Shown here piece by piece: positions 1 through 64,000 of a stretch of 64,000 nucleotides of DNA. Under the pieces are notes generated by a model, which saw only the letters and a list, made by a program, of their open reading frames with translations, was not told where the DNA came from and ran no database searches. The translations under genes and the position numbers were made by a program. Numbering within the stretch: the stretch's first letter is position 1; every line of letters starts with the position of its first letter. This stretch comes from Welwitschia mirabilis (lineage: Eukaryota). The stretch is taken from positions 21,488,386-21,552,385 of the forward strand of contig JBOZIK010000001.1 of assembly GCA_051453625.1 (NCBI GenBank), in the 5' to 3' direction.

Positions 1-788
1 ATCAAGGCCATCTAGAGGGTTGTAAAACAAGGGTATAAATTAAATATATTTAATATTTAATACTTGGTTTAACTTGAGTTTAAAGCCCTTACACAGGAAA
101 ATGTGAAACATCAATAATAATCATAAAAGAAATTCCATGACAACATTTTGGGGTATTACACATTCTCTCTTAGATCTTCATTGCCACATTCTTCATTCAT
201 ACTCATGATAACAACAACATCAAGGAGCTTAAATCTACATTAAAGCAATATCTTTAGGCTTGTTATTGTGTTGTATCTTTGGTTTTACATTATAGACTAT
301 TCTATTATTGAATATTATTATAAATTCTATTATTATATATCAAATACTTTGTAAGGCAATCCTTGTAGAAGTGTGCATTTGATATTCTACTTGTAGGTAC
401 TTGTTTGATGTAAGGATATTTATTAGCTAGAAGACCATTATTTCCTTGTGAGAAAGAGAGATCTTCTTTATGAGGAAATTCTTAGTACTGTAAAGGTTTA
501 TGGTATGCTTGTGAAAAATGCTATTCTCTTGAGGAGGAAAAAGTATTATCCTACAAGAATACTTTCATTTATTATAAGGTTGGTGGTGCCCTAGAAAACC
601 ACTATTTTTTGCAGGTTAATAATATTCAAAGATGTGAGTAGAAGCTACCTTATGTATGTGAATGTATCTAAGTTATGGACCACACTATTTGATAATGTAT
701 TTTATTATGCATTTCCATTCTATTATAAGTTTAAATTTTATTTAATAAAACTCATTCAGCCCTCCCCTCTAAGTTCAATAAATCCTTA
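1..788 (+). repeat. 5' LTR of element A (partial)
   Basis: Colinear with about 6660-7425 and immediately followed by a degenerate tRNA-Met PBS. Confidence 0.85.
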
Positions 789-840
789 ACTGGTACTAAA
801 GTGGGTACTAATGAAAAAGAGTAACTTCTTTAAGTGGACA

Positions 841-2550
841 ATGGAAGTGATGCCATCCATTAGACTTCTACTCTTTAATGGAATAAACTATGCCTATTAA
901 AAGATAAGGATGTGGGTATACTTATAGTATTTTAAGTTTTAGATATGGTAGAGCATAGGAAAAGGATACTCAAGTTCTATGAAGAATGCTAAAAATGCTA
1001 TAGATAATACCCTTTCTTAGATCAAGAAAATAAAAAACTAGATAGAAGAAGAAAAAGTCACTTTCATGTATAATTCTAAAGCTAAGAGTACACTTTATTT
1101 CACTTTATCTATAGAAAATTTCAATGGAATTATAGGTTACAAGATGACACCAAAAATTTGGAATGTTCTAGTTGAAACATATGAAAGCACATCTATTGTG
1201 AAATAATCTAAGCTTCTAGTTTGGATAAATCAATTTGAGAATCTCAAAATGAACCATGGAGAAAGTGTTTATAACAAAGTTTTAAACGTTATGAACATGA
1301 TACATAACATTGGAGAAGATCTTTCAGAAGCAAAGTTAATTCAAAAGATTATTAGGTTACTAACCCATACTTCTAGGTTAAAGACCATAGTTATGAAAGA
1401 ATCTATAGATTTCAATAGAATGAAAATAGAAGAGCTACAAAGTGCTCTTACAATGTACAATATAAATCTCATTGAAGATAAATCTTTGAAATAAAAACCT
1501 ATACTTAAGGCAAGCCAAACCATGAATCAAAAATTAAATGAAAAGGTAAAAAAGGAATAGGAATAATATAACTCTAATGATGAAAATGAGAAACTTGCTT
1601 TCATTACAAAAATAGTTAAGATAATTGTAGCTCATAAATAAATCAAAAGTAAGAACTTCAAAAAACCACCTAGTTTTCCAATCAAAGGTAAGTTAAAAGG
1701 TAAGTCTTCTAATAATACTTCTTTTTCTGATATTTCAAAAATAAAATGTTAGATATGTAAGGGGCGATGACATATAGCCTTGAAATGCCTAGTATTGACA
1801 GCTTGAAGGATAAAGAGAAAAATAAATAGAAATCATTCTTTATAGGATGGAATGGTGATAAAGAGGTAATAGAAGAAGAAACATTTGATCCTAAGAAAGC
1901 ATAGCCTTCATACATGGCCATTGCACATCCTCAAAAAGAATATGATGAAACTAAAGAAAAGTATGATTTAGAGACTGAAGATGATTCAAGTATGAGTATT
2001 AAAGAAAAATATATTGTAATTTCTAAAGATATTATTAATCTACAAAAATTATTCACTAAAATAAAAAAGCTACTTCATACTCGTGAAGAAGCATTAGAAT
2101 AAGAAAAAAAATTCTTGCAAAGATTTATCCTCTAAAAACTCAGCTCTTAAAGCTAAGGTTGGTAGTCTAATGTGTGAATTGGAGAATGTTAGACAAGAGA
2201 TTTCATATTCAAAGAAAATTATTAAAAGATTTACAAAGGTAAAGAGGCTTTAAATATCATTCTTAGACAAAGCAAAAATCTAAATGACAAGAGTAGCTTG
2301 GGATACAATATAATCACAATTGGTACTTCAGCTTCTTTATATAACAAATGGAACTACAAGTTAAGGTATGAACATTTGGCATTTATGCATAATATTTTTT
2401 TCTATTATTATCATAATAAAGGTCATTATCAATATAAATATCCCATGAAGTACAAAAACAGGTATTGTACTAACAAGACCAAAAGGCCTACTAGAATCAT
2501 ATAGCATTTGTACAGCCTGAACTAAGAAAAGTTTGGATATTAAAAATAAA
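841..2550 (+). pseudogene. gag: Decayed Copia gag (UBN2-type) with zinc-knuckle remnants
   Basis: Translates as MEVMPSIRLLLFNGINYAY*KIRM..., with ORF 1249-1494 (GESV..KV..IGEDLSEAKLIQKIIRLL..IEELQSAL) and a YYYHNKGHYQYKYP knuckle remnant. Many stops. Confidence 0.85.
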
Positions 2551-3528
2551 ATTAGTACTTCCAATACAAATAGTCTCATAAAGTAATTTAAATGTATTGA
2601 AATATTTTTTTAAGAAAAATTAGAGAAATAAAGAATAGGCATGAAAACAAGAAGGACTCAATAAATCACAAAAGACAAATAAAGATGATAATACTAGATA
2701 TTATTAATCTACTTGATGACAAAACCTCAAAATCACAAGGCAAGGAAAGATATAGAAATCTATGTAGGAACTTAGAGATTGGGCATTGCCCAATAAAGTA
2801 AGTAAAAAGGTAATATTCTTTAATTTCTTAACTCCACATTATATTTATCTTATGAGTTGAGATTACAATTAGATGTAGTTGCTATAGTTAAAGTACAATT
2901 ATGTGTGATTTATATTTTTTTTGAAGTATTATTATGTTTGTAATCATCATAGATCTTGTTGAAGAAAATCTGAAACTTTTATAGCATTTTTTTAGTTTTT
3001 TATACATCTCTAATGAAGATGCTTAAGATTTGCAAATGTTTTGAATTAGACATCTTGAGTTTGGCAGACATCTTGAAAGGACATATATGTTATTTTAAAT
3101 TTTTGAATTGAATGTCTTGAGTTCTGTAAACATCTTGAAATCAAAAAAATATATTAAAATTTTTTTAATAGGTAATATCTTCAGTTTTATAGATGTCTAC
3201 TTTTTGTATTTTAGATGTTTTTTAGCTTATAGATGTCTTGACAGTACTATTGTAAAAATAAAAATACACTAAAATCTAGGGTTTTAACCCTTTTTAATAA
3301 GAAAAAAAGGACCATCAAATCTTATTTTCAAGTCCCCACTTAACATGTGCCTCTCTTAGTTGATTTTCTAGGCTTCATTTTCTTAGATTTCTTTTGCAAG
3401 ACATATTAAATTCTTGAGACATCTTAACAGCATGTAAGAATAGGGTTTTCTCTTGAAATAGGTGTTTTTTTTCATATTTCTCACATTTTAATTATTCCTT
3501 TGTTATTTATTCAATCTATTTAGCAAAA

Positions 3529-5200
3529 GTGGCTAAATTAAAGGTAACAAAAATCTCTAGAGAAAAGGAACAATTCTTAAACATCACAGATCTCAATATT
3601 AACCATAATTCTATCATGAGGTAGTAGAAATAAGGTTTATAACATAGTTCAGAAACTCTATTATTGTAGAGAGAACTCTTAGTTTTTATAAGAATCATAA
3701 AGACCAACTAATGAGTTACTTCATTTATCTTGGTTGGCAGATGATTATGTAACTAGTTCAACCCATTCCAAATCCAGTGGTGAGAGAGTTCTATGCTAAT
3801 GTTCATAAGATTAACAATAGAATGGATTCCTTCCAAACATAGATTAGAGGTACTGATTTGCACATTATTCCAAGTTTTGTAAATTATTTACTTGGTATAG
3901 ATGATACAAATATTTCAAAAATTTACTCTTATTCCTTTAAAGAAATATTCAATTATAGAGTTGTCATTGAATCTTGACATGGTATGAGAAATGTTCTTTT
4001 TTGGGCATATTAGAATGAACTTTGTTGAGAACATTGAGAGAAAGGATATGGTACTAGATTCTTCAATCCTTAGTTTGATAACCTTTTACAACATTTTATT
4101 TAGAGGAGGCTGCTATAGTTATTACAAATCCATGCAAACTTTCATTGCATATTGTTTACTCACTAGGTTATAGATATATTTTCGTTTTGTTCTATGCAAG
4201 GATATTATCTCGTTGTTGTGTAAAGGGTATACTTTTGGTTTCCTTTGTCTTATAGCTTGATTATTAGTAGTGCAGACATTTTAGTATCATAGGTTAAACT
4301 TATCCATTAAAAGAAACCATTGCAGAATTCAGTAAACAATGAAGAGTACCAATGCCACTAGGTAAGGGCATAGGCAAGAGGATACTTAATATCAGCATTT
4401 ATTTTCTATTGCTACTCATAAATCTTTGTTAGTAAAAAAGGAATTAAAGATCATCATAAAGATGATGGTTAAAATTGGAAGAAACCTTTTAAGATTTAAG
4501 AAACATAGATCTATAGTAAGTAAAGGTAAGATACCAGTAGAGAGTTGGGAATTCATAAGAACTTTCACATGGTTACGCTTACAGGAGGATTTAAAAGAAG
4601 AGGAATCAAGACCTTTAGTTTTATTCAACATAGGTTATAAATTAGATAGGATAGCAAATATTGAATCCTCAGAGGAGTCTTTTAAGGATGAGGCATGGGC
4701 TTAGGGAAAGTACCAAACTTAGCATAAAGGCACATGTGTCAGGTTCTTCATAACAGAGACTGATGCAATAGAAGATAAAGTCTAAGATCTCAAATGTAAT
4801 ACCTCTTATCTTTCATTTTTCTTATCACAAGATTTCATTTTGTCATCCACTATCATCATCACATGTACCTTCTCCACCTATAGTGCATCTACCATTACCA
4901 CCACCTTCTCATATAGAACTAATTCAAGTAGAACCTCTTTCATCTATGTAGTTATAACTATTCTTTACAGAGAATGCAATTACTTATTTCTTTAGGACCT
5001 CCATCACTTTTCAAATGTATAAACTTATGAGGAGACATGCCTTTGAAGGCCTTAGTAAAACATCATAGTGTTCCTCTAGGAAAAGGCACAATCTATTCTC
5101 CACTTCCTCATCATCATATATCCAACGAACCTTTGTCACCCATGAAAGTGATGATAATGATGATGAAGGATAAGGTGAGCACTACATTATTGATTCAGCT
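3529..5200 (+). pseudogene. Decayed env-like/extra ORF of element A
   Basis: PNPVVREFYANVH motif at about 3768-3808, typical of the plant-transposon-protein domain in SIRE env-like ORFs; Pro/Ser-rich C-terminus; homologous to the minus-strand copy in element C. Confidence 0.65.
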
Positions 5201-5962
5201 CTTAGTGTCTTTTTCTGATGTCCAAAAAGGGGGATAAATGTTAGTAAATCATTGAGAGATTAGTTACTTTTCAGTTTGATAATATAGCTTCAGTTTGAGA
5301 ACACTTTGTTAGGCTTGGAGTTCTTTATTTTGAGATCTTAAATTTTATGCATGAGTGTTATCAATGTTATTGATGATCCCTCTTTGATATTTTGGCACAC
5401 ATTCTTATTATCTGATATTTTCTATCATTAATTCTTATTATCACATGTTTTTATAATTGGCACACTATTTTTTTAATAATATGCTTTTGTTCATACATTT
5501 ATAATGTGTTCTACTTGGATCATTTATTGATTAAAATGCTTTTGTACATTTTCTATACAATTTTGCTTTGATGCTTATTGACTATCTTTTTCATGAGTAC
5601 ATTCTTTATGGAGTCGTATTAGCACATAATTCATTTTCATATACTAATATAAGACACATTACTATTAGTATATTTCAACTAAGATATTATCAAACATTTA
5701 TGTTATCTTTTACACATATGTGAATGGAAAGTATAATGATTTATCATTTATTTTTTTTGCATTTAGTAAGTTGCTTAAATGTTTCTTAGATATCTCTTAT
5801 TTTGGTTCTTTGAGTGGTATATATCTATGTGTTTTATCTATTTCAAGTGGCTTATATTATAATTATTACAACTAGTAATTATGTGCATTTTATTTGGAAT
5901 ATATATGTCTAATTTTAATTAATTAGATGAGATTGCACTGATAGAATTTGACAAGGTGATAT

Positions 5963-7425
5963 TGTTGGTAAATCTGATTTTGATTATTTCACTTGTCAAA
6001 TACTTTATATCATTGTGTAGATAGATCATTATAAGAACATTAGATCTTGATAGGCACTAGATCATGATGAATCTTCAGAGATAACATCTCATGAAAAGGA
6101 TTAGATGTTAAATAGAGAAATCAATTATTTGAAGACCTCTATAAAATTAAATATGTCTCAAGTAAAGATATCTAGAAATCTAAAGACATCTTCCATGCAT
6201 TAGAATATAAGTGACAGACTAAAACATGACTATTAGATTTAAGATAACTAAGGCAAAAGTTGAACCTAACATAGATAAAGATGTCTATGTAACTAAAGAT
6301 GTCTATACTAAATCAAAACAAATAATAAAGTTAAATTAATTTTTAACTAATATCTTAGGTTTTAAATGAGCCATCAACTTTTACATTATGGATTAATGAT
6401 TAGATAGGACCTAGGATACTACAAAGCAAATTTAATAAAAATCTAGGTAAGTTAATTAAAGATATCTATAAGATGAATATGTCTAACTATTACATAGATG
6501 TCTATAAAAGTGAATACACCTTAAATCAAAGTTTATATCAATCAAAATCCAAGTTATATGTTTAACACCTATATCTTTTTTATCTATTATATGGTAATTA
6601 CAAAGTTAAACAGCTATCTTTTAAGCTTAAACGACTAGATGTTTTTCAACTGTATAAAGCATTGATGTTAGAAAATAAAGAGGAACTTTTAACACTTTAA
6701 TGATCAATCAAAAACATAGAGAATCCTTGGCTCTCAATGATCAGAATAAAAAGAAATCTTGCATGTGTGATAAGCATTTATTACTTAGAACCAAGACATC
6801 ATTGTAAAAGAGCTAGCATTGCTAACATCATTCTCTCTTAGATATTTATTACTACATTCTTCATTTATACTTGTAATAACAACAACATTAAGGAAATTAA
6901 ATCTTCATTATGGTAATGAATTTAGGCTTATTATTTTATTGTATTTTCGATTTTACATTATTTACTATCTTATTATTGAATATTATTGTAAAGTTCACTA
7001 TTGAATATTAAATACTTTGAAAGGCAATTCTTATAAGGGTGTGCATTTGATATTGTGCTTTTAGGCGCTTATTAAATGTAAGATTATTAGTGAGCCAAAA
7101 AACCATTGTTCCCTTACAAGTGAGAGAGAGAGTGTTACCTCACTATTGTAAAGGTTGATTGCATGCCTGTCAAAACCACTATTTCCTTAAGGGGAAGAGA
7201 GTGATGCCTTGCTAAGAAACATTCATTTATTATAAGGCTGGTGGTATACCGAAAAAGGACTATTTTCTTATAGGTCAAGAAAATCTAGAGGTATGAGTGA
7301 TAGACATACCTAGGTTGGGAAACCATGTTATTTAGTAAGGTGTTTTTATTTTCATTCTATTATAGGTCTAAATTTTATTTGGTGAAACTCATTCACCCCT
7401 CCCCTCTGAGTTCAATTAATCCTCA
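5963..7425 (+). repeat. 3' LTR of element A (about 1.46 kb)
   Basis: Starts TGTTGG after a degenerate PPT (CAAGGTGATAT) and ends ATCCTCA; matches 1-788. Confidence 0.85.
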
Positions 7426-7559
7426 AAATATATGCCAATACAAAAAAGTGAGAATTAATAATGATGTCACTCATAAAATTCTAATTTATCTATTTCAGGT
7501 ATACATCCTTCAAACTCATATAAGATGTTCAATAAGATTTAATCTAACTTGTCCATTTT

Positions 7560-8325
7560 CTTCTCCTTTTTGAATATAACTAAAGAAACTAGTTACTGAG
7601 AGTGAAATCATTAGGGTATTAAGTTTCATCTCCTACATAATTGCTATCATTGTCATTATCCTTAGTGGTAGAGATTTGGATGGGGTATGAAAAAGATGAT
7701 GGAGGTGGAGGCATGTGTTGCTTCCTTGATGGTTGTTGTAATAGCTTAACTTAGCCTTAAAAGACATGTCTCCTTATACACAAGTACATCTAAGGCATAA
7801 TGAAGGTGCTAAAAAATCTAACAATAACAGTCGCAATGAAACTAGAAGCTAAAGATGGAGCAGTGTTGACGAGTAGAGCATGAATGAAAAATTTGAGAGA
7901 TGATGGTAAAGATGGAAGGTGAGGTAATGAAGGTACATGAGATGATGACAAACGCTATGTCGGAAGATGAATGAATAGTTTACAATAAGGCTTGTGAAAC
8001 ATGAGGGGCTTAACATTAGAGCTCTTGGAATCCAACTCCTACTCTTCCTATGCATGTGCTAGAGTCTAGTACTCCCTCTAAATATGTGACTTCTTTTTTA
8101 TAGACTCTGACAAATTGAAATCCTTGATTCTACTTGTATCATAAGCTATAGCAAGAGGTGTGGAAGGTGTATCTACCTTATAATCTTCTTTGAATCATAC
8201 CAAGCAAGATTATTAGCCACATATTAATGTTTTTCAATATTAAAAGATTCCTTTTACTATTACCTACTATTTTTACAATTACTTTAAGACTCTTCTTTAT
8301 TGATGAGAAGTTGTGATTGACTATA
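7560..8325 (-). pseudogene. C-terminal half of the env-like ORF of element C
   Basis: Reverse complement aligns with 4390-5240 of element A (SIVNHNFSSIKKSLKVIVKIVGNSKRNLL vs SIATHKSLLVKKELKIIIKMMVKIGRNLL; ATAAGGAGACATGTCTTT vs ATGAGGAGACATGCCTTT). Confidence 0.7.
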
Positions 8326-8330
8326 GAATA

Positions 8331-9738
8331 TGAGAGCTGATTGAATTTGGAGGGAAGGAATAAATGAGTTTTACAAATAAAATTAAAACCAAATAACAAA
8401 ATGAAAATGCACAATGGAATACCTTACCAAGATAACATGGTTTTCGAACTCAAGTACATTCATACATAGAGGATAGATTCTACTTACATTCTTAAATATT
8501 CTTAACTTATAAGAAAATAGTGGTTTTCTGATGCACCATCAATCTTATAATAAGTGAAAGTCTTCTTGCAAGGCAACATTCCCTCCCTCTTAAGAGAATA
8601 ATAGTTTTCTAGCTAACTAATAACCTTAACCACAAATAAATACTTACAAGCACAACTTCAAATGCAAACCCATATAAGGGTTACCTTATAATGTATTTAT
8701 TATTCAAGAATGAACTTTATAATAACATTCAACAATGAGATAGTTCATAACGTAAAATCAAAATGCAATATAATAATAAGTTTAAATATTCTTTGATGAA
8801 GAAATTGATATTCTTGATGTTGTTATAGTTACGAGTATGAATGAAGAATATAGTAATGGGGATCCAAAACACAAATGATAATAATAGTAATAACTCCTTT
8901 GCAATGATGCCTTGATTCTTCATGAGAAAAACCTTTTACTTGTGCAAGATTTCTTTTAATCTGATCATTGAGAGTCAAGAAATCTTTGTATTTCTAATTA
9001 ATCAATGAACTATCAAAAGTTCTTTTTCAATTCATGATGTCAAGGCTTTATAACATTTAAGAAGATCTAGTTATTTAAGGTTGATAGGTAGCCTTTTGAA
9101 TCTATAACCACTATGCAACAGATAGTTAATATCTATGCTTTGAATTTATAACTTTGCTTTTAATCAATATGAACTTTGGTTTAAGAATCTTGAATTTTGT
9201 AGATGTCTTCATTCTAGACATCTTTACTTTTATAGACATCTTGAGTCAACTCTGTCTAGATTTTGATGGAATTTGCACTATAGTATACTTGGCTCTTTGT
9301 GATTATGAATCTGCTGTGTATAAGTTGATAGCTACCTAGAACATAAGATATTAGTCAAAAATCAAATTAACTCTATTACCTATTTCAGCTCAGCATAGAC
9401 ATCTTCAATCACATAAATGTCTTTATTTGTGTTAGGTTCAACTTTTAGTTTATTCATCTTAAATATGATAGACATCTTCTAACTTATTATTAAATTCCAG
9501 TACATTCAAAACGTCTTTGTATTTTTAGACATCTTTACTTAAGACATCTTCATTTTTATAGATGTCTTTAAACTATTATTTTGTCATTTTAGCATCTGAT
9601 CCTATATGTAAGATGTTTTCTTTAAAGATCCATCATGATCTAGTATCTTATCAAGGTTTGATGTTCTTATAATTATCTTTCTACATAATGACATAAAATA
9701 TATGATAAGTGGAATCATAAAAACTAGATTTTCTAACA
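8331..9738 (-). repeat. 3' LTR of element B
   Basis: Colinear with 15899-17303 (ORF-track peptides 8729-8923 and 16298-16495 are near-copies); TG...CA termini on the + strand. Confidence 0.9.
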
Positions 9739-10499
9739 ATATTCCTCTTTTTGATGATGTTCAAAACTTAGTAAATCTTATTAGTGCAATCTCATTTAAA
9801 CAATTAAAGTTATACATTTTTATTCTAGCAAAATACACATAATCACTAATTTTAATAATCATGATATCCACTACTCAAAATAAGATGAAAGCATATAGAC
9901 ATATATCACTTGAAGAACTAGAATACATAATCAACCACTTGAAAATAAAATCACATGGAATTCTCAATTAAAATATACTAATGAAAATACACTATCATCA
10001 TATAAAAGCATTTTAATCACCAAATAATCATAATTAGAATATTTCATAGTTAACAATATATCAATTATTTACCAAAACTTCAACTAAATGCCATTGTCAT
10101 CGCTACTAATTTATTAACAATTTGCTAATACTTCTTTCTATTTTTGAATAGTAAAGAAAAGAAATGTAGGTCCTAAAGCCTATTACTCCCCTTTCACATA
10201 TGCCTCTATAGGAGTCCGACACTAACTGATATTCTGTTAAAAATGTTTTATGAGTAGTACATGAAAAGACATATATAATTCTCACGACATCTGCAAACAT
10301 TGAGACGTCTATAATAATAGTTTTAGAATTTTCAAAAAGATCTACAACTGATGCAAACATAATAATAAAACCAATTTAAAAGGATAAATATCAGGCACAT
10401 AATTTAACTTTAACTACATTAAACTACTTCTAATCATAATTTCAACTCATAAGATAAATACAATGTGGAGTTGAGAAATTGAAAAACATTACCTATTCA

Positions 10500-13400
10500 C
10501 TTATCTACTTGAATAAGCTCTAATTCGCAAGTTCCTATACAAATTCACATATATTTTAGTGCCTAGATGTTTTATAAATGCATCTGTAAGTTAATCATCT
10601 GACTAATTTTTTCATTGTAATATCTCTATTTTGAACATGTCCATTGAGAAAGTGATGTCAAGTCTCAAGTGTTTGGTTATTGAGTGTTGTATGAGATTAT
10701 TTGAGATATTAATGGCACTCTTGTTATCACAATAAATACAAATGTTATTCATGAAAAGACCAAAATCTTTCAATGTTTGCTTCATTTATAAAAGTTATGC
10801 ACAACAACTCCCTACTATGATATACTCAGTTTTGGTTATAAATAAAGTAGTTGAGTTCTGTTTCTTACTACTCTAAGATATCAGCCATTATCTGAGCAAA
10901 TAACATGTTCCACTTATGATTCTTCTATCATCTTTACAACCTACCCAATCTACATCATAATACCTTATAAGATCAAGTGAGAAGTTCTTTGAGTATCAAA
11001 GGCTCTAATTAGTAGTACCTTTAAAGTAATCAAAAATTCTTTTAATAGCTGTAAACTCTGATTTTCTAGGATTACTTTGATAATGTGCATAAATTCCTAT
11101 ACATAATATAATATTAGTTCGACTAGCTATAAGATATAGTAAACTATCAATCATATCTCTGTATAGCTTTTGAGCCACTTTCTTATCATTTTTATCTTTA
11201 TTCAATTTGGTGCTCTAATTCATGGGAGTATCTTTTGCTTTACAATCCTATAAACCATATTTAACTAGTAAATTTTTAACATATTTAACTTGTGAAATAA
11301 ATGTATCTTACTTGTGTTGCATAAGTTGAATTCTCAATAAGTTGCTTATTTCTCCCATAAGACTCATTTCAACTTCATCTTTCATAGTCTTAGCAAATTT
11401 CTTACATAAAGATTCATTAGTAGCACTAAAAATAATATCATCTACATAGATTTGAATAATACTAAAATCTTTACCATCTTTTCTAAAGAATAATGTTACA
11501 TCTGATGTACATCTTTTGAATTCATTTTTAATCAAGTGACTAGAGAGTTTTTCATATCAAGATCATGAAGCCTATTTAAAATCATAAAGAGCCTTTTTCA
11601 GTTTGTATACATGATCAGAATTTTGTGAGTCAATGACCCATTTAGTTGTTCTTCATCTACTTCTTCTTGAATATTTTCGTCAAAAAAATCACTTTTAACA
11701 TTCATTTGATAAATTTTAAAATATTTCATATAAGCAAAATCTAGAAGCATTCTTATGGATTCCATATGAGACACATGAGCAAAGATTTCTTTCAAGTCAA
11801 TTCCTTCTTGTTGATTATAACCATTTGCCACTACTCTTGCTTTATTTCTAATAAAATTTTCATGTTCATCTATTTTGTTTCTGAAAACCTACTTAGTGTC
11901 AATAACTAGTCTATTAGAGGGTCTTAGAGTAAGCTCCCAAACATTGTATCTTTTAAATTGATTAAGCTCTTCTTGCATAGCAACCATCCAATGTTCATCA
12001 TTATCTGCTTGTTTGAAATTTTTANNNNNNNNNNNNNNNNNNNNNNNNNNNNNNNNNNNNNNNNNNNNNNNNNNNNNNNNNNNNNNNNNNNNNNNNNNNN
12101 NNNNNNNNNNNNNNNNNNNNNNNNNNNNNNNNNNNNNNNNNNNNNNNNNNNNNNNNNNNNNNNNNNNNNNNNNNNNNNNNNNNNNNNNNNNNNNNNNNNN
12201 NNNNNNNNNNNNNNNNNNNNNNNNNNNNNNNNNNNNNNNNNNNNNNNNNNNNNNNNNNNNNNNNNNNNNNNNNNNNNNNNNNNNNNNNNNNNNNNNNNNN
12301 NNNNNNNNNNNNNNNNNNNNNNNNNNNNNNNNNNNNNNNNNNNNNNNNNNNNNNNNNNNNNNNNNNNNNNNNNNNNNNNNNNNNNNNNNNNNNNNNNNNN
12401 NNNNNNNNNNNNNNNNNNNNNNNNNNNNNNNNNNNNNNNNNNNNNNNNNNNNNNNNNNNNNNNNNNNNNNNNNNNNNNNNNNNNNNNNNNNNNNNNNNNN
12501 NNNNNNNNNNNNNNNNNNNNNNNNNNNNNNNNNNNNNNNNNNNNNNNNNNNNNNNNNNNNNNNNNNNNNNNNNNNNNNNNNNNNNNNNNNNNNNNNNNNN
12601 NNNNNNNNNNNNNNNNNNNNNNNNNNNNNNNNNNNNNNNNNNNNNNNNNNNNNNNNNNNNNNNNNNNNNNNNNNNNNNNNNNNNNNNNNNNNNNNNNNNN
12701 NNNNNNNNNNNNNNNNNNNNNNNNNNNNNNNNNNNNNNNNNNNNNNNNNNNNAGTGACTTTTCTTTAGCCTTATTATGATTAATGGATTTTCTTTATTTG
12801 ATTCTTCTTCTTTTTCTTCATCACTATTAGATTAAACTCAAAATTGTCTAGAGTATTAAATAACTTGTACAAGAGTATATTCATCTTTCACATTAATAGG
12901 AGTTGGCTTAATATCATTTATTTTGACATTTATAATTTTCTCAACTACACAAGTTCTGTTATTATATATTATGTAAGCTTTACTAATCATAGAATATCCT
13001 AGAAAAATTCCTTCATCAATCAAATTTTCTCAAATTGTCTCTTCCATTTAGAATAAAGCATTTTAAACCAAAAATATAAAAGTATGTAATAGAAGGTTTT
13101 CTACCTAACTGTAAGTCGTAAGACATTTTAGGAGTGAATCTTCTTACCAAATCTCTATTGAAAACATAGCATACTATATTGATTACTTCTACCCAAAAAT
13201 GATATGCTACCTTTTTTCATTCATAAATTTCCTTATTATATCATTAATAATCCTATTATTTCTTTTGTCTACTCCATTTTATTGTAGTGTTGATGGAGTT
13301 AAGAATTGATGTATAATACCAAACAGTTTACTAAATTCTCTGAANNNNNNNNNNNNNNNNNNNNNNNNNNNNNNNNNNNNNNNNNNNNNNNNNNNNNNNN

Positions 13401-15060
13401 NNNNNNNNNNNNNNNNNNNNNNNNNNNNNNNNNNNNNNNNNNNNNNNNNNNNNNNNNNNNNNNNNNNNNNNNNNNNNNNNNNNNNNNNNNNNNNNNNNNN
13501 NNNNNNNNNNNNNNNNNNNNNNNNNNNNNNNNNNNNNNNNNNNNNNNNNNNNNNNNNNNNNNNNNNNNNNNNNNNNNNNNNNNNNNNNNNNNNNNNNNNN
13601 NNNNNNNNNNNNNNNNNNNNNNNNNNNNNNNNNNNNNNNNNNNNNNNNNNNNNNNNNNNNNNNNNNNNNNNNNNNNNNNNNNNNNNNNNNNNNNNNNNNN
13701 NNNNNNNNNNNNNNNNNNNNNNNNNNNNNNNNNNNNNNNNNNNNNNNNNNNNNNNNNNNNNNNNNNNNNNNNNNNNNNNNNNNNNNNNNNNNNNNNNNNN
13801 NNNNNNNNNNNNNNNNNNNNNNNNNNNNNNNNNNNNNNNNNNNNNNNNNNNNNNNNNNNNNNNNNNNNNNNNNNNNNNNNNNNNNNNNNNNNNNNNNNNN
13901 NNNNNNNNNNNNNNNNNNNNNNNNNNNNNNNNNNNNNNNNNNNNNNNNNNNNNNNNNNNNNNNNNNNNNNNNNNNNNNNNNNNNNNNNNNNNNNNNNNNN
14001 NNNNNNNNNNNNNNNNNNNNNNNNNNNNNNNNNNNNNNNNNNNNNNNNNNNNNNNNNNNNNNNNNNNNNNNNNNNNNNNNNNNNNNNNNTATTATTTATT
14101 TTGTCTACTCCATTTTATTGCAGTGTTGATGGAGTTAAGAATTGATGTATAATACCAAATAGTTTACTAAATTCTCTGAACTTTGAATTTTTGAACTCAT
14201 TATCATTATCACTTCTTGTTATTTTAATTTTGCATTCCTGTTGGCTTTTCAACCTAATGCACAACTTAGAAAAAGCACTAGAAGCCTCATCCTTATGTGC
14301 AAGAAAGGCTACCCAAGTAAAATGTGAAAAATCATCTACAATTGTTAATAATATCTTTTATTGCCTAAACGTTTTGTAGATGAAAAACCAATAACACATA
14401 AATGTAAAAGATCTAATGGTTGTTTAGTAGTGAGAATATTTTTCTTACCAAATTTTACTTTTATTATTTTTCCTTTTTGATAAGATTCACAAATTCGATT
14501 ATCAATGCCGTTAAACTTGGAAAGTCCTCTTACTAATTCTTTTGTGGATAAGGTTTTAAGATGATCTTTGTTCACATGATCAAGCTTGCTATGCCATAGC
14601 TCTACTTCATCTAGTTTGCTAAGAAAACACTTGGTTCCATTATTAGATATATCTTGTAAGGTGGTGATGTAATAATTTTATTTCCTTACTTTAGTAAATA
14701 AGACTTTGATAGTATCTTATTCTCTTATAATACAATCATTCTTTGTAAAAGTAGTAGAAAAATTTTCATCATAGAGTTGATTCACACTTAAGAGATTATG
14801 TTGTAAACCTTTTACAAAAAATACATCTTTTACCTCAAGTAAATTATCTCCTCTAATTATGCCAATACCTTTTCTTGATGCTTCTATGTTGTATTTAAAG
14901 TTTACGACTCCCTTATCTTATTTCACTAAGGTAATGAAGCTAGATTTATCTTCAATCATATGTCTTGAGCATTTACTGTTAACATACCATGTGTGTTTCT
15001 TCACTACTTTGAATGCTATTTGATCTAAAAGTATTATCTTCAATTTAAGAATCCATATTT
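10500..15060 (-). pseudogene. pol: Decayed Copia pol of element B (protease, integrase, RT, RNase H), containing two N gaps
   Basis: WYVNSKCSRHM protease at about 14960-14995; LSTKELVRGL..ICESYQKGK..PLDLLH integrase region; ANGYNQQEGID and QIYVDDIIF RT motifs; LYRDMIDSLLYLIASR. Confidence 0.92.
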
Positions 15061-15884
15061 TACTTGGTTTTTCCTGCACAAAACATTATACCATTCTACT
15101 TTGCCTTTGGGCGTTATTAGTATAATACTTGCTTTTAAATTTCATTGGACATATGTACTGATAATGATCTCTATTATGATAATAATGATAAATAATATTA
15201 GTTATGTACATAAAGTGTTGATACCTTATCTTGTACTTCCTTTTTTTAAGTGAGAATGTTAAAGTGCTTCTTGTAGTTTCATTATGTTTCAATCCACTAT
15301 TAACATTTGAGTATCTATAGTATCTAAGCATAACATTCAAGGTCTTCTTTTCTTATGTGCTTTTCTCATTGATCTTTTCTAAATTTAAATTCCTATCTAA
15401 CACACTTCAATTCACATGTTAGTCTACTAACCTCAGCTTTAAGAGCTGAGTTTTCTTATGATAATTTATTGCTAATATTCTTCTGTTGTTCATAAGCTTC
15501 TTCACAAGCATTAAGTAAACTTTTCATTTTAATACATACATTTTCTAGTTTAATGCATTCTTCAGAAATTAGATCACACTGTCTTGAAGATTGAAATCTG
15601 TATCATCTTCACTATCTATTTCATATTCTTATCCTATCTCTTCATTTTCCTTTTGAGAATGTGTAATGGACATGAGAGAATAATAAGTTTCTTCTTTAGA
15701 GATCTTTTTCTCTGTCATAGTTTTTATAGATCTTTCTTCTTCATTTCTCCAACCCTGAAACTCATAAAATTATAAAAACACTCACATCCTCATCTTCTAA
15801 TAGGTACAATTTGTTCATTTAAAGAGTAGAGGTCTAATAAATGGCATCTCTTCCATTGTTTACTCAAGGAAGTTACTCCTACTT

Positions 15885-15896
15885 GCTCTGATACCA
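15885..15896 (-). promoter_or_regulatory. Primer-binding site (tRNA-iMet) of element B
   Basis: GCTCTGATACCA is the reverse complement of TGGTATCAGAGC, 2 nt from the LTR. Confidence 0.95.
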
Positions 15897-15898
15897 CT

Positions 15899-17303
15899 TG
15901 AGATGCAATTGAACTTAGAGGGGAGGGATCAATGAGTTCTATCAAATAAAATTAAAAGTAAATAATAAAATGAAAATGCACAATAAAAGACCTTACTAAG
16001 ATAACATGGTTCCAAAACCTGAGTACGTCTACATACAAAGGGTAGCTTCTACTCACACCTATAGATATTCTTAACCTATAAAAAAGCAGTAGTTTTTTGG
16101 TGTACCACTAAACTTGTAATAAGTGAGAGTCTCATCATAATATAGCATTCTATCCCCCTCAAGGAAATAATGGTTTTCTAGCTAACCAATAATCTTAACC
16201 ATAGATAAGTACTCACAAGTACAGCTGCAAATGCACACCCATAGAAGGGTTGCCTTATAATGTGTTTAGTATTTAAGAATGAAATTTATAAAAACATTTA
16301 ATAATGAGATAGTCCATAATGTAAAATCAAAATGTAATACAACAACAATCCTGAGTTTGCTTTGATGAAGATTTTGAGATTCTTGAAGTTGTTATTATAG
16401 TTATGAGTATAAATGAAGAATGCAATAATGAGGATCCAAAAAGCAAATGATAATAGAAGTAATAGATTTTTTGAAATGATGTCTTGATTCTTCATGAGAA
16501 GAGCCTTTTACTCATGGAAGCTTTCTTTTGATCTGATTGTTAAGAGCCAAGAAATCTTTGTATATCTGAATGATTAATGAAGTACCAAAAAGTTTTTTTT
16601 TTATTTGTGATGTCAAGGATTTATAATGTTGAAGAAGATCTAGCTATTTAAGCTTCAAAGATACTCATTTGAATCTATAATTATTGTGCAATGGATAAAT
16701 AATTTCTATGCTTTGGGTGTGTAACTTAACTTTTAATCGATGTAACTATGATCTAAGACATCTTGAATTTTATAGAGATCTTCATTCTAGATGTCTTCAC
16801 TTTTGTAGATGTCTTGAGTCAACTTGTCTAGATTTTAATGAAATTTACATTGTACTGTTCTTGAGCCTTCATGATTATGAATTCATTGTGTACAAGTTGA
16901 TAGCTTACTTGAAAGATAAGATATTAGTCAAAAACTAAATTAACTCCATTATCTATTTTAGATCAGTATAAACATCTTCAATTTTATAGATGTCTTCGTT
17001 TATATTAGGTTCAACTTTCAGTTTAGTCGTTTTGAATATGATAGATGTCTTTTATCTTATCACTAAATTTTAGTACATTTAATACATCTTCATATGTCTT
17101 CACTTAAGACATCTTTATTTTTCTAGATATCTTTAAACTATTAATTTGGTAGTTTAGAATTTAATCCTATTTATAAGATGTTTCCTTTGAAGATCTATCA
17201 TGATCTAGTATCTTATTAATGTCTAATATTCTCGTAATTACCTATCTACATAATTATACAAAATATTTGATAAATGGAATTATTAAAACTATATTTTCCA
17301 ATA
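15899..17303 (-). repeat. 5' LTR of element B
   Basis: Matches 8331-9738; flanked by the PBS on one side and the TSD on the other. Confidence 0.9.
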
Positions 17304-17308
17304 GAATA

Positions 17309-18145
17309 GAAGCATTGAAATTGTACTTTAGGTGGTTTCTTACTTATGCCTTCATCTACTAATACTCAAACTTACCAGTTTTTACTAAATGCTGAAAGTA
17401 GCTTTTTTGCAATAAATAAGATTAACCTATGGAAGTAAGTTGCTAAAATTACCTTTATGGAAAAGTGTAATGATATTCATGCATAATATAAATCCAAGAT
17501 TAATTTTATCCCTATGAGAAGGCAATATATCATAAAAGGCTACATGGGGTTGCAATAGCTATAGCTACTCCCTAAACTAGTATATTAGAAAAGGTAATTA
17601 AAATTAAAATGGATGCATTAGGTACCATATCTTTTCATTCCGTATTCTCATAAAAGTTCATCTTTAAATGCTCAAAGAGAACATTTCTCAACAAATGCCA
17701 TGAAATCTTAAGAAAGTGGCATGTGAAAATATCCTTGAAGAATACATATATAACTGAGAAATTTCTAAATCATCTATGCCAAGCATGAAATTAATAAAAT
17801 TAGGTATAAGAAAGAGAGAAGTACTCATACTTGAGTTTGAAAAGTCCCTGTGTTATCATCTATCTCATGAATGTTAGCATAGAACTCCTAGACAATAAGG
17901 TTTAGAATGCTCTACTCTAATTGAATTCTTATGTCCTTACTAAGATAAGATAAATAAGAAAGGAGATGATATTTTTTGTGCTTTTAAAAGTGAGTCCTTT
18001 CTATAATAATGGAGTTTATGGTCCAAGTTTTAAAACATTTTATAGCTAATTCATGATAGAAATTTGGTTCGTATTGAGGTCTATGTATTTTAGTGATAGA
18101 TTCCTTGTCTTTTGAGGCATCACAAGTTTTTTCCTCCCCCACCAT
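17309..18145 (-). pseudogene. N-terminal half of the env-like ORF of element C
   Basis: Reverse complement gives AGGGAGTTCTATGCTAACATTCAT (REFYANIH) at about 17866-17890; homologous to 3529-4390. Confidence 0.7.
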
Positions 18146-18849
18146 TTTAAAGGAAAAATATTAAATAAACTAAACTTTAATAAGCAAATGGAAAAGAATC
18201 AATGAAAAAGAGCACCTGATTTGTTAGTTGTGAAGACTTCTTCCAAATCTAAGACATTATGCTGAGAGTTCTAAGAAAAACAAATTAGGCTATAGAGGAC
18301 TCTGAGGGATATCTACCAAGTGGAGGATTAAAAATGAGGAATGGTGGTCCCTTTTATAAATAAAAAGATTAAAAACCCTCATCTTGGCATGTTTTTTATT
18401 TTTGAACATATTATGAGAAAGACATCTACCACTTAAGAAATGTTTAAAATGATAAAATTAGATGTCTATTAGTTTGGAAGTTGTCTAATGATAAGAAATT
18501 TTAATGGGTACTTATGCATTATAAATATGTCTACATATTTAGAGACAACCATTTCCAAAAACAATAAAAATTAAAAACTGATACCTAACCTCTAAAGATG
18601 TCTAGTATATAAAAGATACCTATTATTAAAAAAATCTTTAATATAGATGTCTGCCACTTAAATCATGTCTTTCTTATAAAATAGAAACTTCAAAAGTTTC
18701 TATAGTAATGTCAAGATTAGACTATCACAGTTAAAAAATGATAAAATGTATGATATACTAGTCAATGTTTTAGCTATTATCTCAACTCATAAAGTATCAA
18801 AATGTGAAGTTGACAGGTCAAAAGTGATTACTTGATGACTTACCTAATT

Positions 18850-21800
18850 CGGTAAGGCTCAATCCCCAAGTCTTTCTATAATTTAATAAACTTATCATCA
18901 CTTAGTAATTTGATAAAGACATCTACAAGTTAATCATCAGTATTAATGTATTCTAGTATGATGTCTTTATTTTGTATGTTCTCTATAAGGAAATGATACT
19001 AGTCCCTATATGTTTGATTCTTGAATACTAAATTGGATTTTTCAAGATGTTGATAACAGTTTTGTCATTGTAATAAATGGGAATGCTTTTCATAGTTAAT
19101 ATGAAGTCTTTTAAGATTTGCTTCATCTAACGTAACTGAGCATAGTAACTTCTAGCAGTAATGTATTTAACCTCAGCAGTTGAGAGGGTAGTTGAATTTT
19201 ACTTTTTGTTACTCTAAGATATCAAAACTTACTTAAGAAAAAATTAATTTTTACTAGTTATCCTTCTATCATCCTTGCAACCTACCCAGTCTGCATCATA
19301 ACATTCAACTAGATTAAGACAAAAGTCCTTTGAATATTAAAGGCCCTAATCAGTAATACTTTTTAAATAGTAAAATATTATTTTAATTGTCATTAGATGT
19401 GATTCTCTAAGATCATTCTAATAATAAGGACAAATTCCTATACTTAAACTGATATTAGGCGTACTAAAAGTAAGACGTAATAGACTACCAATCATACCTC
19501 TAGATAACTTTTAGTGAATATTATTACTATGTTCATTCTTATCTAGTTTTGTGCTCTGGCTCATTAGAATATCTTTGACTTTGCAATATTGTAAGTCATA
19601 CTTAACCAATAAATTTTTAATGTATCTAGTTTAAAAAATGAATGTACCTTATTTGGGTTACACAACTTGAAGCCCTAAGAAGTTACTCATCTCACATGAG
19701 AAACTCATCTTGCATAATCTTAGTGAACTTCTTATACAAACACTTTTTACTAGCACCAAAAATTATATCATCCACATAGATTTAAATAATAGTAAAATCT
19801 CTAACATTTATTTTAATAAATAATGTAACATTAGATGTACCTCTTTTAAATCTGTTTGCTAGATGTCATGAGAGTTTCTCATAGTAAGCTCTTTTCGCTT
19901 TCTTAAGACTATAAAGAGCCTTTTTGAGTCTAGAAACATAATCTAATTTCTGGGAGTTAGTAAAACATCCACTAAACATATATCTCTTCTTGAAGTGCTC
20001 TATTTAGAAGGGCACTTTTGACATTCATCTGATAGGATCTTAATCCTTTGATACATGTAAAGGCTAAAAGAATTCTTATAGACTTCATATATGCTACTAG
20101 TGTAAATGTTTCTTTAAAGTTGATTGTACCATTTAACTACTAATCTTGCTTTGTTTTTAATAATATTCTAAATATCCAATTTGTATCAATGATGAGTCTA
20201 TTGGATGGTCTTGGAGTAAGTTTCCAAATATTACACCTGTCAAACTGATTAAATTTCTCTTGCATTACTAGCATCTAATTCTTATAACTTTTTGCTTCAC
20301 TGAGAGTTTTTAATTCTACCTGTGAGATATATGCTACAAATCTGTAAACTTCCTTATCAAATCTTTGATTTTGAATATCATCATATGGACTACCTATGAT
20401 GTTGCTTATGGAATAACGTATCTTTATCTTTATCATGTTTGAAGAGGTTTTCTTATCTATTTCTTCTTCCTTATCTTCCTCACTATCTAATTATGCTTGA
20501 AAAACACTAGATGGTTATTCAAGCTATATGGGAGTATAGGCATCCTACACATAAATAGAATTTAAGTTAGTATCATATATTTTGATGTTTATAGTTTTTT
20601 CTATCACATAAGTTTTATTATTGAATACTTGGCAGGCTTTTTTTACCCTGGAGTAATCCAGAAAAGTGCCATTATCAACTTGAGAATTGAACTTTCTTAG
20701 CTTATTCTTCTCATTTAAAATGGAACATTTTAAACCAATAACATGAAAATAACTTAATAAGGATTTCTTACTAAATCATAGTCCATATAAGATTTTGGAG
20801 GTAAAGCGCCTTACCAAAACTCGATTGGAAACGTAGCACTTAGTTTTAGTGGCTTCCACCGAAAAATGATATGGAACTTATTAATCATGCATCATTATCC
20901 TTATCATTTCATATAGAACATTGTTCTTTCTTTTAGTACTTCATTTTGTTGTGGAATTCTTGGTGCAAAGAATTGGTGAAGAATATCTATTTACAAAATC
21001 TCTAAACATTACATTTTTAAATTCTATATCATTATCACTTCTTGTTATTTTAATCTTGTATTTCTTTTTATTTTGTAATCTAACACGCAACTTAGAGAAA
21101 ATGTCAAATGCCTTATCCTTGTATGTAAGTAAGGCTACCCATGTGAAATGAGAGTAATCATCAATAATAGTTTGATGATACATTTTCTTANNNNNNNNNN
21201 NNNNNNNNNNNNNNNNNNNNNNNNNNNNNNNNNNNNNNNNNNNNNNNNNNNNNNNNNNNNNNNNNNNNNNNNNNNNNNNNNNNNNNNNNNAATAATAGTT
21301 TGATGATACATTTTCTTACTAAGAATTTTTATAAGAGACAGACTAATAATATCAAGATGTGAAAGATCTAAGAGACATTTAGTAGTTATAGAGTTTTTCA
21401 TACAAACCTTACCCTTGTTTACTTTTTTTTCTGACATGCCTCATAAACCTCATCATCAAAGCTTTGTAACTTAGAAATTTTTCTTGCAATATCTTTTGAA
21501 GATAAGTTTTTTAACAAGCCTTTATTCACATGCTCAAACTATCNNNNNNNNNNNNNNNNNNNNNNNNNNNNNNNNNNNNNNNNNNNNNNNNNNNNNNNNN
21601 NNNNNNNNNNNNNNNNNNNNNNNNNNNNNNNNNNNNNNNNNNNNNNNNNNNNNNNNNNNNNNNNNNNNNNNNNNNNNNNNNNNNNNNNNNNNNNNNNNNN
21701 NNNNNNNNNNNNNNNNNNNNNNNNNNNNNNNNNNNNNNNNNNNNNNNNNNNNNNNNNNNNNNNNNNNNNNNNNNNNNNNNNNNNNNNNNNNNNNNNNNNN

Positions 21801-23890
21801 NNNNNNNNNNNNNNNNNNNNNNNNNNNNNNNNNNNNNNNNNNNNNNNNNNNNNNNNNNNNNNNNNNNNNNNNNNNNNNNNNNNNNNNNNNNNNNNNNNNN
21901 NNNNNNNNNNNNNNNNNNNNNNNNNNNNNNNNNNNNNNNNNNNNNNNNNNNNNNNNNNNNNNNNAGCCTTTATTCACATGCTCAAACTATTTGTGTCATA
22001 GCTTTATTTCACCTGTAGTACTTAACAAACACTTGGTTTCCTTATTAAAAATAGCTTGTAAAGTAGTGGTATAAACATTATATTTTCTAACTCTACTAAA
22101 TAACACTTATTTTAGTTATATTCTTTAATAATGTAATCATCTTTGGTAAAATTTATAAAAAAGTTTGTATCACATAATTAACTAACATTTAGAAGATTAT
22201 GTTGTAATCTTTCTGCAAAGAAAACATCTTCTACCTTAAGTAGATTACCTCCTTCAAATGTTCCAATACCTCTACTAAGAGCCTTTATATTATGACCAAA
22301 GATGATTACTCCTTTGTCTTATTCTACTAGGGTGGTAAAGTTAGATTTGTCTCTAGTTGGTCTTGATTTTGGAATTCATATCTACTTTGGTTTATCCTAC
22401 ACAAGATGTTGTACCATACTTCTTAGCCTTTAAGCACTGTTAGTGTAATATTTGATATTAACTTTAAAAGGACAATTAAACTAATAATGATCATGTTTAT
22501 AGTAGTAATAACAAGTAATATTATTAGTGTACAGTATATGCTCATACCTTAGCTTCTAGTTCCATTTATTAAATAATGACACTAAAGTACTAGTGGAGGC
22601 TTCATTGTGGCCTAAGTCACTTTTATTATTTGGACTTCTACATTATCCAAGCATGATTTTTATGGTCTTCTTCCCTTGGGTAAACTTCTCATTGATTCTT
22701 TTAATATTAAAAAGTTTATGTATGTCTTAAAGTTCCATACCTATTTCTCCTTTACTTTCTAATTCATATTCCCCTTCTTCTTCTTCATTGTTCTTTTGGT
22801 TATGTATGATGACTATGTGAGATGGATAAGCTATTTTATTATTAGATGTCTTACATTCTCATCATCATCCCAACCTATGAAGAAAGATCTCCTTGGTTCT
22901 TTATTTTGTGATTTTTCTTGTAATCTAATTATAAATAGGACATTCCAAGGTTATGTATACTTATCCTTCACAAACCCAACATTCTAATTTGGAAATTTAA
23001 GAGCTACTAAAAGTTTTAAATTCAAACTTATTTACAACTTAAAGCTTGAATCGATTCTGATAGTTCTCCTTCTTGTTGTTCTTTCATAAAAGAAGAATTT
23101 GAACTTGCCTTGTGATAAGAGCAAGTTCTTCTTCCACATCATCTTTAAAGTTATCTCAATCTAATACTTATTTTATTTTATCTTTAAAAGCTTGCCTTAG
23201 ATTTTTACTAGCTTTAAGACTGATAGGATTCTCCTTTAAAGGACCATCTTGAATAAGATCATTTCCTAAGTCATTAGAATACTTTGTAACTCCTTAATCT
23301 GCATTGTATTAAAGTCTCTTGATTCTTCCATGGATTTTGTTTTAGGCCTATATTTTGGAGTTAGTGAACTAAAAACGTTTTGAATTACCTTGGACTTTAA
23401 AATATTTTCACCAATTCCACATATGGTATTTACTATGATAGAGACTCTTGTGAAGTACTCGTGTATTCTCTCTCCATTGTGCATTTCAAGTTTTAAAACT
23501 AATTGGTCTAAATAAGAACCTTTGATTTCTTGATAACAAAGGTTCCTTCATATGTTCCCACTGGAACATTCCATATTTCTTATGCTATTTTAAACCTAGA
23601 TATTATGTTGAATTCTTCTATTATAAGGGCTAAGTAAAAAGTATTCTTTGCTTTTGATTTGTACATGAAAACTTTATTTTCTTTGTTTCTCTAATTCCTT
23701 CTAGATTTGATTTGTTTAATAAAGTTGTTTGTTGCATCTATAGTAGTTTCTATAAGTTTTAAGTATCCATCTTCATTGCTTTATCAAACTTAAAACGCAT
23801 AAGACTATAAGTACACTTGCATACTCATTTTCTAATAGACATAGTTAGATCCATCAAAAAACAAAGATCTAATAGATGGCACACCTTCCA
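18850..23890 (-). pseudogene. Decayed Copia gag-pol of element C
   Basis: gag HNGERIHEYFTRV..GENILKSKVIQ; integrase IIDDYSHFTWV..ITRSDNDIEF; RT YVDDIIFGA at about 19750-19785; RNase H DADWVGCKDDRR at about 19260-19300. Confidence 0.9.
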
Positions 23891-23943
23891 TAATTTACTT
23901 AAGAATGTTACTCATTTTCATGAGTACCTACTCTAATACCACT

Positions 23944-25324
23944 TGAGCATTGTTGAACTTAGAGGAGATTGATAAATGAGGTCTATCAAATAAATTCATG
24001 ACTAAATTTGAATAAAAATACATAATAAAGACCTTATTAAATTAATTTGATTCCCTAACTTAGGTATGTCCACACATAAAGGGTAGCTTCCTTTCACAGC
24101 TCTGGATATCCTTAACCTATAAAATAGTGGTTTTTTAGCACCACCAACCTTACATACAAATGAAATGCTCCTTACAAGACAACACTCTCTTCCCTTGATG
24201 GATTACAACAGACAAAAATAAATTTATACTCATAAGCACTTAAGGAAGCATATCCATACAAGGGTTATCTTATAGTTTAAAATCCCAAGTAAGCGATTCT
24301 TAAGATAATAACAAGTAATGGACTATAATGAATGAATCTAAAAATCTAATAGTCCTACAAAAAAGTGTTAATAAACAATGCTAAGAAAAAGAAAATAACA
24401 ATCCTAAAAGATGTTACTTTGATGAAATGCTTGAGTTCTTCCTGTTGTAGTCATCCATATGTATCTAAGATTAGAGTGATGTAATTGTGGGAGAGTCAAT
24501 GATCAAGTAATGTATTTACTAGATGGTCTTCTTCATCAAGGTTACAAAAATATTCATGTGTGGTACTAATCACTTGTGTGTGTAATCCTTTTTCTTTACA
24601 CTTTATGTCTTTTGATGTCTTCCTTGTCTTTACAATAGAGAGATAATCATTTGAAATGATTAAACACTTTGTAACGGGTAAAAATGGCTAAGTTTTAGTT
24701 GTCCAATGACTATTTTATTTTTTGGCAATTTTTCAAGGTAGACATCTTTGACATAATATACATCTTTGTTAGGTAGACACCTTCATCCTGAAAGACGTCT
24801 TTGATCAAATTGCCTAGATTTTAATAAGATCTAAACTACTAAATCTTTGACCCTTAAAGATCATGAATTTAATATGTAAAACTTTCCTAATTCCATAGAA
24901 TGTATATAATTTATCATTTTACAATTTGTATTTATTACCTCTTTCAGTTAGGACACATGTGTTTGATTCCATAGATGTCTTTAAATAGATGAAGTAGTAT
25001 AGGTGTCTTTAATTTGCTAGATATTTCACCTATCTTAGCTTCTTGCTTTAGTATAAACATCTTTGACATGATAGACATCTTTTCCTGTGACAAACTCCAA
25101 TTCAATCTAGACATCTTTGATTTAGTAGATGTCTTTACCATAGATGTCTTCATCTATGTGGATGTCTTAATCAATTTTGTCTATCCTTGATAAATTCTAA
25201 GTTGAATATTCTATGTACTTTGAACTTCTGACTTAATCCTATTTGCAATTCAGTGTTCTTTAATTTTTCTTATCTCACATTACATTTGATAAGTAAAATT
25301 AAAAAAAATGGGATTTTATCAATA
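23944..25324 (-). repeat. 5' LTR of element C
   Basis: Begins TGAGCATTGTTGAACTTAGAGG next to the PBS and ends ...GATTTTATCAATA like the B LTRs; rich in AGACATCT/AGATGTCT motifs. Confidence 0.8.
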
Positions 25325-25479
25325 CGTAAAGTGTGAGGCCTTAATTATAATTAAAATTATTTGATTGATTGATTATGATAGTTGTACTTTAAGGAAAAGG
25401 TACAATTACTAAAATCTTGGATTTGACATCCCTCTCACCCTCTAATACATTTTAAAGTAATAATTAAACATGTTTACCC

Positions 25480-25665
25480 TTAATAATATACATGTAATAT
25501 TATTCATATGAGATAAATAATATAATATAATATAATAATATGCATATAATATATAATATAATATATATGTAATATTATGCATATGTATTATGTAATTTAA
25601 TAGTATGTTTTATATGTAGTATAATAATATAATACTAATAGATTATAAAACATAGTAATAATAAT
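25480..25665. repeat. AT-rich low-complexity / degenerate (ATAAT)n tract
   Basis: Runs of ataat/atata, almost devoid of G and C. Confidence 0.7.
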
Positions 25666-26974
25666 TGGACTATACCTATGTGACTTATTATATATGTTCA
25701 CGGTATTAATGTTAATCATAAGATAATTGAATAGGTTTATATTGTATATGAGAATCCTCACTATATTTTTTCACTCTTAATCATATGCTTATATTTTCCT
25801 ATAGATTTATATTACTTGCTCTTCTAATCATTGTATATATGTCTTGTGTTACGAAAGCTTTGCTACATAATCTTCAATATAAACCTTCTTTCATAAGTGA
25901 AATCACAATCAAGACCTAGACAATGGTGGATCGGTCATAAATTAGAAGGTGGACAATAGCTAGTAGTGGGTTGTCATTTGCCTAAGTAGACTGATAGTCC
26001 ACTTTGAGTGTGATAATGTTTCATATAAATCTACTTCTAAAAAAGAACTCAAGTCATATATGTGGTACTAAAAAGTGATTGCTCAAAAAAATCTTCTCTA
26101 AGATTTAGAATAAAAGGATGACCTTCCTTCAATTCCTTTTCTCAAAAGACTTATAACAATGTATTTTGAACTTTTTTGTTTGTTGTTTTTACTTTCTCCA
26201 CTAGAATTTTTTTATAATTTGTTTATACATTAGACATTACTAGTACTCGAATGACATATTATCCTCCTAACATCTTATTGTAATTTATTAAGATGAGAGT
26301 CTAATATAAAGTGTTATTTCCCAAAACTCCTATTATAATTTATTAAATTAGAACTTGCATCATCTTATATAGGCTATGAAGAATACTTTTCTTTACTAAA
26401 GCTTAAAAAAACCAAGTCATAAACTTCATAGAAGTAACCTAGATGAATAACTTGGAAAATCATTGAAAACTTAATTCTTCAAGACTTTTTTTTTAAATTA
26501 AAGTTAAAATCTATAACTTCTTCAAGACCTAAGATTATTAAAAGAGGTCCAATATAAAGGTTTGTGACTGCATTTCTAAAAGCACATAGAAAAAAAGACC
26601 ATGTTTTATGAAGTTGTAAAATCTCATTACTTGAGACATCTCTTACATAACTAATTTCAATGCCATCATAAACTAAAAAGGAAAAACATGATGGAAAATA
26701 AGATGTGCAATTTGAAAAGTATGACTTAATATTATTAAAGATCTATTAATAAACTTTCATGGACATTAGCACTCCTTACAGAAAGAGTAGGAAAGAAATC
26801 CAAATTATACAGTGATAATAATTTTGCTAAAGCATTATTATGAAATACCACTTTGAATTACCAAAAATCACATTATTTGTTAACAGAGATGATGAAAATA
26901 GAATATTTCTATTAATAATGCTATTAAAAAAAGAAAAAATAAATAATACCTCTAAACTTGAATACGTCTTAGTG

Positions 26975-27760
26975 CTATTGATCTTTGTCTTTGACTTCCA
27001 TTATTTGCAAGGACACTCTCCTATCAGAAAATTCATGATGTTTATTAATAAGCTCCATTATTTTCTCAAGATAATCATTACTAAGAAATTTGATATCATC
27101 TCCGTTCTTATCATACAAAATCCCTTTCAATAATTTAGATCTATTTCCAAGAAATGATTTGCTATTGTTTTGGCTATTTTTGAAGATGCCATCAAACTCC
27201 AACGAATCCTTAAGTTCCAAATCCAAATAGTTTCATTTGTGCTACATCTAACACAAGGCATAATTTCATCAACTCTTTGATAAAACATCCATTCAATACT
27301 AACTAAACTATGAAGCTCTTCCTTGCATCTCTTCACCTTGTAGTTCCTTTTCAAGCTATCAACTTTGTTCATACATTGCTTCATGATTTTTGTAGTTTTC
27401 GCTCATTACCATTGAATATTCACATAGCTAAGGATATCTTCCTAGTCTTTAGTTTTCAAATAACCTTTGTCATACAAACATTTTTTGCCTAGCTATTAAG
27501 CAGCTATAACAATGTCTTAGAATGATACCAATACGTAAATACAACATGAGTAAATTTGTAGGCATTGCCATGATGGCATGATCCCTTATAAAAATTTAAA
27601 TAAGAATTTCATGAATAGTTGAAGATGCAAGAATCTCTTCATTGAGCTTTCTTACTAGGATGCATGAAAGGACACTTGGTCTCATAATGGCTACATCCTC
27701 ACGCACAACACTATACCTTAAACTCATACATCTAGAACTCATCATTGTAGAGGTTAAGCT
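26975..27760 (-). pseudogene. Decayed chimeric ORF: RR-TZF CCCH zinc-finger fragment (about 27755-27520) fused to a trihelix Myb/SANT-like domain (about 27520-27255)
   Basis: Reverse-complement translation NDEF*MYEFKV*CCA*GCSHYETKCPFMHPSKKAQ*RDSCIFNYS*NSYLNFYKGSCHHGNAYKFTHVVFTYWYH, then after one frameshift KCLYDKGYLKTKD*EDILSYVNIQ..KIMKQCMNKVDSLKRNYKV..EWMFYQRVDEIM. Confidence 0.85.
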
Positions 27761-28628
27761 TAGTAAATTGGATATGGAAGATCATTCTTAAGAGTAGATC
27801 TTTTGTTTTTTTTCCTTAATTACTTTTTTCTTCAAAATGCCACTTGAAATGCCCTAGATCTTATGTCAATGCATACCCTTTCTCACCTTTCTAGCTCACT
27901 AACTTTTTTACTGATTCACATTGCCTTTGATCATTTTTAGTGTTTAATTTACCACCATTTATACTTTCCATAACGCTTTAAGATTAGCATGCATGTTAAT
28001 GCTAACATCAACGCCATTCCTTTAATGCTTGGATTTCTTTGTTATTAAACCCAATGCAGAGAATAATGTAGTGGAAAGGGTGTTACATAGGATTCATGCA
28101 AAATGTTTAGGTTATAGGGTTATAGAAAAACTTAATAGAAATTAAAATGATAACACACTTGAAATAAAGCTCAAAGAAAAATAAACCCTAAATATTATTC
28201 TAATTTTTAAATATTTTTATCAAAAAATAAAGAATGTAATAGGAACATAAAATTGAAACAAAATTTGCAGAAAGAAGAAAAACAAAAGAAATAAGTTCTG
28301 TATTTGTTTTTTTAAACCTTCTTTTAGTTGCGACCTATATAAAACTTGTTAGATCTTTAACAAAAAAGTATGAAAAATATTGTTTAGGTTATAGTGAAAA
28401 AGTAAATAAAATTCTGAAATAAACCAATTTGATTATCATTAGAAATCTACTAGTACTAACCATTAGAAAGAAAAGAAAATGAAAGAAATACCCAAAAGAA
28501 AAATGACATGTTTGGGTTTCACTGGAAGGAACTAGTACCAACTAATGAAATAACTTAAAACGAAACTAAACTAAAAATCTAGAAGAAACTAAAATTATGC
28601 TTCTTTCAAGAAGCTATTATGTCATTAT

Positions 28629-28644
28629 CCCAGCAACAGCACCA
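28629..28644 (-). promoter_or_regulatory. Degenerate Athila-type (tRNA-Asp) primer-binding site
   Basis: Reverse complement TGGTGCTGTTGCTGGG differs from TGGCGCCGTTGCCGGG only by three C>T changes at CpG. Confidence 0.75.
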
Positions 28645-28647
28645 ACA

Positions 28648-29661
28648 TCTATCTATTAGTTAGTACAATTAAACTGAAATAAACTAAGTGAGATTCAATA
28701 TCATTCTTCTATAAGGATAATTAAGACAAACTTAATTAGAAGTTATACAAGATTGTCAAACTTATAATAAAATCCTAATACAAAAGAAAAATCAAGAGTT
28801 AAGAATTTTAATGAACTCCAATCAAAGAGGTAGAAAAATGAATAAGCTCTAAAGGTCTAGTTTAACTTATCTAACAAAATACCTTCACTCTAATGATATC
28901 CTGCAATTTCTTGAAACATATCTCAAACCATCAAGTCATAATAACTCAGGTCATGGTGACATAATTTCATTTACTACATGAGTGTTAGTAAATTTAATAG
29001 TTGCTTAGTACTTCATAGCCCTTTCATAAGTATGGAAAGTAAGGACTACAATACTCAAATTCCATTAAATAAAAGTAACTACAACCAATCAGATTAAGAA
29101 ATTTACTTAGTTATTAATAACACTTGCTAATGTAGTTTCACTTAAGTATTGTAAGTATGAAGCTATTTGCAAATTAAAATAAAAAATAAATAACTATCCT
29201 TTTCATTAATTTAGAAAACTATATTATATCAAAGGATGAAGACTAGATTGGTAGAGACTCCTTATACTAGCCTTGGAATAAGTCCATTCTAAGGATTTCT
29301 ACTATGTTTACCAACCAAAGAACCCTTACAAATAAGATCTCAAGGCTCTTTTATAGGTTAGTATGAGGTGGAAATGATTAAAGGCCTCTGACTTGTAGTG
29401 GTAGATGGACGATTACAAAGTTTTTCATGTAGCTTTAGATAGAGTCTTTATCTTCTTGCATTAGGTGAGATTATTATGATGAGTCCAACATGTAGCCCTT
29501 TGATTATAATGCTTCTTTCAATTGATGCAATTTCTATGTGTCTCCAACATCACCTCATGTAACACTGTCACATATTGCTACTATGTGTCTTCTACGTCAT
29601 CGCTATGAGTTATTAAAGATGCTAGTTATTTCTAATGTAATAACTAATTACGCCCATAACA
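28648..29661 (-). repeat. Probable Gypsy-type 5' LTR
   Basis: Adjacent to the PBS; rc TATA (CTATAAAAGAGCC) near 29350; ends CCCATAACA. No second copy was found, so boundaries are tentative. Confidence 0.5.
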
Positions 29662-30039
29662 GGATTTTAATCATTTTTCTGTGATAGTTCTAGAATGTAA
29701 CTTTTGAAGTGTTCTGCTCCAAAGGATTGCTGGTGCTAGTGAACTAGATAATGGCACTAGTTTCTTTGATTAGATGATCCTTAACTTTCAGCATGTTCTT
29801 TAGAATATAGTAAATAGGTTAAAAATGTCATGGAAATGTGATAAGTTCATAAATCATGTTTAAAAAGAGTAGAATACATAATTTTATGATAAATTGGTTA
29901 TTTTAAATGTCATTTTAAGCTAAAATAGTTAGATAACTTGACCATGTTAAAACATTCTACTCCTAATACATTAAGCATAGTAGTGAAAATGGACATTAGC
30001 TTCTTCCATCTATTCCATGGAATTTTCCTTAATGTGAAG

Positions 30040-32550
30040 CATTTATTATGGGAAAAGTAACTAGATAATGGGTTTTATTAATTAAGTGACATGTTAATCG
30101 AATGCTTTTTCTTGTTCACAGTGACTTATATAAAACTATGCCAATTTTCACACTCCAAGTCTTTCATTACTTTATATCCTTTATTGAGATCTATTAGCGT
30201 AGGTGTACATATAAAATCCAAATCACAAACTTTATATGCTTTTAAGATATTTAAAACTAAAGTGAAAAAACAAGTCAACTATAAAATCAAAAGTTTCCAC
30301 TAAGATAATAGTAGCGAGTACACATCTAGGAATTCAACATTTAAAGACTTGCCTTGGGATACCTCAACAAAATGGAATTGTCGAATGATTTAATAACACC
30401 ATCATACATATGGTGTATTCTATGATGTATTTTAGTGGTTATAAGACTTATCTTTGGGGTGAAGCAGTAAACACAACACTACATTTCAATAATCATATTG
30501 GTTGACATACTGAAAAGGGACTATCTCTAACTAAAAATGGTATTGGTACAAGCCTAATTTATACCTTTTTTAAATTTTTATTAAAAATGCTATGTCCAAA
30601 TCCCAAGAGAATTTCATGACAAATTTGGAGCACATACTCCAATTAACATCTTTGTGTGATATCTAACCGACTAGAACGGCTATCCAGTGTATCTCCTATA
30701 GCATTATAAGATCATTATTTCTCATTATGTCATCTTCTTAGATACTTTGAATAATGATTTCCGACTTTTAAGTTTCATCCTTTCTCTAACCTAGTAACCA
30801 TGTTGGATGTTGAATGTTCTATAGTTGAGAGGGAATATGTGGTAATTAATAATACTTTAATTCCTTCTATTGGTATGTTCACTTTGTAATCTATAAAAAT
30901 TAAGCAATTTTATGCTCTTAGCATTCTTAATCATCATTATAGTAGCAATTAAATGGGTTCTCCAATTGAAGAAGCTAATGCTACCTATAAGTAACATTGA
31001 AGTATTTGGCTACAGTCTATTTTCCAACATGTTTGCGATGATGAGAATGGTAAAAGTAGAACTAAATATGGCTCACACAGATCTCATGATGATGATAATG
31101 AGCTATAGTTGACCTTTGATACTAAATCAACCTCATTTAAAAATGCCATCCAACATGATCATTAGATAAAAATCATGCAAGAATAATGCAATAGTATTAT
31201 TGAAAATGGTATATGGGAGTTAGTAGATCTTCCCCTAAGGTGCATAGCGTTACCTAACAAATGGGTTTTCCACAATGATTATAATGCAAATAATACCCTT
31301 AAGCAACATAAATCTTAGCTTCTTGTTATAAGCCTATGACAATATTAAGGACTTAATTACAATGAAGTCTTCACACTAATAACAAAATGGGCTACCATCA
31401 AAATAGTGATTGCCTTGGTAGCCCAAAGAGGATGGAAGCTTCATCAATTGAACATACAGATTTTCCTTCTCCATGGAGATCTAAAAGAAGAAATTTACAT
31501 GATACAACCAAAGGCCTTTGAAGTAGAAGGTAAAGAATATAAAGTGTGTAAATTGATTAAGTATTCATATGGCCAAGATGTAAATTCCATAGTATTCATG
31601 AAATATAATGGGCAAAAATATACATAAATAGTGGTGCATGTACATGATATACTAATAATCAGAAGTGATGAAGAAGATGTGAAAAAGATAAAAATTATTT
31701 TAAGTAAGGAATTTAAGATTTCTAATATTGGATTAACCAGATTCTACATAAGTGTGAAAATTATTCAGAAAGAAAATGGAATATTTTTAATACAAAAAAA
31801 GTACATTAGATATCTAATCTAGAGTTTGGATTAAAAAAATGCAAAAAAAGCTATAACACCTTTGGGAAAAAAATGCCAAGGCATCAACCGACAAAGACTT
31901 AAAACCTATAAATGAAACTAAAAACAAAATAATAATAGGAATCCTAATTTACATAATCAACACTAGATTAGATCTATCATATGTTATTGATGTACTATCA
32001 TGATATCTTCATGCACCCAAGGTTACTCATCTGAACATTGCAAATAGAGTACTGAGATACCTGAAAAAGATAAAAGATTTAGGTTTAACCTATAAAAGAA
32101 ACTTTCAATTAGTTCTAAAGGCACTCTCTAATTCTAATTTCGCTAAATAAACTGATACTTTATTATCAACATCAAGGTATATCATGTTCTTAGAGACTTC
32201 ATTCCTGTCTTAGCAATTAAAGCGTAAGAAAACTATAACGTAATCTTCTACTAAGGTGAAATATTTAGCTACTTCTAAGGAATGTAGAGAAATAGAATGG
32301 TTGAGAAAATTATTAGCGTTAGTGAAATTCAAATAGACTAAGATGATAGAGTTGTTCATTGATAATCAGTTACCAATTTATCTAGCAAAAGATCTAAGAC
32401 ATCATAATAAGATAAAAACACTTGTGGGATGGGGTTCATATAAGTTATTTGACCATAGAGTAAACTGCTACTATTCTTATAAAACCACTTGGTCGAGAAA
32501 AGTTCTAGCATTTTTAATCCAAAATGGAATTGATAATGAGTTGATTTAAG
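30040..32550 (+). pseudogene. pol: Decayed Copia pol (integrase, RT, RNase H) of a non-SIRE family
   Basis: LVHSDL; KSKSQTLYAFKIFKTKVKKQ..KIKSF; PQQNGIVE; IALVAQRGWKLHQLNIQ..LHGDLKEEIYMIQP; VHVHDILI; ELFIDNQLPIYLAKD. Confidence 0.9.
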
Positions 32551-32675
32551 CTCCTTTTTCTTCTCTTGTACATTATGGACTTTACTTAACTTTTGAGTCT
32601 CTGTTCAAAGTCACTCGTAATCCTAATACTATGAGATGTGTAGCATAATTTTGACCTAACCAATACGAAGGGAAG

Positions 32676-33063
32676 TGTAGGGATTTTAAGATGCATAATA
32701 CACATAATAGTCCTATCTATTATGGGATGTGTAGCAGTAAATTGACTACTTCTTTAATGAAGTAGTTCCCTCACATGATAACTTCTTTAGGAAGGTTTTA
32801 TTTTAAGCTGCATTCCCAAGGTTTTTCTCTAGGCACTTCGGTTTTCCCTTGGAAGAGATCGTATTCTCATATTTGGGCGAAATTGCTAAGGCTTGTAGTG
32901 CACACCATGATTACATGCCTAGGGAAGCGTGTAAACTCTAGTAAATCCTTAATAGTGTGCTTTTCTTTAAAAGCAAGCTCTTTAGTGTAATAAAGGAAGA
33001 GAAATAAAATTTTCATTTTGGCAAACATCTTACTTAGTTTTACTTGTTCTCCTATTCTCAACA
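32676..33063 (+). repeat. Probable 3' LTR of the 30-32.5 kb Copia
   Basis: PPT-like GAAGGGAAG (32667-32675) followed by TGTAG...TCAACA. Confidence 0.6.
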
Positions 33064-33080
33064 GCGAGTTGATATAGACT

Positions 33081-33700
33081 TTGGTTTGAAGAACTTTATA
33101 TAATCTTAAAGCTTGTTTGAAGATAAGTTCATGTTGATTGTTATGGTAGATACATTCTACTTCATAGATTTCTATTAAACTGGGTTACTTAGCTCATCCT
33201 AAAAGGATACTTTGTCATAGACCAACACTCAAGGGATTGAACCCATGACATCTTAAAAAAATTTTATTTCAGGATCCAACATAATCTCCTCCCCCTTTAT
33301 CACCTAATTTTGTTGGGAGTCTAAATTTAACGCAACCTTCGACTTTAGTGGGTTCGTATAAACATTGGTTTGAAAACCTTTACAATGTTTTAGACCTTAT
33401 CTGAGGGCAAGCTTACGTGAATTGTTATGGAAGAAATATCATGTTGCATAGATTTCTATGAAACCGAATTACCTAGCTATTACTAAGAGGGCACCTTCTA
33501 ACTTCCTAACACTTAAGAGCAGGCAAGTTCATGTTCATGTGAAGTGTTATGGGAAAAATATCATAACACATTGATTTTTATTAAACCGATTTATGTAGTC
33601 CAAGAGTGCACCTTCTCACTTAGTGACACTCAAAGGGGTTGAACCCTAAACCTTTAAATCTATAAGCTCAAAAATGCTCTAACGACTAATTGAGCTATGT
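33081..33700 (-). mobile_element. Three diverged copies of a tRNA-derived SINE-like repeat
   Basis: Units at about 33081-33256, 33365-33518 and 33523-33700 share TGTTATGG..CAT.GATTT.TAT.AAAC.G..ACACT. The rc of 33635-33697 is tRNA-like (TAGCTCAATTAG..AGAGCA..GGTTCAACCCC). Confidence 0.65.
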
Positions 33701-36091
33701 GTGGAGGGACGTGTGAATTGTTGCAAAAGGAAATGTATTTTGTGATGGAGCCAAAATTAAGAGTCTTTTTAAGAAAGTATTTAATAAGAAAATTAACGTA
33801 TAGAAGAGGGGCATGATAGAGTCAACTTGTAAAATCCAAAAGTCCCATGTTCGTTGAATAATGTATTTCATTTCAAATTAGAGATAATATCACGACGCAA
33901 CCTTAACGACGCAACTCATGGTTATTGTTAGTAAATAACGGAAACATAATGGCTGTTTGTTCCGCATTGGAATAATTTTTCCGTTATTAGATTGGGGGAA
34001 TACTTTAGCAAGCTACAGGTGACAAGAAGCAGAAGAGCAGAAGAAACCAGCATTTGGAAGCAGTTCAGTAGCAGCTGCAGAAGCAGCTTCGAGTAATGGA
34101 CAAAAGTCTTTTGTGATGGACCGTCCAATTCGGATTGTTGCAGCGACAGTAAGAAAAGCTTTTTCTTTTTCCTTTTTTATAGATCGAACGAGAAATTCGT
34201 TTAAAGCTTTTAAATTCTTTGCGTTTTTCTTTGATTCGATGACAGACAGATATATGATCTGCAACTCATGTTATTAAATGATGTTTCTTCTGGTAAAAGT
34301 GCTTTCCGTTTCGCAGACGCCTTCACGCCTGAGCTTCTGCTGCGAGAGTTAACTCATTTTTAATCGTAAGCGCGCAGTTTCCTTTCATTTTATTTGTTAT
34401 TTTGTTTGCTTCCGAATGGATGACTCGTTGTTATTCTTTTAAGGATTTAGGGATAAGTATTTCTTTAAGAATTGTGAAATCGAGAACTTGGACCTTCCTT
34501 TTCAGTCTTTGCGTGGATACCGCATTATTAGGATACAAGGATTTAGCTTTTCACTGTTTTCGGTCCTTCAGTTGTCGATCGGCAACAAAATTTGAAAATT
34601 TATTGCTTCATTTGTGCTTCTTGTAATTCTTTCTTTAGCGTTCCGGACGGTGATCTTTTCGTCTTTCTGTCGATAAATTTCGTGAAATAGGACTAAAGAG
34701 AGTAAAAACCGTCTCTTTGCTAAAATTCTCACTTTTGCATAGAAGGAGCTGAATAGAAGGGCAAATTGATGATTAATTTGATCTGGATTATCGTTTTTGT
34801 AAAGAAAATGTATTTTTGTAGTTTTAGCGATAGTGCGTAGTCAGGCGCAGGTTCGATATTCAATAAAGGGAGCACGAAAAGGTGTTCTCAAGGGCAATGC
34901 ATTTTCATGGATTGATGTAGGCCACTAAAATGTAAACTGTCGGCGGGCAAATAAGAACTTTTAAACGATCCTCGTGCGAGACGGCCAGGCCACAACCTTA
35001 TGCCTTTTGGAGGAAGTTTCGGATTCAATGATAGCTCGTTACTCCGTTAATTTCTCGCGTACCTCTTTTATGCGGAGCCACAAAAGAGGATTGTGTTCTT
35101 TTTTGAGAAAACCATTAAGAATTTGGAAGGAGGGAATGCATTTTTCGCATTCCAAAGAAACCGACTGCAGCTTCCGATTTTCCAACTGCTCGGTCTTCTT
35201 TGGTTTTCTTAGTAAGCTTGACCGTTCTTTCACTTAACGCTATGTTTTTTCGCAGCTTAAGATTAGCGGAAGCTGCAAAATAAGAAAATAGATGGCTTGT
35301 AAATTACTCGTTGGAAGAATTTTCATAAAGCGTAACGTCTTACTCTGCTTCTCCTCGCAGTTTACATTAATTGCCCATCAATGAATGTAGCTGGCATGGG
35401 TCCTTGCTCGTTGCCTTGGGCAAACAAGAAAATGCTTTAGCCCCTATGCCATGTGCATGTTTCATGGAACGCAAAGCAAGAGAGTGCTTAGTATTGAGTT
35501 TTCCGTCTTTAGCACCCGATTCGGTTTTTCCCGTGAGATGACGTAAATGTGGTAGTCGTTGTGAGTTTCTGTTAATTAAGGTGAGAAATCCGTCGAGACG
35601 GAAAAGAGATGTCCTTCCCGAAGCTTTTGTTCTAAGATTTTTCCCTAATTAAATCCCTTTACTTCTAAATAGACGTTGTGGTTCCATGTTAGGGCAAGCG
35701 TCCTTGTCAGATCTCCGCTTTACGTCATCTCATTGGGCATAATTACCTGGGGTCTACCAAGGGAAAAATATAGCTGGGTCAAACTCAAAAAGGTTCGAAG
35801 CTATATCGCCTGGTGTTTCTGTCAAGTGACGTTGGTTTCTAGCTCGGCTAGGAACTTCCTCTCGACAGATTGTCGATGCAGGTTTTTGGCCTTCTCTCAT
35901 CCACTCTTTTAGCAAGATCAAATAGAACAGTAGGCTTCAGAAGCCATTCTCTCTTCAGAAGATGCGCTGGTGGCCCTAGCTAGTCTCTCTCACATTGTAA
36001 AATCTGCGAGGCTTGTTTGCCTGTGAAAATGAAGTGGATTGGTTGTTGCTTGGGTGTTCTAGCAGAGTAATGCCGGAAACCTTTTCCGGCA

Positions 36092-37278
36092 ATGACGATC
36101 GTCTTGAGCATTATGATAACATTGAGTTTGCTCAAGAAGCAATCTGTGCTTTTCTTGCTGGTGGTTTGGTGCCTCGTTTCCGGCAAGGCTTCGCAGGATG
36201 AAGAAAAGGTAGTGTTACTGAATTTCAAAAGCAGAATTATAATGGACCCGTTAAAAGTATTAGGGTCTTGGAACCCTTCCGATCCGTCTTCGTGCCACTG
36301 GGGAGGTGTTAGCTGTGACAGGGATGGCAACGTGGAGAAAGTTATTTTGCAGGGTAAAAATCTTAGCGGCATTCTTTCTTCTGACCTGAGCAAGCTGTCG
36401 CACCTTCGCACGCTTTCTCTTTCTGCAAATAATTTTAGAGGCCAAATCCCTCCACAGCTAAGCGAGATAGCTACTCTTTGGAAGCTTAATCTTAGCAACA
36501 ACGCATTTGCCGGTTCGATTCCGCCTGATTTGGGGAATTTGTCGAATCTGCGCATGCTAGATGTATCTGGTAATTTCCTCTCCGGGGCCTTACCAAACTC
36601 ACTTTTCAAGTTATGTGGCAAATTGCGCTACATTGCTTTGTCTAATAATAACTTTTCTGGCACGATTCCGCAAGAGATTGCTCAATGTGGGAGGCTTGAA
36701 GGCGTAGATTTTTCTTTAAACAATCTTGAGGGAATTTTTCCCGTACAAGTATGCAATCTTCCTTCGATATCGTATGTGTCGCTCAATCACAACAGGTTTA
36801 GTGGGAATATGCCTCCGGAGTTGTCAAGTTGCGAAAACCTACAATATTTGGATTTAGGGAGCAATCTTTTTTCTGGGAGTCTTTCTCAAGGTCTTTTAGC
36901 GTTGCCAATGCTGAAACATCTCAATATTTCCCAAAATAGGCTTTCAGGCGAGATCCCCTTTGTGGCAAAATGTGATAACGTCGAAGAAATTTACCTTGAT
37001 TCTAATAACTTAACAGGTAGTATTCCTTCAAGTATAGAATCATGTAAAAAGCTTAAGGTTCTTGATCTGGGCAGTAATGCGATCACTGGGAACATTCCTC
37101 CCGAGATAGGAAATTTGACCCAGTTATCTGCACTCAAGCTTGGCAGAAATGATATAGGTGGTACTATACCTTATGAAATAGGCAAAGTTGAGCTTCTTCA
37201 AGTTCTTGACCTTCATCAATTGCATTTGTCGGGTCTTATTCCTGAAGTGCTTTCTAATTGCAGATTCTTGATAGAACT
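36092..37278 (+). CDS. LRR receptor-like kinase, exon 1 (signal peptide, LRRNT, LRRs); LRR-VII / At1g12460-like
   Basis: Hydrophobic N-terminus, DPLKVLGSW..CHWGGVSC cap and plant-type LxxLxLSxNxxSGxIP repeats; GT donor at 37279 (GAACT|GTAAGT). Confidence 0.95.
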
Positions 37279-37510
37279 GTAAGTGAACTTTTCGTGTTGA
37301 TTCTTTATTGTTGTGTTGCTGAGACATCGTCTACTTCAATTTGTACTGTGTATTTTAATGGATCTCTCTCAGTGGCTCTTTTTATTGAATCAGTGTAATA
37401 AAAAATTTCCTTCGCAAATCCTGTTATAGATTACATGGAAATTCAGCTTTCAATACCATTTCGTTGTGGGGTCGATACATTATAGTTTTTGTTTCTGGGG
37501 TTGTTTGCAG

Positions 37511-38978
37511 TGATCTGTCCGGCAACAATCTGGAAGGAAGAATACCGGCGAAGATCTACAATCTCACATACTTAAGCCGACTGAACCTTAGAGGCAACAA
37601 CATCAATGGCAGTATTCCAACAACCATGGGAAGATTAAAATACATGAGTTATCTTGACTTGTCAAAAAATTCTCTCTCCGGAGCGATTCCTTACACATTA
37701 GGGAACATGACACGACTAAGTTATTTTAATGTTTCACTCAACAAGCTTGAAGGAGCTATACCTAACAATTCTGTAATGAACAAGTTCGGTTTTGAATCTT
37801 TTGCTGGCAATTCCGCATTGTGTGGATCTCAGGTAAACACAAGCTGCATTTCCCCCTCACCGGCTCCATCCTTCCAACAGATTAGAAGAACGAGGGTCTT
37901 GACTGTATCTGCTATAATTGCCATAATTGCAGCTGCAGTGATAGCTCTGGGAGTGGTCATAATTACTCTGATGAATGTGAGGGCTCTGCGGAGGAGGAGG
38001 ACTGAAATGCTGGTCTTTGAAAGCACGCCTCCCTCTCCAGAAACCACTTCTATTATCGGGAAACTTGTTCTTTTCAGCAAAAGCCTGCCGTCCAAGTATG
38101 AGGATTGGCTTGCAGGGAATAAAGCTTTGCAAGACAAAGAGTGCCTCGTCGGAGAAGGTGTAATTGGGACTGTGTACAAAGCTACATTCGAGGGAGGAAT
38201 AACTATTGCTGTGAAAAAACTGAATACGTTAGGGAGAATAAAAGGCCAAGAGGAATTCGAACAAGAAATTGGGCGGCTAGGAAATCTTAGGCATCCTAAT
38301 CTTGTGGCATTTCAGGGGTATTATTGGTCATCTACCACGCAGTTAATTTTGTCTGAATTTATCTCAAATGGGACCCTCTATCATCATTTACATGAAGGTC
38401 ATCCTGATCATACCCTCCTATGTTGGGCAAGGCGATTCAAAATCGCTCTTGGAACCGCCAGAGCCCTTGCTTACCTCCATCATGATTGCAAGCCACGCCT
38501 CCTGCATTTTGATATAAAATCCACAAATATTCTAATTGACGAGGATTTTGAACCAAGGCTCTCAGATTATGGGCTTGGAAAGTTGTTGCCTATGTTGAAT
38601 TCTTATATATCGAGTAGAAAGTTTCATAATTCTGTAGGATATATTGCGCCGGAGATTGCCAATCAGAGTTTGAGGCTTTCAGAAAAGTGCGACGTCTACA
38701 GTTTCGGAGTGGTGCTGCTGGAGCTTATTACAGGTAGGAGACCTGTTGAAAGTTTTAATTCAGAAGTCATTATTCTTTGCCAGCATGTAAGGTCTGCCGT
38801 GGAGCGAGGGGCAGTTGCAGCATGCATTGATCCGAAATTACATAGAATCCCTGAAAATGAGGTCATGCAGGTCTTGAAGCTTGGACTTATGTGCACTTCT
38901 GAAACACCTTCGAGGCGGCCCAGTATGGCCGAGGTCGTTCAGGTTCTGGAGTCTATCAATTTCAATTCGGAAATGTAG
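37511..38978 (+). CDS. LRR receptor-like kinase, exon 2 (last LRRs, TM, kinase); spliced CDS 2655 nt, 884 aa
   Basis: Acceptor TTTGCAG at 37510 restores the frame (FLIEL-DLSGNNL). TM VSAIIAIIAAAVIALGVVIITLM; IIGKLVLFSKSLPSKYEDW juxtamembrane motif of At1g12460-like RLKs; kinase motifs AVKKL, HFDIKSTN, DYG, GYIAPE, DVYSFG. Confidence 0.95.
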
Positions 38979-40426
38979 AGAAGCAATTCTTTTTTATTTG
39001 GCATGTCCATTCAATTTCTTCCTGTGAAAGCATGATTATTTTGATTTTCAATTTTTTACCGTTGTATCTACTTCTTGAGATTATTCAAGGGGAAAAAAGC
39101 AGCCTTTTTGTTTGTTGAACAAATTCAACCATCAGAGATTGGCTTGTCTTTGGGATAAGCTTTTCTAGCTGTAAAGTGTTTTGAGAGATTAGCATGGATG
39201 CCGCTGCTGTGAACCCCTTTGTATCTGTCGTGGATTCTTTTATCTGTTTGTACCCACTTACGGACATGTCTTAGTGACTGTCAATGGATTCGGTTGAAAT
39301 TGAAAATGACTCCAGAATTACTGCAACTGCTTGTTCATTTGTCTAATCAAAACTGCATCGTGGTTGTTTATTTCAGACTTCATTTTTCAAAAATCTTGAT
39401 GAAAGGAACTTGGTCTTAATGTTTTCTATAAATGTTTATTCACACCCTTGCGATCCCAACTGTCAAACAAGAAGCTCCCGACACAAAATAATGCATAGGC
39501 TTAGAAGGGATTGACGATATGGAACAAGTCATCGAGGTTTCCTTGTTACAGTTTGGCCGGACAGTTATTAGATTCCAAGTTTCTTTGATGACCTTTTTAA
39601 TTAAGCTTACAAATTGTCAAAAACCTGCGTATTTATTGAGGAAATTCTTCTGTACGTTGAATGGATTGGAGAGGGAATTTGTAAAGGAAATGCCATACGT
39701 GTGAATGTGTTCGTCACTGGAAAGACCACCTAAATCTTCTCCTTAACTTGGAAACGATACTTCAGATACACTCCTGGACTCAAAAAGAGTGCGGTAATAA
39801 CGTAAAAACTTTCCTATGCACTTGCTTGTAAATGGCGAAAACGGTGAACGCATTAAAAGCCCCTATATAGCGAGGTCTCTGATAGAGCCTTTATTTTGAG
39901 AGGAATGGCTGAAATGTCTCTGACATTTATTCACTGCTGAAATATTCCCTGTCCTCCCAACAACTCTTCTTTAACACCATTTAGATGTGCCAACTGTTCT
40001 GTCGTCACGCCAAACTCGCATTAAGAAAGGGTGGCTTCGCTTTTTTCTGACATGGATGTTCATTTTAATTATGTGCCAAATGAGCAAAGGATATTAAGAA
40101 TCCCGAAGGTGGGGCTTAGAGAGAGCTAGGGAAGATCGGTTGCTTGGGATGAAACAACTTCCCTTTCTAAGTTATTGAGATTTTTGTATCGAAAGTTTTG
40201 GGGAACCTCCTCATGCACATGACACCGGGCAAGGCTATTTTTTAAAGGACACCATCATAACTTGCAAGGAATCATTTGACTAAGTACAATCCCTTATCAA
40301 ATGCAAATGGTTAGGTGCATGGATTATTGATCGACATTGATGATGTTCCCCCTTCTTAAGATTGCATTTGGTGTAATAGGTTGATTTCATAGAAAGGACT
40401 TTAGTCAATACATGTTTTCCTGGCTT

Positions 40427-40590
40427 AAAAGCATGCACTAACCTAGTTTTTGATATATGTAAATAGTGTAAAGGAACTCATTAAAGCTAACTTGTGTGTG
40501 AGATTTCTTGTATTAAATGCATGCACTAATCCAGCTTTCAATTTATGTGAACACTGCCCAAAAAACCTATAAAGCTAACTCCGTGTATAT
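40427..40590. repeat. Diverged direct repeat, two copies, about 88 bp period
   Basis: GCATGCACTAA...TATGT...TAAAGCTAACT..GTGT occurs twice. Confidence 0.65.
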
Positions 40591-42499
40591 GGGAAAGGGC
40601 TAAGATGATCATGATGATAAAACTGTACCAAGCCTTTATATGGAAATAGATACACAAAAGGCATTAAATTACTTTGAAGTTTGAATTAATGGTACTACAA
40701 ACATGCTTTAATGACAATTGCCTTTGGGAACATGGTGATGAAGAGATAAAGTAAATGCTAGAATCCTTCTAAGCTCATTAGTGAAAACATTCTTCTTTGC
40801 AATGGAAAAAGGAGTTAATGTTTTCTTCTCGATTTACCTCAGACAGTATATTGTAGCATGTAGTGAAGGAAGGAACCTACATACTTATACCAATGCTTGA
40901 TTTGATGTAAAATCCAATGATCATTTCATATGAAATCCATGTTTTTATTTATTATGTATTCCGTAATTAGAAGTTGTAATCAAGGTAATATAAGAGGATA
41001 TGAAATTCAAAGATTTGAAAGTTTTAGGGCAAAGCTAGAACTAATTTCATGAACTATAATTAACATTTTAAATGTGATTAGAAATTGCCTTGGGATTCTT
41101 AGTGACGAAGTTGGTATAGTCAATGCACTACTAATAATAAGAGAATGAGCTTAAAAACATAGGAGCTAGATCAGACACAAAATAGTCCTCCTTTAGAATT
41201 CTTTCCTTAGCTCCCAAGCAACAAACTTTTCCCTGTAGGTTTTGACGTAGTAGGCCACGTTCTAAAAAACTTATGGAGGACTAAGGAAGCATGAATGCTT
41301 AATCAACTTAACTTGATAAAAGCCTAGCTACCCAACTCCTAAACCATAGGAGATTAGTTAAGACTAAAGCAATAGGAAAATTAGATTACGCAAATAGTAA
41401 TATTATATTATAAAATATACTTCCTTTTGAATTTTTAAAATTTTCTTTAATCATTAATAATTAGGTAATTAAATTATAAATATATTGAACATGAGATTCT
41501 TTTCCTCTAAGCATTCTTAAATTATGTTCTACAGGATTTATCTTTATTTTTGCAAAAGTAGAATTAGTTCGTAATTGCTCGATTATGTTTTTAGAGATGA
41601 TCTAAGAAAGATAATTTATCCAATCGTACTAAAGAGATGAAGAGTTGTAGTTTTGAGCGATTGCCTATTCTAATCTATCTAATTACTTCCCTATCTAGTG
41701 GATAACTTCAAAGAGTATTATAAGCTTTTAAAGATTTAAAATCATCTTTGCCTTGACACTTCTGATTTCTATGGATTTTTTAATGTAAATAATTTTTTAA
41801 AGAATCTTTTAATTTTCACAAACAATTCCAAATTGTAGAGCCTCCAATAATGTATGGACCATCAAAGAAATTTTAATAATTTTTTAGACATGCAGCCAAT
41901 AATGTCTAAAACCAATTTCCATTTTTGTATTTAACCACTAAACTATTTTAGTTCAAAGCAAAAGATTTAATGTTTGAAGATGTTTTAAACTAAAATAATC
42001 TTCTTCTCATGATTTACATAAGAAATTTAAATTTTTTTAATGAATGCATTTTTCATCATCAACACTTTTTCACAAAAAAATCGTTTCTAGGTTTTCCATG
42101 TGCTTGACAACTTCTTCTAGAGTCTAAAAACTAGACATCAAATAGTTTAGTAAGGATTAAAGACTGCTAAATGGGCTACACTTTTCTTGTTAGAAAAAGA
42201 AAATTATCTTTTCATGCTGCTAGTCTTTTTCTCCCTATTTTATTTGGGATGCCACTCCATAATTGTATGTTCCTCTCTTTATAAAGGAGGAATATCTATA
42301 TATTTCCTAAGTAAGTTATCAACTGCATAATTCATAATTCCTTAAATTCCTTGAATATGACTATAATGCATTATATAAATGTAAGACATATTTTTTTGAC
42401 ATTAATATTTAAGCCAGAAAATACAAGAAAAACATTTACAAATATCTCAGATACTTTCAAAACTCTTTGTTTTCCATGTCCAAAATATGAAATGGATAT

Positions 42500-43050
42500 T
42501 GAAACCTAGGTGTTTTATTACGGTGGAAGACACAATGGATCTACTGGATAAAATTTATGTACCTCCCGTGATGATCCAAAATTGATTTAATAAAATGGGC
42601 TATTGTAACAGAGTGCATTTGAAACAATTCCTATAGACTTCATGTTATAACATTGCATGTACTCCTTAACAAATGAGTAGTAGGATAGTGAAGAAGAATG
42701 TGTTCCTCATCTTCTAAATCCTCTACACAACAAAAACTACAAATGCGTTCCTTTCTAAGAATGTTTGCCCATGTTTCAGTTTCAATTCTCAAATGATGTA
42801 GAGTTGATTTCACTCTACGTATTAAAGCCACAAAGGAATGTTCACTGCAAGGTGATTTGCTTCACCTTCTAACTAGTTACCTCTAATGTTCAAGAGGTAA
42901 AATTAATATTTTCCCTTGGGATTCGACCAAATCTAGTGAAGAGCTGTACCATTAACTATCTTACAAATGCATTCAATGTTCGATTCATTAAGTCATCCCA
43001 CACCTTAATGAAACTATTCTTCCTCTCTTGATCATTCTAGAGCTTCTTGG
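42500..43050 (-). mobile_element. 3' fragment of a different (non-L1) LINE carrying the C-terminal CCHC-like motif
   Basis: ORF 42640-42831: HHLRIETETW..RKERICSFCCVEDLEDEEHILLHYP matches the LRIETGRW..ERxCxxC..EDExHxxxxCP tail of non-LTR retroelements. Confidence 0.7.
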
Positions 43051-43957
43051 AAAAATTCATTACATTACAATTTTTCAATACTTATCAAAGAATTATCCCT
43101 TTGAGCATTAATTACAACTTTGGGGTACTCCTTGCAAAATACAATTGTTACCACTAAAATAATCATACAAATCACCATTTAATGTAGTATAAAGATATGA
43201 AGAGCTATAGCAAGCTTCTAATAATTTTTGCCCTTGTTTTGAAAAATCAATGTCTTTGATTATTGCTTCAAGGAACTAGTAATTCACCTTATTATACATT
43301 TATTCATCTAATTTGAATGTCATATTAGGTCTTTTTTGTTTACTACTTGAGTGAAAGACCTTGTGAACCAAAATTACATGATCTAAAGTTTTCCCTGCTT
43401 TCACTAAGCCTTCTAATGAATTTAAGATCAAAACTAAAAGAATGATTTTTAATGTTTCTATGAGAACTTTTGACATTATTTTATAAACAACATTGCATAG
43501 CCTTATTGTCCTAAAGATTAATATATTATTGAGATTTATTTTACTCAGAATTAAAGATATCTAAGTAAAAGAAAATTTCTTTGAAATTTGTTTCAAATTC
43601 TGAAACAAAGATAGCTAAAATGTCATCCTAACAATATCTTAATAATGTTGAAAAGTACCAACAAGAAAAGCATTTAAACTTAGAGATTTATTAGGCTTTA
43701 TTTGAAACAAAACAAGAGTTTCTTAGTTTCTTCTATGTTACATTCTTTTCCAAGAAACTACAATTCTACATCTCTCAAATGTCTTTTTCTAAAAGAAATA
43801 AACTTATTAATGTTATTTATGTGTTTGGAATTTTCTAGAAAATTCTTATAATATTATAAAACAAATTTCCCATATTATTAGTATCATTAACTCATCAATT
43901 TTCTGCATTTTTTTGATACAAAATCACACTAGAGTTTTTACTTTGCAGTATAGATTT

Positions 43958-43979
43958 AAAAAAAAAAAAAAAAAAAAAA
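43958..43979. repeat. Mononucleotide A22 run
   Basis: Direct count of 22 A. Confidence 0.95.
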
Positions 43980-46900
43980 CCTAGATTTGCACGACTCTCT
44001 TTAACCCTTTGAATTTTTACCTTTTAAAACTTCTAAGGTTACTCCCATTTTTGTAAAAGATGAAGGTTTAAACTGATTTTATTTCTTTGTTATATAAATC
44101 ATATGTCTACTCATCTTTCTAAATCTCTTTTTGAAGCTATTGAATTTGATAAGCTAAATCATTCTTTTGATTTTTTTTAAATTTAGTATATGAAAGCTAT
44201 GCCAGGATTTTATGTGTTCCTTGACAATAATTAACTTATATCATAATTAGAATTTCTTTAAGTCCCTCCCTTTGGTATTTCATCATTCTTGAGATTTGTT
44301 TTTTCCCCAAATAAGGAAATTGATATCAATTATCCATATAGTTGAAAAACTAGTGTTCATTTTGATCAGTATAAGGTTGAATAAGAATAAACCATTAATC
44401 TAAACCAATATGAGTATTAGTTTGACTCCAAGAGTCTAGAAAAAGCCAAAAAAAACATTTATGAAGAAGCTATTCAACTTTTTAGGAACTAAATTAGAAT
44501 TAGATTTTCTAATTACTCAAATTAGAAATTTGCATAGGAATTTTCATAAAATCATAATTATCTTATCTGTTTTCAAAATTTCGTTTTTTGTATTGTACAG
44601 TGAATAAACTAGGAAACAAGATAAACAAGCTCTCATCTTATTGTTTTCATTCATGAAGAATAGCATTGAAATTATTGTTAATAAAAATTAGATCCAAAAA
44701 CCTTGAAATATTTAAATGTAAAAAGTTCTAAAACCTTTCATGTTCTTTACATATAATTAACAATAAGCACTGACTAAAATAAATAAAACATTTCACATAT
44801 AAAACATGTGACTAGTATTATACTAATTAGTGCAAAGCTCTAATACATTCTAATGTGGAAGTTATAATAATAGAATATTAACTAATTGACCAATTGGTTT
44901 TGAAAAATAAAATCCATACTAGAAGAATCCATTATGAAGAATATGCCATAGATAAATGGAAAAGAAAAATTTCATTTAGCGGCAAATTTTAAGGGTGTTA
45001 ATTATCAAGAGGTTATTACAAGCCCTTGAGTTTTAGCTACACATTTTCATTATGGCATGAAGAGGCAATTTCCTTCATGCCTAATGTTAATTCCTCTCTA
45101 TTATCTTATCCTTTTTATAATACCCTAAAACTTTTGAAGCCATACATATATAAACTGTAGACTCTAAATCTATTTTTAATATACTCAATAAAATAAATGA
45201 CTACTATTTGTAGTAAAGAGCATATTATCATTTTTATCATAATATTATCTTCACTTGAATGAATGAATGATATTTTCTTTAATACTTAAGACATCTTGGG
45301 AAGATAATATTTTTCTAAAAAATGAAAATATATATCAATGTATTTAGATGTACAATTATATCATTCAATCATATGTTTAGATAAGTTAACACAATAACAC
45401 CAATTCATATGAGATATGGAAAACTACAAGGGTAAACCATGGATGAGATCATGAAAAGCTAGCTAAGAGCATAAGACTTATGTCTAAGAAACAAAGATGT
45501 GTAGGATATGTAAATTAATAGTTCATGGATGTTGCGATCTATGACCACAAGAATGGGATGCTTTGAACCACACTAAGAACTGAGGTATGTATAACAAGTG
45601 ACAAAAATAACAGCCATGGTATTTAAAATATCACATCTTTAAAAGTTTTGTATCATGATAACTCCATTGTGTATGGTATCTATTATTAGAAGGAATATTT
45701 TTGTACACGAATTTTGTTATTTCTATGATCCATATTGAAGAATTTATGTATTAGTATTTTATCTTAGTAATGCATATCACTTCTTTGTGGGCACTTTTGG
45801 CTTATCACAACCTTAGAAGGTAAATCCTCATCAATCTAGATACTTCTTAGGGAGATTGATTACTATAGAATCCAAGTACAATGACTAAAACAAATTTTGA
45901 TATTAGGTTATTGCAAAGTTTTAATTTTGTAATCATGGAGTAAAATAAAAAAGGTGATGATTGACGATGGAACAAAGAACGTTAACCTAGTGAACATGGC
46001 ATTAATAAAAGTTTATATGGGTTAATTTTCTAGGTCTATAACTTAATTAAAATTATTAATGAAATCTTCTGACTTGGGAAAATCGACCAATTATGAAAGG
46101 AAAACGAAAAAATAAATAAATATTCATAATTAGTTTCAAAATCTACACAATATTTATTAAATAACGAGATTAGTGCATTGGGGAAAGGAAATTGATGACA
46201 TTATTACAAAACATAAATTAACATTTAGAAAAGAGTAAGACTTAGTTTAAAGCATAATATAGGATTATAAGTAAAAAAGAAGCAATTTGTTAATTTGAGA
46301 AAGGTAAAGAATTGTAAAAGTAAAAAAAAATAAAAATGATATTTTAATTCTAAAAACATATTAGAATGAATGAATAAAGAAATAAAGGTCAAAAGATTAT
46401 TTATAATAGATAAGATATTTTTGAAAAGTAACTTCAAACTAAAATTATTAACATACAAAGATTGACATGAAATGCAAAATTCAAAGGTGCCATGCATGAA
46501 TGTTATTTCCTTTTCTAATGATTCTCCTTCATGTTCAAGTGATGAGGGACGTGAGAGATTATCATCCTTTCCATATTCCTCTTTCTTACTTTAATTCAAA
46601 TAGATGATGTTTATGAATGGATTGGAAATTCACTACTATTGAAACAAGAGAAATGCTAAGTATCACACCATGCAACTATTCTCTTTCTTATGCCTTAAAG
46701 TATAATGTTGTAATGTGGGTGAGTTAGGGATAAGAGTAACATGATAATAATTTCTCTACAAAATGTAGAATCCAATCTCACAAAAGAATGAGGTTATGCC
46801 AATTGTTTCCTTCATGAGAGATTTATTTTGATTATGCAATTCAAAAGTTCCATGATCAATTTAATTTTGTATTATTTTATTTATTTTTAGATTTTCATAC

Positions 46901-47924
46901 ATTTTTTGAATGACGCCTTGATGACTTTACTAGCTTTCCAAATCTATAATAGGTTATAAACCCTTTACTTGTTAAAGTTTTCATTCATATTTTCAATTTA
47001 GAAGTTACATTCATTATTATGGTTGGCTATGCCTCCTTTGCATGATTTAAGATTTCTTGTTAAAAATGCTGTATTGTTACAAGTATTATATTGGAAGTTA
47101 AATTTTATTTAAAGCTAAATTTTATATAAATGATGTTTATATCATATTTTAATAGTTAGCCAAATTTCATATCAATCAAATTTGTGAATTAATAGTTAAA
47201 ATTCATAGACGTTACGTTTGAATATCAAATACAACATAGATAATAAATTTGTAAAAATTAATTTTTAAGCTTTATAATATTAAATTCACAAATCATATAA
47301 AGTTGAAAATTAGTCAAGATAATCTTGTGGATGATAATTTTCAAAGGCAACTAAAACTGCATCTATTACAAATATGAATGATGATTTACAATAATTCTAA
47401 GATAGTGCATTCAATTTTAGATAATAAAATATAGGTCTATTTAAAAAAAAGTGGAAAATGTTTTTGCACAATTCTTATTCTCACATCTTATTATGATTTT
47501 AATCTAGTTGTAATTCAAAGTTTATGTGATTGCATTAAGAAGTGAATGGGCTATGGTTAAAATAGGGACTGCAATTTTCTAATAAAATATCTTGCATGTC
47601 ATATTATAGGGGAAAAAGTTATTTATTATGTTTGTATTGGAGGATATGAGCTTGGATAATAGGATTGCATTACTGAAGAATGGATAAAGTTAAGAAAAAT
47701 TAAATTGATTAAATGACATCCTTTTAAACAAATTTTCAAATGGTTCTTAAGACTAGAAAGTATTAGAAATTAATCCCACATTGATAACATAAAATTAATT
47801 TTTTTTTTTGAATTATAAAATTAGTTTTGTGTATAGTGAAGGTTGCAAAACCTTCTTTTTATCAAGCTTGTTATTTAAGAAAATCTAACTTTTTATGAGC
47901 TTTATATCATTATAATATCACAAA

Positions 47925-48170
47925 ATCCTATATCATAATGAACATCCTATACCATGGTAAAGAACATTTTAAATATGATATAACTAAATTGTTTATATGT
48001 ATTATAAATATAACAAAACATTTTAAATATGATATAACTAACTTATTTACATGTAAGAATAATATAACAGGAGTGATAATGTAATCCCATATGATAATTA
48101 ACATCCTATATCATGGCAAAGCACATTTTATATATGTTATAATAGCTTATGAATACGTAATATAAATATT
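47925..48170. repeat. Local tandem/interspersed duplication
   Basis: ACATTTTA(A/T)ATATG(A/T)TATAA occurs three times and AACATCCTATA(C/T)CATGG twice. Confidence 0.75.
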
Positions 48171-48289
48171 AAATAATTGAGAGAGTATCAAATTTGTTAC
48201 GACTGTGAAACCAAATGAAGTTTGAAACGGGAAAAATAGAGCATGATAAAAATGTAACTTTACTAATAAAACTTGAAGCTTGAACCATT

Positions 48290-49890
48290 GTTTAAAAATT
48301 GGCTTTTCCTATGCTAATAAGGCCTTGCATGATGCTCAAATTAATTACTTCATTACTGAAAGGGAGATGTTAGCTATAATATTTGCTCTTGAAAAAATTT
48401 CTCCACTATCTTATTGGTTATCTTGTTATTATCTTTACTAATCCTACTACTTTGAAATGTATTCTACATAAGCCCTTAACTAAACCTGGTCTTATGCATT
48501 AAGTTGTGCTTATGCAAGAATTTCATATTACAATTAAAAATAAATTAGAAAAAGAAAACCTAATTTCCAATGATTTATCTCACCTTTTTGTACCCGTTGA
48601 TTCATCTAAATTTACTTAAAATTTTCTTAATGAAAATTTATTTGCTGTGAATGCTTTGCCTTGGTATGTCAATGTTACAAATTTTAAATCCTATGGTAAA
48701 CTTCCTAGTAACATGTCTTATTATTATCAAAAGATTTTTTTATCTTAAAAGCGTAAATTTCTTTAAGAACGCCTCTTTTGTTTAAATATTGTACTAATTA
48801 GGTCTTTCAAAGGTCTGTACTTGGAAATGAAATGATTAATATATTAGAATTTTATCATAATGGTGTTTGTGGTAGCTATTTTAGTGGAAAGAAAACAACA
48901 TCTAAAGTTGGCTTCTTTTGACATACTGTTTTTAAAGATGCTAACAAATTTTATAAGTCATGCAATAAATGCTTAAAAAAAGGGTAGAATTATAGGAAAA
49001 ACAAAATGCCTCTCGAACCTATCTTTGTTATTAATTTCATTGGACCATTTCCACCCTCCTTTGGTAATGTTTATAGTCTTGTTTGTGTGGATTATGTTTC
49101 TAAATGGGTAGAAGTAAAAGCTTGTAAAGATTAAGATGCTAAGACTATTGTTAGATTCCTTAAAGATTATATTATATCCTATTTTGGTCATCCTAAAGTA
49201 ATCATTAGTGATCAAGAAATTCATTTTTGTAATAAAATGTTTAGAAATTTTATGCTTAAATATGGTATTACCCATGATGTAGATACTTCTCATCATCTGC
49301 AAACCAATGGCCAAACTGAAGTAACTAAGCATAAGCTTATTAGAAATCTTCAAAAAACAGTTAGTGCTAATAGAAAAGATTAGTTACTAAATTTGTCTAA
49401 TGCATTGTGGGCTTATCGTAAAGATTTTAAAACTCCCATTGGAATGACTTCTTTCAAATTTGTTTATGCTAAATAGTTTTTCTTCCTACTGAGATAAAAC
49501 ATAAGCTTTTAATGCTATTCATAAAATTAATCTTGATTTTGAAAAATGTGCTAAGAATAGATTAGATCAATTGAATGAATTAGATAAAATAAGATTAAGT
49601 TATCATGATAATCAAGTTCTTGCTAAAAAATGAATAAAATCTTATCCTGATCAAATCATTCTTAGGAATACATTTCATGTAGGTAATAAAGTTTTGGTTT
49701 TGAATTCTTGTTTTCATTTATTTCTTGGCAAGTTCAAATCTAAATGGGAAGGTCCCTTTGTTATTAGTCATGTATTTCCTTTTAGCACTATTGACATTAA
49801 AATTCTAACATTGGTCATGTTCAATAAATAAATGGATCTAAACTCAAGTTATTTAATGATAAAAATTTAAATGGGGTTGAGATCTATTTT
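48290..49890 (+). pseudogene. pol: Decayed Athila-like Gypsy pol fragment (RNase H plus integrase)
   Basis: [88 protein letters not shown]. Confidence 0.92.
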
Positions 49891-51037
49891 TAGTCATCTT
49901 TTATATGTAAATGTGATGAAATCTTAAATAAACCAAAAGATAGAAAAATTTGCCTGTATTTCTTTGTTTTACTTAGAAACTTTTAAAAATATTGGTTTTT
50001 TTGGAGAACGAAATAAGAGCTATGGATCTCATGTAATCACCTGCAGAAGGGCTACAAGCTTTATGGAGGACCTACTTTTGTTTGTTTTCCATAAAGTATT
50101 AATCCAAAAATATTTTCAGATTATGTTTTTGAATTTTCCTTTTTCATTTTAGTTTTAATTAAATATGATCAAACTTTATATTTTTAACCTCAAAATTCTA
50201 GTTTTCAATTAAGTTGAGGGGTATAACTAGTTGTTTTCTAATTTTTAAAACCTCCATATTTAATAAAATTTTGTATTTAATGCTTGATCAATTTCTATAT
50301 AATAGTGTATGTATTTCATGTGTGAAATCTGTGAGATTTACTTTCTTATATAACACCATTTTATAATATGATGTTATGGATGTGCTTTTAGTTGATATAG
50401 CTTATATCAACATTTTTTATTTTCTTTTTTACAATTTAATAAAGCTTAATAAAATTTTGGCCTTAATTTTTCTTTAATAACATGTTGAACTTCCTGATAT
50501 GTCTACATTTACTTATTATCTCTTGTGACATATATACATTATCATGATTTCATCACTATTACAACTGTTGCTTTATATGTTGTATTATGTACAAGACTAG
50601 CATTCAGATCCACAATCATCTACTTAAGTTACAAACATCTCGATGATTAATCCTTAGGCTTCGTAAATGATGTAATTTCTCACCATCATGTGAATGACAA
50701 ATGCCACTAAATATTTTGATATAGGTCTGATACCACATCCTGTAGATGAACTTCTTAATTGGTAGTAGGCTTCATTCCTATTAAAATCATCACTTGCACA
50801 AGTTGTACAAGGAGACTAATTCGAGGTTGTAAGGAAGGCTAAATTTTAAATAAAATAAGGTATTAATAGTTAATATTTCACATTACTTTTAAACTTTAAT
50901 ACTACATCTAGAGGTTTTTTGCATTGTTAAGGTAACAGCTATACTAAACATTCAATGAGCTCAAAACGATGCATTATGATCTAGTTTGAGGATTTTCATG
51001 ACACTTGCAGTCAAGAGATCAAGATTAAGGGTGAAAA

Positions 51038-52409
51038 TGTACATGATGGATGACTACTCCAACATAGAAGCTCTATAGATGATTCATAGTACCTTTTCCA
51101 TTACCATATATCATCTACTTATTGAAGCGATGATTCTAACTTACTTTGACACTAGATGCATGACAATAGATGAGGGATGCATGACATTAGATGACATCAG
51201 AGCCTTTTGAAACATTAGTACCTTGGAAAATTGCATTCCTGAAGCCATAGTCTATTTATTCCTAGTCATTTTCGAGTCAAAATTAACAAAATTATGTATT
51301 GTAATTCTTAATATATAAAATTAAATTAACTTTATTTTTGGATTTTTAGTAGTTATGTATGAACCTATCTATGGTGCTACAATACCAATTCCAAGAGTAA
51401 AATGGCACTACAATATCATGTGATAGTTTTGTAAAATAAGACATGAGACACATGTGAATATACAGTGGTTTTAACAACTCCTTAGCCTACAACTGATCCT
51501 AGAATGCCTATAAAGACTGCCCTCTTTGCCCATACCAACATCATCTTGTTATTATACCATTTTAATTCCAAATTTGCCATTCTCAAGCATTGGAAGGAGA
51601 GTTTATATCTCTCTCTCTATATCAACTTTGAAAACCTTCTATGTTCCTCATTATCATCTTTTGATATCATTTGAAACAATTTTCAGCCTTCTAAACCTTT
51701 CAAACCCCATTTTACTTCATCTTTCCTCCCATTTCCATTCATCTGGAGGGCATTGTAAGTGTGGTGAAGTGCACGTAATTGGGCAGTATAGGAGGAGAAG
51801 GAAGCATCAAATCTTATAAAGAACTGAATGGAGGACTAATGAAAATGGCTATGAATTCTTTTAAAATCAATAAATTTTCCTTTTTCTAATGTTTTTAATG
51901 CTTTTAATTACTTGATTTATGCATATTTATCATGGTTTTCTTTTAATGTAATTAGACTTTTAATGGCTTGTAGCATAAATATTGCTCATTAGATTGTAGC
52001 ACAATTAGTAACTTTTATAGAAATCTATTTTTTTTTGCATGTTTGATTAATCTTTGTAAAAATAAATCATGTTTTTTATTTTTATTCTCTCTTTTTTCCT
52101 ACGTTCTTTTCATTTTCTATTGCATTTCTTACAGTTTACTTTTCTTCTAAAGTAATTAATGTTGAATTATTATTTCCTCTCTAGTAGTAGTTGCAGAATT
52201 TAAAAATATGTGACTTATTCTTTTCTAGAACTAAAGTTAATATTTTTTGCAATAATTCTTCTCTCTTCTTTTTACTTTCTCAAAATCAAAGTAGAATAGT
52301 TAATGGTCTAGTTTGTTTTGGCCATAATGTTTCTTTGCAACTTCAAGGGTTTTGCATTTTTGTTAGTAGATTCTTCTCATAATTTAGAACTTTCTTTTTC
52401 AACGTGTCA
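51038..52409 (+). repeat. Possible 3' LTR of the Athila-like element
   Basis: Purine tract AAGATTAAGGGTGAAAA then TG; TATA (CTATAAAG) near 51509; ends GTGTCA. No second copy in the window. Confidence 0.35.
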
Positions 52410-55400
52410 AAATCCAAATTCAGCCTCTAAAACCCCCTTTTTTGACCATTTTCAATCTTAGTTGTAGTTTTACTTGATAAATCTTTATGGGCTGTCAAAT
52501 CTTATTTTTTCTAATTTTGCATAATTTTTTTTTCAATCATTTTTTAGTTTTCCCCCCCTGAATTCAAGATTCTATCTCATAGTATTTTTGAATAGTTATA
52601 TAATATGAAATCCATTTTTTTCTCAAGTTTTATAGTTTTTTTAATATTCTCAGACAAATTAGGGTTGTTTGTAATTTTTTGCAATTTTTTTAGATGAATT
52701 GTATTTATCGGTTGCAATCGATTTTACTTAATATTGACTAGTTAGATTTACAAACTTGTTTTATGGCATATTCTACATATTTTGATGGCTACAAAATTTT
52801 CTAAGTCTGTTCTTATGAATTTTCTCTCTCCCTTGTCTCCCTTTTCTTCATTTATTCTCTTTTTTTATTAGTCAAAATAACTTGAAATTAACTAGGATTA
52901 TTTTGATTTAATGAATATTCCTATACTGGTTTTTATTAGTTTCCTATTGATTGAAACCCTGATTTTGATGTTTCAATGCTTTTATAATTTATTTTATGAT
53001 TAGTAAAGAGTTGTCTCTTATGTTAAATGTGTTGCAATATAGCAAAAATCGCGTTATTATCAAAGGGTTTGTCTAGCCAAGTTGAAGAATATAGATTTAG
53101 AAGTGTTATATTTTGATTCTAAATTGATGTACATTTTACATAGAATGGAATGTAATGTTTGAATTACCTAATTACACCCATTTAATATGAATTAAAGAAA
53201 TTAACTTTCCAAGGAAAATTATTATTACATATGAAAATAACTAAGGTAAATTTGACTGTTTAAACTCGTTTGCTTATTCACATCAATTATAATTGATCTT
53301 TATAATCTTGAGAATGTTCATAAAATATTACTTCTTTTTACTTTATTGCACTTTCCTTTTCACATCTTGTGAAATTATGCTTTTACACATGTAATTTTTC
53401 ATGACTATTTTATGTCGTGTGTTAAATTAGTTGTATGTCACTTAAGAGAAATGATTTTTTTAATAATATGAAGTGACATTTTGATAAGACAATTTTAATA
53501 TTTCCATATGAATTCATGTCAAGTGTTCCATGGGTTCAGTACTCATGTGCTTTCACCATATTTTCATATTAAGTTAGGAGATTTATTTATGATATAATTT
53601 AAACTTTTTATACTTAATTTTCTTTCTCTAAGTTGAATTATCATCGTAAGTATACATTTATTCTTATGAAGGCTTAGAGCATCATCTCATCATTTTAAAA
53701 ATTGAGTTTTTACTTCATTCACTAAAACAAATGGCATTAAAGAGGTGGAGCTAATTTCTATTTTAAGGGAGATTCACGTTTGCCATGATGTTTAACATTA
53801 GAAGGATGTTTTATTGAAGAATGTTTATTAGGATGACACCCACTATGAGGATGTTATACTTTAAATTCCAATTTAGAGGAAAAGGTATCAATAATGTTAG
53901 CCTATGATTTAATAGTATAAAGAATCTTGTTAAGTATTATTAAAGATAATTGTGATAGTTTTATACTACCATGCAATGACATAGTATAGTTACACAAAGG
54001 TGAATCCTTCAAATAACATCTATTCAAGTTAACATAACATATGCAAACTTGATTCCATGGGTCATAATACATGAAACTTGATTCTATGGGTTAATTTTAG
54101 CAACCTTCACCTTAATATAACTCATTTGTGGAATTAATTATTGTATCTTTCTTTATTATAATGCAAGATATTTATACTTGTTATGAGATTGATAAGCTCT
54201 AAATCATTCTTTCAGTAGAATGTATTTGTAGTGTGATGAAGTTGGTATAACTAGTCTTCATATGACTTGCCAACTTCTTATGTTGTAAAGCCTTAGATTT
54301 TATCATGATTTCTATCAACTCATTATCAATATTTTTCCAAGAATTTTCTTCCCCTAAGGAGTGAAAAGGAACATGCATTTTATTAAAGAAATTGATGTCA
54401 AAACCAGATACATACATAGTGGACATGAAATCTTCATGTAAATCTTTCCAACTCTGATCATTATAAAGAGTGGCTTATATGTTGGTCATGAATCTAGTTG
54501 TCAATACTGATGTAAAAGAGTTTAGCAACATCTAAAACTTTCTCTTTAGGATTGCCATAACTAATTTAATAGGAATGAAAAATGATAATTTATGAGGTAT
54601 ACTAAATAATTAATCTATCCTTTACAAAAGGANNNNNNNNNNNNNNNNNNNNNNNNNNNNNNNNNNNNNNNNNNNNNNNNNNNNNNNNNNNNNNNNNNNN
54701 NNNNNNNNNNNNNNNNNNNNNNNNNNNNNNNNNNNNNNNNNNNNNNNNNNNNNNNNNNNNNNNNNNNNNNNNNNNNNNNNNNNNNNNNNNNNNNNNNNNN
54801 NNNNNNNNNNNNNNNNNNNNNNNNNNNNNNNNNNNNNNNNNNNNNNNNNNNNNNNNNNNNNNNNNNNNNNNNNNNNNNNNNNNNNNNNNNNNNNNNNNNN
54901 NNNNNNNNNNNNNNNNNNNNNNNNNNNNNNNNNNNNNNNNNNNNNNNNNNNNNNNNNNNNNNNNNNNNNNNNNNNNNNNNNNNNNNNNNNNNNNNNNNNN
55001 NNNNNNNNNNNNNNNNNNNNNNNNNNNNNNNNNNNNNNNNNNNNNNNNNNNNNNNNNNNNNNNNNNNNNNNNNNNNNNNNNNNNNNNNNNNNNATTTAAA
55101 AGTAATGAGAGAAAAACTTGAAATGTATAGTTGGTTTAAAAAAATATATTGCTTACACTAATAATTTCAAATGATCTATTCAAATTACAATAACACTAAA
55201 AATATTGAAAGAATAATAAAAAGTCATAATAGAGAGTTATAGTTAATTTAAAAGGAATCTTTCTAACATCCATAATTGAAATGATCTATTTAATCCATAA
55301 AAATGTACTAAATTAACAAAGATATCCCTCTAATAATCATACACATAAAGAAAAACAAAGTAATTTTGTTTAGAAATCCTTATGTAAATACAATAATTTT

Positions 55401-56877
55401 TAACCTAAGAGGCCTAAATTATTAGATGATTAAGTAAACTCTTTGTTAATTTCATGTCTTGATCCCAATCTAGATAGTGATAATACCCTCTTTAGGGGTG
55501 TGAATCTTATCTCTAAAAAGAGTAAAAGGGTAAAGTATGAATCACATCAATGGGACATTCAAGTTATTGTCTAGTTTTAGTTACCTTAGCTATAAACCCC
55601 CTTAATGAATAGTATGATACAATGTTAATGACTTTTTTAGATCTTAAACCTAGTCAATTTCAATTAATTACACTTGTTCCTTCTTATTAACTTAATGATG
55701 AAATTCATGTAGATCCTACCACTATGTCCCTAGTCTTTTTCCAATACACCCTCGATTACTAAGGTGTACACAGGAGTATGGAGCTTGGGATGCCTAGGAT
55801 ATTTTCACTTAAGTGAGATATGACTCTCTATAAGGCTCCAAATACATATTTATAATAGTTGAATATTGGTTAATAAACCTAAAATATATTATAGTATAAC
55901 ATAGATTAGTGTTTATATAAGGCTCCCAATGCCACCATCAACTAAGACTTATTACAAGTGAAAACATAATGTATTTAAAAAGCTATTAATTTTTAACTTT
56001 AAACATTAGATAATATTAAAATTTTATAAAATGGCATTAAGTGCAAGGAATAAGATAAAAAAAAAACAAAGGATCTTGGTTTTGGTATGATTTAAGTGGA
56101 TCTTACTCGACATCTCAAATTTAACTTGATCTATCTAAATTCCAAGTGAAAAATGATTTAAGTGAGAAATTTTAAGTAAAGTAAATCTTACTCAATATTT
56201 AAATTTGATTATATGTGATAAAAAAAAGAGTTTTATGGGCTTATAATAATTAAAAAAATGCCTAAAAATCTTAAAATATGTGAGAAAATGCAAAAATAAC
56301 TAAACATGCATGTGTACAAAAGTGAGATAAAAGATTAATATAAATTTACATATGCATAATAAAGAGGTAAAAGTTAGCATAAATTAAACATATGTAGAAC
56401 AATGTGGTTAAAAAAAGCCTTGAGCTAAGAATGAATGCACATGTCCTAGCACAAATCAAAAAGTGTAAACATGCACAACCACTATTTTAATTTATGCCTT
56501 CCTAAAATATTTCATATAAGTGCATCAAGAAATTTAAGAAGGTGGTAGATTTTTATAAGATGATAGAAGTTGAAAGATGCATGTAAGTGATTAAGATGTT
56601 TGACAATTCAGTTAGTGCACTTTGTAGAATTTTTAAGAGGTGCATAAGACATAGATAAGTAAGTTAGCACCTTAGACAACATGTTCAGACATCATGCTTT
56701 GCATAGGTGGCACATAAAGTAGTGAGAATGTTGAGATCACTATCATATTGGGCAACACATATAGTGGATGTAGTGAGTTAATGAAATGTTAAATAGTAAA
56801 TGTAACATGTGTTATAATAAAAATAATGCATTTTCTAGTGAATGAAAATTGTTTAATAAAAATGATTGGTAGGATTC

Positions 56878-59520
56878 TGTTAGGTTTGCAACATGATAGC
56901 TATACTACTGATTAACTAAAATTTACTACAATCCAACTAGACTCTTTTTGATATCTTAAGAAGGATATGTAGAATCATTTAATTAAGTTTTACAAATAGT
57001 AAGAAACAATTCACCAAATGAAGACAAGAAACAAGTAGTGATAATAAAAGTACAAGATATACAAAGAAGAAGTACCAAGCCACAAGAGGGTATTAGTAGT
57101 GAAAATGAGCGTAATAAGTAGAAAGAAGGATGTTGAAGGGAAAAATAGGAGTGTGGACATTATGAAGCTGAAAACATGATGATCTTGATAATATGCAAAG
57201 ATTGACATTTATTTTAAGTCATTAAGGTTTATTTAGCATAATCAAGGTTTAGTATTTACCTTTTTATCATTTTATCTTAATTTAAGCTATTAAAATTATT
57301 AAAAAATAATATTTTTCATTTATCATTGAACTTTAAGATCTTTAAGAGGAATCTAGAACATGTGGCAGAAGCCCTATTGCACCTCCTAATTATTAATTAA
57401 TGATAAAATAAATTTTAAATAAATTGAGTCTAATGTTTATATTATTTGTGTAGGCCTTGAAGAACATTTGGATGCTTAAAAAAGCAAAGAATAAGGAGAA
57501 AATAAAGAACACTAACTTGAATAGTTAACCATTTATTGCTTAGGAATCGATCACCTATGATAGTTATAAGTGCAGATTTTCAATAAAGGGTTGATCACCT
57601 ACCATTGAGGGGTTGATCATCTACTATTAAGGGGATGACTATTCATTGTAGTGAGGTTGACCACCTATTGTTAGGGGATCGACTACTAAATATGTTTACA
57701 ATAATTCTTCTTCATGATGAGGCTAACCTATCAAGAACTATAGTTGATGAGATAAGGGATTAACTGGTATTAAGGAGGAGGTAAACTACCTCGCATATGA
57801 TTATAAGTGAAAATAGCCATTGAAAAGCATACTTAACCATTAAGCAAAAGTGTTGAAATGCTAATTGACTATTTTGTAGGTTCCAATAATCACATACATT
57901 AGAATCATAATTTATAACAATTAGAATTCATCCTCTATATAATCCAAACATGATTGTTCTTATTTATGGGGATTGAGTTTTTATTATTAGGCCTAAGTAT
58001 ATAATAAAACACTTCCTATATTGTTTATTTTATTTTATATCAACTCTACGTTGTCTCTTATTATAATTAAAGCTACTTAAGCTTACTTGAAGCTAAGGAA
58101 TAGCATAAAATCCTATTGTAAGGTAAAGAAATACTGCAAAGCCCCATTAGAGTTTAGTTGGAAGCTACACTAGTAATAAAGAAAGACAGGATTGTTTTCA
58201 TTACTTCATGCCTATTTATCTTTATAGTTTGTTTAATATCATGTGCTTAATTGTTATATTCATAATTGATTATATGAATTATCAATAGAGTTAATTTGAC
58301 ACTAGTTATTATTTAATTAGATGATATATTACATTATGCAAACATAATGCAAATAATTAAATTGTAAAAACTACCTTAACTATCCTACTCATCCCTTCCC
58401 TCTAGGACAATGAATTCTAAAAATTGGTATTACAACTTGTATATAGGTGTTTTTCTTGTATTTAATTATTTAATATATTATTAATCATGAAAGGCCAACT
58501 AATTAACTATCCATCCTACTTCATAGGTGATAACTATGAGTTTTTAAAAACTAGCATGCAAGTCTTCGTTAAAGTAATGAGCTTTAACTATTGGATGATT
58601 ATTGAAAAACAATTCTATCCTACAATTGAAGCATAGAATGTTTTTGGAATAACAAGTTTTATAATCAAAGCAAGGAGTAAATGAAAAGATGCTCAAAAGA
58701 AAAAATCTATGCTTAACAAGAAAGCAATAAATGCTATAAGCTATGAACTTCATATGGAAGATCATAAGAAGGTAAGAGATTTTACTACTTATAAAGTGAT
58801 TTGGAATTATTTTTAGGTAACATATGAAGGGAAAAATCAAATTTAAAAGATAAATAAAAAAATGCTAATGACTAAATTTGAGCAAATCTAGATGTAAGAA
58901 GATTAAACCCTCATAGAATTTAATAACAAACTCATTGAAATAGTCAATGGGCTTTGGGGGCTTAGAAAACCTCTCAAGAGAAGCCAAATTGTTAAGAAGA
59001 TCTTAAGATATCTTCCAAGGGCATATGAAAACAAGGGATTATCTATTAAAAATATCAAATGCCTTAAGAAAACCAAGCTAAAGGAGTTAGTAAGTGACAT
59101 TTTGAATTTGGAATTATGTCATCTTCAAAAAGTAATAAGGGAAATAATATAACTCTAAATGTAAATCATTTATTTCTTTCTAGAAATAGAATGATGATTC
59201 TTCTAGTTATTCATCATTCAATTTTGATTATGATACAGATAGAGAACTTAATTTATTCACTAGTGAATTCTAAAAGATGTGGGTTTGGCAAAAGTGAAGA
59301 AATAAAAAGCATCATAACACAACATATTCAAGATGCAAGGACAACACAAGAGAAAAGATTACCCAATAAGATGCATGTAAATTATTTGGACACACAATAG
59401 CTAAGTGTCTAAATAGAAAAAAGAAGAAGTGCAATAATAACATAAAAACCTAGGATAGTAATAGTTGTAATGTGAATTTATGCAACTTAAAGTCCTTTAT
59501 GTAAACCTATAAATCAAATA
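56878..59520 (+). mobile_element. 5' part of another SIRE-like Copia (LTR about 56878-58422, PBS 58425-58436, decayed gag from 58487)
   Basis: LTR end ACTCATCCCTTCCCTCTAGG followed by TGGTATTACAAC; MKGQLINYPSYFIGDNYEF (UBN2-type start); knuckle CKLFGHTIAKC near 59378-59410. LTR start is tentative. Confidence 0.75.
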
Positions 59521-59521
59521 G

Positions 59522-60826
59522 CTTGTAGCAAAACACACTTTAGTATGGACGAGAGTTCACCCAAATATCGTAATTTCAACGAAGGCACTAGGCTTAGAAT
59601 TAGAAAATTGATTTCCAAAGGTATTTTTAGTTTTTTAACTTTTAATAACTAAATAATAAAGTAAATGCAATGCAATATAAATGGATATTAAATTCAGATG
59701 GAAATGGAATGCATTCTATTTAATTCCTAATTCTTCTGTCACAAGAACTAGCTCTCTATAATTTAAATCAATTAAGAAGAGTACTTAACTTATTCTTAAT
59801 CAATATGAGCTATGAGATATACCAAGTAGAATAAGGAATGTAATGTGAAATAAAAATGTAATAACAATGCAATCTAATATTAACCAATGTTAACCTTAAC
59901 AAAGGTTGCCCTTATAATCTAGATAAATCATAGAATTTTCACTCTAAACTATGATCAATATAAGCTATAAGGACATCACAAATTTTAAATGAAAAGAATA
60001 ATTGTATTGATTCAAAGAGCAATTAGTTTAATTCAAGAACTTTACATCCACTTACAACAAAATAGTAGCATCTCAATGAAAGAGACTCAGCCTAACACTA
60101 AGGGAACTCCTTTCTATAGCCACTGAATGGATCTCTTATCCTTCAATCTTCTATCACAAGCATATTAGGTATAAAATATGATTTGTAAGTAAGAACAAGA
60201 GAGGTATTTATAGTTTTACATTGAAATATCTGGAACTATAACCCTAGAAGTCGAATAAAAAATCCTATCAGCCTAGATGGGGCGCATGACCCCGTTACAA
60301 GAAAATTCAGTCCCGCATATGTAAAATAGTTGTTGTCCTAACTATCATAAGGATGACACTGGGAATGATGCCCCTTAATAATAGATAATTAATCAGCTTT
60401 TAGCTCTGTAATTAGCCCTGTAGTTGGTTTTAGATGTGTTTTCATCCCTTATGTTGTGGAAATGACAATGGGGATGATACGTACTTAAAAAGATGATTCA
60501 TTAACTCCAAGATTTATTTTAAATTACTATTGTAATAGGTTAATATAGTGCTACCATCCCCTCTGACATGAGGATGATAGAGGGAATGACACCCTTCTAA
60601 AGCTTCTCAGGTAAAGCAAATCAGCCTTCTTCATCATTAATCTTCCTTCAACATACAAAGTACTAGAACATGTGTAAAATGCCTCTAATTATGTCAAGAA
60701 TTACATGTTCCTATGATCATCCCATTAACTCTCCATAATCATCAAAATTATATCCAAACCTGTATAAATGTCCTACACAAGTACTTCAAATACACCATAA
60801 AATTCCTACAAATTAATATTGTAATA
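59522..60826 (-). mobile_element. Probable solo LTR (Gypsy/Athila-like) inserted in the SIRE gag
   Basis: 59798-60826 is colinear with 61078-62004; AATAG occurs on both flanks (59517-59521, 60827-60831); no adjacent PPT or PBS. Left terminus is not canonical TG. Confidence 0.6.
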
Positions 60827-61077
60827 AATAGAGATGCTTAATACTTCATTATCATACTTTTTATGATAATCCAATTAAAGTAGAAAATTTAAAATCTCTC
60901 ATTATTAATGAATTTAATTGTGAACACCTTGGAACTAATTGTTTTAATTAGGAGAATGAAGAAACAAGATCTATAATNNNNNNNNNNNNNNNNNNNNNNN
61001 NNNNNNNNNNNNNNNNNNNNNNNNNNNNNNNNNNNNNNNNNNNNNNNNNNNNNNNNNNNNNNNNNNNNNNNNNNNNN

Positions 61078-64000
61078 AATCAACATGAACTATGAGATAT
61101 AACAAGTAGAATAAGAAATGCAATGTGAAATGGAAATGAAATAACAATGCAATCTAATACTAACCAAAGTTAACCTTAACAAAGGTTGCCCTTATGATCT
61201 AGATAAATCATAGAGTTATCACTTTAAACTATGATCAAAGTAAACTATAAGTGAAATACAAAGAATTGAAATGAATAGTAATTATATTGATTCAAAGAGT
61301 AATTTGATTAATTCAAGAATATTTACATCCACTTACAATAGAATAATAGCACCTCAATAGAAGAGATTCAGCCTAACACCAAGGAAACTCATTTCTGTAG
61401 CTACTGAATAGACCTCTTATCCTTTAATATTTTATCACAAGCATATCTGGTATAAAATATGGAAATAGAAATAAAGGAGGAGAAGGGTATTTATAGTTTT
61501 ACATTGAGGTTTTACAAACTTAACCCTAGAAGTCAAAAAAGAAACCCTAGTAGCCCAAATGGGTCAATTAAACCCATTACAAAGATAATTCTTTCTGATC
61601 ATAGAAAAATAGATGTCATTCCTACTATCGTGGGGATGACATAAGGGACATCACCCTTTATCAAAAGATACTTTATCATCTTCATGCCCTAATGTCAGCC
61701 CCATATCTTCTGTCCATGTTAGTAGTGCTATCATCCTGCTTGTCATTGGGATGATAAAGGGGATGATAGTCCTCCTTATCTCCAATATCAAAGGTAAATC
61801 AGTCTTTTGCATGGTGAATCCTTCTTCCAAGTATACCATGTCAAAATAAGCCTAAGAAAACTTCAAATATGCTAAAAATCACATGTTTCATTGTTCATCT
61901 TGTTATATCTCCATAATCATCAGTACAACATCCAAACTTATGTAAATGTTCTACAAAAATACTCAAAATACACCATTAAATTCCTACAAATTGACATCAC
62001 AACATAGCCCTCTACTTAGCCTTGTCAGAGCTTGACAAAGTAAGCGATTTACTATATTGTGAGCCAATTTGACTAAGATAAAATAGTATTAAAAAATGTA
62101 AATTGAGTTTAATTAAATTATGTAAGAAATGATATCTCAAATGAATAATTGATATAAATGCTAAAAGATTTCCATTAGCCCCCTACTTAAGTATGTTACT
62201 ATGGAATAAATGAATGCCCTACACATACATAAGTCATAAAATGTAACATTGATAGCTCATGGATTACAAAAATAATGATAATGGACTAATGTGACAGACT
62301 TAAGTAGTGCTATCCTCTAAAGAGTGATGTATTTAAGTTTATTAGTGTCATCAGCAAAGGACAAGAGTAGATATAGCATTTTTTAGATGATCTGAAATAT
62401 GGCTTATGGAAAAACATTTGTGAGTATTTTGCTATATCCTGCAAGATAAATTTCATGAATTCTTCATGAATTTATTCAATTAACATGAAAAACTAATCCA
62501 AATAACCCATCATAAATTTATATCGTGAAATCTTAGAATATGAAAAATTTATGCTTAAAATCATAGAATAATGCCTAGAAAGGTATCCTAAGAAGCAAGA
62601 CATCCCAAATTACACTAAGAATAAAGGAAGAGTATCATCTTGTCTATCATTGGGACGATAGTTGTAGGATAGTATTCATCAAATAAGCTATTCAAAGGAA
62701 AAAATAAAACCAAAAAAATTCTAAAAGTAGGAAAACATAGAAAAACAGAAAAAAGGAAATAAAATGCAGAGAGAAAGTGAAGAAACAACTTAAAGAACAT
62801 CCTCATGATAGAGAATGAAAATGTAAGAAAAGAAGAAAATGCACTAAGCAAAAATAAGCAATGCTCAAAGACTCCTCAAATGTGCCTGAACTCATGGAAA
62901 AGAATAACTGAAACTCATTAGATCATGGGAACTTATCAAAAATAAAATATCAATCCTCTAGAAAAGTTATGGAAAAATATCAACAAGGAACTAGAAAATG
63001 ATTAGATTCATAATATGATGCTGAAAAAGTATGGAAGATAACTTTGAAAATCCAAAAAAAAACTGAAAAAATAAAATGAAAATATACAACTAGCAACATN
63101 NNNNNNNNNNNNNNNNNNNNNNNNNNNNNNNNNNNNNNNNNNNNNNNNNNNNNNNNNNNNNNNNNNNNNNNNNNNNNNNNNNNNNNNNNNNNNNNNNNNN
63201 NNNNNNNNNNNNNNNNNNNNNNNNNNNNNNNNNNNNNNNNNNNNNNNNNNNNNNNNNNNNNNNNNNNNNNNNNNNNNNNNNNNNNNNNNNNNNNNNNNNN
63301 NNNNNNNNNNNNNNNNNNNNNNNNNNNNNNNNNNNNNNNNNNNNNNNNNNNNNNNNGAAGTACTAGAAATAAATAAAGAAAAATGACTCTAGAAAATAAG
63401 CAATGCCTTTGATGACACAAGGGATACCATTGATCTTATAGCCTCAAAATGCAATTTATTTGTCCATGATTAGGGGAGTAAAACCACTATTAGAGGAGTA
63501 AGAACCCACACAGCATGGCCAATTGACCCCCTAGTGGAGTTCCCACAGCTATCATATCGCATTGCGAAAGGCCCCTCTCGGGAATATTTGCCTTGATGCA
63601 CTTGTGATAGGACATTATGATGACCATGTTTTTGAGATATAACATGAAAGAGCATGGTATTCTTTTTTCTCCCTTCTTTTCCTTTTTTTTTTTTGAATTC
63701 CACATTATCAAGGACTTGTAAGTATAAAGGTGAAGTAATGAGCTGAGTAACAAAGTAAGAACATGTAAAAATAACTAATTACTCATACCATTGAAAGAGA
63801 AAAAAAGAACCAAGGCATCTTCCTTCAAAATAAAGTTCATAGACATATGAATGTCTGAAGATTAGATGAAGCTGATCTTATCATCTAAATGCCCAAGTAA
63901 AATATTACTAATCATGAAAACTTCTTAAGTAAAATACACATGTCAAGTTTAAAAATATTCAAGTGATAACATGATGTTTACCAAAGGAATAAGTTAAAAA
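61078..64000 (-). mobile_element. 3' LTR (gap to 62004) plus 3' internal region of a Gypsy/Athila-like element
   Basis: LTR ends CATCACAACA at 62004, followed by TAGCCCTCTACTTA (rc PPT-like TAAGTAGAGGGCTA); a second copy TAGCCCCCTACTTAAG lies at about 62177. Confidence 0.6.

What the first reader, a model, noticed from the sequence alone, without database searches (positions are those of the whole stretch)
25429..29661. Candidate non-autonomous LTR element carrying host regulatory-gene cargo instead of gag-pol
Seen, all on the minus strand and in order: a probable LTR (about 29661-28648), an Athila-type PBS (28644-28629), a T-rich leader, the TZF-trihelix chimera with no intron evident across the two domains, about 1.5 kb of unassigned sequence, and a purine tract followed by TG (rc AGAGGGTGAGAGGGA-TGTCA, 25443-25424). 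No gag or pol motif was recognised. Inference: an LTR retroelement family that captured and fused host mRNAs by template switching and may have maintained the fusion as an accessory protein or siRNA source. Caveat: the 100 bp left of the purine tract does not visibly match the end of the putative 5' LTR, so the 3' boundary is unproven.
Basis: partly seen in the sequence, partly recalled or inferred. Interest (0 to 1): 0.75.

Follow-up and report, generated by a model that had tools for sequence, protein, structure and literature searches.

The report
Decayed retroelement stub beside dead gene chimera
This is an old, heavily mutated stub of an Athila-type plant retrotransposon followed by a dead fusion of two transcription-factor gene fragments, an ordinary kind of transposon debris whose status as a mobile cargo-carrying family could not be shown.

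Summary
Partly confirmed, ordinary. A tRNA-Asp (Athila-type) primer-binding-site relic is real. 28644-28629(-) differs from the published PBS at 3 of 16 bases, exactly its three CpG cytosines (C>T). It is unique in the window and matched in 0 of 100 shuffles. About 0.9 kb downstream on the same strand lies a real but dead chimera. It has a TZF/CCCH fragment (Pfam PF25512, E 1.7e-10, 6 stops in 80 codons) abutting an exon-1 fragment of a gymnosperm-type trihelix gene (tblastn E 3e-21, 48% identity, 6 stops in 99 codons).

Not confirmed:
- The "LTR" has no partner anywhere in the window.
- Its proposed 3' end reads GA, not CA.
- The sequence after the purine tract does not match it.
- No TSD, TIR or Helitron end was found.
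- "No intron" says nothing, because the trihelix piece lies wholly inside parental exon 1.

Capture by the retroelement is the likeliest origin (about 0.45) but unproven. Such capture is already known to be widespread. Interest is low.

The parts
28648..29661 (-). Putative 5' LTR portion of an Athila-type element. It is unverified and its boundaries are not established.
   Evidence: It lies directly upstream of the PBS. It has no repeat partner in the window. The proposed 3' end reads GA, not CA. CpG o/e is 0.18.
28627..28644 (-). Decayed primer binding site complementary to the tRNA-Asp 3' end (Athila/FIDEL type).
   Evidence: There are 3 mismatches in 16 to the published PBS, all CpG C>T. 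It is unique in the window, with 0 of 100 shuffles matching.
27741..28626 (-). Non-coding leader of 886 nt between the PBS and the cargo.
   Evidence: No Pfam domain in six frames. It is 39.4% T. FIDEL's 5' UTR is 1,009 bp.
27519..27740 (-). Pseudogenised tandem CCCH zinc-finger (TZF) gene fragment.
   Evidence: PF25512 matches 27740-27645 with E 1.7e-10 and 40.9 bits. The extension to about 27519 was judged by eye against a recalled TZF consensus. There are 6 stops in 80 codons.
27235..27489 (-). Pseudogenised exon-1 fragment of a gymnosperm-type trihelix (Myb_DNA-bind_4) gene. By eye it probably extends to about 27530 upstream and about 27190 downstream in another frame.
   Evidence: tblastn of P0005 residues 32-116 gives 48% identity, E 3.4e-21. 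There are 6 stops in 99 codons. No exon-2 homology was found.
25444..27234 (-). Unassigned sequence downstream of the cargo.
   Evidence: No Pfam domain in six frames. No repeat partner. An AT-rich tandem repeat lies at 25483-25640.
25429..25443 (-). G-rich purine tract followed by TG. It is a candidate PPT and is unproven.
   Evidence: It is one of 3 such tracts in the window on both strands. It lacks the ttgggg core reported for Athila-like PPTs. The following 183 bp is unlike the putative LTR.
23757..25245 (-). Left flank: third LTR copy of a Copia tandem array, truncated at about 25245.
   Evidence: Self-blast and alignment with the copies at 8331-9925 and 15899-17301.
29950..32450 (+). 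Right flank: 5'-truncated Copia relic (integrase, RT, RNase H region) with no LTR pair.
   Evidence: rve/rve_3 at about 30199-30433, SH3_retrovirus at 30583-30750 and RVT_2 from 31208. No gag hit was found upstream.

Best explanation
The locus is an old, methylation-decayed relic of the 5' part of a non-chromovirus Ty3/gypsy (Athila-type) LTR retroelement on the minus strand: an LTR remnant, a tRNA-Asp PBS and a leader of about 0.9 kb. In the position where gag should begin it carries a dead chimera. That chimera is a TZF (CCCH) gene fragment joined head-to-tail to an exon-1 fragment of a trihelix gene.

The most likely history, which is inferred, is as follows. Host gene sequence was taken into the internal region of a non-autonomous element, by template switching in the virus-like particle or by another capture route. 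The element's 3' part was later lost or separated by deletions and by the Copia insertions that now flank it. Everything then decayed by CpG deamination.

Shown: the PBS, the two gene fragments, their orientation and their inactivation. Inferred: that the fragments were inside the element, and the mode of capture. This copy has no protein function.
For: - PBS relic: unique in the window, 0 of 100 shuffles, and its mismatches are exactly the three CpG sites.
- CpG o/e is 0.22 in the focal region against 0.67 in the neighbouring LRR-RLK gene, with GpC near 1. This fits deamination decay.
- A tRNA-Asp primer is a non-chromovirus Ty3/gypsy trait, and Ty1/copia lineages that use complete tRNAs use tRNA-Met. 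The PBS is therefore not from the flanking Copias.
- The cargo is on the same strand, 886 nt from the PBS. FIDEL's 5' UTR is 1,009 bp.
- Two unrelated gene fragments abut directly. None of the 7 database relatives of the trihelix piece carries a CCCH domain, so this is not a native architecture among the nearest relatives.
- The junction falls at a W-x-H-S codon run. The trihelix family has E-W-H-P there, and the TZF consensus W-L-H-P is recalled. This suggests joining at a microhomology.
- A G-rich purine tract + TG lies 3.2 kb downstream of the PBS, and only 2 such tracts occur on the minus strand of the window.
- No TIRs, Helitron-like 3' end or DDE transposase were found.
- Literature passages: non-autonomous ATHILA without coding capacity are common. 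Capture of gene fragments by LTR retrotransposons is known, for example Bs1, rice and sorghum. It is reported at an average of about 400,000 fragments per gymnosperm genome.
Against: - No second LTR exists anywhere in 64 kb, although Copia LTR pairs of 73-80% identity in the same window are readily detected.
- The 183 bp after the purine tract scores no better than shuffles against the putative LTR.
- The proposed LTR 3' end is GA, not CA, and no TSD can be defined.
- The purine tract lacks the ttgggg core reported for Athila-like PPTs.
- No Ty3/gypsy domain occurs on this strand near the PBS.
- No other copy of the cassette was found by the only external routes available. The exhaustive protein search gave no hit above 44% identity, and the metagenome scan gave one 9-residue chance-like match. 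Both routes are poorly suited to finding plant repeats.
- Both flanks are truncated Copias. The block could therefore be a patchwork made by deletions, with PBS and cargo adjacent by accident.
Confidence: 0.45

Rival explanations
1. Accidental neighbours. A truncated Athila-type 5' stub (LTR remnant + PBS + some leader) was joined by deletion or illegitimate recombination to unrelated DNA. That DNA already held a chimeric pseudogene formed, for example, by repair-mediated filler DNA or duplication. The cargo was never inside the retroelement.
For: - Both flanks of the 25.2-29.7 kb block are truncated elements. The Copia LTR copy ends early at about 25245, and the right-hand Copia lacks gag and its 5' LTR.
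- There is no 3' LTR, TSD or matching post-PPT sequence.
- Nothing marks where the leader ends and foreign DNA begins.
Against: - Same orientation, and a PBS-to-cargo distance close to a known Athila-type 5' UTR length.
- A direct head-to-tail fusion of two gene fragments is typical of TE-borne capture (passages).
- A rare G-rich purine tract + TG lies downstream on the same strand.
Confidence: 0.3
2. The chimera belongs to another class of capturing transposon (Pack-MULE, Pack-CACTA, Helitron, or a PIF/Harbinger Myb-like ORF) that inserted into or next to the Athila relic.
For: - Pack-type DNA transposons and Helitrons are the classic carriers of multi-gene fragment chimeras in plants (passages).
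- Myb/SANT-like proteins are also encoded by Harbinger elements (recalled).
- The sequence is so decayed that short termini could be unrecognisable.
Against: - No inverted repeats bracket the cargo beyond short AT-rich chance-like pairs of 73-84% over 18-37 nt.
- Only one GC-containing hairpin + CTRR was found in 25.0-29.9 kb, and it lies upstream of the cargo next to the PBS.
- No DDE transposase or other DNA-transposon domain was found in six frames of 24.0-34.5 kb.
- The trihelix piece is closest to small single-gene clusters of 1-8 members. They share a conserved C-terminal region and an inferred intron, so they look like host genes.
Confidence: 0.12
3. One reading: an active or recently active non-autonomous LTR family that keeps the TZF-trihelix fusion as an accessory protein or as a source of siRNA against the parent genes.
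For: - Same structural cues as the best explanation.
- Epigenetic conflict between captured fragments and donor genes is described in maize and a conifer (listing; passages).
Against: - This copy has 12 stops in 179 codons plus a frameshift.
- CpG o/e is 0.22-0.27.
- There is no LTR pair.
- No close paralogue protein was found among 1.84 billion representatives.
- Expression and small RNAs were not examined.
Confidence: 0.05
4. No retroelement at all: the PBS-like string is a chance match, and the region is anonymous decayed DNA with pseudogene fragments.
For: There is no LTR pair, no canonical CA end and no gypsy domain.
Against: - 13 of 16 matches to a GC-rich motif in 28%-GC DNA.
- A unique hit, with 0 of 100 shuffles matching.
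- The mismatches fall exactly at the three CpGs.
Confidence: 0.03

Closest known systems
Athila/Calypso/FIDEL-type (OTA, non-chromovirus Ty3/gypsy) LTR retrotransposons, including non-autonomous ATHILA derivatives
   Same: A tRNA-Asp-type PBS. A long non-coding leader after the PBS. Derivatives without detectable coding domains are known in Arabidopsis.
   Different: No paired LTR, no gag/pol remnant, no ttgggg PPT core and a non-CA LTR end were found here. The described non-autonomous ATHILA types arise by internal deletion, not by replacement with host genes.
Bs1 of maize and other LTR retrotransposons with transduced host gene fragments (rice, sorghum, gymnosperm surveys)
   Same: Fragments of more than one host gene are fused in sense orientation inside, or apparently inside, an LTR element that lacks its own pol (passages; passages).
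   Different: Bs1 is a complete element with both LTRs and a transcribed, translated chimeric ORF. Here only a 5' stub is visible and the chimera is dead.
Pack-type DNA transposons and Helitrons carrying gene-fragment chimeras
   Same: Head-to-tail chimera of unrelated gene fragments.
   Different: No TIRs, Helitron termini or transposase were found.
Processed (retroposed) chimeric pseudogenes
   Same: Intron-free, same-sense gene fragments with many disabling mutations.
   Different: No spliced exon junction is covered. There is no poly(A) tail at the end of homology; only an A9 run lies about 480 nt further on. RNA origin is therefore untested.

Membership tests
LTR retrotransposon (structural definition) | Two long terminal direct repeats | tested here: not met
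   Self-blast of the window and of 24.2-34.0 kb against the window finds no partner for 28648-29661. Copia LTR pairs of 73-80% identity are found by the same searches.
LTR retrotransposon (structural definition) | PBS complementary to a tRNA 3' end just downstream of the 5' LTR | tested here: met
   28644-28629(-) against the published Asp-tRNA PBS: 13 of 16 bases match, the mismatches are the 3 CpG C>T sites, the hit is unique, and 0 of 100 shuffles match. The distance to the LTR end is unknown because that end is not defined.
LTR retrotransposon (structural definition) | PPT immediately upstream of a 3' LTR | tested here: inconclusive
   A G-rich purine tract + TG lies at 25443-25429(-), one of 3 in the window. 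The sequence after it is unlike the putative LTR.
LTR retrotransposon (structural definition) | TG...CA LTR termini and a 5-bp target site duplication | tested here: not met
   The proposed LTR starts with TG at 29661 but ends ...TAGATAGA before the TGT spacer. No second boundary exists against which to look for a TSD.
Athila-type (OTA) Ty3/gypsy lineage | tRNA-Asp (or Asn) PBS with the TGGCGCCGTTGCC core | tested here: met
   The primer type is lineage-characteristic.
Athila-type (OTA) Ty3/gypsy lineage | Athila gag/protease/RT/RNase H/integrase domains | tested here: not met
   No gypsy domain in six frames of 24.0-34.5 kb. The only gypsy-type domains in the window (RT_RNaseH, rve) lie at 48277-49380 on the opposite strand. 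Their absence is compatible with a non-autonomous or truncated element.
Athila-type (OTA) Ty3/gypsy lineage | Conserved ttgggg PPT core (as reported for FIDEL and Athila-like elements) | tested here: not met
   No TTGGGG on the minus strand between 25.0 and 28.6 kb. The relaxed form TTRRRRRR is non-specific, with 199 minus-strand hits in the window.
TE-captured gene fragments (Bs1-like transduction) | Host-gene-derived sequence located between the element's own termini | tested here: inconclusive
   The host-derived fragments are shown. Only one terminus-side landmark, the PBS, is present.
TE-captured gene fragments (Bs1-like transduction) | The same cargo present in several copies of the family | not testable with these tools
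Pack-MULE / CACTA / Harbinger | Terminal inverted repeats bracketing the cargo; transposase in autonomous partners | tested here: not met
   Only short AT-rich inverted pairs were found. No DDE domain was found.
Helitron | 3' hairpin followed by CTRR downstream of the cargo | tested here: not met
   One hairpin + CTRR was found in 25.0-29.9 kb, at 28614(-), upstream of the cargo. This is a weak test in decayed DNA.
Processed retrocopy | Loss of parental introns | tested here: inconclusive
   The parental trihelix intron is inferred after about residue 172 of P0004. The cargo matches residues 32-116 only. An exon-2 profile finds nothing in the window. The intron structure of the TZF parent was not examined.

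The most novel reading that the evidence does not exclude
A real, formerly mobile family of Athila-lineage non-autonomous elements in a gymnosperm-like genome, in which gag-pol was replaced by a fusion of a TZF RNA-binding fragment and a trihelix DNA-binding fragment joined at a shared W-(x)-H-P microhomology. The window would hold one decayed, 3'-truncated copy. Younger copies elsewhere might still encode the fusion or feed siRNAs against both parent regulators.
Probability: 0.12. Interest if true: 0.4.

Novelty: new member of a known kind. Interest (0 to 1): 0.2.

Why it matters
If the cargo really sat inside the element, this is one more example of gene-fragment capture by an LTR retrotransposon. 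That process is already documented from Bs1 to genome-wide surveys, which report an average of about 400,000 captured fragments per gymnosperm genome.

Its modest value is as a worked case. A primer-binding site can still be recognised after heavy decay because its mismatches fall exactly on CpG sites. "No intron" is not evidence for retro-capture unless the fragment spans a parental intron site. The copy in the window is dead, so no direct functional consequence is expected.

Tried and rejected
- Whole genome: none is held for this window.
- Sequencing runs: 24 rows were listed. Twelve hold the stretch or part of it, 6 hold at least half of the words, from 3 studies and two organism labels. 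No RNA holder was listed.
Copy number, expression and variants therefore stay unexamined.
- Word-indexed protein searches with the TZF read-through and the trihelix read-through found nothing. The queries are probably too decayed for exact 5-mers.
- The third search, with the LRR-RLK ORF, gave only hits of about 60% identity or lower (liverworts, several angiosperms), so it did not identify the organism.
- The metagenome scan with the trihelix ORF had 81 pattern matches. One passed tblastn, a 9-residue match, which I treat as chance.
- Rfam: 0 families in the window. tRNA genes: 0.
- Transition-tolerant local alignment of four segments against the putative LTR gave no score above the shuffled range. 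The scoring was in the linear regime, so it is a coarse test; blastn agrees.
- I tested whether the 1.5 kb 'unassigned' part or 25.2-26.9 kb could be the missing 5' part of the right-hand Copia. There was no gag hit and no LTR-like match to 32.5-34.5 kb, so I rejected this.
- I considered a C-terminal (exon-2) trihelix remnant in ORF 26978-27232, based on a by-eye resemblance. It was rejected after the profile search found nothing and Pfam found nothing.
- My first Pfam try on the TZF (entry 27510-27760) used the wrong frame. This was corrected.
Full report
Setting. The window is AT-rich plant DNA (about 29.6% GC) with seven N gaps.

It is mostly decayed LTR-retrotransposon debris around one intact-looking LRR receptor kinase gene at 36071-38975(+). 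I submitted 33 of the 68 ORFs of at least 70 aa, plus one mis-framed read-through, to Pfam. In one search I submitted 147 of the 231 ORFs of at least 48 aa. The rest lay in 24.0-34.5 kb, which was scanned in all six frames, or in the kinase gene, or had been scanned already. Seven of the 147 had hits.

To the left of the finding lies a Copia array on the minus strand. Its three LTR copies are at 8331-9925, 15899-17301 and 23757 to about 25245, and they are 73-80% identical. To the right lies a 5'-truncated Copia on the plus strand, with integrase at about 30.0-30.75 kb and RT from 31208. The focal block of 25.2-29.7 kb is therefore bounded by two truncated elements.

What is confirmed. The primer-binding site is real.
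- The published Asp-tRNA PBS of the Athila-type element FIDEL is tggcgccgttgccggggat (Table 1 passage). ATHILAfinder gives the same TGGCGCCGTTGCC core for ATHILA (passages).
- Window 28644-28629(-) reads TGGTGCTGTTGCTGGG. It differs at three positions, all C>T, and they are exactly the three CpG cytosines of the motif. The two non-CpG cytosines are intact.
- It is the only match in the window with up to 3 mismatches, and 0 of 100 dinucleotide-preserving shuffles gave any match.
- The decay pattern fits the region. CpG observed/expected is 0.22 in the focal block and 0.14 in the left Copias, against 0.67 in the kinase gene, with GpC near 1.
- Primer type is lineage-characteristic. Ty1/copia lineages that use complete tRNAs use tRNA-Met, and tRNA-Asp is used by non-chromovirus Ty3/gypsy (passages). 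The PBS therefore marks a separate, Athila-type relic rather than part of the neighbouring Copias.

The cargo is real but dead.
- In the correct frame, 27740-27645(-) matches Pfam PF25512 (AtC3H23-like CCCH finger) at 40.9 bits against a cut-off of 27, E 1.7e-10.
- By eye, and against a recalled TZF consensus, the similarity runs on through the first C-x8-C-x5-C-x3-H finger to about 27519. Several Cys codons there read as Tyr.
- The 80-codon read-through has 6 stops.
- Immediately after comes a trihelix fragment. Pfam alone is weak (Myb_DNA-bind_4, 18 bits, below the cut-off of 27).
- An exhaustive search of 1.84 billion representatives gave 7 hits at E<=1e-3, and 5 of them carry Myb_DNA-bind_4.
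- The relevant hits are small clusters from Araucaria, Cryptomeria, Ginkgo and an unnamed set.
- With these, tblastn aligns P0005 residues 32-116 to 27489-27235(-) at 48% identity, E 3.4e-21.
- The 99-codon read-through has 6 stops, and homology then changes frame.
- None of the 7 hits has a CCCH domain. The fusion is thus not a native architecture among the nearest relatives.

The junction. The TZF frame ends ...F-T-Y-W-Y-H-S at about 27519. The trihelix family begins its conserved part with E-W-H-P-(D/A)-T-V. The TZF consensus at that point, W-L-H-P, is recalled. Both parents thus plausibly share a W-(x)-H-P codon run at the join, which would suit joining at a microhomology. This is an inference from decayed sequence and was not tested.

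What is not confirmed.
- The 1 kb called an LTR has no partner in the window by seed-based repeat finding, by megablast-like self-comparison, or by a sensitive blastn of 24.2-34.0 kb against the whole window. The same searches recover all the Copia LTR pairs.
- Its proposed 3' end is ...TAGATAGA followed by TGT and the PBS. That is GA rather than the usual CA.
- The purine tract at 25443-25429(-) exists. As a G-rich tract followed by TG it is uncommon. There are 24 tracts with at least 14 of 15 purines + TG in the window, and 3 of them have at least 8 G, 2 on the minus strand.
- The tract lacks the ttgggg core reported for Athila-like PPTs.
- The 183 bp between the tract and the truncated Copia LTR shows no likeness to the putative LTR.
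- No TSD can be sought without a second boundary.
- The leader is only mildly T-rich, 39.4% against 34.9%.

The intron argument. Within the P0004 cluster, genomic ORF calls from metagenome contigs split the protein. P0010 matches residues 1 to about 172 and then diverges. P0009 and P0011 start with unrelated residues and then match from about 173 to the end. The Ginkgo and Cryptomeria models diverge at the same place. I infer a conserved intron there. The cargo matches only residues 32-116, or about 135 by eye. A profile of the exon-2 part finds nothing in any frame of the window. The cargo therefore lies inside exon 1, and 'no intron' cannot distinguish RNA-mediated from DNA-mediated capture. 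The TZF parent's structure was not examined.

Rival carriers.
- No inverted repeats bracket the cargo. Only short AT-rich pairs were found.
- The only GC-containing hairpin + CTRR in 25.0-29.9 kb lies next to the PBS, upstream of the cargo.
- No DDE transposase or other DNA-transposon domain appears in six frames of 24.0-34.5 kb.
- The only Ty3/gypsy protein remnants in the window (RT_RNaseH at 48277-48438, rve at 49135-49380) are on the opposite strand beyond the kinase gene.

What could not be done. No genome is held and earlier notes were closed. The word-indexed protein searches failed on these decayed queries. A metagenome scan gave one 9-residue match that I regard as chance. The key test of whether the cassette recurs with this LTR/PBS remains open. 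The supplements holding the FIDEL consensus (.doc) could not be read, and the PBS-by-lineage tables of Neumann et al. were not opened.

Reading.
- Securely shown: a decayed 5' stub of an Athila-type retroelement, and 886 nt downstream on the same strand a dead TZF-trihelix chimera.
- Most likely (about 0.45): the chimera was internal cargo of a non-autonomous element whose 3' part has been lost.
- Next (about 0.3): the two are neighbours by accident of deletion.
- Less likely: another capturing transposon class (about 0.12), a functional or active family (about 0.05), or a chance PBS (about 0.03).

Comparison and novelty. It works like Bs1 and other LTR elements with transduced host fragments (passages). 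It also resembles non-coding ATHILA derivatives. It fails the structural tests for a complete LTR element in this window. Capture of gene fragments by Ty3/gypsy and Ty1/copia elements is reported as massive in gymnosperm genomes: an average of about 400,000 fragments per genome, with 13.68% of host TEs holding two or more (abstract and passages). Interest is low.

Noticed in passing
window 8331-25245: Copia array with three LTR copies (8331-9925, 15899-17301, 23757 to about 25245) and two internal regions on the minus strand, with a period of about 7.57 kb. The arrangement is LTR-internal-LTR-internal-LTR, as expected from unequal recombination between two elements. The LTRs are 73-80% identical, and the third copy is truncated.
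   Followed up: partly
window 158-7423: Another Copia on the plus strand (gag hit at 1207-1491) with LTRs at 158-786 and 6825-7423, about 74% identical. Its LTRs resemble those of the neighbouring array in inverted orientation.
   Followed up: partly
window 29950-32450 (+): A 5'-truncated Copia relic (integrase, SH3, RVT_2, RNase H region) with no detectable LTR pair or gag. Short tandem-like repeats lie at 33073-33633 just downstream.
   Followed up: partly
window 36071-38975 (+): An apparently intact LRR receptor-like kinase gene in two ORFs (403 and 529 aa) separated by about 109 bp. It has 42% GC and CpG o/e 0.67, against about 28% and 0.14-0.30 in the surrounding TE DNA. The best database hits are only about 60% identical (liverwort and At1g12460-like angiosperm proteins).
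   Followed up: partly
window 48277-49380 (+): Ty3/gypsy remnant (RT_RNaseH and integrase core) on the plus strand. It is unrelated in position and strand to the focal PBS. No Asp-type PBS was found near it.
   Followed up: no
window 59798-61997: Local duplication of about 1.2-1.3 kb (59798-60358 against 61078-61641, 82% identity; 60613-60819 against 61791-61997). It spans an N gap at 60978-61077. A Copia gag fragment lies at 58907-59149.
   Followed up: no
window 26486-26494 (-): An A9 run on the minus strand about 480 nt downstream of the last trihelix homology. It is too far away and too short to call a poly(A) relic.
   Followed up: no
window 27519-27740 (-): Several zinc-finger Cys positions of the TZF fragment read as Tyr. 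This fits G>A (C>T on the opposite strand) decay, the same bias seen at the PBS. It was judged by eye against a recalled consensus.
   Followed up: no

Follow-up and report, generated by a model that had tools for sequence, protein, structure and literature searches.

A decayed TZF-trihelix chimera, joined codon to codon, in the genome of Welwitschia mirabilis

The available passages of PMC4468379 name the CHCH motif as the distinctive mark of the RR-TZF subfamily of plant zinc-finger proteins and give the spacing of its first finger as C-X7-8-C-X5-C-X3-H. For plants in general, template switching with microhomology and the formation of filler DNA are described in the accessible part of PMC8871565, and for Welwitschia a genome-wide deamination and a GC content of 29 % are reported in the accessible part of PMC8275611. 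A literature search for a chimera of TZF and trihelix sequences found no known example among the titles listed.

The locus described here lies in a stretch of 64,000 nucleotides of Welwitschia mirabilis DNA (contig JBOZIK010000001.1), which was analysed as a whole and is referred to as the window. The window is AT-rich draft DNA with seven N gaps and a G+C content of 29.6 % (N runs excluded). The locus is a real chimeric pseudogene, neatly joined and dead, and is a true TZF/trihelix chimera with one continuous reading on one strand; as such it belongs among the ordinary genomic fossils, set in AT-rich plant DNA full of retrotransposons. Both homologies have exact limits, the frame is continuous from one to the other, and the whole is decayed with a recognizable mutation bias. 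The minus-strand translations quoted in an earlier note on this DNA were recovered as written, at the position and on the strand given there. On that strand, 74 codons from 27743 to 27522 lead to W-Y-H, and 13 more continue the same frame; the reading then passes to a second frame at 27489-27226 and to a third, which begins at 27223 and closes with a stop at 26977-26975. The features, in minus-strand order, are as follows.

27744..28100, minus strand: upstream flank, G+C 0.33-0.34 like the relic, with no recognizable coding similarity
27522..27743, minus strand: block derived from RR-TZF, 74 codons without gaps, 5 stops in frame (PF25512, tblastn of TZF ORFs)
27660..27707, minus strand: CHCH motif of the RR region, C-X5-H-X4-C-X3-H, read from the translation
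27546..27602, minus strand: relic of the first CCCH finger, X7/X5/X3 spacing intact, Cys1 and Cys3 now Tyr
27519..27530, minus strand: junction W-Y-H-S, with TZF alignments ending at 27522 and the trihelix alignment starting at 27527
27483..27521, minus strand: first helix of the trihelix domain, 13 codons, 2 stops, in the frame of the TZF block
27487..27489, minus strand: frameshift 1, apparent 1-nt deletion in a Gly codon beside an A-run, compared with S-Y-G-E-K-C of P0060
27226..27489, minus strand: helices 2 and 3 of the trihelix domain, second frame, 88 codons, 3 stops, middle signature Trp replaced by TAG
27224..27225, minus strand: frameshift 2, apparent 1-nt deletion in a Ser codon, from the frames of the P0060 alignment
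27101..27223, minus strand: post-trihelix linker, third frame, 41 codons, 0 stops (P0060 alignment)
26975..27100, minus strand: open tail, 41 codons and a TAG stop, without detectable homology

In the RR-TZF block, the RR/CHCH region is followed by the first CCCH finger, and the block ends with W-Y-H. A reference set for it was drawn from metagenome contigs: a short conserved TZF motif was sought in them with a degenerate pattern, and the reading frame around each pattern match was translated, which gave 120 TZF ORFs, all of them single uninterrupted frames. In tblastn comparisons (E<=1e-3), 119 of these 120 ORFs aligned without gaps to 27743-27522 at 49-51 % identity over 74-75 residues, with a best E of 7.6e-20 computed for a 3-kb search space. 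The family PF25512 (zf-CCCH_AtC3H23) matched frame A at 27758-27480 with an E of 2.5e-10 and 40.3 bits, against a cut-off of 27. Together these alignments bear out the earlier note, which had described this part as an almost gapless RR-TZF match; the check that it proposed with the generic zf-CCCH family PF00642 gave no match to the relic at E<=10, and it is PF25512 that matches instead. In the CHCH motif (27707-27660) all four ligand residues and their spacing are retained, with a TGA stop inside the motif. The first finger keeps the spacing C-X7-C-X5-C-X3-H and has lost two of its three cysteines, Cys1 and Cys3, which were converted to Tyr at 27602 and 27560 by G>A changes (TGY>TAY). The frame of the block is closed by five stops in 74 codons, and a second CCCH finger is absent, none of the 119 TZF alignments extending past 27522.

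Upstream of the block, the 15 codons before D-E-F show no TZF similarity, their score being equalled or exceeded in 1234 of 2000 shuffles, and the three frames of 27744-28130, compared with 19 non-ankyrin TZF N-termini, gave scores that were reached by 263, 210 and 163 of 300 shuffles. Because the upstream sequence lacks TZF N-terminal similarity, the TZF part is an internal piece of 74 codons (222 nt), a fragment rather than a member gene of the RR-TZF family.

The second half of the locus was compared with PF13837, which gave 18.9 bits on frame B at 27492-27199, below the cut-off of 27; this score covers the one-frame part only of a domain that is split by the frameshift. A phmmer search of 1.84 billion representative proteins gave 37 matches at E<=0.001 (best E 4.6e-18), and a profile of 13 of them (alignment A1) found 49 proteins in a collection of 5.8 billion, which come from gymnosperms, ferns, one moss and one flowering plant. 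The SIP1/ASIL-like trihelix domain proposed in the earlier note is upheld by the presence of PF13837 in 36 of the 37 phmmer matches and by the names of the relatives, several of the 49 being called trihelix transcription factor ENAP1 or ENAP2 by their sources. From these source-given names, we take the relatives to be of the SIP1 type; no literature linking ENAP1, trihelix and SIP1 together was found.

The closest relative, P0060, is a transcript of Welwitschia mirabilis itself (EukProt) and is 62.5 % identical over 88 aa (27489-27226, minus strand). The linker at 27223-27101 is 64.3 % identical to residues 121-162 of P0060 over 42 aa and also has an ungapped match to P0053. The alignments of P0060 residues 32-119 and 121-162 lie in separate frames and are 2 nt apart. 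An HMM of the clade, applied to a read-through of the first two frames, matched over positions 19-117 with 91.7 bits and covered the whole domain. The first helix was tested separately because its part adds less than 1 bit to this score (91.7 versus 91.0): the 13 codons after W-Y-H reached a best local score of 22 against 16 trihelix relatives, which 4 of 2000 shuffles reach, and a score of 13 against 35 TZF segments, which 622 of 2000 shuffles reach. Similarity to the family was thus found over the whole trihelix domain by phmmer, the clade HMM and P0060. Three tryptophans, W19, W47 and W98, are invariant in alignment A1; the relic retains the first (27530-27528) and the third (27291-27289), and has TAG at 27444-27442 in place of the second, which leaves the signature incomplete.

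Beyond the linker the likeness ends. The earlier note had drawn the open reading frame down to 26975, but detectable homology stops at 27101. The tail at 27100-26978 (41 codons) resembles nothing, 724 of 1000 shuffles scoring at least as high as observed against the C-terminus of the relatives, and the clade HMM finds nothing in the tail of the third frame. Of the 13 aligned relatives (A1), 11 have a conserved C-terminal helical motif, which is missing from the tail and from everywhere else in the window; the trihelix copy is therefore truncated or rearranged at its 3' end as well. Positions 26978-27223 (minus strand) form an 82-codon stop-free stretch in an otherwise stop-ridden relic, the second half of which is without detectable homology.

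The two homologies join at W-x-H-(P), which is W-L-H-P in the TZF ORFs, E-W-H-P in the trihelix relatives and W-Y-H-S in the window. Among the 119 TZF alignments, 117 stop exactly at the His codon 27524-27522 and none is longer, and the codons after 27522, where the tandem finger would continue, fit trihelix relatives and not TZF. Because W-x-H-(P) is common to both parents, the crossover is placed inside residues that both encode. The earlier note had set the join at a Trp possibly common to both parents, which is here refined to W-x-H-(P), and had seen a trihelix domain in place of the second CCCH finger, which agrees with the end of the TZF similarity at 27522 and the trihelix sequence that follows.

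Chance adjacency of two unrelated relics, or an artefact of the assembly, is most improbable as an account of this arrangement, even in a draft window with seven N gaps: there is no spacer between the two homologies, the frame is continuous across the join, and each of seven DNA runs contains at least half of the sampled words of 26900-27900 (31-mer index); these runs belong to three studies and carry two organism labels. Since DNA runs of three studies contain the stretch, the sequence is not private to one assembly. The best-matching run may be the source sample. The support for the join consists of the assembly and the indexed 31-mers. No RNA run is listed among those that contain the stretch.

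A second coincidence is found at the other end of the TZF block. The trihelix relatives P0060, P0053, P0044 and P0003 start with M-x-S-x-D-D-E-F-R, nine residues before E-W-H-P, and so carry D-E-F-R at residues 6-9; the TZF ORFs carry D-E-F-R too, and the TZF similarity of the window starts at D-E-F-(R). By virtue of D-E-F-R and W-x-H-(P), the TZF block lies between two motifs common to both parents. The five codons upstream of D-E-F fit neither parent, at least 8 changes in 15 nt being needed against the N-terminus of the trihelix relatives (codons compared by eye), and the coincidence at D-E-F-R may only mark the start of TZF conservation.

Over its roughly 216 homologous codons the relic has 10 in-frame stops and 2 frameshifts. 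Five of the stops fall in the TZF block, two in the first-helix part and three in the second frame; the third frame is free of them. Alignment to P0060 points to two 1-nt deletions, at about 27488, beside the A-run, and at about 27225; of these the earlier note had the one near the A/T run, which stands, and its count of a single frameshift has to be raised by the second. Conserved TZF columns, by a threshold of at least 80 % among 49 distinct segments, number 52; the relic is identical at 29 of them, and the 23 differing columns amount, by the shortest path, to 30 base changes. At 56 conserved trihelix columns (15 relatives) it is identical at 35. Changes of the type G>A or C>T make up 23 of the 30 in the TZF block, 11 of 23 in the trihelix block and 34 of 53 in both together, shares that are somewhat generous since the choice of path prefers few changes and then transitions. 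In columns with a single change they account for 14 of 16 (TZF) and 9 of 19 (trihelix). The earlier remark that many differences are C>T or G>A is in keeping with these counts. In the relic the observed/expected ratio of CpG is 0.26, whereas the window's intact LRR-kinase ORFs have 0.67. Because deamination is genome-wide in Welwitschia, the bias is regarded as a property of the genome and not of the locus.

A protein with both domains was sought in several collections. None of the 37 phmmer trihelix relatives from the 1.84 billion proteins has a CCCH domain, none of the 49 profile-found trihelix relatives from the 5.8-billion collection has a CCCH family in its Pfam annotation, and none of the 120 TZF ORFs has a match to the trihelix clade HMM; the searched protein collection includes a Welwitschia transcriptome. 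Word-indexed protein searches with both decayed halves, in which longer proteins were sought, returned nothing, because the relic has too few exact words in common with intact proteins. Matches to PDB sequences were at chance level (E 0.2 for a Muscleblind CCCH, E 0.28 for a phage wedge protein) and were rejected. Some trihelix proteins in the databases (P0005, P0020, P0023, P0035) carry other domains, namely six trihelix repeats, MazG, RINGv and an amino-acid kinase, none of them CCCH; these architectures are real fusions or merged gene models. The locus does not bring to light a new protein architecture in use, and a working form of the RNA-plus-DNA-binding fusion described in the earlier note finds no support in a sequence with 10 stops, 2 frameshifts and no intact two-domain protein among the relatives examined.

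It is very unlikely that the locus is the relic of a once-functional, lineage-specific gene in which an RR/CCCH module was fused to a trihelix domain. Such a gene would suit the in-frame state of both joins, the nearly equal decay of the halves (29/52 and 35/56 conserved columns identical) and the 82-codon open stretch, a length reached by 43 of the 9761 stop-to-stop segments in the window, but it is opposed by the absence of two-domain proteins among the relatives (0/37, 0/49 and 0/120, Welwitschia transcriptome included) and by the dead state of the locus itself; moreover, since the join falls at codons common to both parents, an in-frame product would be obtained without selection. In one version, to which we likewise give very little credence, the chimera was born by templated insertion at shared codons as a working transcription factor of the gnetophyte lineage, with a trihelix DNA-binding domain to which an RNA-binding module (RR/CHCH and a single CCCH) had been added, and this locus is a dead copy of it. 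On this reading the genome may still contain paralogues that are intact or expressed.

The relic sits between decayed Ty1/copia fragments, at about 22.1-23.5 kb (minus strand; weak Retrotran_gag_2 and Pol_BBD) and at about 30585-31575 (plus strand; SH3_retrovirus and RVT_2, E 3.2e-36). Decayed Ty1/copia sequence is also found at 14345-14677 (minus strand; gag_pre-integrs, E 3.6e-15), and an AT-rich, low-complexity cluster of direct repeats (families D1 and D3) lies at 25483-25663. About 8 kb from the relic, at 36071-38978 (plus strand), an LRR receptor-like kinase is encoded in two open frames of 403 and 529 aa with LRRNT_2, many LRRs and Pkinase (E 3e-38), a G+C of 42 % and a CpG observed/expected ratio of 0.67; it has the appearance of an intact gene that one intron or a frame break interrupts. 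The G+C content is 0.32-0.34 from 27100 to about 28100 and lower on both sides, and upstream of the TZF block the raised G+C is accompanied by an excess of TpG+CpA for about 350 nt, after which G+C falls to 0.20. Because G+C is raised as far as about 28100, the former genic island reaches some 350 nt beyond the TZF block on its upstream side; 27744-28100 could represent what was once an untranslated or promoter region of one of the parents.

No second copy of the relic was found in the window, and no transposase domain was found in 22-33 kb except in the copia fragments. One inverted repeat brackets the relic (26155-26180 / 28359-28384, 81 % complementary); its interpretation as transposon ends was dropped, as its flanks are not duplicated (no target-site duplication). 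Pack-MULE, Helitron and CACTA-type elements assemble gene fragments, and the locus could in principle be the decayed copy of such an element that had joined two of them, given that the TZF part is an internal fragment without its N-terminal region and that the trihelix copy is truncated. This we hold to be unlikely, since the sole flanking inverted repeat is without duplicated flanks, the window holds no second copy, the 22-33 kb region holds no transposase domain outside the copia fragments, and captured fragments are usually not joined codon to codon at common motifs.

An origin at the RNA level is rated as similarly improbable. A LINE or LTR reverse transcriptase would have switched between a trihelix mRNA and a TZF mRNA, and the cDNA would have been inserted as a retropseudogene; chimeric pseudogenes from double template jumps are described in the accessible part of PMC2104539, and the position among decayed copia fragments and the seamless, in-frame joins at motifs common to both parents would agree with such an event. 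Retrocopies, however, usually keep their 3' end, and this copy is without the 3' third of its parent; nor was an A-rich tract seen past the stop or past the point where homology ends (minus strand, by eye), or a target-site duplication found. The intron-free state of the TZF block is uninformative on this point, because all 120 TZF ORFs are uninterrupted.

We consider it probable that the chimera arose at the DNA level by a template switch guided by microhomology and then decayed by deamination. A copy of an ENAP-like (SIP1-type) trihelix gene would have gained an in-frame, internal 222-nt RR-TZF fragment when, in the course of DNA repair or replication, the template was switched at points of microhomology, in the manner of filler DNA or templated insertions. 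About 70 codons would have been copied from a TZF gene and would have replaced about 9 codons of the trihelix copy. That the outcome is in frame would follow from the codons common to both parents, with no need for selection. The locus would have been silent afterwards or already, and deamination of methylated cytosines would then have eroded its Arg, Cys and Trp codons. We infer the switching mechanism, its operation on DNA rather than RNA and the two-sided form of the insertion; the microhomology itself is deduced from amino acids shared by the proteins of the two parent families. A two-sided templated insertion fits because the TZF block is flanked by two motifs of both parents, but the argument loses weight, as D-E-F is where TZF conservation itself begins and as neither parent is matched by the five codons before it.

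The locus offers a clean, natural instance in which two unrelated genes are joined codon to codon at residues shared by chance, and it documents the mutation bias of deamination at the level of single codons. It would be of greater significance only if intact copies exist, the combination of RR/CCCH and trihelix being present in no protein examined.

Compared with RR-TZF proteins of the AtTZF1-3 type (AtC3H23-like), the relic has the same CHCH spacing and ligands and the same first-finger spacing, at about 50 % identity over 74 gapless codons. Its local pattern is that of the non-ankyrin RR-TZF type; Arg codons near the CHCH cysteine have become stop or Cys. It differs in having neither the N-terminal region nor the second finger, which is C-X5-C-X4-C-X3-H in the TZF ORFs, in the loss of two of three finger cysteines and in its five stops.

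With the ENAP1/ENAP2-like factors of gymnosperms and ferns, of which P0060 is closest and the ENAP2 of Cryptomeria japonica (P0053) is another, it shares the whole trihelix domain and the linker, at 62-64 % identity to P0060. The first 18 residues of the ENAP-like factors are replaced or interrupted by the TZF block in the relic, which further differs from them by the TAG in place of the middle Trp, the missing C-terminal motif, five stops and two frameshifts.

In the chimeric retropseudogenes treated in the available text of PMC2104539, pieces of transcripts are fused directly and a double jump yields a three-part structure; the relic, by comparison, is without poly(A), target-site duplication, a joined retroelement part and the 3' end. 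In filler DNA from polymerase-theta end joining, as far as it is described in the accessible part of PMC8871565, a foreign stretch is copied in between two points that have a few bases in common with the recipient, and the joins are seamless; such filler is often templated from the flank, whereas here about 220 nt would have come from an unlinked gene.
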